A stretch of 64,000 nt of DNA. Origin: Anaeramoeba ignava BMAN. Lineage: Eukaryota > Protista > Anaeramoebae. The notes beneath the pieces were generated by a model. That model did no database searches. It was given only the letters and a program-made list of their open reading frames with translations, and had not been told where the DNA came from. Each line of letters starts with the position of its first letter. Positions within the stretch are counted from its first letter, which is position 1. The position numbers and the translations under genes were made by a program. Where the stretch lies: positions 1,054,001 to 1,118,000 of the forward strand of contig JAPDFW010000070.1 in assembly GCA_028826165.1 (NCBI GenBank), in the 5' to 3' direction. Below, piece after piece: positions 1-64,000 of this stretch.

Positions 1-575
1 TTGATTTAAATTTGATTTAATTTAATTTAATTTAATTTAATTTGATTTCAGATTTGATTTGATTTGATTTAATTTTGATTGATTTGAATTAATTTTGATT
101 TAAATTTGATTTGATTTAATTTGATTTAAATAGATTTGATTTAATTTTGATTTAAATTTGATTTGATTTAATTTGATTTAATTTCAGATTTAATTTGATT
201 TGATTTAATTTAATTTTGATTTGATTTAAATTGATTTTGATTTAAATTAATTTAATTTCATTTAATTTGATTTAATTTAATTTAAATTTGATTTGATTTA
301 ATTTGGATTTAATTTAATTTAATTTAATTTCAGATTTAAAATTGATTTAATTTAATTTAATTTAATTTCAGATTTAATTTAATTTAATTTAAATTGATTT
401 AATTTTGATTTGATTTGATTTGATTTAATTTTGATTTGATTTGATTTGATTTGATTTAATTTTGATTTAATTTGATTTGATTTAATTTCAGATTTAAATT
501 TGATTTGATTTAATTGAATTGATTTAATTAATTTTAAATTGAATCGAATTGATTTCAGATTTAAATTGATTTAAT
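1..575. repeat. AT-rich pentamer-based tandem repeat ((GATTT)/(AATTT) mosaic)
   Basis: Continuous GATTT/AATTT units with occasional CAGATTT; runs to the window edge. Confidence 0.9.
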
Positions 576-602
576 TTTTTAAAAAAAATATCAAAAGAGT
601 AA

Positions 603-3103
603 TTAAAAGTGAATGGGTTTAAAATAAGCAGCAAAAGCAGTTTCAAGAATAGCTTCACTTAAAGTAGGATGAGGATGACAAACATGAGATAATTGCTTAA
701 CAGTTAAACCATATTGCATAGCAACAGAACATTCAGTAATAGCTTCAGAAGCATTTGGACCGATAACATGAGCACCAAGAAGTTTATGATCTTGGTCAGT
801 TAAGAACTTAACAAATCCATCAGTTTGAGACATTGCTCTAGCTCTTGAGTTTGCAATATAAGGGAATTTTGACTTGCGATATTTTATACCACTTGATTTA
901 AGTTGTTCTTCAGTTTTCCCGATTTTGGCTACTTCGGGTGTTGTATAAATTACTTCGGGAATAATATCATAATTAATATGTGAATTTCCTCCATTCATTA
1001 TACTAACAGCAGCAATTCCTTCCTCTTCTGCTTTATGAGCCAACATTGGGCCACGAACAATATCGCCAATTGCATAAATTCCTGGTATGTTTGTTTCAAA
1101 TTTTTCATTGATTTCAACTTGTCTTTTGTTCATTTTTATTCCTAATTTTTCTAATCCTAATCCTTCTGTAACTGGTTTTCTTCCAACAGATACTAAAACT
1201 GAATCCGCTTCAATATCTATTACTTTTGAATCTTTTTCTTTTATTGGAAGTACTTTCAATTTTGCTGTGTTGTTCTCTACTCTCTACTTTTAATTTTATT
1301 CCTTGTTTTTTGCAATTCCGTTTCTTTTATTTGCAATTGGAAACAACTGTAACATCAGCTCCAAATCTTATTTCCTTGTTTTTAAGATGCATTAAAAGTG
1401 TTTGTCCGATTTCTTTATCTAAGGTTTTAAATTTTAATTTTAATTTTAATTTTATAAATTGATTTTAATTTTAATTTTAATTTTTAACAACTTTAACATC
1501 AGCTCCAAATTTTAATTCCAAACAGTTAAATTGATTATAATTTTAATTTTATAAATGAATTTTTAAATTTAATTTTATAAATGAATTTAAATTATAATTA
1601 TAATTTTAATTTTAATTTTAATTTTAAATTTAATTTTAATTTTAATTTTAATTTTATAAATGAATTTTAATTTTAATTTTAATTTTATAAATGAATTTTA
1701 ATTTTGATTTTAATTTTAAATTTTATTTTAATTTTAATTTTATAAATGAATTTTAATTAAATTTGGTAAAAAATACCAATTCAAGACCAATAACACCACC
1801 ACCAATAATAATCATTTTTTTAGGAATTCTATTTAAAGATAAAGCACCACGAGAAGAAAGAACAACTTTTTCATCAATTTTTAACCAAGGAAAATCAATA
1901 AAATCAGAACCAGTTGCAATTAAAATATTTTTAGCATCAATAATTTCCTTTTCATTTGTTTCATTTTTTTCAATTAAAACTTGACCAGGTTTTGTAATTG
2001 AAGCTTTTCCTTTTAAATATTCAACTTTGTTTTTTTTGAAAAGCATTTCAATTCCTTTTGATAATCCTGAAACAACTTTGTTTTTTTCTTGCATAATTTT
2101 TTGGATATTTATTCTTGGATTATCAACTAAAATTCCAAGTTTAGGAAATTCTTTTTTTGATTCTTCAAATAAATGGGATGTATGAAGTAATGTTTTTGAA
2201 GGTATACATCCTTCTTGAAGACATGTTCCTCCTAATGCTCCTCTTTTTTCTGCACAGAGAACATTCATCCCCAATTGAGCAGCTTTTTATTTATAATTTT
2301 ATTTGAGTTAATTTTTATTTATATTATATTTATTTGAATTATATTTATAAAATATTTTTTGGATTATTTAAATCATTCATCCCCAATTTGAGCAGCTTTT
2401 TATTTATAATTTTATTTGAGTTATTTTATATTTATATTATATTTATTTGGATTATATTTATAAAATATTTTTTGGATTATTTAAATTATTTTCCAAATCA
2501 TTCCAATTATTTTCAAATCTTTAATTTTGAATTAAAATTATATTTAATTCTCCAAATTATTTTCCAACTCATTTTTGTTTTTAAATTGATTATATTTATA
2601 TTAAATTTATTTGAATTATATTTATAAAATATTTTTTGGATTATTTAAATTATTTTCCAAATCATTCTAATTATTTTCAAATCTTTAATTTTGAATTAAA
2701 ATTATATTTAATTATCTAAATTATTTTCCAACTCATTTTTGTTTTGTTTTTGTTTTTAAATTGTTTTTTAAATTGTTTTTTAAATTGATTTGAAATTGAT
2801 TTTGTTTTGAAATTGGTTTTTAAATTGTTTTGAAATTTATTTGAAATTGATTTGAAATTGATTTGAAATTTGTTTTGAAATTGATTTGAAATTTGTTTTG
2901 AAATTGTTTTTGATTTTAAATTGTTTTTAAATTGTTTTTGTTTGTTTTTGTTTTGAAATTGTTTTTTTTTAAATACCTTTAATTGCAGCAACATAACCAC
3001 CTGGACCACCTCCAATAACAACTAAATCTTTGGTTTTTGTTGTTAAAGAACGTAGAAAATCAAAAGAAGGAAATTTATATGCAGATTTTGATAAAGAAAT
3101 CAT
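603..3103 (-). CDS. DLD: Dihydrolipoamide dehydrogenase (E3 / glycine-cleavage L protein), multi-exon, with short N-terminal organellar targeting-like leader; middle exon region garbled
   Basis: Exon 1 3103-2977 (MISLSKSAYKFPSFDFLRSLTTKTKDLVVIGGGPGGYVAAIK; GT at 2976). Exon 2 2282-1777 (GGTCLQEGCIPSK redox motif, IIIGGGVIGLEL). Final exon to stop at 603 (AIGDIVRGPMLAHKAEEEG, HPHPTLSEA). The 1260-1530 region is scrambled. Confidence 0.93.
1425..1770. repeat. Intronic (TTTTAA)n / TTTTATAAATGAA minisatellite in DLD intron
   Basis: Tandem AATTTT hexamers with recurring ataaatgaa. Confidence 0.8.
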
Positions 3104-3179
3104 TTTTTTTAAAAATTAAAAAAAAATGAAAAAAAAATTTTTTCAATTTTTCAATTTTTCATTTTTTTATTTTTTTAAA

Positions 3180-5708
3180 ATGAAAATTTTTCAAATTTGT
3201 TCTTCTTGTACTTTATTAAAAATAAGAGATTTAACAATTCTAATAGATTTTCCTTTAACAAATCAATTCCCAAAAAAATCTAATTTAAAAGAAAAAAAAT
3301 ATTTAAAAAACATTCCTTTAACAATTCCTTATATTTCACAAAGAGAATTAGAAGAAATTGACGTTATTTTAATTACAAATGAATTTGGAATAACTGGTTT
3401 ACCTTTTATTACTGAATATTCCTCTTTTAAAGGTGTTATTTATTGTACTGAACCTATTCTTCTTTTAGGAACAATGCTTATGGAAGAAATTTCACAAGGA
3501 GTTATTAATTCAAATTCTTTTCCAGAAATTTTAAATGAAAATTTTAATGAGAATTTTAAAGAGAATTTTAATGAAAATTTTAATGAAAATTTTAAAGAGA
3601 ATTTTAATGAGAATTTTAAAGAGAATTTTAAAGAGAATGAAAATATTAAAAGAAGAAAAAAGAATCCAAAACAAAACATTATCAAAGATCAAAATATCGA
3701 AAATAATCTAATCAATATTAACTTCGAGCAAAAAAAAAAATATCAAAATCGTGTTGTATATTCTCTTGAAGATATCGAAAAATCAACTACAAGAATAACA
3801 ACAGTCAAATTTAACCAAGAAATATCTATTTATGGAATTCTTAAAATCAAAGCCGCAAACTCTGGATATAGTTTAGGATCAACAAATTGGATTCTTAAAA
3901 CTTCCACAAAGAAAATTGTTTTGATGAGTGAAATTTTTCTTGATAAATCAGCCCAAAAACAATTTAGCACACCATTATCACAATCAAAACAATTAAAATC
4001 TTCAGATGTTATAATTCTTCTTTCAAATAATCTTGTTCCAATAGATTATCCTCAAACAGAAAATCAAGATGCTATTATGATCCAAAATTTACAAAATAAC
4101 GAAAATACTCAAGAAGATGACAAAAAAAAAGAAAATGAAAAGAAATCAAAATCCAAAAAACCGAAAACAAAAACTAAATCAAAATCCAAAAAGAAATCAA
4201 AAGGAAAATCCAAAAAAAAATCAAAAGGAAAATCGAAAAAGAAATCAAAAGGAAAATCAAAAAAAAAATCAAAAGGAAAATCGAAAAAGAAAGATCAACC
4301 CAATTTGCAAACACCAACAACACTAGCCAAGGAGACATTTCCCAAAACAACACTATCAAACAACATTTCAAAACTGTTAGATTATTCACAAAAAACACTG
4401 AAAAGAGGAGGAAATGTGATTATTCCATTTTGTTCATATGGAATATTTTACGATATAATTAACATTCTCACTGATTTCATTTCAGACAACCCGAATATCG
4501 GGAATGTCACAACTTATATAGTTTCCCCAACTTCGAAAAAATTTCTTGCATATTCCAACACAATAGCGGAGTATTTAAATGAAAATTATTCGCAACAAGT
4601 ATTTATTCCTGAGCCTTCTTTCAAATTTGAAAAATTAATCCCTCGCGGAAAATTGGTGCCAATCACAACTCTTGGAGGGAGTTATAGAAAGGAGGCGATT
4701 GTTGGGACAGGAAACATGCAAGATGTTATGCGAATCAATCCTGCCAAAAATTCCCGCGTGTTTACTTCTTCATATCAGCAACAACAGCAGCAAACACAAG
4801 ACACACAGTTTATTTCAGGAAAAATCGAAATCTCAAATATAAATGCAAAAATACCAATTCTTTATACACACAAAACACAAGCACTTAAGGAGCCGTGCGT
4901 TGTTTTTGTGTCTCATCCTTCGTTGCTTTTTGGAGATGTTGTGAGCTTGATTGAAAAATGGAAAGCAAACTCTAAAAATTGTCTAATTTCAATTGATCCA
5001 AATCGCAATTTTGAGAAATCTCTTCTTCCTTTTCTTCCAATGAATATGGAGTCTTTTAATGTTCCAATCAACAAAAATGCAAATTTGACAGATTTTTTCA
5101 ACTTTATTACCAAAATTAATCCATCAACTTTAGTAATTCCAAAACAAATATTCAAAAACAATAACGAATGGATTCAGAAATTTTTAAGTCAAAACCAATT
5201 AAAATTGGAAATGGTTGTTTTCAAGCATCAAAAAACAAAGAAAATATCAATAAAAGAAGAATATGAAATTGGATACATTGAATCACGAATCGAGAATATT
5301 GGATTGAACCAGGCTCATGAAGCAAAATTTGGAGCATTTCCAACAGCAATGATGGTGAATGTGAAAAATTACAAAAATTCATTTGAAAAAGTCTTGCTTG
5401 ATCCAATGTCAAGTGATTCAAGAGTGAAAACACAGAGAAGTTTATTTGGAATCCCATCTCTTCAATCAATTATTGAGCATCTCTCATTATCAATGAATAT
5501 TCAAGGTGTTTCAATTCATTCAGAAAACCAAATTCATACAATTTCATTTTCTCAAAACGATCCAATTTTCTCAAATTCAAGTCTTATTTTCAATGAAAAA
5601 AATAATCAAACTCAAATAATTTGTTCAAATGAAGTTGCTCGTCAAATTTTAAAAAAAGCAATTCTTAAAAATGTTTCTTCATTTGGAAATCATCAAGAAT
5701 TTTATTAA
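3180..5708 (+). CDS. INTS9: Integrator complex subunit 9 (inactive MBL/beta-CASP fold)
   Basis: Motifs IDVILITN..GLPFITEY..FKGVIYCTEP, SGYSLGSTNWI, GGNVIIP, AYSNTIAEYL and PCVVFVSHPSLLFGDVV match my recollection of INTS9. The likely start is the ATG at 3180, since the upstream ORF extension is T/A-tract promoter sequence. Confidence 0.88.
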   Translation: MKIFQICSSCTLLKIRDLTILIDFPLTNQFPKKSNLKEKKYLKNIPLTIPYISQRELEEIDVILITNEFGITGLPFITEYSSFKGVIYCTEPILLLGTMLMEEISQGVINSNSFPEILNENFNENFKENFNENFNENFKENFNENFKENFKENENIKRRKKNPKQNIIKDQNIENNLININFEQKKKYQNRVVYSLEDIEKSTTRITTVKFNQEISIYGILKIKAANSGYSLGSTNWILKTSTKKIVLMSEIFLDKSAQKQFSTPLSQSKQLKSSDVIILLSNNLVPIDYPQTENQDAIMIQNLQNNENTQEDDKKKENEKKSKSKKPKTKTKSKSKKKSKGKSKKKSKGKSKKKSKGKSKKKSKGKSKKKDQPNLQTPTTLAKETFPKTTLSNNISKLLDYSQKTLKRGGNVIIPFCSYGIFYDIINILTDFISDNPNIGNVTTYIVSPTSKKFLAYSNTIAEYLNENYSQQVFIPEPSFKFEKLIPRGKLVPITTLGGSYRKEAIVGTGNMQDVMRINPAKNSRVFTSSYQQQQQQTQDTQFISGKIEISNINAKIPILYTHKTQALKEPCVVFVSHPSLLFGDVVSLIEKWKANSKNCLISIDPNRNFEKSLLPFLPMNMESFNVPINKNANLTDFFNFITKINPSTLVIPKQIFKNNNEWIQKFLSQNQLKLEMVVFKHQKTKKISIKEEYEIGYIESRIENIGLNQAHEAKFGAFPTAMMVNVKNYKNSFEKVLLDPMSSDSRVKTQRSLFGIPSLQSIIEHLSLSMNIQGVSIHSENQIHTISFSQNDPIFSNSSLIFNEKNNQTQIICSNEVARQILKKAILKNVSSFGNHQEFY

Positions 5709-5733
5709 TAAAAAGAACAAAAAGAAAATTTTT

Positions 5734-8700
5734 TTATTTTTTTTCATTTTCATTTTCATTTTCATTTTCATTTTCTTCTATCATTTGTCTACTTGGAGCT
5801 TTAAACAAAAGAACATTTGAATAAATTTTTCCAAAAATAGTGGACATTTGAATTTTTTCAGCTAAAGAAATATTTTCAAACCAAGATTGAAAAAGAGGAA
5901 TAAAATCATTATTCCATTTTTGAGAGAAATCATCCCAAAATTGGGAATCATTTAAATGGACTTTTTTCTGGTTATCTGAATAGAAATTAGACATTCTCTC
6001 GAAAAATTCTCTTTGGAGTTTGTTTCTGTGATTAGAACTTTCAATGAACCAATTGAAAATAACAAAGAAAGAAGGTTTTGAAGCGAGGAAATCAAGAACA
6101 CCTTTACCGTTCCACAATTCCAAAGATTGCTTGATTTCATCAACATCTTTTCCTTTTTTGACTCTTACTCTGTGTCTAATTTCGAAGATGATCATAATAA
6201 TCAAAACAGCGAAAGAGATCCAAACAATTGCAATGATAAAAGTTGCCAAAACGGATTTGGAGCTTGAGTTTTCGAGATCTTTTGATGCGAAAATCATTCC
6301 AGAAAAAAGAATAACTTCTGAGAAAATGATCAAAACAAATTCCAAAGTGTTGTGTCTTTCAGCAACATAAGGTTTGATTCTAACTTGCAAGATGAGCGCA
6401 GCAAGAAGAACGAGAACACAAAAAACGCTTTGGGAAAATCACATCGGAAGAAAGAAAGAGTTGGAATATTGTGAGAAGAAGTTTACGACTCATGATGAAA
6501 AACTCCCAAAAAAACCATCTTCTTGTGTATCTTGCGCAGAGTAATCCAAATCGAAGATCGAAAAATTTTTCTTCAAGTTTTCTTGACTGAAGAATCAAGA
6601 CTGTGAAAAGAACAACAGGAATACCCACAACATACAGAATAAAAAAGATAATTGCCCACGGAAGAACCGAATACCACCAGCTTCTGTAGCACAAATGCGA
6701 CGGATCTGCATCGAGTGTGTATATTCCTTCTGATTGTTTTGAACACGCAAATATCTGCATGATTTTGTAAGAGAGGAACAAGTAAAGAAATGACAGGATC
6801 ACTGTGTATGAGTTGATGAGATTGTTGTAAAGCATCTTCCGCTGTTCTTTGCTGTATCCATGTGTGAATAACTGGCTGATTTTGAACTTGACCCACGAAA
6901 AAGGAAAAAGAAACTTGTTTGTTGTTTGTTTTGTTGGTTTGGAGCAAAATCTTGGGAATTTGCGAAGAAATCCTGCTCCGCATTTCTCAATCAGCTTTGA
7001 ATGAAGGAAAACAAGCAAATACATCAAAAGAAGTACAGAAATTAGAATGAATGGGAACGCCATGCAAAACCCCCATTTCTGAATAAATGTGAAACGGAAA
7101 TTGCAATCTATTGCGAGAAAATCAATGTTGAAATTGAAGATTGATAAGGAACGCCAAGTGGAGGCTACTGACGATGGCCATTTCAAGTCGAGAGAAGATA
7201 TCACAGCCACAATCTGGAAGAAAGAGAACATGATACTGAAGGATGCGAAGTAATTCTTGACCTTTTTGGCAATGATGAAGAGAAACAAGCACAAAATCAC
7301 AACGAGAATAATCGCAATAGCAAGCCTGTTTTTGGCGTTATTAGGACAATTTGCACAAGTGGATCCAAAACGATAATATCCAGGGATACAATCTGCACAA
7401 ACATGTCCTGTATATCCAAGCTCCTCGTTGCACGAATCAACTCCTCCTCCAGGACACGCTTGCTCAGGAACGCATTTGAAATAGGTTGTTGGATCATCTG
7501 CAGAGTGCCAATATCCGTATTTTGCTTCGGGAACTTCGATTCCAATATCCTCACAAATTGCGCCTTCGGGACATTCGGCACATGATCTTCCGCCCTTGCC
7601 AAAAAATCCAATAGAACAGAAACACTCATAAATGTTCGAAGATCCTGTATTGTCTGTTTGCGAATTTTTCGGGCATTGTTTGCATTGTTTTTGTCCAGTC
7701 TCATCTTGATAGTAATTTTTTTTACAAGAACTACAAGTTAGTGATCCAAAATTTGGTGTAGCTGTGCCCATAGGACAAAATAGACAATAGCTTGCTTTAT
7801 TTTGTGCGTTGTATTTTCCCGGTTCGCATGGTTCGCATTCAGTTCCTCCTTTACTATAATTCCCTGCTGGACAAATACTGCAACTTGTTGATCCATAATC
7901 TGTATTGAATTCTCCATCCTTGCATTCCAGACAATGCACAGATCCGTTCACAGAAGTGTAAGAACCTGGGTCGCACGGAAGACATTCAGCTTGTCCTTTC
8001 ATTAGTTGATATTTTCCTGGCGGACATTGTTTGCATTCACTTTGTCCTGTATCATTTGCATATGTTCCTTTTTCACATTCTGAACATGTATAATTTCCGA
8101 TATAAGGATTGAACGTTCCTTTACTACAAGAATTGCATTCGGAGTCAAATGAAGAACTATATTTGCCCGGTGGACATCCCTCTACTTTGGCTATCACTAT
8201 TTGATCCTTTCTTGTGAAGGAAATGTATTGCTCATCTTTCGATCCCAATTCGCTAAGATCCAAACTTTGATTTTGTGTCAAGTTCAGTCCCATGTATCCG
8301 TTGTATCTTGGTAGTTCATTACTTTCCCGAAGAAGCTCCATCCACAACTTGTATTCAATTTGGATCTCTTCTGATAGGCTTAAAATTGATGTGTTGTCGC
8401 TTTTCAAAACTAGATTGACATATGATCCATCTTTGACATGCATTTTCCCGTTGATTGTGTTTTTTTCCACAAAAGAAGCATTTCCGAAAAATTCAAGATA
8501 ATTATCAGAACTAATTTCAATTTGGGAATTGTTGATTAAAACAAGATTTGTAGTTTTTTCGAAAGAAGAGCTGTTTAAAATGAAAATGGTTGAGTTTTGT
8601 ATTGTAAGATTTCCGTAGTCTGTGATCTGTGTCAAATTGGATTTAGAAGAGTCAAAAAACAAATTGCCGTTATTGATGAAATGCAAATCAAACTTAACTG

Positions 8701-11700
8701 AATTCATTGATTGAATGAGAATTTGTGCGTTGTTAATAAATAGAGAAGTATCGTTGTCTGCTGATTTCTGAATGACTATCTGATCCCCAAAATGGAAATT
8801 ATTCTGAAGTGTAATTGTTGAGTTTGTTAAGGTTAATTTTGATTGTGCATCCATTTCCAAATCTTCAATACTCAAAGTGATGTTATAGAAATTGATCGGA
8901 AAGAAGGATGTGCTCATGTATGCATTCCCAGAAACGTTAATAGTTAAATCACTAAATTTTGATACACCAAATATAGCCAAATTATGGATATCAAGTTGTT
9001 TTCTTCTTGATTCTAAACCAAATATTGAGCCATTGGTACTGGATAGATATTCAATAATTGAATCAGAAAATATGCTGATTTCTCCTTGATTGTCAGTTAT
9101 TCCTTGAGCGAAATTTGCTGGAGAATAACATATCAACTGGCCATTCTTATTGTTTTCAATATAAACTTCAATATTAATAGGAAGAGAAGCTAAATTTAAA
9201 TTGTTTTCTCTTGGTTTTTTATTGGCTTTTTCTTGCAATGAACAGGCAGTTGGATCTCCAACAGAAAATGTTCCATAATTGGAAATAATACTATCGTTAT
9301 TTGGACTTTCAAATTTTCCAGAAGATCCATATTCAATTACAAAACTTGATCCTTCATCAATTTCGAAAGTTGTGTTATAAACAAAAACATATCCTTCAAT
9401 CAAAACCTCTCCTGCTGTTGATATAGTGCATGTTTCTCCTTGGTTTTCATTAATCGTAACAGTTCCAGAATTTGATCCAAAAATCAAAGAGGATAAACTT
9501 GATCCAATGATTGAATTGCAAATCATTGATCCATTCTCGAAATTTAACTTTTGGATTTGGACTGAATTTTGCACATCCACTGTAGATTGATTCATTACAT
9601 GTAAATTTTTGAAAAAGGAATCAGAAGATCCAATTTTCAAAGTTGAATAATCAAATAACTGAATTGTTTGAGAAGCATTTACAAATGTAGATCCATCGAT
9701 TTCAAATGAGATATTCATCAATTTGAGAATTGAGTCTTCGTTTAATAAATTGAGTGGGAAGAGAATTGAACAAAAAGCATAAAGAACTCCATTATTAAGA
9801 GGAGATTGAATTATCAAAGCAGAATTGGGCGGAAAATCAAATGAAGAGCTAGAAAGCATTGAGAGTGAAGCGGAATTGAGAATGAGCTTTGATTCCTCAT
9901 TATTTTCAATATCTAATTTCCCGCCACTTAGACTGATATTACTATTCTCAAAATAATTTGTAGAAGAAAGATTAATTGAATGGAAAATGTGGTCAGTTGA
10001 TACTATTTTTGAATTTTGCAAAAAAAGTCGAAGAGAAGATGAAACACCACTCCCAAATTGAATGACTGAATCTATAATGTTAATCGGATAAGGGAATTCA
10101 GTTTGAGGTGAATAGCACTCAAATCCAGAAAATTCATCTAAAATTGTTGAATTTGAAATGTACACTAATCCAGATATATCTAAATTAACAGCTTTCATTT
10201 GGTTTTCTTCAAAGTTTGCGAAGTATAATCTTCCTTGCTGATCAACTGTAAAATTTGAAAATTCTAATTTAGATTCAATTATCAAATCTCCTATAACTCT
10301 AATGCTGCTGTTTGTTAATAATCCATCACCACTAATCATGGAAAATGAGTCAGACTCAACATTTCCAATTATTGACAAGTTGGCATCTTGTTTAAGGAAA
10401 AAATTGCCTTGATCATAAATTACTGCATTTAGGATAATAGTTGAGATTTTTTCAATAGTGAAATTTGCTTGTAAGATATAAAATGAAGATATCTCAATGG
10501 TTGCATTTCCAGATACGGTTCCATTACTATTCACAATGAAGGAATTTATTGAAAATTGTTCTGTGCCCGAATATCTGTAGAAATACAAAAGTGATGTTGA
10601 AGAACTCAAATTCACATTGCCAAATTCAACTAAAGGTAAATGAGTTCCAATTTCAAAAGTATTTCTTAAATCAATATTTCCTGATGTTGTAGAAGGATAA
10701 AGCATTTGCTGGTTTTTCACATCCAAAGCTTTCAATGGGGAATCAATGATCTTTGCTCCTGATGAATTGAAAAAAAGATAATCGATAACATTCAATGTTG
10801 ACGTTCCATTCAAAATTGTTGTTCCGTAAAACTCTACTCTTCCTATTGAAACTTCATATCCAATTTCAAGGCAGCCATTTGAAACAATCAAAGTGGTGCT
10901 TTGCAAATCAGAAGTTAGTGGCATTAAATTTTCCATAAGACTTAGTTTTTTTTCTACAGAAATAATTGTGTTATTGGCTGTTATGTTGTTCCCACTAAAA
11001 ATAAGATTTCCAGCAATAGTTTTTGTCTCGGTATCCGTTCCTGTAAATAGAAGAGTATCAGTTACATTCAGAGAATAATAAGGACTTTGAAAAGATCCTG
11101 ATCCTGAAAAGATGATTCTGTCTATTTCCAAATTATTATAAGGAACTAACTGACCAAAAATGACAATCCATCCTTTTAAATTGCTCGATGGAATTGATGG
11201 CATACTTATAATCCCATAGAATTCTACAGTTATATCTGGATCAATATATGCAGTCGCACTAGTAAGAATGTACATATTCGAATATACTTTTAAAGTGCCT
11301 GATCCAGAAAAATTTACTTGATCACTAATAGTAGTTTGATTCATATACAAATTGGATTTTGTAAGAAATAGTGTTTTTATTGATGTTGGGCTATGAAAAT
11401 ATGCATCTGAATTGTTCATTGATAGATCCAAATCCTTTCCATATAGAACTGATAAATTAGAGTTGAGAAGGTCTATTTTTTGAGAAATGGCTGCACAAAA
11501 AAATTCAAGAGATACATTTTCGCAATAAATATCAACAGCATTAATATATAAACCAAAAAATGTGTTAAATGAATTGTAATTATCTGATGTTAATTGTAAA
11601 GTGTAATAATTAGCGAAACCTGGATCGTAAAGAGTAAAATTTGAATTGAAACTTGTAATCACATTTGTTCCATTAGGTTCAAAGAAATTTGATGTAGAAA

Positions 11701-12540
11701 TGTTTACTTGAGAATTCCTTACTAAAATTGATGATTCATCTATAAAATTACCCTTAAAAAAAGTTACATTATCACTAGAATCTATTGTAATTTCTCCAAA
11801 AAAATTGAAATGGATATTCTTTTCTGTAAATCCAATAAAGGAAATATCTTTGGAGTTTTCAATCTATTTTTTTTAATAAATCAAAAAACAATCAAAAAAA
11901 AAAAAATTGTATACGTATTTTAAAAAAAAATTATCGAATAAATGAAAAAACATTGCTTATTGAATTGAATAAGGGAAAATATTCCTTTCAAATTCAATAA
12001 AGAAAAAATTTTTTTTGCTTTTTTTGTTTTCGTTTTTAAATTAACAAATAAATAAACTTACAGATAAACTTCCATAAATACTCATGAAAGTATCATCATC
12101 ATAACCATTCCATCCCAAAGTTACTTGAAAAGTTATCTTCAAAAAAACAAAAATAAATTAAATTAAAATAATCAAAAAAGAAAAAAAGAAAATTTTAAAA
12201 CGTTATTTGATCTAAAATGAGTATTAAACAGACAAATAAAAGAATTAAGAAATTATTAAAATTTACATTTGACTTATTAGATAAAACTCCAGTAAATGAA
12301 AAATTTGATAGTTCTCTTTGATCTGAAGTAAAAACATAAAGTGTATTATCTATAAGACTACTTAAATTATTTGGTACTTGACAAAAAGAAACTATTTTAA
12401 ATTTTAAATTAAAAAATTGATCAATAAAATAAATTCATTTAATTAAAATAACAATAAAAAAAACAAAAAAAATTTTTTTTACTTTTAATAGATAATAAAA
12501 GGAGAATAAATGAAACAAGAAATTGTATTTTGAAATGCAT
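5734..12540 (-). CDS. Large surface protein: signal peptide, long S/N/I-rich beta-helix-like ectodomain, ephrin-receptor-like (GCC2/GCC3) Cys-rich repeats, multipass TM C-terminus
   Basis: Exon 12540-12483 (MHFKIQFLVSFILLLLSIK), then 12391 to about 12267, then 12136-12062, then from 11863 in frame with ORF 6380..11662. CPPGKY/CxxCxxG repeats and many hydrophobic segments. An apparent 1-nt frameshift near 6433 joins it to ORF 5734..6390. Confidence 0.8.
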
Positions 12541-12774
12541 TTTAAATTAAATTTTAATTTTAATTTGTTGTTTTTTTTATTTTATTTGCTAAAATTTAAC
12601 AAACAAAAAGAAAAAGAAAAAATGATTTAAAAAAAAGATTTTTTTTTTTTTTTTTTGATCTTAAATAATAAAAAAAAATAAAAGAAAAAGAAGAAAAATA
12701 AAGAAGAAAAATTAAAAGCAAATCAACATTTTTTAAAAATCTAATTAACTTTTTAATTTCAATTTAAATATTTT

Positions 12775-15700
12775 TTGATTTAAATATCTGATTTAATTTT
12801 GGATTTAATTTTGGATTTAAATATTATTTTAATTTTGGATTTAATTTTGGATTTAATTTTGGATTTAAATATCTGATTTAATTTTGGATTTAATTTTGGA
12901 TTTAAATATTATTTTAATTTTGGATTTAATTTTGGATTTAATTTTGGATTTAAATATTATTTTAATTTTGGATTTAATTTTGGATTTAATTTTGGATTTA
13001 ATTTTGGATTTAATTTTGGATTTAAATATTATTTTAATTTTGGATTTAATTTTGGATTTAAATATTTGATTTAAATATTATTTTAAATATTAATTTAATT
13101 ACTTGATTTAAATATTATTTTAAATATTAATTTAAATATTGATTTAAATATTATTTTAAATATTAATTTAAATATTGGATTTAAATATTTTGGATTTAAA
13201 TATTTTGGATTTAAATATTTTGGATTTAAATATTATTTTAAATATTAATTTAAATATTTTGGATTTAAATATTTTGGATTTAAATATTTTGGATTTAATT
13301 ACTGATTTAATTATTGATTTAAATATTTAATTTAAATATTGATTTAAATATTAATTTAAATATTAATTTAAATATTAATTTAAATATTAATTTAAATATT
13401 GGATTTAAATATTTGATTTAAATATTATTGATTTAAATATTAATTTAAATATTTGATTTAATTATTTTGGATTTAAATATTTTGGATTTAAATATTTTGG
13501 ATTTAAATATTTTGGATTTAAATATTTTGGATTTAATTTTGGATTTAAATATTTTAGATTTAAATATTTTGGATTTAAATATTTTGGATTTAAATATTTT
13601 GGATTTAATTTTAGATTTAAATATTTTGGATTTAAATATTTTGGATTTAAATATTGATTTAAATATTTGATTTAAATATTTGATTTAATTATTGATTTAA
13701 ATATTGATTTAAATATTGATTTAAATATTTTGGATTTAAATATTTGATTTAAATATTGATTTAAATATTAATTTAAATATTTTGGATTTAATTTTGGATT
13801 TAATTTTGGATTTAAATATTAATTTAAATATTAATTTAAATATTTGATTTAAATATTTGATTTAAATATTTTGGATTTAAATATTTTGGATTTAATTATT
13901 TTGGATTTAAATATTTGATTTAAATATTAATTTAATTACTGGATTTAAATATTTTGGATTTAAATATTTTGGATTTAAATATTGATTTAAATATTTTGGA
14001 TTTAAATATTGATTTAAATATTGATTTAAATATTAATTTAAATATTTTGGATTTAATTTTGGATTTAATTTTGGATTTAATTTTGGATTTAATTTTGGAT
14101 TTAATTTTTGGATTTAAATATTATTTTAAATATTAATTTAATTACTTGATTTAAATATTATTTTAAATATTAATTTAAATATTAATTTAAATATTGATTT
14201 AAATATTAATTTAATTATTAATTTAAATATTTGATTTAAATATTATTTTAAATATTAATTTAATTACTTGATTTAAATATTGATTTAAATATTAGATTTA
14301 AATATTTGATTTAAATATTTGATTTAAATATTAGATTTAAATATTTGATTTAAATATTTGATTTAAATATTTGATTTAAATATTTGGATTTAAATATTTG
14401 ATTTAAATATTGATTTAAATATTTGATTTAAATATTTGATTTAAATATTTTGGATTTAAATATTGATTTAAATATTTGATTTAAATATTTGATTTAAATA
14501 TTTGATTTAATTTAAATATTTGATTTATTAATTTAAATATTTGATTTAAATATTAATTTAAATATTTGATTTAAATATTAATTTAAATATTAATTTATTT
14601 GATTTAAATATTGATTTAAATATTTGATTTAAATATTGATTTAAATATTGATTTAAATATTTGATTTAAATATTGATTTAAATATTTGATTTAAATATTG
14701 ATTTAAATATTTGATTTAAATATTGATTTAAATATTGATTTAAATATTTGATTTAAATATTGATTTAAATATTGGATTTAATTGATTTAAATATTTGATT
14801 TAAATATTTGATTTAAATATTGATTTAAATATTTGGATTTAAATATTAATTTAAATATTGATTTAATTATTTGATTTAAATATTGATTTAAATATTGATT
14901 TAAATATTTTGGATTTTAAAATATTTGATTTAAATATTGATTTAAATATTAATTTAAATATTGATTTAAATATTAATTTAAATATTGATTTAAATATTAA
15001 TTTAAATATTGATTTAAATATTAATTTAAATATTTGATTTAAATATTTGATTTAAATATTGATTTAAATATTGATTTAAATATTGATTTAAATATTGATT
15101 TAAATATTTTGATTTAAATATTAATTTAAATATTGATTTAAATATTTGATTTAAATATTAATTTAAATATTTGATTTAAATATTAATTTTAAATATTGAT
15201 TTAAATATTTGATTTAAATATTGATTTAAATATTGATTTAAATATTGATTTAAATATTGATTTTAAATATTAATTTAAATATTGATTTAAATATTAATTT
15301 AAATATTTGATTTAAATATTTGATTTAAATATTTGATTTAATTAATTTAAATATTTGATTTAAATATTAGATTTAAATATTGATTTAATTTTAGATTTAA
15401 ATATTTAATTTAAATATTATTTAGATTTAAATATTTGATTTAAATTTAATTTGGATTTAATTTTGGATTTAAATATTTTGGATTTAATTATTGATTTAAT
15501 TATTGATTTAAATATTGATTTAAATATTAATTTAAATATTTGATTTAAATATTTTGGATTTAAATATTTGATTTAAATATTTTGGATTTAAATATTGATT
15601 TAAATATTTTGGATTTAAATATTGATTTAAATATTTGATTTAAATATTGATTTAAATATTTTGGATTTAATTTTGGATTTAATTTTGGATTTAATTATTG

Positions 15701-15965
15701 ATTTAAATATTGGATTTAAATATTATTTTAAATACTTTGGATTTAATTATGGATTTAAATATTAGATTTAAATATTAATTTAAATATTTGATTTAAATAT
15801 TTGATTTAAATATTAGATTTAAATATTTGATTTAAATATTTGATTTAAATATTTGATTTAAATATTTTGGATTTAAATATTTGATTTAAATATTTGATTT
15901 AAATATTTTTGATTTAAATATTAATTTAAATATTTGATTTAAATATTAATTTAAATATTATGGAT
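12775..15965. repeat. ~3.2 kb satellite of GATTTAAATATT(TT)/GGATTTAATTTT 12-15 bp units
   Basis: Some two hundred or more variant units built on the palindrome ATTTAAAT; the LDLNI-type ORFs are translations of this repeat. Confidence 0.95.
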
Positions 15966-15972
15966 TCAAAAA

Positions 15973-16482
15973 TTAATTCCGGAAAACAGATGCTATTGGA
16001 AAATACAAACAAAAACCCCCAAGAACAGTAAGACCCAAAACAGAATAAATTATTCCAAAAACATATAAAGAATTCGAACAACCTTTCAAATCTGATTTGA
16101 TAATTAAAATTGATAAAATCGCTAAAACAAAATTCGCAATCCCAAAAATTAATTGGCAAATCAAAGTTCTTATACAAAAAAAACTATCTTGTTCTCCATC
16201 ACCCCAAGCATCAATTTCTGTCATAAAACATGAACTGAAAAAATTATGAAACATTGTTAAAGAAAAAGCAAGAAATATTGATCCACCTGAAATTAAATAT
16301 TGAGATAATTTTGTAGAAGTACACTTTTCTTCATTGTCTTTCCCTTTCCAATATGCTCCAGTAATAATAAAACAAATTGAAATTGCTAAGAAGCAAATAT
16401 TTAAAATTAACCAAAGAATATGTAAAAATTTTGATGGTTTTTTTGCATAACCATCTATTGTTGGACAAATTGTCATATCCAT
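15973..16482 (-). CDS. Small four-transmembrane protein (tetraspan-like), unknown function
   Basis: ATG at 16482 (MDMTICP...); four hydrophobic segments with Cys in the loops. Confidence 0.7.
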   Translation of the reverse strand: MDMTICPTIDGYAKKPSKFLHILWLILNICFLAISICFIITGAYWKGKDNEEKCTSTKLSQYLISGGSIFLAFSLTMFHNFFSSCFMTEIDAWGDGEQDSFFCIRTLICQLIFGIANFVLAILSILIIKSDLKGCSNSLYVFGIIYSVLGLTVLGGFCLYFPIASVFRN

Positions 16483-16574
16483 TTTAAAAAGCAAAAAAAA
16501 AATGATAAATAATTTTTGAAAGAATTTAATTTTGAAGAAAAAAGAAAAGAAAAGAAAAGAAAAGAAATTAATTT

Positions 16575-18239
16575 TTAAATGAAATAAGTCTCAAGTTCAT
16601 CAACAACCCATTTATCATAAGAACCAGCTAAATAACTTTTCGATAAAGCAGTTTGATAAATAACTCCATTAGGAAGTGTGTAACTATCGCCAAAATTAGT
16701 ATAACCAGGTTGTAAATTAGAAGATAACTGCAAATCACATCCTGCTCCAAAAATTGGACCATAATTCTCATAACTATTCCTTAAAGCTTCTTTTTCTTGA
16801 CCTTTTTTAACTTTCAATTTTTCTGGCTTCCGATCTCCTTTATCGTTTCTTAATGAAAAAATAAATGCATTTGCATCTGTAATTTTCCCCCAAGATACAT
16901 TATTTTCTGACCATTTTGAAGGATTGCTTGAAAATCCAACTTCAGTAAATCCGCCAAAAATAAAGTTATCTTTTGTTTTGATAATAACTAATGTTTTTCC
17001 TTTATCGCCACAAATATTGTGCCATTTCTTACAATCAAATCCATCTCTTTTTGCTGAAAATCCTTTTTTCATTTTGGAAAAGAAATCATCGTCATTTATC
17101 CATTCTTGTAATTTCTTAACATATTCATTATCTTTAATGATTTCTGAATCCGAAAAAATCTTTTCTAATTCGATTAACTCAAATTTGTATTTAAGCTCCT
17201 CAACTTCTTTTTTCCATTTCTCTTCAATTTCCTTGTTTTTCGCTTCAATTTCTTTATCTTTGTTTTCAATTTCCTTCTCTTTGTTTTCAATTTCTTTATC
17301 TTTGTTTTCAATTTCTTTATCTTTGTTTTGAATAACTTGGTTTTGAATATCAATCACAAAAGAATTGGGAAAAGAATCAAATTGTTTTAATTTATCAAAA
17401 TCTTCTTTTGAAATTGAATCTTTATCAAATAACGAAAAAAAAGAATGAAATAATCTTTTCTTTTCATTTTCCCTTTCTTTTTCTTTCTTTCTTTTTAATC
17501 TTTCATTTCTTTTTTGAGTCCATTCCATTAAAAATTGAAAAAAATCAAATTGAAAATTTTCTTTTTTTTCTTGTTTAAATTGAATAAATTTGATAATTTC
17601 TTCTTCAGTTAAATTGAATAAATTTTCATTATTCTTAATTTTGGAAAAGTTTTGATTTATTAATTCAAAACATTTCATTTCAATTTCATTTAATTTTAAA
17701 TTTCGATTTTGGAAAAAAAATTGGAAAAAATTTGAATAATTAATTGAATTTGAAATTTTTTTTTGAAGAATTTTTTTCAATAAATCCAATTTAAAATAAA
17801 TTGAAATTTGGAATAATTGGAAAAGATTTTCTTGATTCTCAAAAGAAATATTTCCATGATAAATATATTTCAAAATTGATTCCATTTCTTTTTTATTAAA
17901 TTCTTCCAAAGAAATTTGATTAATCTCATTTTCTTCTTTTAAAAACTCATTAAAAAAGGGAGATCTTGTAGATAAAATTGATTTATGAACTTTAAATTCA
18001 AAAGAATTTGATTTATTCTCAACAAAAATTGAAAAATTTTTAAATGAATTTCCATTTAAAAGGTTTGAATAATCTTCAATTAAATTTTTTGTTATTTTTT
18101 TTTGTAAATTTTTGATTTGATTTTCATTTTCATTTTCAATTTGATTTTCAATTTGATTTGCATTTTCAATTTGATTTTCAATTTGATTTTCATTTTGATT
18201 ATTATTATTATTGTTGTTATTGTTGTTATTGTTATTCAT
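16575..18239 (-). CDS. BTB/POZ + coiled-coil + TLDc domain protein
   Basis: BTB motif FKVHKSILSTRSPFF...ILKYIYHG; KDKEIEN heptads; TLDc motifs FSAKRDGF, KGKTLVIIKT..FIFGGFT, AFIFSL, GPIFG, ELETY. Confidence 0.9.
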   Translation of the reverse strand: MNNNNNNNNNNNNNQNENQIENQIENANQIENQIENENENQIKNLQKKITKNLIEDYSNLLNGNSFKNFSIFVENKSNSFEFKVHKSILSTRSPFFNEFLKEENEINQISLEEFNKKEMESILKYIYHGNISFENQENLFQLFQISIYFKLDLLKKILQKKISNSINYSNFFQFFFQNRNLKLNEIEMKCFELINQNFSKIKNNENLFNLTEEEIIKFIQFKQEKKENFQFDFFQFLMEWTQKRNERLKRKKEKERENEKKRLFHSFFSLFDKDSISKEDFDKLKQFDSFPNSFVIDIQNQVIQNKDKEIENKDKEIENKEKEIENKDKEIEAKNKEIEEKWKKEVEELKYKFELIELEKIFSDSEIIKDNEYVKKLQEWINDDDFFSKMKKGFSAKRDGFDCKKWHNICGDKGKTLVIIKTKDNFIFGGFTEVGFSSNPSKWSENNVSWGKITDANAFIFSLRNDKGDRKPEKLKVKKGQEKEALRNSYENYGPIFGAGCDLQLSSNLQPGYTNFGDSYTLPNGVIYQTALSKSYLAGSYDKWVVDELETYFI

Positions 18240-18297
18240 TTTGTTATTAAAAAAAGTGAGAAAAAAATGAGAAAAAAAATGAAAATTTAAAATGCGA

Positions 18298-20030
18298 AAT
18301 TTATTATTTTAAACATAAAATTAAATATTAAATTATATTTTTAAATTAATTTATAAATTAAATATTAAATTAATTCTATTCTTATTTTTTATATTTATAT
18401 GTTAAATATTTAAACAATAAAATATTTAAATCTAAAACAATAAATTATTATTTTAATAATAAAATTAAATATTAAATCATATTTTTAAATTAATTTATAA
18501 ATTGAATATTAAATTAAATCTATTCTTATTTTTATATTTTATGTTAAATATTTAAATAATAAAATATTTAAATCTAAAACAATAAATTATTATTTTAAAC
18601 ATAAAATTAAATATTAAATTATATTTTTAAATTAATTTATAAATTAAATATTAAATTAAACCTATTCTTATTTTTATATTTTTATTTTTAACAATAAAAT
18701 TAAATATTAAATTATATTTTTAAATTAATTTATAAATTAAATATTAAATTAAATTTATTCCCATTTTTATATTTATATGTTAAATATTTAAATAATAAAA
18801 TATTTAAATCTAAAACAATAAATTATTATTTTAAACATAAAATTAAATATTAAATTATATTTTTAAATTAATTTATAAATTAAATATTAAATTAAATCTA
18901 TTCTTATTTTTATATTTATGTTAAATATTTAAATAATAAAATATTTAAATCTAAAACAATAAATTATTATTTTAAACATAAAATTAAATATTAAATTATA
19001 TTTTTAAATTAATTTATAAATTAAATATTAAATTAAATCTATTCTCATTTTTATATTTAATATGTTAAATATTTAAATAATAAAATATTTAAATCTAAAA
19101 CAATAAATTATTATTTTAACAAAATTAAATATTAAATTATATTTTTAAATTAATTTAAATTAAATATTAAATTAAATCTATTCTTATTTTTATATTTATA
19201 TGTTAAATATTTAAATAATAAAATATTTAAATCTAAAACAATAAATTATTATTTTAACATAAAATTAAATATTAAATTATATTTTTTAAATTAATTTATA
19301 AATTAAATATTAAATTAAATCTATTCTTATTTTTATATTTATATGTTAAATATTTAAATAATAAAATATTTAAATCTAAAACATTAAATTATTATTTTAA
19401 ACATAAAATTAAATATTAAATTATATTTTTAAATTAATTTTAAATTAAATATTAAATTAAATCTATTCTTATTTTTATATTTAATAAAGGAAAAATATTT
19501 AAATCTAAAACAATAAATTATTATTTTAAACATAAAATTAAATATTAAATTATATTTTTAAATTAATTTATAAATTAAATATTAAATTAAATTTATTCTT
19601 TTATATTTATATGTTAAATATTTAAATAATAAAATATTTAAATCTAAAACATTAAATTATTATTTTAATAAAATTAAATATTAAATTATATTTTTAAATT
19701 AATTTATAAATTAAATATTAAATTAAATCTATTCCATTTTTATATTTATATGTTAAATATTTAAATAATAAAATATTTAAATCTAAAACATTAAATTATT
19801 ATTTTAAACATAAAATTAAATATTAAATTATATTTTTAAATTAATTTATAAATTAAATATTAAATTAAATCTATTCATTTTTTATATTTATATGTTAAAT
19901 ATTTAAATAATAAAATATTTAAATCTAAAACAATAAATTACAAATTGAATGAATTAAATATTAAATTATATTTTTAAATTAATTTATAAATTAAATATTA
20001 AATTAAATCTATTTTCATTTTTATATTTAA
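18298..20030. repeat. Tandem array of ~140-bp AT-rich unit (about 12 copies)
   Basis: The landmark TAAAACAATAAATT recurs at 18811, 18952, 19096 and 19234 (spacing 138-144 bp). Confidence 0.92.
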
Positions 20031-20109
20031 TAAAGGAAAAATGTTTTATTCAAAATTTTTTTTAATTAAAAAATATTTTTTTTTAAATTTTAAAATTTCA
20101 TTTTTGTCC

Positions 20110-20325
20110 AGCACGAATTTATCCGTGATAAAGAAAGGAATAAATTTAAAATTTAAAAACAACTTTTCTTTATCCCCAAAACGTGCAAAATATTCAAAAA
20201 TAATTTTTTTCTTTTTTTTTTTTCTATCAAATTAAAAAAGAAATAAAATTATTTTTCAATAAGCAGAGCACTGTGTATTTGATTTAGAACCTCACAATCA
20301 TTTATCTGATCGCTTTGTGAAATTT
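20110..20325 (+). ncRNA. Candidate structured small RNA (two-hairpin, H/ACA-like)
   Basis: GC-enriched islands form stems GCACG/CGTGC plus GATAAAGAAAGG/CTTTTCTTTATC followed by AAAATA (ANANNA), and GCAGAGC/GCTTTGT plus TGATT/AATCA. G-U pairs favour the + strand. No clear ACA box. Confidence 0.3.
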
Positions 20326-20610
20326 AATTTAAAGAAAATAATAAAAAATTTAAAATAAAATTAAATTAAAATTAAAATTAAAAAGAAATTTTTTTCTTTT
20401 TTAATTGAATAACTGATGTTTATGTTTTATTGATTAAATTTTTGTTATTATTATTAAATTTATTATTAAATTTATTATTATTATTATTTAAGTTATTAAA
20501 ATTCTTTTTGTTTTTAAAAAGAGAAGTTGTAAAAAAGTTCTGTTTCTTCTTTTTAAAATCTTTTTAAAATCTTTTTAAAATTTTCTTTAATATTTTTATT
20601 ATTTTGATTT

Positions 20611-21556
20611 CTAATAAAAGAATCCAAGAATTTTTCCACCAGTTCTTTTTTTTCTAGCTTCTTCATGATCCATAATTCCATAAGAAGTTGTTAAAACAAT
20701 ATAACCGAATTGTCTTGAAGGAAGTAAATTATTAACCCATGATTCAATATCACCAAGTCCAACATCAAATCTTGGACTTATAACTCCACATTTATTTATT
20801 CTTCCAATTAATTCAACAACTATTTTTCCACTTCTATGATCATCAATAACTTCAAATTCTCCAATATATCCTTTTTTTTTTTTTCAATTTTTGAAAATTT
20901 AAATCAAAATTAAAATTAATATTAAAATCAAAATTAATATTAAAATTAATATTAAAATCAAAATTAAAATAAAAATTAAAATTAAAAATTAAAATTAAAA
21001 TTAAAATTAAAATTAAAATTAAAATTAAAATTAATTAATAATTAAATATATAATTAAAATTCATTTATAAATTAAAATTAAAATTAAAATTAAAATTAAA
21101 ATTAAAATTAAAATTAAAATTAAAATTAAAATTCATTTATAAATTAATATTAAAATTAAAATTAAAATTAAAAATAAAATTAAAAATAAAATTAAAATTA
21201 AAATTAAAATTAAAATTAAAATTAAAATTAAATTAAAATTAAAATTAAAATTAAAATTAAAATTCATTTATAAAATTAAAATTAAATTAAAATCAAAATT
21301 AATATTAAAATTAGAATTAAAATTCATTTATAAATTAATATTAAAATTCATTTATGAAATAATAATAAATTAAAATTAAAATTCATTTATAAAATTAAAA
21401 TTTATAAAATTTATAAAATTTACCATGCTTCATCATAACTTTAAGAAATTTTATTATAACTTTTGATGCTGGTCTAATTAAAACTTGTCTCTTTCCTCTT
21501 TTCTCTGCATTTCTCATTGCAAGTAAACAATCTGCTAAAACAGAAATTCTAACCAT
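20611..21556 (-). CDS. RPS15A: 40S ribosomal protein S15a (uS8)
   Basis: Exon 1 21556-21424 ([28 protein letters not shown]), exon 2 20870-20611 ([36 protein letters not shown]); 130 aa; GT-AG intron. Not in the ORF track. Confidence 0.97.
20890..21420. repeat. Intronic (AAAATT)n / TTCATTTATAAA minisatellite
   Basis: Fills almost the whole RPS15A intron. Confidence 0.85.
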
Positions 21557-21851
21557 TTTAAATTTTTATTTTTTTTTTATATTTTTTTTTTGTTTTTTTT
21601 GTTTTAAAAAGAAAGGAAAATTTAAAAAGAAAAAAAATGAAAAAGAAAATTGAAGAAAAAAAAAAATTTTTTTAATTAAAATTAAATAAAAAAAATAAAA
21701 ATTAGTAATAATTGTGTTTATTTTACTAATTAAAAAAAATAAAAAAAGAAAAAAAAATTTTTTTTTAATTTTTTTTATTTTCATTTTTTTCATTTTCCTT
21801 TCTTTAAAAACAAAAATAATAATAATAATAATTGTGTAAATTCAATTAAAA

Positions 21852-22184
21852 ATGCCACCAAAAAATAAGAAACTTGCACAAGAAGGAATTGGAAACAAAT
21901 TAGCAGTTGTTATGAAAAGTGGAAAATATTTTTTTGGACAAAATCAATGTTTAAAATCACTTCGAAAAAAATCAGCAAAATTAGTTGTGATATCAAATAA
22001 TTGTCCACCTTTAAGACGTTCAGAAATTGAATATTATTCTTTATTAAGTGGTTGTTCTGTTCTTAAATTTAAAGGAAGTAATGTCGATCTTGGAAGATCT
22101 TGTGGTCGTTATTTTAGAGCAAGTGTTGTTACTATTATTGATCCTGGTGATTCAGATATTTTGGATTTATCAAAAGCTAACTAA
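21852..22184 (+). CDS. RPL30: 60S ribosomal protein L30 (eL30)
   Basis: KLAVVMKSGKY, NNCPPLRRSEIEYY, LGRSCGRYFR, IIDPGDSDI. Confidence 0.97.
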   Translation: MPPKNKKLAQEGIGNKLAVVMKSGKYFFGQNQCLKSLRKKSAKLVVISNNCPPLRRSEIEYYSLLSGCSVLKFKGSNVDLGRSCGRYFRASVVTIIDPGDSDILDLSKAN

Positions 22185-22482
22185 ATCCCTTTTTTTCCTT
22201 ATTTTCTTCTCAATTATCCATTCATTTTGTTACTTAAATGAATTGGCTTTTTTCTCTCTTTAAACAAACTTTTTCTTCTTCTTCTTCTTCTTTTGGAAAA
22301 TTTTCTCAAAACAAATCAAATACAAAAATTTTTTTTTTTTAAACAAAATCAAACAAGCACAAATAGAAAAATTAAACCAAAGAAATTACACAATTCAATT
22401 CAATTCAATTTTTTTTTTATTTTATTTTTATTTTTTAATTTTTAATTTTTAATTTTTAATATTCATTTTAAGATTGATTTTA

Positions 22483-22665
<183 letters not shown>

Positions 22666-23465
22666 TTGATTGGATTGTTTTTATTGGTAATTGGATTTTA
22701 ATTGGTGATTGATTGGTAATTTGGGATTGATTTTTGGATTGGTAATTGATTATTTTAAGATTGGATTGATTGGATTTTAATTTTATTGATTGATTGATTT
22801 TAAGATTTTTAATTGTATTATTGGTGGTGGTAATTGATTTTTATTTTGGATATCATTGGTGATTGATTTTTAATTTTTGTAATTTTAAAATTAATCAAAA
22901 AATTTGATTTTTTTTGTTTTAATTTAAATTATTTAAAAAGAAAATTAGAAATAAAAATTAGAATTAATTCATTTTTCTACTTTATTGGTAAATTCATATC
23001 CATATTGGTAATTAATATCTTGATTATTTTGGAAAATTATTCATTGCTTTTAATAATATTGGTTCAATTGGTAATTTAATGTTTTAATTTAATTTTGGTT
23101 TTCTATTTTTATTTTAATTTGGAAATTAAATTGAAATTGGATTAATTTTAATTTTTTATTTTTGGAAATAAAATTGATTAAATTTTGATTAATAATTTAT
23201 TAAAATATTTTTCTCAATTCATTTTTGATATTATTCATTTATTTTTATTTTTAATTTATTTAATTTATTATTATGATTAGCAATATTCCATAATTGGTCC
23301 ACATTGATTTGATATTGAATATTTTGATTATTTGGGAAATTATTCATTGATTTAATAATAGTTTCAATTCGAAAAATGGAAAATTTCAATTTCAATTTTT
23401 TTTTTTTTTTATTTTTTGTTTTGAAAAAAAGAAATGAAAAATGAAAATTTTGAAATTGATTTAAT

Positions 23466-26400
23466 TTAATTGTTTTGTAATTTTTCTAAAGCCAATTTTC
23501 CATATTTTTGAATATTTTGATTATTTGGGAAATTATTCATTGATTTAATAATAGGTTCAATTCCTTTTAAATTTTTAATTTCAATTTGGTTTTCTATTTT
23601 TATATATTTTTAATTTGGTAAATAAATTTGAAATTTGATTAATTTTTTGGATTGATTTTTGGAAATAAATAATTGATTAAAAAATAATTGAATTAAAATA
23701 TTTTTTATTTTTATTTACCATTATTATTAGCAGCAATATTCTTTAAAGCTCTACATCCTTGATATTGAACATTTTGATTATTTGGGAAATTATTCATTGA
23801 TTTAATAATAGTTTCAATTCCTTTTAAATTTCGTATTTCAATTTGGTTTTCTATTTTTTATATATTTTTAATTTGGTAAATGAATTGAAATTGATTAATT
23901 TTTGGTTAATAATAAATAATAATTTATTTACCATTATTAGTAGCAATATTCCATAAAGCTCCACATCCTTGATATTGAATATTTTGATTATTTGGGAAAT
24001 TATTCATTGATTTAATAATAGTTTCAATTCCTTTTAAATTTCGTATTTCAATTTTGTTTTCTATTTTTTATATATTTTTAATTTGGAAAATAAAATTGAA
24101 ATTAATTAATTTTTTGGATTTATTTTTGGAAATAAAATTGATTAAATTTTTGATTAATAATTGATTAAAATAATTTTCTCAATTCATTTTTGATATTATT
24201 CATTTATTTTTATTTTTAATTTTATTTACCTTTATTATTAGCAGTAATATTCCCTAAAGCTCCACATCCATTTTCTTGAATATTTTGATTATTTGGGAAA
24301 TTATTCATTGATTTAATAATAGTTTCAATTCCTTTTAAATTTCGTATTTCAATTTTGTTTTCTATTTTTTATATATTTTTAATTTGGAAAATAAATTTGA
24401 AATTAATTAATTTTTTGATTAATTAAATTGAAATAAAATATTTTTTATTTTTATTTACCATTATTATTAGCAGCAATATTCCATAAAGCTCCACATCCTT
24501 GTTTTGAATATTTTGATTATTTGGGAAATTATTCATTGATTTAATAATAGTTTCAATTCCTTTTAAATTTCGTATTTCAATTTGGTTTTCTATTTTTTAT
24601 ATATTTTTAATTTGGAAAATAAATTTGAAATTAAAATTGGATTAAATTTTTGATTAATAATTAATAATAATTAATAATTAATAATTGAATTAAAATATTT
24701 GAATTTTTGATTGTTTTTAATTACCTTTATTAAAAGATATATTATTTAAAGCTCTACATCCATATTTTTGAATATCTTGATTATTTGGGAAATTATTCAT
24801 TGATTTAATAATAGTTTCAATTCCTTTTAATTTTCGTATTTTAATTTGGTTTTCTATTTTATATATTTTTAATTTAGTAAATAAAATTGAAATTAATTAA
24901 TTTTTTGGATTAATTTTTGGAAATAAAATTGATTAATAAATAATTGAATTAAAATATTTTTTATTTTTATTTACCTTTATTATTAGCAGCAATATTCTTT
25001 AAAGCTCTACATCCTTTATATTGAACATTTTGATTATTTGGGAAATTATTCATTGATTTAATAATAGGTTCAATTCCTTTTAAATTTCGTATTTCAATTT
25101 TGTTTTCTATTTTTTATATATTTTTAATTTGGAAAATGAATTGAAATTAATTAATTTTTGGTTAATAATTAATAATAAATAATAAATAATTGGTTAAATT
25201 AATTTTTTTAATTTTATTTACCATTATTAGTAGCAATATTCCCTAAAGCTCCACATCCATTTTCTTGAATATTTTGGTTATTTGGGAAATTATTCATTGA
25301 TTTAATAATAGTTTCAATTCCTTTTAAATTTCGTATTTCAATTTTGTTTTCTATTTTTTATATATTTTTAATTTGGAAAATAAAATTGAAATTAATTAAT
25401 TTTTTGGATTAATTTTTGGAAATAAAATTGATTAAATTTTTGATTAATAGTTGATTAAAATAATTTTCTCAATTCATTTTTGATATTATTCATTTATTTT
25501 TATTTTTAATTTATTTACCATTATTAGCAGTAATATTCCCTAAAGCTCCACATCCATTTTCTTGAATATTTTGGTTATTTGGGAAATTATTCATTGCTTT
25601 AATAATAGTTTCAATTCCTTTTAAATTTCGTATTTCAATTTTGTTTTCTATTTTTTATATATTTTTAATTTGGAAAATAAATTGAAATTGAAATGGATTA
25701 ATTTTTTGATTAATAATTGATAATAAATAATTGAATAAAAATAGTTTTCTAAATGATTTATTTATTTTTTAATTTTATTTACCATTATTAGTAGCAATAT
25801 TCCATAAAGCTCCACATCCATTTTTTTGAATATTTTGATTATTTGGGAAATTATTCATTGCTTTAATAATAAGTTCAATCCCTTTTAAATTTCGTATTTC
25901 AATTTTGTTTTCTATTTTTTATATATTTTTAATTTGGTAAATAAAATTGAAATTAATTAATTTTTTGGATTGATTTTTGGAAATAAATAATTGATTAAAA
26001 AATAATTGAATTAAAATATTTTTTATTTTTATTTACCATTATTATTAACAGTAATATTCTTTAAAGCTCTACATCCTTTATATTGAACATTTTGATTATT
26101 TGGGAAATTATTCATTGATTTAATAATAGGTTCAATTCCTTTTAAATTTTTAATTTCAATTTGGTTTTCTATTTTTTATATTTTAATTTGAAATGAATTT
26201 GGAATTGATTAATTTTTGGATTAATAAAATTAATAATAAATAATTGGTTAAATTAATTTTTACCATTATTATTAACAATATTGATAAAGCTCCACATCCA
26301 TATTTTTGAATATTTTGATTATTTGGGAAATTATTCATTGATTTAATAATAGTTTCAATTCCTTTTAAATTTCGTATTTCAATTTTGTTTTCTATTTTTT

Positions 26401-28855
26401 ATATATTTTTAATTTGGAAAATAAATTTGAAATTAATTAATTTTTTGGATTAATTTTTGGAAATAAAATTGATTAAATTTTTGATTAATAGTTGATTAAA
26501 ATAATTTTCTCAATTCATTTTTGATATTATTTTTTATTTTTATTTTAAAATTTACCTTTATTATTTTCAGTAATATTCCCTAAAGCTCCACATCCATTTT
26601 CTTGAATATTTTGGTTATTTGGGAAATTATTCATTGCTTTAATAATAGTTTCAATTCCTTTTAAATTTCGTATTTCAATTTTGTTTTCTATTTTTTATAT
26701 ATTTTTAATTTGGAAAATAAATTGAAATTGAAATGGATTAATTTTTTGATTAATAATTGATAATAAATAATTGAATAAAAATAGTTTTCTAAATGATTTA
26801 TTTATTTTTTAATTTTATTTACCTTTATTAGTAGCAATATTCCATAAAGCTCCACATCCATTTTTTTGAATATTTTGGTTATTTGGGAAATTATTCATTG
26901 ATTTAATAATAGTTTCAATTCCTTTTAAATTTCGTATTTCAATTTTGTTTTCTATTTTTTATATATTTTTAATTTGGAAAATAAATTTGAAATTAATTAA
27001 TTTTTTGGATTTATTTTTGGAAATAAAATTGAAATTATTAATTTTTGATTAATAGTTGATTAAAATAATTTTCTCAATTCATTTTTGATATTATTCATTT
27101 ATTTTTATTTTTAATTTATTTACCTTTATTATTAGCAGTAATATTCCCTAAAGCTCCACATCCATATTTTTGAATATTTTGATTATTTGGGAAATTATTC
27201 ATTGATTTAATAATAGGTTCAATTCCTTTTAAATTTCGTATTTCAATTTTGTTTTCTATTTTTTATATATTTTTAATTTGGAAAATAAATTGAAAATTGA
27301 AATTGATTAATTTTTTGATTAATAATTAATAATAAACAATTGATTCAATTATTTGAATTTATAATTTTATTTGTTTTTTAATTTTATTTACCATCATTAG
27401 CAGCAATATTCCATAAAGCTCCACATCCATTTTCTTGAATATTTTGATTATTTGGGAAATTATTCATTGATTTAATAATAGTTTCAATTCCTTTTAAATT
27501 TCGTATTTCAATTTGGTTTTCTATTTTTAATATATTTTAATTTGGGAAATAAAATTGAAATTAATTAATTTTTGGATTTATTTTTGGAAATAAAATTGAT
27601 TAAATTTTTGATTAATAATTTTATTTGTTTTTTATTTTATTTTTATTTACCATTATTAGCAGCAATATTCCATAAAGCTCCACATCCATTTTCTTGAATA
27701 TTTTGATTATTTGGGAAATTATTCATTGATTTAATAATAGGTTCAATTCCTTTTAAATTTCGTATTTCAATTTTGTTTTCTATTTTTTATATTTTTATTT
27801 TTGGGAATTAAAATTTTTGGAAATAAAATTGATTAAATTTTTGATTAAATTTTCTTAATTTATTTTTAATTTATTTACCTTGATTAAAAGATATATTATT
27901 TAAAGCCCAACATCCTTGTTCTTGAATATTTTGATTATTTGGGAAATTATTCATTGATTTAATAATAGTTTCAATTCCTTTTAAATTTCGTATTTCAATT
28001 TGGTTTTCTATTTTTATTTTTAATTTGGAAAATAAATTTGAAATTAATTAATTTTTGGATTTATTTTTGGAAATAAAATTGATTAAAAATTAATTAAATT
28101 AAAATATTTTTTTTATTTTTGATTTATTTTTAATTTATTTACCATTAATAGCAATATTACATAAAGCTCCACATCCATTTTCTTGAATATTTTGATTATT
28201 TGGGAAATTATTCATTGATTTAATAATAGTTTCAATTCCTTTTTAAATTTTAATTTCAATTTTGTTTTCTATTTTTTATTTTTAATTTGGAAAATAAAAT
28301 TGAAATTAATTAATTTTTGGATTTATTTTTGGAAATAAAATTGATTAAATTTTTGATTAATAATTTATTAAAATAATTTTCTCAATTCATTTTTGATATT
28401 ATTCATTTATTTTTATTTTTAATTTATTTACCTTTATTAGCAGCAATATTCAATAAAGCTCCACATCCATTTTTGAATATTTTGATTATTTGGGAAATTA
28501 TTCATTGATTTAATAATAGTTTCAATTCCTTTTAAATTTCGTATTTCAATTTTGTTTTCTATTTTTTATATATTTTTAATTTGGAAAATAAAATTGAAAT
28601 TAATTAATTTTTTGGATTTATTTTTGGAAATAAAATTGATTAAATTTTTGATTAATAGTTTATTAAAATAATTTTCTCAATTCATTTTTGATATTATTCA
28701 TTTATTTTTATTTTTAATTTATTTACCTTTATTAGCAGCAATATTCCATAAAGCTCCACATCCTTGATATTGAATATTTTGATTATTTGGAAAATTATTC
28801 ATTGATTTAATAATAGGTTCAATTCCTTTTAAATTTCGTATTTCAATTTTGTTTT
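23466..28855 (-). repeat. Tandem exon-intron array (~210-310 bp period) of armadillo-repeat exons
   Basis: Internal exons: 23719-23850, 23932-24060, 24230-24361, 24459-24589, 24725-24853, 24975-25106, 25222-25350, 25519-25647, 25783-25911, 26037-26168, 26264-26391, 26556-26687, 26823-26951, 27124-27255, 27392-27520, 27651-27779, 27879-28007, 28143-28268, 28432-28558, 28727-28855. Each is bounded by tag|AAAAC and G|gtaa. Consensus ENKIEIRNLKGIETIIKSMNNFPNNQNIQxxGCxALxNIxxNN. Confidence 0.93.
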
Positions 28856-31800
28856 CTATTTTTATATTTTTATTTTGGAAATTGAAAATAAAATTGAAAT
28901 TGAAATTGAAAATTGATTAAATTTTTGATTAATTTGAGTTGTAATAATAAATGATTTAGATTTATTTTGGATTAATAAAATTTAATAATAAATGATTTAG
29001 ATATATTTTGAATTAATTTTTCATAATAATTTGAAATGTAAAAAAAGTATGAAAATAAATGTTCTGTTGTTTTGTTTGTTTATAAATTTTTTTACTTGAA
29101 TTAAGAGCAATGTTAATTAAAATTGAAATAGATTTTTCTTGAATATTTTGATTATTTGGAAAATTATTGATTGTGTTAATAATAGTTTTAATTCCATTTA
29201 ATTTAGAAATTTCTATTCCTTTTGTTTCTCGATTTTCTTTTTCTTCTCCTTTTTGATTTTGATTTGATTTTGATTTTGATTTTGATTTTGATTTTGATTT
29301 TGATTTTGATTTTGATTTTGATTTTGATTTTTGATTTTGATTTTGATTTTGATTTTGATTTTGATTTTGATTTTGATTTTGATTTTGAATTTTAAAAAGA
29401 AATTTTTTAAATTTCCAAATAATTCATTATTTTTGATTTTGATTTTTGATTTGATTTTTGAATTGAATTGATTTTTTGATTTTTGATTTTTGATTAAAAT
29501 TTAAATTTTTTTAATTTGAAAATATTAATTTTCAGATGAATTAATTTAATTTTGAATTTATAAGAGGTTTAATTGCTTCGTATTTTTATTTCAATTTGAT
29601 TGAAATTTCAAATTTTTTTTTATTTTTGATTTTGATTATTCAAAAATTATTTCAAATAAAAATCAAATAAAATAAATAAAAAATAAATTTATATTTATTT
29701 TTTTCGAAAATTATTCATCATTTTTAATAAAGTTTCAATTCCTTTTAAAATTTCAATTTGGTTTTCTATTTTTTTATTTTTATTTTGGAAAATAAAAATT
29801 AATTAATAAATTTTTGATTAATAATTGATAATAAATAATTGATTAAAATAATTTTCTCAATTTCATTTATTTTAAATTTATTCATTGACCTTTTTATTAA
29901 TAACAATATTTAAAGCTCCACATCCTTGAAATTGAATATTTTTGATTATTTGGAAAATTATTCATTGTTTTTAATAATAGGTTTAATTCCTTTAAATTTC
30001 AATTTGGTTTTTATTTTTAATATTTTTATTTCAAAAAATAAATTTTCAAATAAAAATTAATAAATTTTTATTTTATTTACTTTTCATTTTCTTTTGCAAA
30101 TTGTTGTAAAATAAAACATCCATTTTCTTGAATAATATGATTATTTGGGAAATTATTCATACATTCAACAATAAAAAGAGCATCAATTTCAATTAATCCT
30201 TTTGTTTTTGTTTTGATTGATTTTTTTTTATTTGAAAGTTATTTTTGTTTAAAAATTTTTGTTTTTGAATTTTATTGAAGTTCTTGTAAAAATTTTTGTT
30301 TTTGATTTTGAATTTTTCATTTTGAATTTTTTTTTGAATATTTTGGTTTCTTGATCAATTTTTGGAATAAAATTCATTTTTCTTTTTCAATTTCATTTTA
30401 AATTCTTGAATTATTTTTCAATTTTATTTAAATCATTTTTATTTTCCATTTCTTCAATTTTTTTTTGAATTTTTTCTAAATATTTATTTTTTTTGAATTT
30501 AATCCCATTTTTTTGATTTTCATTTCCATTTTCAATTTTTTTTTGTTGAATAAATTGTTTAAATTCTGTAAATTCTTCTTTTTTTTTTTCAAATTCATTT
30601 TTAAATCGTTGAATTGTTTCTTCAAATGATTTTAACTCTTCTTCTGTTTTCGATTTGGGAAAATTTATTAATTCTTGATAATTTTTATCAATTTCTTCCA
30701 AATTTTTATTCTTTTTTTTTTTGAATTTATTTTGAATTTCTTGAATTTGTTTTTGAAAAATTTCTAAATCTTGTTTTCTATTTTGTTCAAATAATTTTTT
30801 CAAATCATTAATCATTTCCTTAAATTGTTGTAAATCTTCTTTTTTCATTTTTTCATTTTCATTTAGAATTAATTGTTGAATTTTTTCTTTAATTTCTTTT
30901 TTCCATTTTTCATATTCTCCTTGAATTTCTTGAATTTCATTTTTAATTTTTTCTAATTTTTCTTTTTCTTTTTGTTTTTCAAAATTTGATTTTTGGATTT
31001 TTCTTTGTTTAGAATCAAGTTGATTAATTTGAAATTTTGATTTTTGTTTTTCTTGTTCAAATTCTTCAATATTTGAATTTAATAAAACAATTTTATTTTG
31101 AATTTGGGAAATTGACTGATTTTCGATTTGTTGAATTTGAAATTGATTTATTGATTTTGTTTGTGAAATTTGATTTAATAAATTTGAAAAAGAATTTTCC
31201 ATTTCCATTTTTTCATTTTCATTTTGGTTTTCTTTAATTTCAAATTTAATTAATTTTATCAATTTTTTTTGATTATTTTGGTTCAATTTTTGTTCAATTT
31301 GTTGAATAATTTGAAATTGATTTGGAAGATTTTGATTTAAAGAAATTAATCCAATAAAATTGTAAATTTGATTTTGATTTTGATTTAAATATTTATCAAA
31401 ATTTGGATTTGAAATGATAAATTGAATATTTTGGAAAATAAATTTTTCACAATTTTGAGAAAGATTTTTTGAATTAATTTTTTGAGTTTTAAAATAAATT
31501 TCCAAAATATTTTCAATATTAAAAATTGATTGAATTTCAAGTTCAATTTTGAATTGAATTTCTTTTAATTTAATTTGATTTGCAAATTTAAAATATTCAT
31601 CAAATTTTTGTTTATCAAATTTAAATTTTCCATTATAAAAAAATTTAATAATTGGTTTAACAATTTCAGAACTAAAATTATTAAAATAAATTGAATTAAA
31701 TTTATTTTCTCTTCTATTTATCATAAAATATTTTGAACGAGCTTCTAAAATTGATTTATGACAAGGAATTAAAATTTTATCTTTTCCACAATAAATTTGA

Positions 31801-31986
31801 AAATCTGAAGTTTTTTTATTTCCAAACATTAAACCAATTTGTTTATTTGCTTGTTTTATTAAGAATTTATTGAATTTTTTAATTTGGATTTTGAATTTTT
31901 TGATTTTGATTTTGATTTTGATTTTGATTTTGATTTTGATTTTGATTTTGATTTTGATTTTGATTTGAATTTTGATTTGAATTCAT
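23466..31986 (-). CDS. BTB/BACK + coiled-coil + armadillo-repeat array protein, one ARM repeat per exon
   Basis: BTB (SDFQIYCG..IPCHKSILEARSKYF..IIKFFYNG) lies in ORF 30411..31829, with a probable ATG at 31986 (MNSNQN...; frame interrupted). Divergent ARM exons at about 30081-30200 and 29096-29248. Twenty internal exons lie between 23719 and 28855. Terminal exon 23593-23466 (...QKYGKLALEKLQNN*). Linkage between the BTB exon and the ARM exons crosses error-rich sequence and is inferred. Confidence 0.72.
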
Positions 31987-32309
31987 TTCTTTTCTTTTGT
32001 TTTGAAATAAAAATATTTTAATTAATAAATTATTAATTATTTTGATTATTTAAATGTTTTTAATAAATAATTTATGTTTAATTTATTATTTTTATATTTA
32101 ATTTTTGGTTTATTTTATTAAATAAAAAAAGGAAAAATAAATTTTTGCTTTCAATTTTTGATTAAATAAATTTTATTTTAATTAATAATTTATAAATATT
32201 TTGATTATTGGAATGTTTTTATTATTATTTTTATGTTTAATTAGATATTTTTATATTTAATTTTTTTAAAATATTTACTTAATTAAATTTAAAAAAGGAA
32301 AAAATGAAA

Positions 32310-34860
32310 AATAAAAATATAAAAATGAAAATTATTTTAATTTAATATTTAATTTATAAATTAATTTAAAAATATAATTTAATATTTAATTTTATTATTA
32401 AAATAATAATTTAATGTTTTAGATTTAAATATTTTATTATTTAAATATTTAACATATAAATATAAAAATGAGAATAGTTTAATTTAATATTTAATTTATA
32501 AATTAATTTAAAAATATAATTTAATATTTAATTCTATGTTTAAAATAATAATTTAATGTTTTTAGATTTTATTTTATTATTTAAATATTTAACATATAAA
32601 TATAAAAATAAGAATAGATTTAATTTAATATTTAATTTATAAATTAATTTTAAAAAATATAATTTAATTTTTATGTTTAAAATAATAATTTTATGTTTTA
32701 AATTTAAATATTTTAATATTTAATTTATAAATTAATTTAAAAATATAATTTAATATTTAATTTCATGTTTAAAATAATTTAATGTTTTAGATTTAAATAT
32801 TTTATTAAATATTTAACATATAAATATAAAAATAAGAATAGATTTAAATAAATATTTTTTTATAAATTAATTTAATATTTAAATTTATGTTTGATTTTAT
32901 GTTTAAAATAATAATTTAATGTTTTAAATTTAAATATTTTTTATTATTTAAATATTTAACATAAAAATATAAAAAAAAAGAATAAATTTAATTTAATATT
33001 TAATTTATAAATTAATTTAAAAATATAATTTAATATTTAATTTTATGTTTAAAAATTTAAATATTTTATTATTGAAATATTTAAACATATAAATATAAAA
33101 ATGAAAATAGATTTAATTTTTAATATCCAATTTATAAATTAAAAAGGAAAAATTTTAATATTTAATTTTTTATTTTAAAATAATAATTTAATGTTTTAAA
33201 TTTTAAATATTTTTATTATTTAAATATTTAATATATAAATTAAAAATGAAAATATATAATTAATTTAAAATAAATTAATTTAAAAAATATAATTTAAAAT
33301 TTGATTTTATGTTTTAAAATAATAATTTAATGTTTTTAGATTTAAATATTTTATTATCTTTAAATATTTAACATAAATATAAAAATGAAAATAGATTTAA
33401 TTTAATATTTAAATAATTTTATGTTTTAATTTTATGTTTAAAATAATAATTTATTTTTAGATTTAAATATTTTATTTAAATATTTAACATATAAAAATAA
33501 AAATGAAAATAGGTTTTTAATATTTAATTTATAAATTAAAATTAATAATTTTAATGTTTTAGATTTAAATATTTTTATTATTTAAATATTTAACATATAA
33601 ATATAAAAATGAAAATATAATTAATTTAATATTTAATTTATAAATTAATTTTAAAAATATAATTTAATATTTGATTTTATGTTTAAAAATAATAATTTAA
33701 TAAATATTTAACATAGTAAAAATAAGAATAAGTTTAATTTAATATTTAATTTATAAATTAATTTAAAAATATAAATTAATATTTGATTTTATGTTTAAAA
33801 TAATAATTTAATGTTTTTTAAATTTAAATAATATTTAAATATTTAACATATAAATATAAAAATGAAAAAAATAGAATTAATTTAATATCCAATTTATAAA
33901 TTAATTTTAAAAAAATATAATTTAATGTTTGATTTTATGTTTAAAATAATAATTTATTTTATTATTTAAATATTTAACATAAAAATATAAAAATGAGAAT
34001 AGATTTAATTTAATATTAAAATAATAATTTAATTTTAGATTTAAATATTTTATTATTTAAATATTTAACATAAATATAAAAATAAATTTAATTTAATATT
34101 TAATTTAAATTAATTTAAAAATATAATTTAATATTTAATTTTATGTTTAAAATATTAATTTAATGTTTTAAATTTAAATATTTTATTATTTAAATATTTA
34201 ACATATAAATATAAAAAAAATGAAAATATAATTAATTTAATATTTAATTTTATAAATTAATTTAAAAAATATAATTTAATATTTGATTTTATGTTTAAAA
34301 TAATAATTTTATTATTTAAATATTTAACATAAATATAAAAATAAGAATAAGTTTAATTTAATATTTAATTTATAAATTAATTTAAAAATATAATTTAATA
34401 TTTAATTTTTGTTAAAATAATTTATTGTTTTAGATTTAAATATTTTTATTATTTAAATATTTAACATAAATATAAAAATGGAAATAGATTTAATTTAATA
34501 TTTAATTTATAAATTAATTTAAAAATATAATTTAATATTTAATTTTATGTTTAAAATAATAATTTATTGTTTTAGATTTAAATATTTTATTATTTAAATA
34601 TTTAACATATAAATATAAAAAATAAGAATAAGTTTAATTTAATATTTAATTTATAAATTAATTTAAAAATATAATTTAATATTTAATTTTATGTTTAAAA
34701 TAATAATTTATTGTTTTAGATTTAAATATTTTATTATTTAAATATTTAACATATAAATATAAAAAATGGAAATAGATTTAATTTAATATTTAATTTATAA
34801 TTTAATTTAATATTTAAATTTATGTTATTTTATGTTTAATTTATTGTTTTAGATTCAAAA
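32310..34860. repeat. Tandem array of the same ~140-bp unit as 18298-20030, in reverse-complement orientation
   Basis: The unit AATTTATTGTTTTAGATTTAAATATTTTATTATTTAAATATTTAACATATAAATATAAAAAT... is the reverse complement of the 18.3-20.0 kb unit; copies are more degenerate. Confidence 0.9.
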
Positions 34861-34891
34861 ATAAAAATGAAAAAATATTGTTTTTGTTTTA

Positions 34892-37329
34892 TTAATTTTG
34901 ATTTTGATTGATTTTGAGTAATTCTTGAAGTGAATTATTAAGAAAAGTAAACTCAATTTTTCCTTTCATCAAAGAGGGAACTTGAATTAAATCCCAGCCT
35001 TTTGTACTTATTTGATTAAAATCAACAATAATCCTAAAAATTATCGAACTATCAATTTCAATTTCAACAACTTCTTCTGAATGATTTTTTTCTGCAAATT
35101 TTCGAAAATCTAAAAGACTTTGTGTTGGAATAACTTGTGGATCAAATCTTTATTTTTTTTTTAAATTAAATAATTTTAGTTTTAGTTTTTTTTTTGGAAA
35201 TTGATTTACTCATCAGGAATAAATTTAGAAAGTAATTCATGTATTTGAAAAAGATTAAGATCAGGACAAACTTCAGAACAACTATTTGGTTCTTTAATAA
35301 GAATCTTATTTAATGTAATGCAATCTGTTGCTTGTCTAATATGTCTAATTTCATTTCTATTTTATCAAAAAAAATAAATATAAATAGATAAATATTTATT
35401 TTTTTCATTTGAAGAAAAAAGAAATAATCACGTTATGCTTTTAAATCCATTTTTGAACATCCAATCTTCTAATTGAGATAATCCTAATTTGATTTGAAGA
35501 ACTTTTTTTTGTGTGCATAATCCGTCTCGATTAAGTAATTCATGGAATAATGTGCAATCAATAAAATATACAATTTGTTTAATAATGGATATTATCAATT
35601 CTTCTGGAAAATAATTTGTTTGTAGAATTTTTAATATTTTATGCAAATATTTAATTGTCGAGTTTGGTGTTTTGATTTTTTTTGATTTGGCTCTTATATT
35701 CTTCGTTCTGTTTGGTTCTTGTTGTTCAAGAAATCCGAGTAAAACTTTTGGCTTAAGTTTGTCAGTAATTTGGTGAATAACAAATAGAAATATTCGGTAA
35801 AAAATTGAGTATAATTCCTTGCTTAAAAATCCCATCAAATTATCTTCTTGGGATATATTGTTTAGAAACATTGAACTTATTGTTTTTATTGGTGCTTTTT
35901 TATTATGATTATGATTTTGATTTTGATTTTGGATTTCATTTGAATTTTGGTTTTCATCTTTTATAAATTCGTCTTTTTTTGTGAGAAGACTCATCATAAA
36001 TAAAATATTTGACATTATCCATATCATTTTAGGAACATTTTCTCTTTGGAATTCTACAAATAAATTAACAGATTCAATAAATGTTGTGAATATAATTTCA
36101 TTTCTTTTCGAATTTGAATCACTGAAACAATCATAATAAACGAGAAATTTAAAGAATAAGCAAGCTGGAAGAGGTTTTTTATCATTATAAATAACATCCA
36201 TAAAATAAACCATTCTTTCAATTAGTTGTTTTTCTTGATGAATTATTGTTTCAAGTTCAATTTTTTGTTTTAATTTATCAATTTTGATTTCTTGTTTTTC
36301 AAGGATATTAATTTGTTCTTTTAGCGTTTCAATTTGTCTTCGATTTGGTTTTTTATCTTGTTTAATTTTTTCATTTTCATTTTCATTTTCAATTTGATTT
36401 TGAATTTGATTTTGAATTTGATTTTTGGATTTTTCTTTGATTTTAGAATTATATTCGTCATATTGATCATATGCATCATTTGAACTCATTGATTCATCAA
36501 AAGAATCATCTTCTTTTTCGATAATTTGAGTTTTTTCTTTTTTGATTTGCGATAAATTTTCATTTTGATTCCGATTCTTCAAATTGAAATACAAAAATGA
36601 ATATAAATTAAAATATAGAATATAAAAATAGATACATTTGAAGTTAAAGAAGAATCATTCTTATTTTCTAATTCACTAATACTATATTCAGTATCTGTTG
36701 GTATTAAAGTCTTTTCTGAAAGTGAAGAATAATTTTCTTGACGGAAATCATTTTTCAAATAACTTCGATTTTTTTCAAATTCATTAATTTTTTTCTTGAC
36801 AAATTCATTATCAAGAAGTTTTGGGAAATTTTCAATTTTTAAATTTGGAATTAATCTCAAACAAATTAACAATTTAGGATTCATTTTATGTTTTTTTGGA
36901 TTTTTAATATTAACAAGATATTCTTTAATAGTAGGTTGATTTTCTGTAATTAATTTATTAATACTAATCACAACTTTTCCAATCAAAACAATTCCTTTTT
37001 GATTTTCTCGATCCTAAAAAAAGAAATTATTTATTAATTTTATTATTTGTTTTTGTTTAAAATTAAACCATTTTGATTGAAAGAAGAAGCGTTTTTTTAT
37101 CATATAAATCAGAATTCTTTTGTTTAAACATTTTCGTTTGTAATTTAAACTCTTCATTCCATTGCGCAACACCAAATTTATTAACAATAGATTTCTTTGT
37201 ATTTCCACTTTTTTTCCCCCTTTTCCATCTAATAGAAACAATTTGATTTTGTGCTGCTAAATCACTTATATAAATTATTGCAAATCCAAATATACTTTTA
37301 ACTACTTGTTTTCCACTGTGTTTAAACAT
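34892..37329 (-). CDS. NT-C2 (EEIG1/EHBP1-type) + Dilute (DIL) domain protein
   Basis: Five in-frame GT-AG exons: 37329-37069, 37013-36636, 36576-35432, 35356-35210, 35147-34892. N-terminal VSIRWKRGKK..AQWNEEF..YDKKTL; C-terminal QIVYFID..LFHELL..LC..QIKLGLSQLEDW..HIRQA..CPDLNLFQI..LLSKFIPDE. Confidence 0.85.
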
Positions 37330-37380
37330 TTATTAATTTAAAAAAAAAAATGAAAAAAATGAAAAAAAAAATTTTTTGAT

Positions 37381-40300
37381 TTAAATTAATTTTAATAATA
37401 AATCAATTATTGAATTTTCATTTAATTGATAATAATCTTTTAAATCTTCAAATTCTTCATTTATTTCTAAGTTACTTTCTTTTCTTTCATTATTAAATTC
37501 ATCATGATATAAAAAATAAATTAATTGTTTTATAGTTTCATTTGATTTTTTTGAATAATCATGAACTTTATTTGATGAATCTTGAACACTTAAAAACATT
37601 CCTTTAAATAATTCACTTCTTATAAATAATATTAATTTGTGAACTTTGATTTCTTCTTCATTTTCATTTTCATTTTTATTTAAAATTATTGTAAAATCTT
37701 TTTTGGAATCTTCTTCATATAATTTCTTTAAATCTTTTAAAATTCCTTTTCTTCCTTTTTTATTTTCAATCCATTCTGAATCAATTTCAATTTCTTTTAA
37801 AAATTCTCTTAATTTTTCTTCTTTTTCCATTTCTAAATTTGGTTTCTTTTTATTTTTCAAATTTCTATCTTTTTGATCATCATCATCATCATCATCACTT
37901 GAAGAACTTGTAGAACTTGTAGAACTTAGAGAAATTGAAAGGATTGAAAGAAGTGAAATTGTATCATTTTCACTTTCACTTTTGTGATCATTTTTATTTA
38001 AATTTTGATATAAATTTCCGAGTTGAATTTTATATTTTTTTTGGATTGAATTTGAATTTGAATTTGAGTTTTGAATTTGAATTTGATTTTGAATTTGATT
38101 TTCAAAATCAACAAATCCTGAATAAAGGAAATTTAGAGCAATTTCAACTTCTTCTTTTGATTTTTGTGAGCAAATTTTAATAAATTTTGATAAAATATTT
38201 TCATTATTATCAAATCTTGTTAATAAAATTAATTTATGAACATTAAATTCAAAATCATCTTTTGTTTTGATTTTAAAATCTGATAAATTTTCATTTGATT
38301 TTAATAAGTTATTAAAATCTTGATTAATTGAATGCACTTTTGAAAATGAATTTATAAATTCTTTTGATTTTTTAAGATTTGGTTTTAAATCTAAAAAATT
38401 AGCATCATTCATCAATAATAATTGAATTGCCTTTTCATTCTTATTTTGAATTGAAATTGAAAGAGGTGTTTTTTTGTAAATACTTTTGGCATTTACATCT
38501 GCTCCTTTTTCAATAAGGAGTTTCATATATTTGAGTGAGACTGGTTTTCTGGAAAAACAAATGAAATTCAATGGTGTTTGATTTTGATTTGTTTTGGCAT
38601 TAACATCAGCACCTGAATTAATTAAAAATTCAATCATTTCATATGTTTGTTTTTGGTGATTTTGACTTTGGCAAACTAGATGTAATGGTGTTTGATTTTG
38701 ATTTGTTTTGGCATTGATTCTTGCTCCTGAATTAATTAAAAATTTGATCATTTCATATGTTTGTTTTTGGCGATTTTGACTTTGACAAACTAGATGTAAT
38801 GGTGTTTGATTTCGATCTGTTTTGGCATTAACATCAGCACCGTTTGAAATGAAATTTTGAATAATTTCAACTGATTTCTCATTTTGATTCAAACAAGCAA
38901 AATGTAAAGGAGTTTCTTGGTAATTATTTTTTGCATTAACATCTGCTTTTTGTGAAATTAGGTATTTAATCACTTCAAGTGAATTTTGGATTGAATCTTT
39001 TGTTTGATGTTGAATTTGACAAGCAAAATGTAACGCTACTTCATTTTGTTTGGTTTTGGCATTAACATCTACTCCTTCTGAAATTAGCAGTTTGACAACT
39101 TCAATAGAGTTTTTATGTTTACAAGAATAGTGCAAAGGTGTTGATTTGTCATAAAGAGTTCTGACATTGGCATGCGCTCCTTTTGAAATTAAATATTTAA
39201 CAGCTTCATCATTAATCTGATGTCTACAAATAATATGTAAAGGAGTTTCGTGATGTTTCGTTTTGGCATTGACATCTGCATTATTTTCAACAAGATTTTT
39301 GATAATTTCAATGGAATTTTGTTGGCAGGCATAATGCAAAGGAGTTTGATTTGTGCTTTTTGTCTTGACATTGACATCTACTTTTCTCGAAACAAGAAAT
39401 TCAACAACTTCTTTTAATTTTTGATAACAAGCTAAATGTAATACTGTTTCATTTCTAACTGTTTTGGCATTTAATTTTGATTTTTTTGAAACGAAATATT
39501 TGATAATTTCAAGTAAATTTTCATTCTGATTTTCATTTCTACAAATAAAATGTAAAACTGTTTCTTTTTCTTTCGTTTTGGCATTGACATCTGCTTTATT
39601 TAAAACAAGAAATTTGATCATTTCAAATGTGTTTTGATTTATATTTTGATATTGACACACAAAATGCAAAGGTGTTTCTTTATATTTAGTTTTGGCATTG
39701 ATTTTTGCTCCTTTTTCAATTAAAAATTTGATAATTTCAAATGTATTTTGATTTTGGCTTTGACAAATTAAATGCAAAGGTGTTTGCTTTATATTTGTTT
39801 TGGCATTGATTCTTGCTCCTTTTTCAATTAAAAATTTGATAATTTCAAATGAATATTGATTTTGACTTTGACAAACAGCATGCAAAGGTGTTTCATAAGT
39901 ATTTATTATTTGAGATTTAACTTGTGCTCCTTTTTCAATTAAAAGTTTGATAATTTCAAATGAATATTGATTTTGACTTTGACAAACAGCATGCAAAGGT
40001 GTTTCTTCATTATGGCTTAATTTGACATTAACATCTGCTCCGTTAGAAACAAGAAATTTAATAATTTCAAATGGATATTTATTTTGAATTTCTTTTTCAT
40101 TTTCTTTATTTTCATTTTCTTTATTTTCATTTTCTTTTTCAATTTCACTTTCACTTTCACTTTCACTTTCTTTTTGAATTTTTCGTTTTAGACTTTGACA
40201 TATTAAATATAAAGGTGTTTCTTTTCTAAATCTTAATGTGGCATTGACATCTGCTCCTTTTTCAATTAAAAATTTAATAATTTCAAATAAATATTCATTT

Positions 40301-40467
40301 TTTTCTGGATATTTGCAAACAAAATGTAAAGGTTGTCCATCTTCATATAATTTTTTGGCATTGACATCTGCTCCTTCTTCAATTAAAGATTTAATTTCTT
40401 CAAATGAATTTTGTGTTAAAAATTCACAACTATCAATTAATTTATCATTTTTTTCAATTTGATTCAT
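37381..40467 (-). CDS. Ankyrin-repeat + tandem BTB domain protein
   Basis: Many ETPLHxxC...IIKFLIEKGADVNAK repeats; two BTB motifs (SDFKIKT..FNVHKLILLTR; KDFTII..IKVHKLILFIRSELFKGMF). Confidence 0.92.
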   Translation of the reverse strand: MNQIEKNDKLIDSCEFLTQNSFEEIKSLIEEGADVNAKKLYEDGQPLHFVCKYPEKNEYLFEIIKFLIEKGADVNATLRFRKETPLYLICQSLKRKIQKESESESESEIEKENENKENENKENEKEIQNKYPFEIIKFLVSNGADVNVKLSHNEETPLHAVCQSQNQYSFEIIKLLIEKGAQVKSQIINTYETPLHAVCQSQNQYSFEIIKFLIEKGARINAKTNIKQTPLHLICQSQNQNTFEIIKFLIEKGAKINAKTKYKETPLHFVCQYQNINQNTFEMIKFLVLNKADVNAKTKEKETVLHFICRNENQNENLLEIIKYFVSKKSKLNAKTVRNETVLHLACYQKLKEVVEFLVSRKVDVNVKTKSTNQTPLHYACQQNSIEIIKNLVENNADVNAKTKHHETPLHIICRHQINDEAVKYLISKGAHANVRTLYDKSTPLHYSCKHKNSIEVVKLLISEGVDVNAKTKQNEVALHFACQIQHQTKDSIQNSLEVIKYLISQKADVNAKNNYQETPLHFACLNQNEKSVEIIQNFISNGADVNAKTDRNQTPLHLVCQSQNRQKQTYEMIKFLINSGARINAKTNQNQTPLHLVCQSQNHQKQTYEMIEFLINSGADVNAKTNQNQTPLNFICFSRKPVSLKYMKLLIEKGADVNAKSIYKKTPLSISIQNKNEKAIQLLLMNDANFLDLKPNLKKSKEFINSFSKVHSINQDFNNLLKSNENLSDFKIKTKDDFEFNVHKLILLTRFDNNENILSKFIKICSQKSKEEVEIALNFLYSGFVDFENQIQNQIQIQNSNSNSNSIQKKYKIQLGNLYQNLNKNDHKSESENDTISLLSILSISLSSTSSTSSSSDDDDDDDQKDRNLKNKKKPNLEMEKEEKLREFLKEIEIDSEWIENKKGRKGILKDLKKLYEEDSKKDFTIILNKNENENEEEIKVHKLILFIRSELFKGMFLSVQDSSNKVHDYSKKSNETIKQLIYFLYHDEFNNERKESNLEINEEFEDLKDYYQLNENSIIDLLLKLI

Positions 40468-40514
40468 TAATTTAAAAAAAAAAATGAAAAAAATGAAAAA
40501 AAAAATTTTTTGAT

Positions 40515-43500
40515 TTAAATTAATTTTAATAATAAATCAATTATTGAATTTTCATTTAATTGATAATAATCTTTTAAATCTTCAAATTCTTCATTTATTT
40601 CTAATTTACTTTCTTTTCTTTCATTATTAAATTCATCATGATATAAAAAATAAATTAATTGTTTAATAGTTTTATTTGATTTTTTTGAATAATCATGAAC
40701 TTTATTTGATGAATCTTGAACACTTAAAAACATTCCTTTAAATAATTCACTTCTTATAAATAATATTAATTTGTGAACTTTGATTTCTTCTTCTTCATCA
40801 TTTTCATTTTTATTTAAAATTATTGTAAAATCTTTTTTGGAATCTTCTTCTTCATATAATTTCTTTAAATCTTTTAAAATTCCTTTTCTTCCTTTTTTAT
40901 TTTCAATCCATTCTGAATCAATTTCAATTTCTTTTAAAAATTCTCTTAATTTTCTTCTTTTTTTTCGTTTTCTTCTTTTTGGGAATCAAAAAAGTAAATG
41001 GGATTGCTTTCATTTTCAAATTGTGATTTAATCATTTCAAAATCAACAAATCCTGAATAAATGAAATTTAGAGCAATTTCAACTTCTTCTTTTGATTTTT
41101 GTGAGCAAATTTTAATAAATTTTGATAAAATATTTTCATTATTATCAAATCTTGTTAATAAAATTAATTTATGAACATTAAATTCAAAATCATCTTCTGT
41201 TTTGATTTTAAAATCTGATAAATTTTCATTTGATTTTAACAAGTTATTAAAATCTTGATTAATTGAATGCACTTTTGAAAATGAATTTATAAATTCTTTT
41301 GATTTTTTGAGATTTGATTTTAAATCTAAAAAATTAGCATCATTCATTAATAATAATTGAATTGCCTTTTCATTCTTATTTTGAATTGAAATTGAAAGAG
41401 GTGTTTCTTTATTTAAATTTTCTTGATTAACCACAATTTTTTTACGAAGAAGAAATTTAATTGATTCTATCGAACCACTTCTACATGAATAATGTAATAC
41501 ATTCTCATAAGTTTTTGTTAATGAATTAACATCAGCTCCGTTAGAAATTAAAATTTCTAGAATCTGGGTTGAATTTTTTTGTTGAGCAATATAATGTAAT
41601 GGTGTTTCATTATGGAGTGTTTTTGAATTAATATCTGCTCCATTTGATATCAGAAATTTGATAATTTCAGATGATTTTTCATTTTGATTCAAACAAGCAA
41701 AATGTAATGCTGATTTTTGGTAGTTATTGCAAGTATTAATATCAATTCCATTTGATATAAGAAATTTGATAATTTCAAAAGAATTTTCATGTGAATTTTG
41801 ACAAGCAAAATGCAATGCTGTTTGTATATGTTTTGTTTTTGCATTAATATCAATTCCGTTTGAGACAAGAAATTTGATAAGTTCTAATGAATTATTGTTT
41901 TGGTACTGGCAAGCCAAGTGTAAAAATGTTTGATTTTCAAATGTTTTTGCATTGATATCAGTTTTGTTTGACACAAGAAATTTTGTAATTTCAAAAGAGT
42001 TTTCATTTTGATTCTCGCAAGCATAATGTAAAGGTGTTATTTTTTGGAATTTTGTTCTAGCATTCACATCTGCCTTGTTTTCAACAAGGAATTTTATAAT
42101 TTCAAATGAATTTTCATTTGGATATTTGCAAGCAAAATGCAAAGTTGTTTCTTTTTCTTGTTTCGTTTTTCCATTAATGCTTGCTTTTTTTGAAACAAGA
42201 AATTTGATAATTTCGAATAAATCTTCATTTCCTTTTTGATATTTTAAAGCATAATGTAAAACTGATTCGTGTTCATTTGTATTTGAATTAACATCTGCTT
42301 TCTTTTCAACAAGATATTTGATAATTTCAAATATTTTTTCATTTTCGTTTTGATATTGTAAAGCATAATGTAAAGGTGTTTCTTTGTATTTTTTTGTTTT
42401 GATATTAACATCTGCTTTGTTATCAACAAGATATTTGATAATTTCAAATAATTTTTCATTTTCCTTTTGATATTGGAAAGCAAAATGCAAAGCACACTCT
42501 TTATGATTTGTTTTCAAATTTATATCAATTTTTTTTGAAGCAACAAGATACATGATAATTTCCAATGAAACTTTTTTATTTTGTAAAGCAAAGTGCAAAA
42601 CATTCTTTTTATTTTTTGTTTTTGCACTCAGATCAACCCCTTTTGAAACTAAGTATTCAACAACTTCAAGAGATATTTTCTCATTCTGTAAAGCAAAATG
42701 AAGAGCATTTTCATTTTGATATGTTTTTGCATTGATTTCAGCTCCTTTTTCAATTAACAATTTGATAATTTCAAGTGAATTATTTTGGCATGCAAAATGC
42801 AATACACTTTGTTTGTCTTTTGTGATGCCATTAATATCAATTTCTTTTGAAATGAGAAATTCAATAACTTCAAGTGTCATTTTTTTGTTTTGACAAGCAA
42901 AATGCAAGAATGATTCCTTTTGAACTGTTTTTGAATGAGTGTATATTCCTTTTGAAATTAATAACTTTGTAATTTCAATTAAATCCTCATTTCTGTTTTT
43001 CAGAGCACAATGCAAAACAGTTTCATAATTATTCATCCTTGCCTCAATCTTAACTCCTTTTTCAATCAAAAATTGAACAACTTGAAGTGAGTTACTTTTG
43101 CAAGCCAAATGTAATGCGTTTTCACCCCTCGTAGTTGTGGAATTAATATCAATCACTTTTGGCAATAAGAAAGTGATAACTTCAATTGAATTGTTTTGGC
43201 AAGCATAACGAAACATTGATTCATGTCCATAACTTGTTAATTTGGGATTAAGTTCTTTTTCGTGTAAAAATTGAATAACTTCAACTGAATTATATTGACA
43301 AGCAAAACCTAAAATAGACATATAACTATTTGTTATTGCATCAATGTCAGCCCCTTGCTCAATTAAAAACTCAATTATATCCACTGAATCATTTTTGCAA
43401 GCAAAATGTAAAGCAGTTTCATTTTGGCTTGATTTTGCATTAACATTAGCTCCATTATCAATTAGATAATTGATTATCTCAAGCTTGTTTTCTGATTTTG

Positions 43501-43831
43501 AGTAAATAATTGAATAATGAAGGATTGTTTTTCCTTCTTTGTCTTTTGCCTCTATATCTGCTCCTTTTTCAATTAGTAATTTAATAACCTCAAAATTGTA
43601 ATTATTTTTAAAAGCAAAATGCAAAGCAGTTCTTTTTTCTTCTTCATCAATTCCATTCGGGTTTGCTCCCCTTTCAATTAAGAATTGGATCATCTCTTTT
43701 GAAACTTTTTTTTTAATTGCAAACTTTAGTATTTTTTGTGCTTTTTTCTTAATTTGTTTATCTATCAAATCATTATCAATTAATTTTAATTGTTCTATAT
43801 CATTTTGTTCAATAATTTTTAAAAGATCCAT
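40515..43831 (-). CDS. Ankyrin-repeat + tandem BTB domain protein (paralog), apparent frameshift near 40960
   Basis: ATG at 43831 (MDLLKIIEQ); about 20 ankyrin repeats. The C-terminal BTB region is nearly identical to the neighbour and continues in another frame through ORF 40515..40733. Confidence 0.85.
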
Positions 43832-43890
43832 TTCTGGAAAGAAAAATGAAAAATCATAAAAACAAAAAAAAAAATACAAATTGTTTATTT

Positions 43891-45423
43891 TCAAATGAAA
43901 TAAGTCTCAACTTCATCAACAATCCATGATTCATAAGAACCAGCTAAATAACTTCGAGATTCGTTTGTTCCATAAGTAATTCCATTAGGTATACTGTAAC
44001 GATAGCCAAGATTTGAACGACCAGTTTTTAAATTGGATTTTAAAAGAAAATCAACTGTATAAGAATTAAATCCAAAAATTGGACCATAATTAGAGTGATA
44101 ATAAATGGCATATTGTTGGTGATCTTGTTTAATTGGAAATTTGTGAGGTTGTCTGTTATTCTTATCATTTCTTAACGAAAAAATAAAAGCATATGGATCT
44201 GGAATAAATCCAAAATTGCGAATTCTATCTTTTTCTTTCCATTTTGATTTATTATTTGTGAATCCAATTCGAGTAAATCCTCCAAAAATAAAATTATCAT
44301 TTGTTTGGATAAGAACTAATGTTTTTCCTTTATTATCCACTTTTTTATGCCAATTTTCACAGTCAAATCCATCTCTTGTTGCTGAAAATCCTTTTTTCAT
44401 TTTAGAAAAAAAATCATTATCATTTATCCATTCTTTTAATTTATTGAAATGTTCTTGCTCCTGAATGATTGAAGAGGTGCTTAAACTTAATCTTGACTTG
44501 AAAACTACTATATCTTCTTTTTCTTTTTCAATAAATTTATTTAATTCCTCTCCATTTTCTTCATTATCATTTTGGAGTATCAAAAATTTAACTAATTTCC
44601 GGAAAATTTGATTTGGAATTAAATCTTCTTTCAAAACAGTTTTAAGTTCTTTTGTTGAGAAATCAATAAACCTAATTTTATGAATAATATTTGCAATTTG
44701 ATCTTGTAATTTTTCTTTTTCTTTTTCATTTTCATTTTCTTTTTCATTTTCTTTTTCATTTTCATTTTCTTTTTCTTTTTCATTTTCTTGATTAATGTTT
44801 AATTTATTTTTTCCCCATTTTGTTATTGATTGGAAAATTTCAAATTCATTTAATGGAATAAAATCATTTGATAATATTGAATTTAAATGATTTTCTTCAA
44901 GTTCAAGAAAAAATGGGGTTTTAATAAATTCTTCAAAATTTTCAGAAATAAATTGATAAGAAAAATTCATTAATTGATTTAGATTCATTGATTCAGATAA
45001 TTTAAGAATATCAACAACAGTTTCAATTTGGAAGTTGTTTTTGATAAATTTTGAACAAATTTTAATTAATTCATCAATTAAATATTTTGATGAAAAAATT
45101 AAAATTTCAACAGCATTTTCTAAATTAATTTTAATTTTCCCTGAATAAAAATAATTCAAAATTGAAAATAGAATTGAACTTGAAACATCTTTTAAAATTA
45201 ATTTATTTTCTTGATATTCTTTCATTTTTGAATTGAAAAGTGATTTAAAATATTGACTTCTTGAAGAAAGAATTGATTTATGAGTTTTAAATGAAATTTG
45301 ATTTTGTTCACAAATTATTTCAAAATCAAAATAACTTTCATTTTGGTTTTGATTTTGATATTGATTTTCAAATAAATTTTTTAAATCATTTGAAAGTTTT
45401 TTATAATTTGAATAAGTTTTCAT
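43891..45423 (-). CDS. BTB/BACK + TLDc domain protein
   Basis: FKTHKSILSSRSQYFKSLF..MKE; BACK-like NEFEIFQSITKW..IRF; TLDc FSATRDGF, FIFGGFT, YGPIFG, EVETYFI. Confidence 0.92.
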   Translation of the reverse strand: MKTYSNYKKLSNDLKNLFENQYQNQNQNESYFDFEIICEQNQISFKTHKSILSSRSQYFKSLFNSKMKEYQENKLILKDVSSSILFSILNYFYSGKIKINLENAVEILIFSSKYLIDELIKICSKFIKNNFQIETVVDILKLSESMNLNQLMNFSYQFISENFEEFIKTPFFLELEENHLNSILSNDFIPLNEFEIFQSITKWGKNKLNINQENEKEKENENEKENEKENENEKEKEKLQDQIANIIHKIRFIDFSTKELKTVLKEDLIPNQIFRKLVKFLILQNDNEENGEELNKFIEKEKEDIVVFKSRLSLSTSSIIQEQEHFNKLKEWINDNDFFSKMKKGFSATRDGFDCENWHKKVDNKGKTLVLIQTNDNFIFGGFTRIGFTNNKSKWKEKDRIRNFGFIPDPYAFIFSLRNDKNNRQPHKFPIKQDHQQYAIYYHSNYGPIFGFNSYTVDFLLKSNLKTGRSNLGYRYSIPNGITYGTNESRSYLAGSYESWIVDEVETYFI

Positions 45424-45519
45424 TTTTTATAAACAAATAAAAACAAAAATAAACAAAAAAAAAATGAAAAAAAGGAAAACGTTAAAAAATTTTTTTTCAT
45501 TTTTCTTATTTTTTTTATA

Positions 45520-46698
45520 ATGGAAAAAATATCAAAACTTTCTATTAATTTACAATTATTTTTACAAATTTTTTTATTTCGAGATATAATTCCAGAAAAA
45601 GAATTAATAAAATTATTTGAAACTATATTAAAAAAAGAATTTAAAGATGAACCAATAATCCATAAGACAATTCAACAATATGAAGAAAAAGAAATTGAAA
45701 ATGAAAAAGAAGAAGATGAAGATGATGAAAATGAAAATGAAAATGAAAATGAAAATATAAATCTAAGTCAAAATATAAATCTAAGTCAAAATCCAAATCT
45801 AAGTCAAAATCCAAATGAAAGTCAAAATGAAAATATAAATCAAAGTCAACATCAAAGTCAAAATATTGAAGATATTGAAGATATTGAAAATGTTGATATT
45901 GAATATCATAGTGAATTAGATGGAATTAATGAAAATAATGAATATCATAGTGAAACAGATCAAATTAATTCAAATATGAATATTGAAAATCAAAATCAAA
46001 ATCAAAATCAAAATGAAAATGAAAATGAAAATCAAAATCAAAATCAAAATCAAAATGAAAATCAAAATGAAAATCAATTCACAATAATTGATTTCGAAGT
46101 TGAAAAACAAAATAAATTAGATGTAAAAGAACTCCCTAAGTTAATCAATCTAATCAACGAATGCATCAGTAAATTTTCACTTTCAATCAGAAGAATTAAA
46201 GATTTTGAAAATGATGGAGAAATCTATTATGGATTAATTAATACACTTTATACAAAAGAAAAAGAAATTATGACAGCTTCATCTATTTATTCGAAAATTG
46301 AAACACATTTTTTAAAAAAAATCATTGAATCAATTCTTAACACAGAAAATGGAACAATTTTCTTTCATCAAGCACAAGATATATCTAAAGAAATACCTGG
46401 TTTTGGAAGTACTCGAGCAAAAATATCAATTGAAAAATTTATTCAAGGAAAATGGTTACAACAAATTAGGAATAGGGAAATTTCACTTGGAATTCGTTCT
46501 TTTCTTGATCTTGAATCTTTTTTGGAATCTTTCCCTCATATTTCTAAATGTTCTTTTTGTGAAAGAGTTTGTGTTCGAAAAATTGTTTGTTCAAATTGTC
46601 AGAAAAGTTTCCATCAATTTTGTTTATCAAATTTTTTTAATCAAACAAAAGATTCGAAATGTCCGGAATGTTCACATGAAATTTTAATAGAGAAATGA
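45520..46698 (+). CDS. NSE1: Non-SMC element 1 of the Smc5/6 complex (winged-helix + RING-like)
   Basis: FLQIFL..IIPE, YYGLIN, FLKKIIESI, KFIQGKWL..ISLGIRSFLDL and C-terminal CSFC..CSNC..FHQFC..CPEC; long acidic/NQ insert. Confidence 0.82.
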   Translation: MEKISKLSINLQLFLQIFLFRDIIPEKELIKLFETILKKEFKDEPIIHKTIQQYEEKEIENEKEEDEDDENENENENENINLSQNINLSQNPNLSQNPNESQNENINQSQHQSQNIEDIEDIENVDIEYHSELDGINENNEYHSETDQINSNMNIENQNQNQNQNENENENQNQNQNQNENQNENQFTIIDFEVEKQNKLDVKELPKLINLINECISKFSLSIRRIKDFENDGEIYYGLINTLYTKEKEIMTASSIYSKIETHFLKKIIESILNTENGTIFFHQAQDISKEIPGFGSTRAKISIEKFIQGKWLQQIRNREISLGIRSFLDLESFLESFPHISKCSFCERVCVRKIVCSNCQKSFHQFCLSNFFNQTKDSKCPECSHEILIEK

Positions 46699-46979
46699 TT
46701 ATTTTTTTTTTTTCTTTCTTCTTTTTAATTCCATTTTTCTTTTTTCTTTTAAATTAATAAAAAAAAAAAAAAAGGAAAAAAAAAAAAATTTTTTAATTTT
46801 AAAAAAATAAAAAACAGAGAAAACGTTTTGTTTTGAATAAAATTTATTCAAATCCAAAAAAAAAGAAGAAACTTTAAACTTAAATTTAAATTTAAATTTA
46901 AAAAATTTATTTTTTTTTTTAAATTTTATTTTTCATTTTTTTTTCTTTTCTGTTTTTTTATTTTTTATTTTTATTTTTA

Positions 46980-49900
46980 ATGGATTTAGATCCTGATATT
47001 GGTGGTGATTATGATTTACTTGTGAAATTGCTTTTAATTGGTGATAGTGGTGTTGGAAAATCATCTCTTCTTTTAAGATTTTCTGTAAATCAATTCTTTT
47101 TTTTATTATTTATATTATAAACAAAAAAAAAAAACGCAAAATTTTTTTTTTTTTTGCTTTTTTTTTTATAATTAAATTATTTAAATTTTGAAATAATTTG
47201 TTATTTTATTATTAGGAAAACAAATTTTCACCAAGTTTCATTACAACAATAGGGTATTTATTATGAATTATTATTATGAATTGAAATTCATTTCCCCATT
47301 ACAACTGAAATTTATTTTGAAATTAAAATTCAATTCATTTATAAAATTCAATTCATTTATAAAATTAAATTCATTTATAAAATTCAATTCATTTATAAAA
47401 TTCAATTCATTTACAAAATTAAAATCATTTACAAAATTAAATTCAAATTCATTTACAAAATTAAAATTAAATTCATTTACAAAAATAAAATTAAATTCAT
47501 TTATAAAATTAAAATTAAATTCATTTATAAAATTCAATTCATTTATAAAATTAAAATTAAATTCATTTATAAAATTAAAATTAAATTCATTTATAAAATT
47601 AAAATTAAATTTATTTATAAAATTAAAATTAAATTCATTTATAAAATTCAATTCATTTATAAAATTCAATTCATTTACAAAATTAATTTATTTACAAAAT
47701 TAAAATTAAATTCATTTATAAAATTAAAATTAAATTCATTTATAAAATTAAAATTAAATTCATTTATAAAATTAAAATTTAATTCATTTACAAAATTAAA
47801 ATTCAATTCATTTTTAAAATTAAATTCATTTACAAAATTAAAATTTAATTCATTTATAAAATTAAATTCATTTACAAAATTCAATTCATTTACAAAATTA
47901 AATTCATTTATAAAATTAAAATTAAATTCATTTATAAAATTAAAATTTAATTCATTTATAAAATTAAAATTCATTTATAAAATTCAATTCATTTACAAAA
48001 TTAATTTATTTACAAAATTAAAATTAAATTCATTTATAAAATTAAAATTAAATTCATTTATAAAATTAAAATTTAATTCATTTACAAAATTAAAATTTAA
48101 TTCATTTATAAAATTAAATTCATTTACAAAATTAAAATTTAATTCATTTATAAAATTAAATTCATTTACAAAATTCAATTCATTTACAAAATTAATTTAT
48201 TTACAAAATTAAAATTAAATTCATTTATAAAATTAAAATTAAATTCATTTATAAAATTAAAATTAAATTCATTTATAAAATTAAAATTAAATTCATTTAC
48301 AAAATTAAAATTAAATTCATTTATAAAATTTAATTCATTTACAAAATTAAAATTAAATTCATTTATAAAATTAAAATTAAATTCATTTATAAAATTAAAA
48401 TTAAATTCATTTATAAAATTAAAATTAAAATTAAAATTAAAATTAAAATTAAAATTAAAATTAAAATTAAAATTAAAATTAAAATTAAAATTAAAATTAA
48501 CATTGATTTTAAAGTCCGAATTCTTGATTTGGATGGAAAAAAAGTGAAACTTCAAATTTGGGTAAATTTATATTTTTTGTAGAGAGAATATTTAATACTT
48601 AATATTTAATATTTAATATTTAATATTTAATATTTAATATTTAATAGGATACAGCAGGTCAAGAAAGATTTCGAACAATTACAACAGGTAAAAATTTATT
48701 TAAAAATATATTTAAAAATATATTTAAAAATTTATTCAAAAATATATTTAAAAATATATTCAAAAATTTATCCAAAAATTTATTCCAAAATTTATTTAAA
48801 AATATATTCAAAAATTTATCCAAAAATTTATTCCAAAATTTATTTAAAAATTTATTCAAAAATATATTTAAAAATTTATTTAAAAATTTATTCAAAAATA
48901 TATTTAAAAATATATTCAAAAATATATTTAAAAATAATTTATTTAAAAATTTATTCAAAAATTTATTTAAAAATAATTTATTTAAAAATTTATTCAAAAA
49001 TATATTCAAAAATATATTTAAAAATTATTCAAAAATTTATTTAAAAATTTATTTAAAAATTTATTTAAAAATATATTTAAAAATTTATTTAAAAATATAT
49101 TCAAAAATTTATTCCAAAATTTATTCCAAAATATATTTAAAAATATATTTAAAAATATATTTAAAAATTTATTCAAAAATTTATTTAAAAATATATTTAA
49201 AAATATATTCAAAAATATATTTAAAAATTTATTTAAAAATATATTCAAAAATTTATTTAAAAATATATTCAAAAATATATTCAAAAATATATTCAAAATT
49301 CAAATATATTTAAAAATTTATTTAAAAATTTATTTAAAAATTTATTTAAAAATATATTTAAAAATTTATTTAAAAATATATTCAAAAATTTATTCCAAAA
49401 TTTATTCCAAATATATTTAAAAATATATTTAAAAATATATTTAAAAATTTATTCAAAAATTTATTTAAAAATATATTTAAAAATATATTCAAAAATATAT
49501 TTAAAAATTTATTTAAAAATATATTCAAAAATTTATTTAAAAATATATTCAAAAATATATTCAAAAATATATTCAAAAATATATTCAAAAATATATTTAA
49601 AAATTTATTTAAAAATATATTTAAAAATTTATTTAAAAATATATTCAAAAATTTATTCCAAAATTTATTCCAAAATTTATTCAAAAATATATTTAAAAAT
49701 TTATTCAAAAATATATTCAAAAATTTATTCAAAAATTTATTCAAAAATATATTTAAAAATTTATAATAAATATTCAAGCTTATTATCGAGGAGCAATGGG
49801 AATCCTTTTAGTTTATGATGTAACAGATGAAAATTCATTTAATAATGTAAGGAATTGGATGAAAAACATTGAAAAACATGCAACTGAAGATGTGAACAAA

Positions 49901-50179
49901 ATGCTTATTGGAAACAAATGCGATATGAGAGAACAAAAAGTAATTGAAACATCAAAAGGTCAAGCATTAGCAGATGAATTTGGAATTCCATTTATGGAAA
50001 CATCAGCAAAAGATCAAACAAATGTGGATTCTGCTTTCATTTTTATGGCAAAAGAAGTGAAAAAAAGATTATATTCAGATGATAAGGCACTTCCACGTCA
50101 ACAACAACAAAATTCAATTGTTTTGAATGGTAATTCAATGAATAGTCGTGGAGAATCTAAAAAAGGTTGTTGTAAATAA
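46980..50179 (+). CDS. RAB8: Rab8/Sec4/RabE-family small GTPase, five exons
   Basis: Exons 46980-47084, 47216-47253, 48501-48561, 48648-48687, 49779-50179. Motifs [51 protein letters not shown] and C-terminal GCCK. Confidence 0.92.
47310..48500. repeat. Intronic AAATTAAATTCATTTA(T/C)A minisatellite
   Basis: 15-21 bp units ending in pure (AAAATT)n; fills Rab intron 2. Confidence 0.92.
48690..49770. repeat. Intronic 12-bp minisatellite AAAAAT(T/A)TATT(T/C)
   Basis: Roughly 90 units fill Rab intron 4. Confidence 0.92.
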
Positions 50180-50420
50180 CCCAAACTATTTGGCTTTTCA
50201 AAAGTATACACGTTCCTCTTCAAAAAATTTTTTTTTTTTTTGGATCTTTCATTTCTTTTTCCAAAAACAAAATTCTATTGATTCTTTTTTTTTTCTTTTT
50301 TTTCTTTTCTTTTTTTTTTCTTTTCTTTGCAGACGAGAATCAACAAAGAAGAATAAAAAACTCATCTATTTTTAATTTTTATTTTTTATTTTAATTTTTA
50401 TTTAAAAAAAAAGTTCCAAA

Positions 50421-50460
50421 TCATTTTTTTCATTTTTTTTCATTTTTTTTCATTTTTTTT
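50421..50460 (+). promoter_or_regulatory. Tandem TCA(T)n initiator-like elements just upstream of ATG
   Basis: Four tandem TCATTTTTT copies ending 3 nt before the ATG at 50464; the same motif precedes most ATGs in the window. Confidence 0.45.
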
Positions 50461-50463
50461 ATA

Positions 50464-53223
50464 ATGGAAGAAAAATTCTCATTTGATAAAGCAATTTCAA
50501 ACTTATTTGAAAGTAATTCTTTTTATGATGTTACATTTATAGTTGGTTCAAATCAAGATAAAGAAACGTTTTATTGCCATAAACTTATTTTATCTCTTAG
50601 AAGTGAATATTGGCAAAAATTATTTTTTGGTGCAAATTGGAAAGAAGTTCAAGATAAAGATTGTAAAATTGAAATTCCTGATATTCGACCTTCAATTTTT
50701 CAAGAAATGATGAGATACATTTATTGTAATCAAGTTAAAATTAATTCTGATAATTTACTTGATATTTTTATTTGTGCAGATAAATACTTAATTAATGGAT
50801 TAAGGGAAACTTGTGAAGATGATTTAATAAATTCTTTAGATTCTCAAAATTGTCTTGATTTATTTCATTTTTCTGAATCTTATAATTTGGAAGCTTTAAG
50901 TGGAAAAATAATTCAATTTATTATTAAAACGATTGATGAAGTTCTTAAAATTCATAATTTATCTCAAAAACTTTCATTTAATTTTGTTCTTCAAATCATT
51001 TCTTCAGTTCCAATTAAAAATCAATTTGATATTTTATGTAGTTTCTTTCAAACACAAAATGATGGATTAAAATCAAACCAAGACTCAAGTGAAGCTTTAC
51101 CAAAATTAACACAAGAACAAATCTTCCAAATTGATGAAATTATTGATTTTAGATTTATGGCACATGAACAACTTAAAGAACTTAAACAATTAGGATTTTT
51201 AACTAAAAAATTTGAAAGAATTCTTGAAGAAAAAAATCAAGAAGAAGTAAATTTATCTTTTATTTCTTTTTTCTCATTTTAAATTCAAAAATTTACTTTT
51301 CTTTTTATTTCTTTTTAGAATATTCCAATTTATGAAAATTTAATTTGTAGACTTGAAGTAAATGATTTAACATTTTCAAATGATGGAATTTGGAAAGATA
51401 AATCTGGATTTGGAAACAATGTTCAAAAACATCCAAAATATGAATTACCAACAGTTTTTAATGTTGAGAATTATAATGGAAAAAGTTTCAAAGTAATGAG
51501 ATTTAAACCATCTTGTGGAATGATTTTCCCAGATAAAATGATTATTCAACAACCATTCACAATTATGATAGTTGATAGATATTGTGGATCAAATAAAGGA
51601 AGAACACTTCAAAGTAGATATTTAAATTGGCTTTTAGGGAAATGGTCAGGACATAATGGATGTTTTATGGAAGGATGGATTGGGAAACAAGCAGCACATA
51701 ATGATGTTTTCTCAATTAACACATGTGTTTCAGAATCAAATCAAGCTAAATGGTATTTGGATGGAATACTCCAAGCAGTAATGCTATCACCAAAAGATCC
51801 ATATAGATTAGGTATTTGTGGAGGAGGAAAATATTCTAGTGAAGTTAGTGATGCAGATATTGCAGAAATTTTAATTTGGAATCGTAAACTTTCAGGAAAA
51901 GAATTAAAAAAAATGCATTCATGGTTGGGAAACAAATTTGGAGTTAATCAACCAAATATGACAAATCAATCGCTTGTTGTATCAGTTAGTGGAGAAAGTG
52001 GAATTGAAAATGGAGAATGGAAAGATGAATCTGGATTTGGATTTCATGCTCAAAAACATCCAAATTGTGAATTACCAAAAGTTTATAATGTTGAGAATTA
52101 TAATGGAAAAAGTTTCAAAGTAATGAGATTTAAACCATCTTGTGGAATGATTTTCCCAGATAATTTAGTTATTCAACAACCATTCACAGTTATGATAGTT
52201 GATAGATATTATGGAGCAAAACGAGAAAGAACACTTCAAAGTAGAGATCTAAATTGGCTTTTAGGAAAATGGGGAGGAGTTAATGGATGTTTTATGGAAG
52301 GATGGATTGGCCAATTTTCAGCATTTGAAAATGAATTTACAATCAATACAGCTACACTTTCAAACAACCAACCTAAATGGTATTTTAATGGTAAATTGTC
52401 AGGAGATAATGGGGGAATTTCATCACCATATAGATTAGGTATTTGTGGAGGAGGAAAATATAATAATGAAGTTAGTGATGCAGATATTGCAGAAATTTTA
52501 ATTTGGAATTATGTTCTTTCTGATGAAGAAAGAGAAAAACAAGAAAAATTACTTTCACAAAAATATGGAATTCAACTTCAAAATGAAAAAGAAAGAGATA
52601 TGGAAACTCAATCACTTATTGTATCAGTTAGTGGAGAAAGTGGAATTGAAAATGGAGAATGGAAAGATGAATCTGGATTTGGATTTCATGCTCAAAAACA
52701 TCCAAGTTATGAATTACCAAAAGTTTATAATGTTGAGAATTATAATGGAAAAAGTTTCAAAGTAATGAGATTTAAATCATCTTGTGGAATGATTTTTCCA
52801 GATAAATTAGTTATTGAAAAACCATTTACAATTATGATAGTTGATAGATATTATGGAGCAAAACGAGGAAGAACACTTCAAAGTAGAGATCTAAATTGGC
52901 TTTTAGGGAAATGGTCAGGAAAAAATGGATGTTTTATGGAAGGATGGATTGGAAATGAGCCAGTATCAAGAAATGATTTTACAATCAATACAGCTACACT
53001 TTCAAAAAACGAACCTAAATGGTATTTGAATGGAGAATTATTAGGAATTACTGGAGGAAGTACATCACCATATAGATTAGGTATTTGCAGAGGAGGGAAA
53101 TTTAATAATGAAGTTAGTGATGCAGATATTGCAGAGATCTTAATTTGGAATTATGTTCTTTCTGATGAAGAAAGAGAAAAACAAGAAAAATTACTTTCTC
53201 AAAAATATGGAATTAAACTTTAA
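50464..53223 (+). CDS. BTB + three LamG/concanavalin-A-like lectin-fold modules
   Basis: Exon 50464-51246 (YDVTFIVG..FYCHKLILSLRSEYW), intron 51247-51318, exon 51319-53223 in frame. Three ~210-aa modules, each WKDxSGFG...DIAEILIWN..LS..E...L..K(Y/F)G. Confidence 0.85.
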
Positions 53224-53366
53224 GGTGAAAAATAATTCCAAATTTACTTTCCAACATTTCTAACTTTTTACTTTTTACTTTTCACTTTTTACTTTTTACT
53301 TTTCATTCAAAAAAAAAGTTCCAAATCATTTTTTTCATTTTTTTCATTTTTTTTCATTTTTTTATA

Positions 53367-54857
53367 ATGGAAGAAAAATTCTCATTTGATAAAGCAATTT
53401 CAAACTTATTTGAAAGTAATTCTTTTTATGATGTTACATTTATAGTTGGCTCAAATCAAGATAAAGAAACGTTTTATTGCCATAAACTTATTTTATCTCT
53501 TAGAAGTGAATATTGGCAAAAATTATTTTTTGGTGCAAATTGGAAAGAAGTTCAAGATAAAGATTGTAAAATTGAAATTCCTGATATTCGACCTTCAATT
53601 TTTCAAGAAATGATGAGATACATTTATTGTAATCAAGTTAAAATTAATTCTGATAATTTACTTGATATTTTTATTTGTGCAGATAAATACTTAATTAATG
53701 GATTAAGAGAAACTTGTGAAGATGATTTAGTAAATTCTTTAGATTCTCAAAATTGTCTTGATTTATTTCATTTTTCTCAATCTTATAATTTGGAAGCTTT
53801 AAGTGGAAAAATAATTCAATTTATTATTAAAACGATTGATGAAGTTCTTAAAATTCATAATTTATCTCAAAAACTTTCATTTAATTTTGTTCTTCAAATC
53901 ATTTCTTCAGTTCCAATTAAAAATCAATTTGATATTTTATGTAGTTTCTTTCAAACACAAAATGATGGATTAAAATCAAACCAAAATTCAAGTGAAGCTT
54001 TACCAAAATTAACACAAGAACAAATCTTCCAAATTGATGAAATTATTGATTTTAGATTTATGGCACATGAACAACTTAAAGAACTTAAACAATTAGGATT
54101 TTTAACTAAAAAATTTGAAAGAATTTTTGAAGAAAAAAATCAAGAAGAAGTAAATTTATCTTTTATTTCTTTTTTCTCATTTTATTTTCAAAAATTTACT
54201 TTTCTTTTTATTTCTTTTTAGAATATTCCAAATTATGAAAATTTAATTTGTAGACTTGAAGTAAATGATTTAACATTTTCAAATGATGGAATTTGGAAAG
54301 ATAAATCAAAATTTGGAAACAATGTTCGAAAGCATCCAAGTTATGAATTACCAACAGTTTTTAATGTTGAGAATTATAATGGAAAAAGTTTCAAAGTAAT
54401 GAGATTTAAACCATCTTGTGGAATGATTTTTCCAGATGATTTAGTTATTCAACAACCATTTACAATTATGATAGTTGATAGATATTATGGAACAAAAAAA
54501 GGAAGAACACTTCAAAGTAGAGATGTAAATTGGCTTTTAGGAAAATGGTCAGGAAATGATGGATGTTTTATGGAAGGATGGATTGGAAAAAAAACAGTAT
54601 CAGGAAATGAATTTACAATCAATACAGCTACACTTTCAAATACTAATCCTAAATGGTATTTGAATGGTAAATTATTAGGAGATAATGGAGGAAATACATC
54701 ACCATATAAATTAGGTATTTGCAGAGGAGGAAAATTTAATAATGAAGTTAGTGATGCAGATATTGCAGAGATCTTAATTTGGAATTATGTTCTTTCTGAT
54801 GAAGAAAGAAAAAAACAAGAAAAATTACTTTCTCAAAAATATGGAATTAAACTTTAA
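53367..54857 (+). CDS. BTB + single LamG/ConA-like module (tandem paralog)
   Basis: Exon 53367-54149, intron 54150-54221, exon 54222-54857; the BTB exon is almost identical to the upstream copy. Confidence 0.87.
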
Positions 54858-54969
54858 GATGAAAAATAATTCCAAATTTACTTTCCAACATTTCTAACTT
54901 TTTACTTTTTACTTTTTACTTTTCATTAAAAACCAAACAATAAATTAATTAATTAATTAATTCTAAATT

Positions 54970-57290
54970 AATTTTATATTTTATTTAATAAAATTATATT
55001 TAATTTGTAAATAAATTTAAATAAAATATTTATTCCACTTTTTATTATTATTTATTTATATTTTATTTAATAAAATTATATTCAATTTGGAAATAAATTT
55101 GAATTAATATTTATTCCACTTTTTATTAATATTTATTTATATTTTATTTAATAAAATTATATTTAATTTGGAAATAAATTTAAATAAAATATTTATTCCA
55201 CTTTTTATTATTTATTTATTTTATTTAATAAAATTATATTTAATTTAGAAATAAATTTAAATTAAATATTTATTCCACTTTTTAAATATTTATTTTATAT
55301 TTTATTTTAAATAATAAAATTATATTTAATTTAGAAATAAATTTGAATTAAATATTTATTCCACTTTTTTTTATTATTTATTTATTTATAATTTATTTAA
55401 TAAAAATTATTTTTAATTTGGAAATAAATTTAAAATAAAATATTTATTCCACTTTTTTATTATTTAATAAAATTATATCCAATTTAGAAATAAATTTGAA
55501 TTAAATATTTAACTTTTTATTAATATTTATTTATATTTTATTTAATAAAATTATTCCACTTTTTATTAATTATTTATTTATATTTTATTTAATAAAAATT
55601 ATTTTCAATTTGGAAATAAATTTAATTAAATATTTATTCCACTTTTTTTTAAATATTTATTTAATAAAATTATATCCAATTTAGAAATAAATTTAAATTA
55701 ATATTTATTCCACTTTTTAATTATTTATATTTTATTTAATAAAATTATTTAATTTGGAAATAAATTTTAAATATTTATTCCACTTTTTTATTTAATAAAA
55801 TTTATATCTAATTTAGAAATAAATTTAAATAAATATTTATTCCACTTTTTTATTTAATAAAATTATATTCAATTTAGAAATAAATTTAAATAAATATTTA
55901 TTCCACTTTTTATTAATATTTATTTTTATTTTTATTTAATAAAAAATTATTTTCAATTTGGAAATAAATTTAAATTAAATATTTATTCCACTTTTAAATA
56001 TTTATTTTTATTTTATTTAATAAAATTATATTTAATTTGGAAATAAATTTAAAATAAATATTTATTCCACTTTTTATTGTATCTAATTTAGAAATAAATT
56101 TAAATTAAATATTTATTTTAAAATTTTTAAAATATTTATTTATTTATATTTAATTTTAAATTTTTAAATATTTATTCCACTTTTTATTATTATTTATTTT
56201 TATTTTATTTTTTAAAATTATATTCAATTTAGAAATAAATTTAAATAAAATATTTATTCCACTTTTTTAAAATTATATTTAATTTAGAAATAAATTTAAA
56301 TTAAATATTTATTCCTTTTTATTATTATTTATTTTTATTTTATTTAATAAAATTATATTTATTTAGAAATAAATTTTATTTTAATTTAGAAATAAATTAA
56401 ATTAAATATTTATTCCACTTTTTAAATATTTATTTAAATATTTATTCCACTTTTTTTATTATTTATTTATTTTATTTTATTTAATAAAATTATTTTCAAT
56501 TTGGAAATAAATTTAAATAAATATTTATTCCACTTTTTTTTATTTAATAAAATTATTTTTAATTTAGAAATAAATTTTAAATATTTATTCCACTTTTTAT
56601 TATTTATTTATATTTTATTTAATAAAATTATATTTAATTTAGAAATAAATTTAAATAAAATATTTATTCCACTTTTTTTGATAAAATTATTTCAATTTAG
56701 AAATAAATTTAATAAATATTTATTCCACTTTTTATTAATTATTTATTTATTTTAATAAAATTATATTCAATTTAGAAATAAATTTAATTAAATATTTATT
56801 CCACTTTTTATTATTTATTTATTTTATATTTTATTTAATAAAATTATATTTAATTTGGAAATAAATTTAAATAAATATTTATTCCACTTTTTATTATTAT
56901 TTATTTATATTTTATTTAATAAAATTATATTTAATTTAGAAATAAATTTGAATTAATATTTATTCCACTTTTTATTAATATTTATTTATAATTTTATTTA
57001 ATAAAATTATATTTAATTTAGAAATAAATTTAAATTAATATTTATTCCACTTTTTATTAATATTTATTTATATTTTATTTAATAAAATTATATTTAATTT
57101 GGAAATAAATTAAATATTTATTCCACTTTTTATTATTTATTTATTTATATTTTATTTAATAAAATTATATCCAATTTAGAAATAAATTTAAATTAAATAT
57201 TTATTCCACTTTTTATTATTATTTATTTATATTTTATTTAATAAAATTATATTCAATTTAGAAATAAATTTAAATTAAATATTTATTTAA
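54970..57290. repeat. Tandem array of ~75-80 bp AT-rich unit (about 30 copies)
   Basis: The cores AATATTTATTCCACTTTTT and AATTT(A/G)GAAATAAATTT recur (55032, 55113, 55195, 55272 and onward). Confidence 0.92.
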
Positions 57291-57370
57291 AATTTTTTTT
57301 AAAATATTTATTTAAATAATAATAAAATTAAAAAAAAAATAAGAAAAAAAAATTAATAATTTTAAATGGA

Positions 57371-57442
57371 GGAGGTATAGTATAATGGTCAGTATGATTG
57401 ATTGTGGTTCAATAGATGTGAGTTCGATTCTCGCTACCTCCA
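57371..57442 (+). tRNA. trnH-GUG: tRNA-His(GUG)
   Basis: Acceptor GGAGGTA/TACCTCC, D-arm GTAT-AATGGTCA-GTAT, anticodon stem ATTGA/TCAAT with loop TTGTGGT, T-arm GTGAG-TTCGATT-CTCGC, discriminator A, followed by a T-tract. Confidence 0.96.
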
Positions 57443-57550
57443 TTATTTTTTTTATTTTTTTATTTTTTTTAATTAAAAAGTGGATTTTTATTTTTTTTCC
57501 TTTTTTCCTTTTTTCATTTTTTTCATTTTTTTTTTTTCAAATTTTATTAA

Positions 57551-60500
57551 ATGATAATGGAAATATTTTATCCAAAATGTGCTAATTGGTAAAAATTTAA
57601 AAAATAAATAACCAAAAATAATCTTTTAAACAACAACAAAAACATATTTTATATAATTTTATTAGCAATAATCCTATTAAAACAACAGAAGTTTATCATT
57701 GTTTAAAAGGTCATTCAATTTGTTCAAAATGTTTTAAATTTGGAAAATGTCCAAAAGATGGTTCATCTTTATTTAATACAAATCGCAATCATTCACTTGA
57801 AAAATTTATTGATGAACTTAATACTCTTATGAAACAAAAATTATCTACTCCAAATATAGATTATGAAGATTTTTCTGTAGATCTTGCAAAAGCAATTTAT
57901 TATCCTCAACAAAAAAAAACAAAAAAAAAATTCATTGAAAAAAATAGTTTTTTTCCAAAAAGATCTAAAAAATTTAAAAATAAGCCAAGAATTGAAATTG
58001 AAAAAATTGAAGAAATTGAAGAAATAGAAAAAGGTGAAACAAATAGTACAACTTATAGTTCAAGTGAATCAAATCCAGAAAAACAAAAACCAAAACAAAA
58101 TCAAAATGAAAATCAAAATGAAAATCAAAATGAAAATGAAAAACCAAAACAAAAACAAATTCAAAATCAAAATGAAAATCAAAATGAAAAAGAAAAACCA
58201 AAACAAAAAAAAATTCAAATTCAAAATCAAAATCAAATTCAAATTGAAAATGAAAATCAAAATCAAAATCAAAATCAAAATCAAAATCAAATTCAAATTC
58301 AAAATCAAATTGAAAATGAAAATGAAAATCAAATTGAAAATGAAAATGAAAATCAAAATGAAAATGAAAATCAAAATCAAAATCAAAATGAAAATCAAAA
58401 TCAAAATAAAAATCAAAATCAAAATCAAAATCAAATTCAAAATCAAAATCAAATTCAAATTCAAATTCAAAATGAAAGTGAAAATGAAAATGAAAAACCA
58501 AAACAAAAACAAATTCAAATTCAAATTCAAAATGAAAATGAAAAACCAAAACAAAAACAAAAACAAAAACATCATAAACATATTAAAAAAAAACACAACC
58601 ATTCTAAAATCGGTTTTAATCAAAAAGAAAATATTGCAAATCAAGAGGATCAATTAATTACTAATATTCCAGATAAAAATACTCTTTTAAATTTTAATAT
58701 ATCTCAACAAAAACCAAAAAGAAAGTCAAAAAGAAAGTCAAAAAGAAAGTCAAAAAGAAAGTCAAAAAGAAATCAAAATGAAAATGAAAATCAAAATCAA
58801 AATGAAAATCAAAATGAAAATCAAATTGAAAATCAAATTGAAAATCAAAATCAAAATCAAAATCAAAATGAAAATCAAAATGAAAATCAAAATGAAAATG
58901 AAATTCAAATTGAAAGAAAACGAGATCAAATTCTTAATAAGAAAAAAAATAAATCCAAGAAATCTAAAAATGAAAATCAAAATCAAAATCAAAATCAAAA
59001 TCAAAATCAAAATCAAAATGAAAATCAAAATGAAAATGAAATTCAAATTGAAAGAAAACGAGATCAAATTCTTAATAAGAAAAAAAATAAATCCAAGAAA
59101 TCTAAAAAAGAAAATCAAATTCAAAATCAAATTCAAAATCAAAATGAAAATCAAAATGAAAATCAAATTAAAATTCAAATTCAAAATGAAAAAGAAAAAG
59201 AACAAAATACTGTAAGAAATATTAATAGAAATAATCTGAATTTTTTATATTTTATTCATTTTTTAATTTGAATTCCAAATTATTACAATAATAAATAATA
59301 ATTAAGGAAAAACAGAAAAATAGAATTAATCGATCCAAACTATTAGAAAAATTCGCAAAAGAGCTGAAAAATGAAGAAAACCGTGACAAAGACAAAGACA
59401 AAGATAATACAACAGAAAATTCACAAATCAATTTAGATGAAAAAGAAAACATGTCAAAATCAAAAAAATCAAGATCCAAAATAAAATCAAAATCAAAATC
59501 AAAATCAAAATTACAATCAAAATCAAAATTACAATCAAAATCAAAATCAAAATCAAAATCAAAATCAAAATCAAAATCAAAATCAAAATTAAAATTAAAA
59601 CCAAAAATTAATTATCTACATTTAAATGATAATGATAATGAAAATGAAATTGATATTGATAATGAAATTGATAATGATAATGATAATGAAAATGATATTG
59701 ATAATGATATTGAAAATAAAAATGATAATGATAATGATAATGATAATGATAATGATAATGATAATGATAATGATAATGATAATGATAATGATAATGATAA
59801 TGATAATGATAATGATAATGAAAATGATAATGATAATGATAATGATAATGATAATGATAATGATAATGATAATGATAATGATAATGAAATTGATAATGAA
59901 AATGAAAATGAAAATGAAAATGAAATTGATAATGATAATGATAATGATAATGATAATGATAATGATAATGATAATGATAATGATAATGATAATGATAATG
60001 ATAATGATAATGATAATGATTTAATTGATAATGATTTAATTGATAATGATATTAATGATAATCAATCAAAAAATAAAGTAAAGCATACACACAAAAGCAA
60101 ACACAAAAGAAATTTAAAGAAAAAAATTGGACAAGATCAAAATTTGGATGATGAAGAATTGAATGAGAATGAAAATAAACACAATCACAAACACAAGCAT
60201 AAGCACAAACACAAACACAAAAATAAACATCAAAAGAAAATTAATAAGACAAAGCGAACCATAATAAACAATAGATTAAATGATAATGAAAATGATTTAA
60301 ATGAAAATGATTTAAATGAAAATGATTTAAATGAAAATGATTTAAATGAAAATGATTTAAATGAAAATGATTTAAATGAAAATGATTTAAATGAAAATGA
60401 TTTAAATGAAAATGATTTAAATGAAAATGATTTAAATGAAAATGGTTTAAATGAAAATGGTTTAAATGATAATGATTTAAATGATAATGATGAAAATGAA

Positions 60501-60710
60501 AATGATTTAAATGAAAATGATTTAAATGAAAATGAAAATCAAAATCAAAATCAAATTGAAATTGAAAATCAAATTGAAAACCAAATCCAAAATCAAATTG
60601 AAAATCAAGTAAATGAAAAAGAAAAAAAGAAAAAGAAAAAGAAAAAAAGTAAAAGAAAAAGTAAAAGAAAAAGTAAAAGAAAAAATGGAATTGAGAACAA
60701 AGAAAAATAA
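57551..60710 (+). CDS. N-terminal RING finger (SINA-like, C3HC3D variant) + very long low-complexity NQ/NE/ND/KS/HK tail
   Basis: Exons 57551-57588, 57666-59211, 59307-60710, all in frame. CANC..YHCLKGHSICSKC..KCPKD..RNHSLEKFI. Confidence 0.75.
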
Positions 60711-60973
60711 TTCAAAAAAAAAAAAGACTTTTTCCAAATTTTTTCATAAAGATTTTTTTTTGATAAATTTTGATTAAGAAAGTATTTCTAATTAAATAAA
60801 GAATCATAATAAAAATAAAAATAAAAATGAAGAAAAATTTAACTTAAAATTTTAAGAAAAAAAAATTTTTTTAAATCCAAAAAAATAATTTCATTTTTTT
60901 CTTTTTCAAAATTTGTTTTTAGTTTCTTTTCTTTTTCTTTTTCATTTTTTAAAAAAAAATTTTTATTTTTATT

Positions 60974-63900
60974 ATGATTACAAAAGGTAAAAAAAACACA
61001 AAAAAAAAAATAAAAGAAAAATAAAAAAAAAAGAAGAAAAATTAAGAAAAAGAAATATTTAAAATTAAATTAAACAGGAAAAAAGAAACCTGCCATAAAA
61101 AAAACTCGAAAAGAAGGTGAAAAAAAACCACTCGAAGGTGTTGATTGGTCGACTATTGGTTCAAAATATGGTGCAAAAACTGTAAAAACTGAAGATTTAA
61201 AGAAAAAAAACAACCACAAAATTCCAATTTTAATAAATTAATAAATAAATAAATAAATTAATAAATAAATAAATTAATAAATAATTTAATAAATAAATTA
61301 ATAAATAAATTAATAAATAAATTAATAAATAAATTAATAAATAAATTAATAAATAAATTAATAAATAAATTAATAAATTAATTAATAAATAAATTAATAA
61401 ATAAATTAATAAATAATTTAATAATAAATAATAAATAAATTAATAAATAAATTAATAAATAAATTTAAAAATAAATTAATAAATATAATAATAAATAATT
61501 TAATAAATAATTTAATAAATATATTAATTAATAAATAAATTAATAATAAATAATAAATAAAGATCCCAGACAACAACGATCTGGAAAACAAAATAAAAGA
61601 ACTGGAAGAACAAATGCACTCGACAGAATGGGAGACACGAAAAGAAGCATTAATAGAAATACATCGATTACTAAACGGAAACGAAGGGGGAGAAATGGGG
61701 GGATTATGGAACGAATTACGACGACTTCGGGGAGTATTAACCGATTTGATTGGGGAAGAACGGTCAGCAATAGTGAAGCACGCATGCTATGTAGTTTCAC
61801 ACATGTCCCGATTAATGAAGAACGAATTTGCGTTCTTTTTTGAAGGAGGAATATTCACAGCGCTGAATAAACGCGTGGTGTCGTCTATACAGATAATCGC
61901 TGAGAGCGCAACGATATGCACAAAGCAAGTGATTAAACAAACAACGGCGAGCAAAATCATACCCGTTGTAGCGGATGTGATCCACACTTCGCGCAGCTCG
62001 GAGCAGCGGGAATGCAACGCTGAATATATGCGGCTCATTATCAGAAATTGGGACAAAAACGTTCTTGATGAATTTATTAAGGATGTTGACCAAGCCATAA
62101 GTGATTCCTTAGCGGATGCAAGAGAGAAATCACGCCGCTCAGGAAGACTCTCTTTTTGGGAGTTCTCAAGACATTTCCCCTCACGATGCAAGGAAATGTT
62201 CCTGCGTTTAGACCAAAAAACACGCGCTGCTGTCCTCGCTCAGAAACATACAGAGAACAACGAGCGTAACAAGTTGTTTTCGTTGATTGAGGCTTTCCAA
62301 CCGCAAAAATCCTCGAAATCGGATCGCAACTCAAAAGATCATCTTAGATCACATTCTCTTGCACCCCCAAAAAATGCTAAAACAAAATCCGTTGGGGTCA
62401 AGAAAACCCCGATGCAACGTGTTAAAAAATCCATTCGATTGCGAAAGGGACCGTTATCGGAATTTTCTCAAGGAGCAGCCCCATTGACAGAGGCGAATGT
62501 CTCAAAACTCCACAAGTCCACAAAGAGTCGCGCGAAGATCCAGAGCGCAATTTCGCAAGTGTCAATCCGAAGCGGTAGCTCTTCCAACGCGCCGAAGGAT
62601 CCACAGTCGCAGAAGGCGCAGGCGGAGCTGGAAAACATAGTGAAGCAAGCAAAATCGGATAAATCGAACACAAGCAGCAACGCGCTTCTTCAGCTTCTGG
62701 AGATTGCCAAGCAGGAGGACCGTCCCGAACTCGTCGACAAAACATCATTCCGGAAATGTCTTTCTGGCGTCATCGCCTTGCTTTCTTCTCCTCAATCAAA
62801 AATCCGTTTATTGTCGGTTAAAATCGTCCGCACTCTTGTTGATAATTACACATATAATTTCCAGAAATACCTGCAGTCAACCCTTGCCGCCCTCATACCA
62901 ATCTTCGTCGATAAAAAGGACAATCTTCGCGACGAAGTTAGAGACCTATTCGATCTCGTCAGATCATGCTTCGGAAGTTCCGTTCTCATCCCCTCAATCG
63001 TCGCCGTTCTCGAAAAATCCCAGCAGTCTCTCCGCCCCACTATTCTAGACCTCATGCTCGTTGTTTTCCAGGAAGACACAGACAAGTTCTTCGACGATTC
63101 TGGCGCCGCAAAGTCCGTTATTTCAACTCTCAGACCTCTTGCAAAACTCTCAAATCTCGAGACAAAACGCAAGCTCAAAAAACTCGTCCAAATCATGGCT
63201 AAAAAAAACCCCACTGACTTAAACATTCAGATTTCTGCCCTTCCGCTTGATGAGCAGAAGCTCTTCTCTTCCTTTATCCGCGAGCGCACTTCCCCCACAA
63301 AGTCTGTTAAACGAGTCGCAAAGATAAAAACAAGCAAGTCCCCAAAAACACAAACTACTTCCTCTTTAAATCCCATTAAAAAAGAACCGACTCTCGCTCT
63401 TAAATCCACAAAATCATTCTCAAACAAAAAACCCTCTCAAAAATCCTCCCTCTCAAACCTCTCTGCTAAGTCTCTTGTCCCAAAGAAAAAAAGCCCCACT
63501 AACCAAACTGACTCACAAAAAAAAACACTTACTCAAAAACAATCCAAACTGACCCAATTGAAGAAAAAACCAACGGTCAAAAAACTGTCAAAAACAACAA
63601 GTAATTCCGTAAATGCAAAAAGTTCGTTAGGCTTGAAAAACCCGCAAAAAACGAAAAAGTCCCAAAAAAAGAAAAATTCCGAAACAACCCAAAATAACCA
63701 AAACGAGCAAGACCAAGAAAACAGCCAAGCGTTTATGGACGACGACATGGTCAACTCAATCAGCGCGCTTTTAATGGCTCTTACAGACTCATCCGCGCGC
63801 AAAGAATCGCTGCGCACATTGATCACATTCTCCGAAGAGCATATTGAACAGGTTTGGGACAAAACCTTTGCCGTTATAGTTTTCCATCTTTTGAACCTAT

Positions 63901-64000
63901 TTATAGACGAAGACAAAAGCCTCCAAGACGACATTCTCTCACTAACAAACAAGCTCGTCAAAAATCAATCCGAATACTTCAAACCATGCACAACAGAAAT
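60974..64000 (+). CDS. CLASP: CLASP/Stu1-like TOG/HEAT microtubule-associated protein (3' end beyond window)
   Basis: Exons 60974-60986, 61078 to about 61181, and 61563 to the window end (open frame). WETRKEAL..LTDLIGEERSAIVKHACYVVSHM..RECNAEYM..W..DQAISDSLADAREKSRRSGR..FWEF..FP matches CLASP_N; basic S/K linkers and further HEAT segments follow. Confidence 0.8.
61230..61560. repeat. Intronic (AATAAATAAATT)n repeat
   Basis: Pure A/T tandem units inside the CLASP intron. Confidence 0.88.

Follow-up and report, generated by a model that had tools for sequence, protein, structure and literature searches.

Downstream of a BTB exon of the metamonad Anaeramoeba ignava lies a run of short, closely similar exons that recall armadillo (ARM) repeats. 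Does this locus encode a modular binding protein whose repeats diversify, and if so, by which route does the diversity arise? We analyzed the 64,000-nucleotide stretch of DNA that contains the locus (the window) together with paralogous loci elsewhere in the genome. The array is one of a genome-wide family, and its repeats carry positive selection on one face of helix 3. On balance we think it likely that the locus belongs to an extensive family of modular, intracellular binding proteins in A. ignava, in which a head is spliced to an ARM solenoid, the repeats turn over by inheritance, and the output passes through a ubiquitin ligase.

The armadillo exon array and its relatives in the genome

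The array runs on the minus strand from 28855 to 23719. The original prediction of 20 internal ARM exons and a stop-containing cap, all downstream of the BTB exon, was confirmed once the units, their splice sites and the cap had been located:

23719 to 28855, minus strand: 20 cassette exons, one ARM repeat each, 16 of them open
Acceptor-side starts of units 1-10, minus strand: 28855, 28558, 28268, 28007, 27779, 27520, 27255, 26951, 26687, 26391
Acceptor-side starts of units 11-20, minus strand: 26168, 25911, 25647, 25350, 25106, 24853, 24589, 24361, 24060, 23850
28432 to 28558, minus strand: unit 2, 127 nt, frameshifted, with an A run 2 nt short
28143 to 28268, minus strand: unit 3, 126 nt, in-frame TAA, with shifted A-run lengths
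26264 to 26391, minus strand: unit 10, 128 nt, frameshifted, 1 nt short near codon 37
24459 to 24589, minus strand: unit 17, 131 nt, frameshifted, 1 nt short at codon 30
23466 to 23593, minus strand: terminal capping exon, TAA at 23468-23466, of a type matching the last exon of paralogs, P0011 and P0162 included
22996 to 23399, same strand as the array: two decayed ARM units past the cap (about 23399-23266 and 23107-22996)

The splice sites follow one consensus-like pattern throughout (acceptor aaatag before exonic AAAAC; exonic G before donor gtaa in each internal unit), and the introns between units measure 81-172 nt. All internal exons had been expected to be phase 1-1 with one repeat each. 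This held for 16 of the 20, which are open and 129 or 132 nt long, and failed for four with small frame-breaking changes (frameshifts in units 2, 10 and 17, the TAA in unit 3). Pairwise identity among the exons is 83-97%, no two are identical, and the longest exact repeat is 256 nt; on these grounds we rejected chance and simple assembly expansion, the latter a possibility that the prediction had itself raised. A scan of the window for inverted or orphan donor cassette exons revealed none.

ARM repeats are tandem units of about 42 residues that build a three-helix solenoid and carry a conserved Asn on helix 3. The array exons are armadillo repeats in this sense. Their repeats are 43-44 residues long and of the LRRK2/aardvark type; of 90 exons, 75 encode Asn at codon 38. 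In alignments with armadillo proteins, Glu30 falls opposite codon 31, Trp33 opposite codon 34 and the conserved Asn opposite codon 38, and sequence matches include Vac8, beta-catenin and LRRK2. Window exons were searched singly, and the four scanned gave weak Pfam matches to Arm and/or ARM_LRRK2 (Arm E 0.002-0.014 in three), all below cut-off. The multi-repeat paralog P0011 matched ARM_LRRK2 with E 9e-27. The predicted structure of the public paralog protein P0162, used as a stand-in for the fold, matches ARM folds.

The genome-wide search for paralogous arrays that the prediction had called for yielded at least 34 A. ignava ARM-cassette arrays on 24 contigs, counted from match coordinates; 150 exon matches at 76% identity or more were scored, out of 1407 candidates. 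Paralogs were read from loci of 3-4 kb (L001-L045) together with match coordinates. The arrays have heads of two kinds, BTB or, in some paralogs, RING-kinase-SH3, and the idea that cassette arrays are exclusive to BTB heads was accordingly rejected. Among 20 named matches, no relative from A. flamelloides appeared, a weak negative. Our literature search returned no paper on the array family, in line with the earlier remark that no such description was known for a BTB-ARM gene.

The BTB head and its junction with the array

The region upstream of the cassettes contains the following features:

31830 to 31986, minus strand: probable true 5' end, with an ATG at 31986 and an Asn/Gln-rich leader over (AAATCA)n; paralogs carry the leader in frame
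30411 to 31829, minus strand: 472-aa ORF with an early stop, comprising a BTB domain (residues 4-96), 3-box/BACK-like helices and a long helical Lys/Glu/Gln-rich stalk (from Pfam, the SPOP match and the fold model)
30240 to 30430, minus strand: garbled end of the BTB exon, with roughly ten indels that shift the frame, chiefly single bases lost from A/T runs; donor absent
30081 to 30198, minus strand: first lead-in ARM exon (ARM0), 118 nt as against 117 nt in paralogs
29490 to 30017, minus strand: broken or garbled lead-in units (a cassette without acceptor at about 30017-29891, a further unit, truncated, from 29765, and what is left of the second lead-in exon at about 29620-29490)
29251 to 29392, no strand: intronic (TTTTGA)n microsatellite
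29096 to 29242, minus strand: divergent lead-in ARM exon, 147 nt, phase 1-1, open

The BTB assignment of the head was correct: its ORF matches Pfam BTB (PF00651) with E 1.2e-9, above cut-off, and no other Pfam domain. The accompanying BACK assignment stands as a 3-box/BACK-like fold in the predicted structure and falls as a Pfam domain, BACK being unmatched in the head. The best fold matches of the head model (pLDDT 81) are BTB-BACK proteins and SPOP; in Foldseek, 160-183 residues align with A55 BTB-BACK, SPOP, KBTBD2 and KLHL11. Composition alone suggests a coiled coil in the stalk. Substrate adaptors of the BTB-Cul3 class are marked by the BTB domain, by 3-box/BACK helices after it and by a phi-x-E motif (hydrophobic, polar, Glu); they bind Cul3 physically, and their substrates are ubiquitinated. 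Compared with SPOP, Glu41 of the head aligns with the SPOP Glu and is nearly invariant, while Arg occupies the phi position and the loop is four residues shorter. The genome holds eight cullin C-terminal domains. As modeled, the head folds like Cul3-binding BTB-BACK proteins, and the family probably feeds a cullin ligase.

The predicted joining of BTB to ARM exons is supported for the family and breaks down at the window locus in the assembly. As assembled, the BTB ORF ends at 30411, BTB and ARM do not share one open frame, the junction (30430-29400) is garbled with its splice donor missing, and the ATG at 31986 is one base out of the BTB frame. Among 13 paralogs, eight have an intact phase-1 junction and four have stops in the head.

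The window locus might on this account be a true pseudogene or a silent donor array, its exons kept as conversion templates or decaying by birth and death. The frameshifted leader, the roughly ten indels and lost donor at the junction, and the garbled lead-in exons all favor such a reading, as do the four broken cassettes of 20, the decayed units past the cap and the stops in four of 13 paralog heads. However, the damage is limited to roughly 1 kb, with single bases lost from A/T runs over-represented. The lesions look like errors left by Nanopore polishing, and the assembly was built from R9 Nanopore reads polished by Racon, Nanopolish and Pilon (PMC11550330). Moreover, the 1.4-kb BTB ORF is open, the window exons are under purifying selection (omega0 0.06, 68% of sites), and the window units form their own clade, hence no obvious donation to other loci. 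We therefore regard a pseudogene or silent donor as possible but doubtful; that reading concerns the window copy alone and is compatible with the one we favor for the family. For this copy, we lean toward a gene that is intact in the cell and mis-polished in the assembly, or failing that, a young pseudogene.

Variation and turnover of the repeats

Entropy peaks at exon codons 30, 31, 34, 37 and 41, the predicted peptide-binding face of helix 3. At this face pN is 0.36-0.42 versus 0.03-0.05 in the framework, with an overall pS of 0.05-0.08. The exon filter fixed 13 framework positions, so that zero entropy there is partly built in; a looser parse gave the same near-invariance. Site model M2a was favored over M1a, with a 2dlnL of 133 across 88 exons and of 11 when the 16 window exons were taken alone (omega2 4.4-5.0, omega0 0.06-0.12), values that recombination may inflate; sites 3, 14 and 18, outside helix 3, were flagged as well. 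These patterns support repeats that differ mainly at residues predicted to grip a partner, with positive selection, and so bear out the proposed diversifying binding surface, whose variable codons lie on one ARM helix 3 face.

Units group by locus (29 changes versus 66.5 when shuffled), suggesting that exchange between loci is limited. Intron types recur blockwise in units 8-11, 12-15 and 18-20 as block duplications, and the 5' and 3' halves of units have different nearest neighbors. A PHI-type test gave p of 0.003-0.02 for window exons at short range and was not significant with flanks or at longer range. Locus-specific clustering with block duplications is the pattern expected of inherited tandem-repeat turnover. 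In our best reading, the arrays would be a library of receptors passed on by inheritance, in which unequal crossover or conversion, together with positive selection, creates the diversity.

The more ambitious part of the prediction, combinatorial output by alternative splicing or programmed recombination, is so far unsupported. In the public model of paralog P0162, no exon of the C110 array is skipped and genomic order is kept, the window has no inverted or orphan exons, and annotated paralogs take in consecutive array exons; we found no account in the main text of how the public gene models were made. Regulated exon skipping could add a large isoform layer within one cell: the open exons are all symmetric, so skipping keeps the frame, the four broken units would be tolerable, and brown-algal ROCO LRR exons offer a precedent (PMC11378527). 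The uniform, consensus-like splice sites and the complete, ordered P0162 model nevertheless make such skipping unlikely.

We consider it very unlikely that new arrays arise inside a clonal lineage by programmed or somatic rearrangement of DNA and so provide anticipatory recognition. Lamprey VLR and trypanosome VSG are the parallels for such rearrangement. The 90 exons do present 70 five-site face haplotypes, with face residues in nearly all pairwise combinations across loci, and the garbled junction could reflect a consensus of disagreeing reads. Against this, the introns show by eye no signal-like motif beyond splice signals, inverted and orphan cassettes are absent from the window, the units group by locus, and an adenine-specific signature is lacking, most A positions being unchanged. 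Diversity-generating retroelements use reverse transcriptase to copy adenine-specific variation from a template repeat; such an element was rejected here because variation is codon-specific, most adenines do not vary and G/T positions do.

Neutral, minisatellite-like expansion of a housekeeping scaffold, with variation tolerated and unselected, is also very unlikely. In its favor, the genome has a very high AT content and is prone to repeats, changes at surface residues are tolerated, and the BTB family is broadly expanded in A. ignava. Against it, unit pairs with near-identical introns diverge by 15.1% at face codons, 3.0% in the framework and 1.8% in introns, putting face codons about 8x above adjacent introns and also above synonymous sites, and other surface positions on helices 1 and 2 are nearly fixed.

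Relation to known systems and proposed mechanism

In algae, fungi, plants and animals, the repeat receptors known to diversify are built on LRR, TPR, ANK or WD repeats. Our literature search, with many subscription papers outside its reach, found neither a diversifying receptor built on armadillo repeats nor one from a metamonad. Brown-algal ROCO-LRR and NB-ARC-TPR genes of Ectocarpus and Saccharina (PMC3341825, PMC11378527) have in common with the A. ignava arrays symmetric one-repeat exons, tandem arrangement, a large family and broken exons among intact ones. They show positive selection at about four concave-face sites, and face selection is likewise seen in the A. ignava array. The repeat differs (LRR of 72 nt or TPR, versus ARM of 129/132 nt in phase 1), as do the heads (ROC-COR or NB-ARC, versus BTB or RING-kinase-SH3 with no ROC-COR/NB-ARC by Pfam) and the host, A. 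ignava being a unicellular metamonad. Unlike the brown-algal genes, the window shows no inverted intronic exons; alternative splicing of repeat exons is reported for those genes.

Repeat domains of the fungal HNWD/NLR genes (Podospora het-d, het-e and het-r; PMC4986451) share with A. ignava high internal repeat identity (83-97% in A. ignava) and interchangeable N-terminal effector domains. The fungal type is marked by internal identity of at least 85% together with exchange both inside and among loci. Its concerted evolution, its variation in repeat number and its diversifying selection, which acts on four positions of each repeat at the surface of interaction, can also be likened to the A. 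ignava arrays. These genes set WD, ANK or TPR repeats on NACHT/NB-ARC with a cell-death output, whereas A. ignava combines exon-encoded ARM repeats with a ubiquitin-ligase-type head.

Like SPOP, the KLHL family, ARMC5 and plant ABAP1/ARIA, the BTB-headed members of the family pair a BTB domain and a 3-box/BACK-like fold with a putative substrate-binding domain, and ARM-BTB combinations exist in ARMC5 and ABAP1. Those adaptors are low-copy with divergent repeats, whereas the A. ignava repeats are nearly identical and hypervariable and the phi-x-E motif is half matched. In ARMC5 and ABAP1/ARIA the ARM part is N-terminal to BTB; the A. ignava order is BTB, then ARM.

Designed armadillo repeat proteins set near-identical internal modules between caps, owe their specificity to a handful of residues near Glu30 and Trp33 in helix 3, and carry a conserved Asn (PMC4756613, PMC11228518). 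Those proteins are engineered; the A. ignava array is a natural analogue with LRRK2/aardvark-type repeats. Protist LRRK2-type or "aardvark" ARM proteins, such as Salpingoeca rosetta PTSG_10776, have related repeat sequences and various heads (U-box-kinase, DUF4062, ADP-ribosyltransferase, RING). Unlike the A. ignava array, PTSG_10776 is intronless with divergent repeats, and a metagenomic ARM-RING gene is likewise uninterrupted; an exon-per-repeat array as a general property of this ARM type was therefore rejected. Dscam-type clusters of mutually exclusive exons contribute one exon per transcript. Annotated A. ignava paralogs take consecutive exons, and an ARM fold needs several repeats.

We propose that a conserved head (BTB, 3-box/BACK-like helices and helical stalk, or RING-kinase-SH3) would be spliced to lead-in ARM exons, cassettes and cap, all exons normally joining in order into a single ARM solenoid. 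The groove of this solenoid would bind extended peptides, with one pocket per repeat set by codons 30, 31, 34, 37 and 41. Across generations, unequal crossover or gene conversion in the AT-rich introns between symmetric phase-1 exons could add, drop or swap repeats with the frame kept, and new pocket residues would be fixed by positive selection. The BTB head may recruit a cullin-RING ligase, in which case bound proteins would be ubiquitinated. The likeliest driver would be non-self recognition, directed at symbionts, prey bacteria, viruses or mobile elements. A bolder version strikes us as distinctly unlikely: arrays rearranged or combinatorially spliced within a clonal lineage, forming an anticipatory peptide-reader repertoire with one exon per pocket, wired to a ubiquitin ligase and policing symbiont, viral or mobile-element proteins. 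If true, a single-celled eukaryote would possess an anticipatory repertoire of modular peptide readers.

For the inherited family of modular binders that we favor, the natural, near-identical ARM modules vary at the pocket positions that protein engineers have randomized. The arrays thus make a range of pocket chemistries available for study and a repeat-to-residue code open to testing. Their BTB and RING heads suggest that recognition ends in ubiquitination. The anaerobic amoeba A. ignava houses sulfate-reducing symbionts in a dedicated organelle, and the arrays give a tangible starting point for asking how a single-celled host could distinguish its partners from intruders.

Architecture of the armadillo exon array

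The window lies at 1054001-1118000 of contig C60 in the Anaeramoeba ignava BMAN assembly (searched here as 42.8 Mb in 147 contigs), which was built from R9 Nanopore reads, with Racon, Nanopolish and Pilon used for polishing (PMC11550330). The features of the BTB-ARM gene and its downstream neighbours are as follows.

Features of the BTB-ARM gene and its flank in the window
31829-30411, minus strand: BTB-domain ORF, from domain search
23593-23466, minus strand: cap exon, TAA-terminated, like the last exon of paralogs
21852-22184, plus strand: RPL30 (ribosomal protein L30) gene, just downstream of the array
about 20600-21500, minus strand: RPS15a-like gene (S15a-like), just downstream of the array, its intron with an A-rich acceptor

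The original prediction of 20 internal ARM exons followed by a stop-bearing cap exon was borne out. Twenty units occupy 28855-23719 on the minus strand, each preceded by aaatag and followed by gtaa, with stop-rich introns of 81-172 nt between them. The further claim that all exons are phase 1-1 and encode one ARM repeat each stands for 16 of the 20, which are open and 129 or 132 nt long; it fails for units 2, 10 and 17, which are 1-2 nt too short, and for unit 3, which has a TAA in frame. In units 2, 3 and 17 the lesions are explicable as miscounts of A-run length, and in unit 10 a single base is missing near codon 37. Exons were searched one by one. Every array exon differs from all the others, and exact repeats reach at most 256 nt; we therefore rejected assembly stutter, and the armadillo exon array is genuine. 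Two decayed units lie beyond the cap exon, and the minus strand carries all 27 ARM-like units of the window. Introns of A. ignava are 92% A+T (PMC11550330), and A-rich AAG acceptors are usual in this genome, as the intron of the S15a-like gene shows.

A pair of satellite fields (18298-20029 and 32300-34830), both very rich in A+T and with a unit of about 143 nt, lie in opposite orientation, are 82-99% complementary and bracket a 12-kb block holding the RPS15a-like, RPL30 and BTB-ARM genes. Elsewhere in the window, a minus-strand cluster (37381-45423) comprises one BTB-BACK-TLDc gene, at 43891-45423, together with a pair of ankyrin-BTB genes. The ankyrin gene spanning 40946-43894 meets a stop near 40946 but seems to extend beyond it into another BTB-like stretch (40900-40500), the break being probably a further frameshift or intron. 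Near-identical tandem BTB-BACK-like ORFs (50464-51282 and 53367-54221), each followed by a laminin-G/pentraxin-like ORF, are a recent local duplication. The stretch 61600-64000 is GC-rich (41-46%), with long plus-strand coding character unlike host genes, and is possibly a mobile element; a 3.2-kb tandem array (12772-15959) has a 12-nt unit, about 250 copies and extreme GC skew.

The BTB head and its junction with the array

As predicted, a BTB exon lies upstream on the array's strand. The model of this head (pLDDT 81) has BTB-BACK and SPOP-type structural matches over 160-183 residues. The proposed joining of BTB to ARM exons is supported in paralogs: 8 of 13 have an open BTB exon with a phase-1 donor at its end, followed by an intron of 75-158 nt and a phase-1 lead-in ARM exon, the remainder having stops or frameshifts (four) or a variant acceptor (one). 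In the window as assembled, by contrast, head and array are disconnected. The start ATG (31986) sits one base off the BTB frame, the BTB exon donor is missing, the first lead-in exon has one base too many, and the units after it are garbled. The BTB ORF runs free of frameshifts for 1.4 kb before the junction damage, which comprises about ten indels within 190 nt from 30430, nearly all of them single-base losses in A/T runs. Its clustering and deletion bias suggest a consensus that was mixed or insufficiently polished, with real decay of the gene as a less likely alternative. We lean towards the window gene being intact in the cell.

A family of arrays varying along one helix face

A genome-wide look for paralogous arrays found at least 34 on 24 contigs (from match coordinates), each listed on one strand only. 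They contain anywhere from a few to about 20 units, with contigs C46 and C17 carrying some of the largest examples. Array heads vary, many being BTB; in two annotated proteins, RING-kinase-SH3 precedes ARM exons of identical type.

C110:52272-54740 (loci L012-L013), and proteins P0011 and P0162: ARM cassettes on a RING-kinase-SH3 head

Since cassette exons occur on this head too, the ARM array has moved between effector domains. In the public model of P0162, an annotation rather than a transcript, two lead-in exons are followed by five cassettes and then the cap, all in their genomic order, and the junctions coincide exactly with our phase-1 predictions. The C110 array is the ARM part of M0811_11943, and M0811_05014 is the ORF at the paralogous locus L043. 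In more distant A. ignava "aardvark" proteins, ARM repeats of a related kind accompany BTB or RCC1-BTB. Related ARM genes of Salpingoeca and of a metagenome are uninterrupted; one metagenomic contig (L047:1-4415) holds a tightly packed pair of ARM-RING genes whose repeats are of the type in the arrays, both uninterrupted and separated by 56 nt.

In a set of 90 exons drawn from 17 arrays, the framework is almost invariant at most positions (13 of them fixed by the exon filter itself), and entropy is maximal, at 1.8-2.7 bits, at codons 30, 31, 34, 37 and 41, which step along a single face of helix 3. By alignment with Vac8, codon 38 is the conserved Asn; with an inferred numbering offset, codons 31 and 34 would be the counterparts of Glu30 and Trp33 in designed armadillo proteins, residues described as peptide-binding (PMC4756613). 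pN was 0.36-0.42 for the face and 0.03-0.05 for the framework, with an overall pS of 0.05-0.08. An M1a/M2a site test (own implementation, fixed tree, single branch scale) gave 2dlnL of 133 for 88 exons, flagging codons 3, 14, 18, 30, 31, 34, 37 and 41. For the 16 exons of the window the value was 11; recombination can inflate this test. A tree-free comparison of 14 non-independent unit pairs with near-identical downstream introns agrees, base differences being 15.1% in face codons, 3.0% in framework and 1.8% in introns.

Array turnover and a candidate function

When a tree is based on framework codons plus the upstream end of the intron, units cluster by locus (29 changes vs 66.5 shuffled). 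Change is far more frequent at face residues, nearly all their pairwise combinations recur across loci, and the 90 exons hold 70 five-site haplotypes. Blocks of intron types recur (units 8-11, 12-15 and 18-20), introns 8 and 12 are identical, and the closest relatives often differ between the 5' and 3' halves of the same unit. Together, block recurrence, discordant halves, locus clustering and recurring combinations of face residues fit unequal crossover and short conversion tracts, with selection acting on point changes that arose repeatedly. In a PHI-type test, significance was reached at short range in the exons of the window and in no other comparison, so recombination is likely, not proven.

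The family product belongs to the armadillo proteins and is probably a BTB adaptor as well. Its working principle resembles that of brown-algal ROCO/NB-ARC-TPR arrays and fungal HNWD repeats, but it lacks the nucleotide-binding domains of both and thus belongs to neither family. Our literature search found no paper describing these ARM exon arrays; the genome paper (PMC11550330) has no armadillo, aardvark or BTB in its main text and one unrelated BTB entry in its supplements.

Beyond the established architecture, family, selection pattern and modelled BTB fold, we propose that the exons are spliced in order into a long ARM solenoid whose helix-3 pockets would bind peptides, with array turnover between generations. 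The BTB head, in which the phi-x-E motif of Cul3-binding proteins keeps its Glu and lacks the hydrophobic residue, would recruit a cullin; the genome has eight. Because the exons are symmetric, the originally suggested within-cell combinatorial output from the cassettes may occur; we further propose that the targets of the family are non-self.
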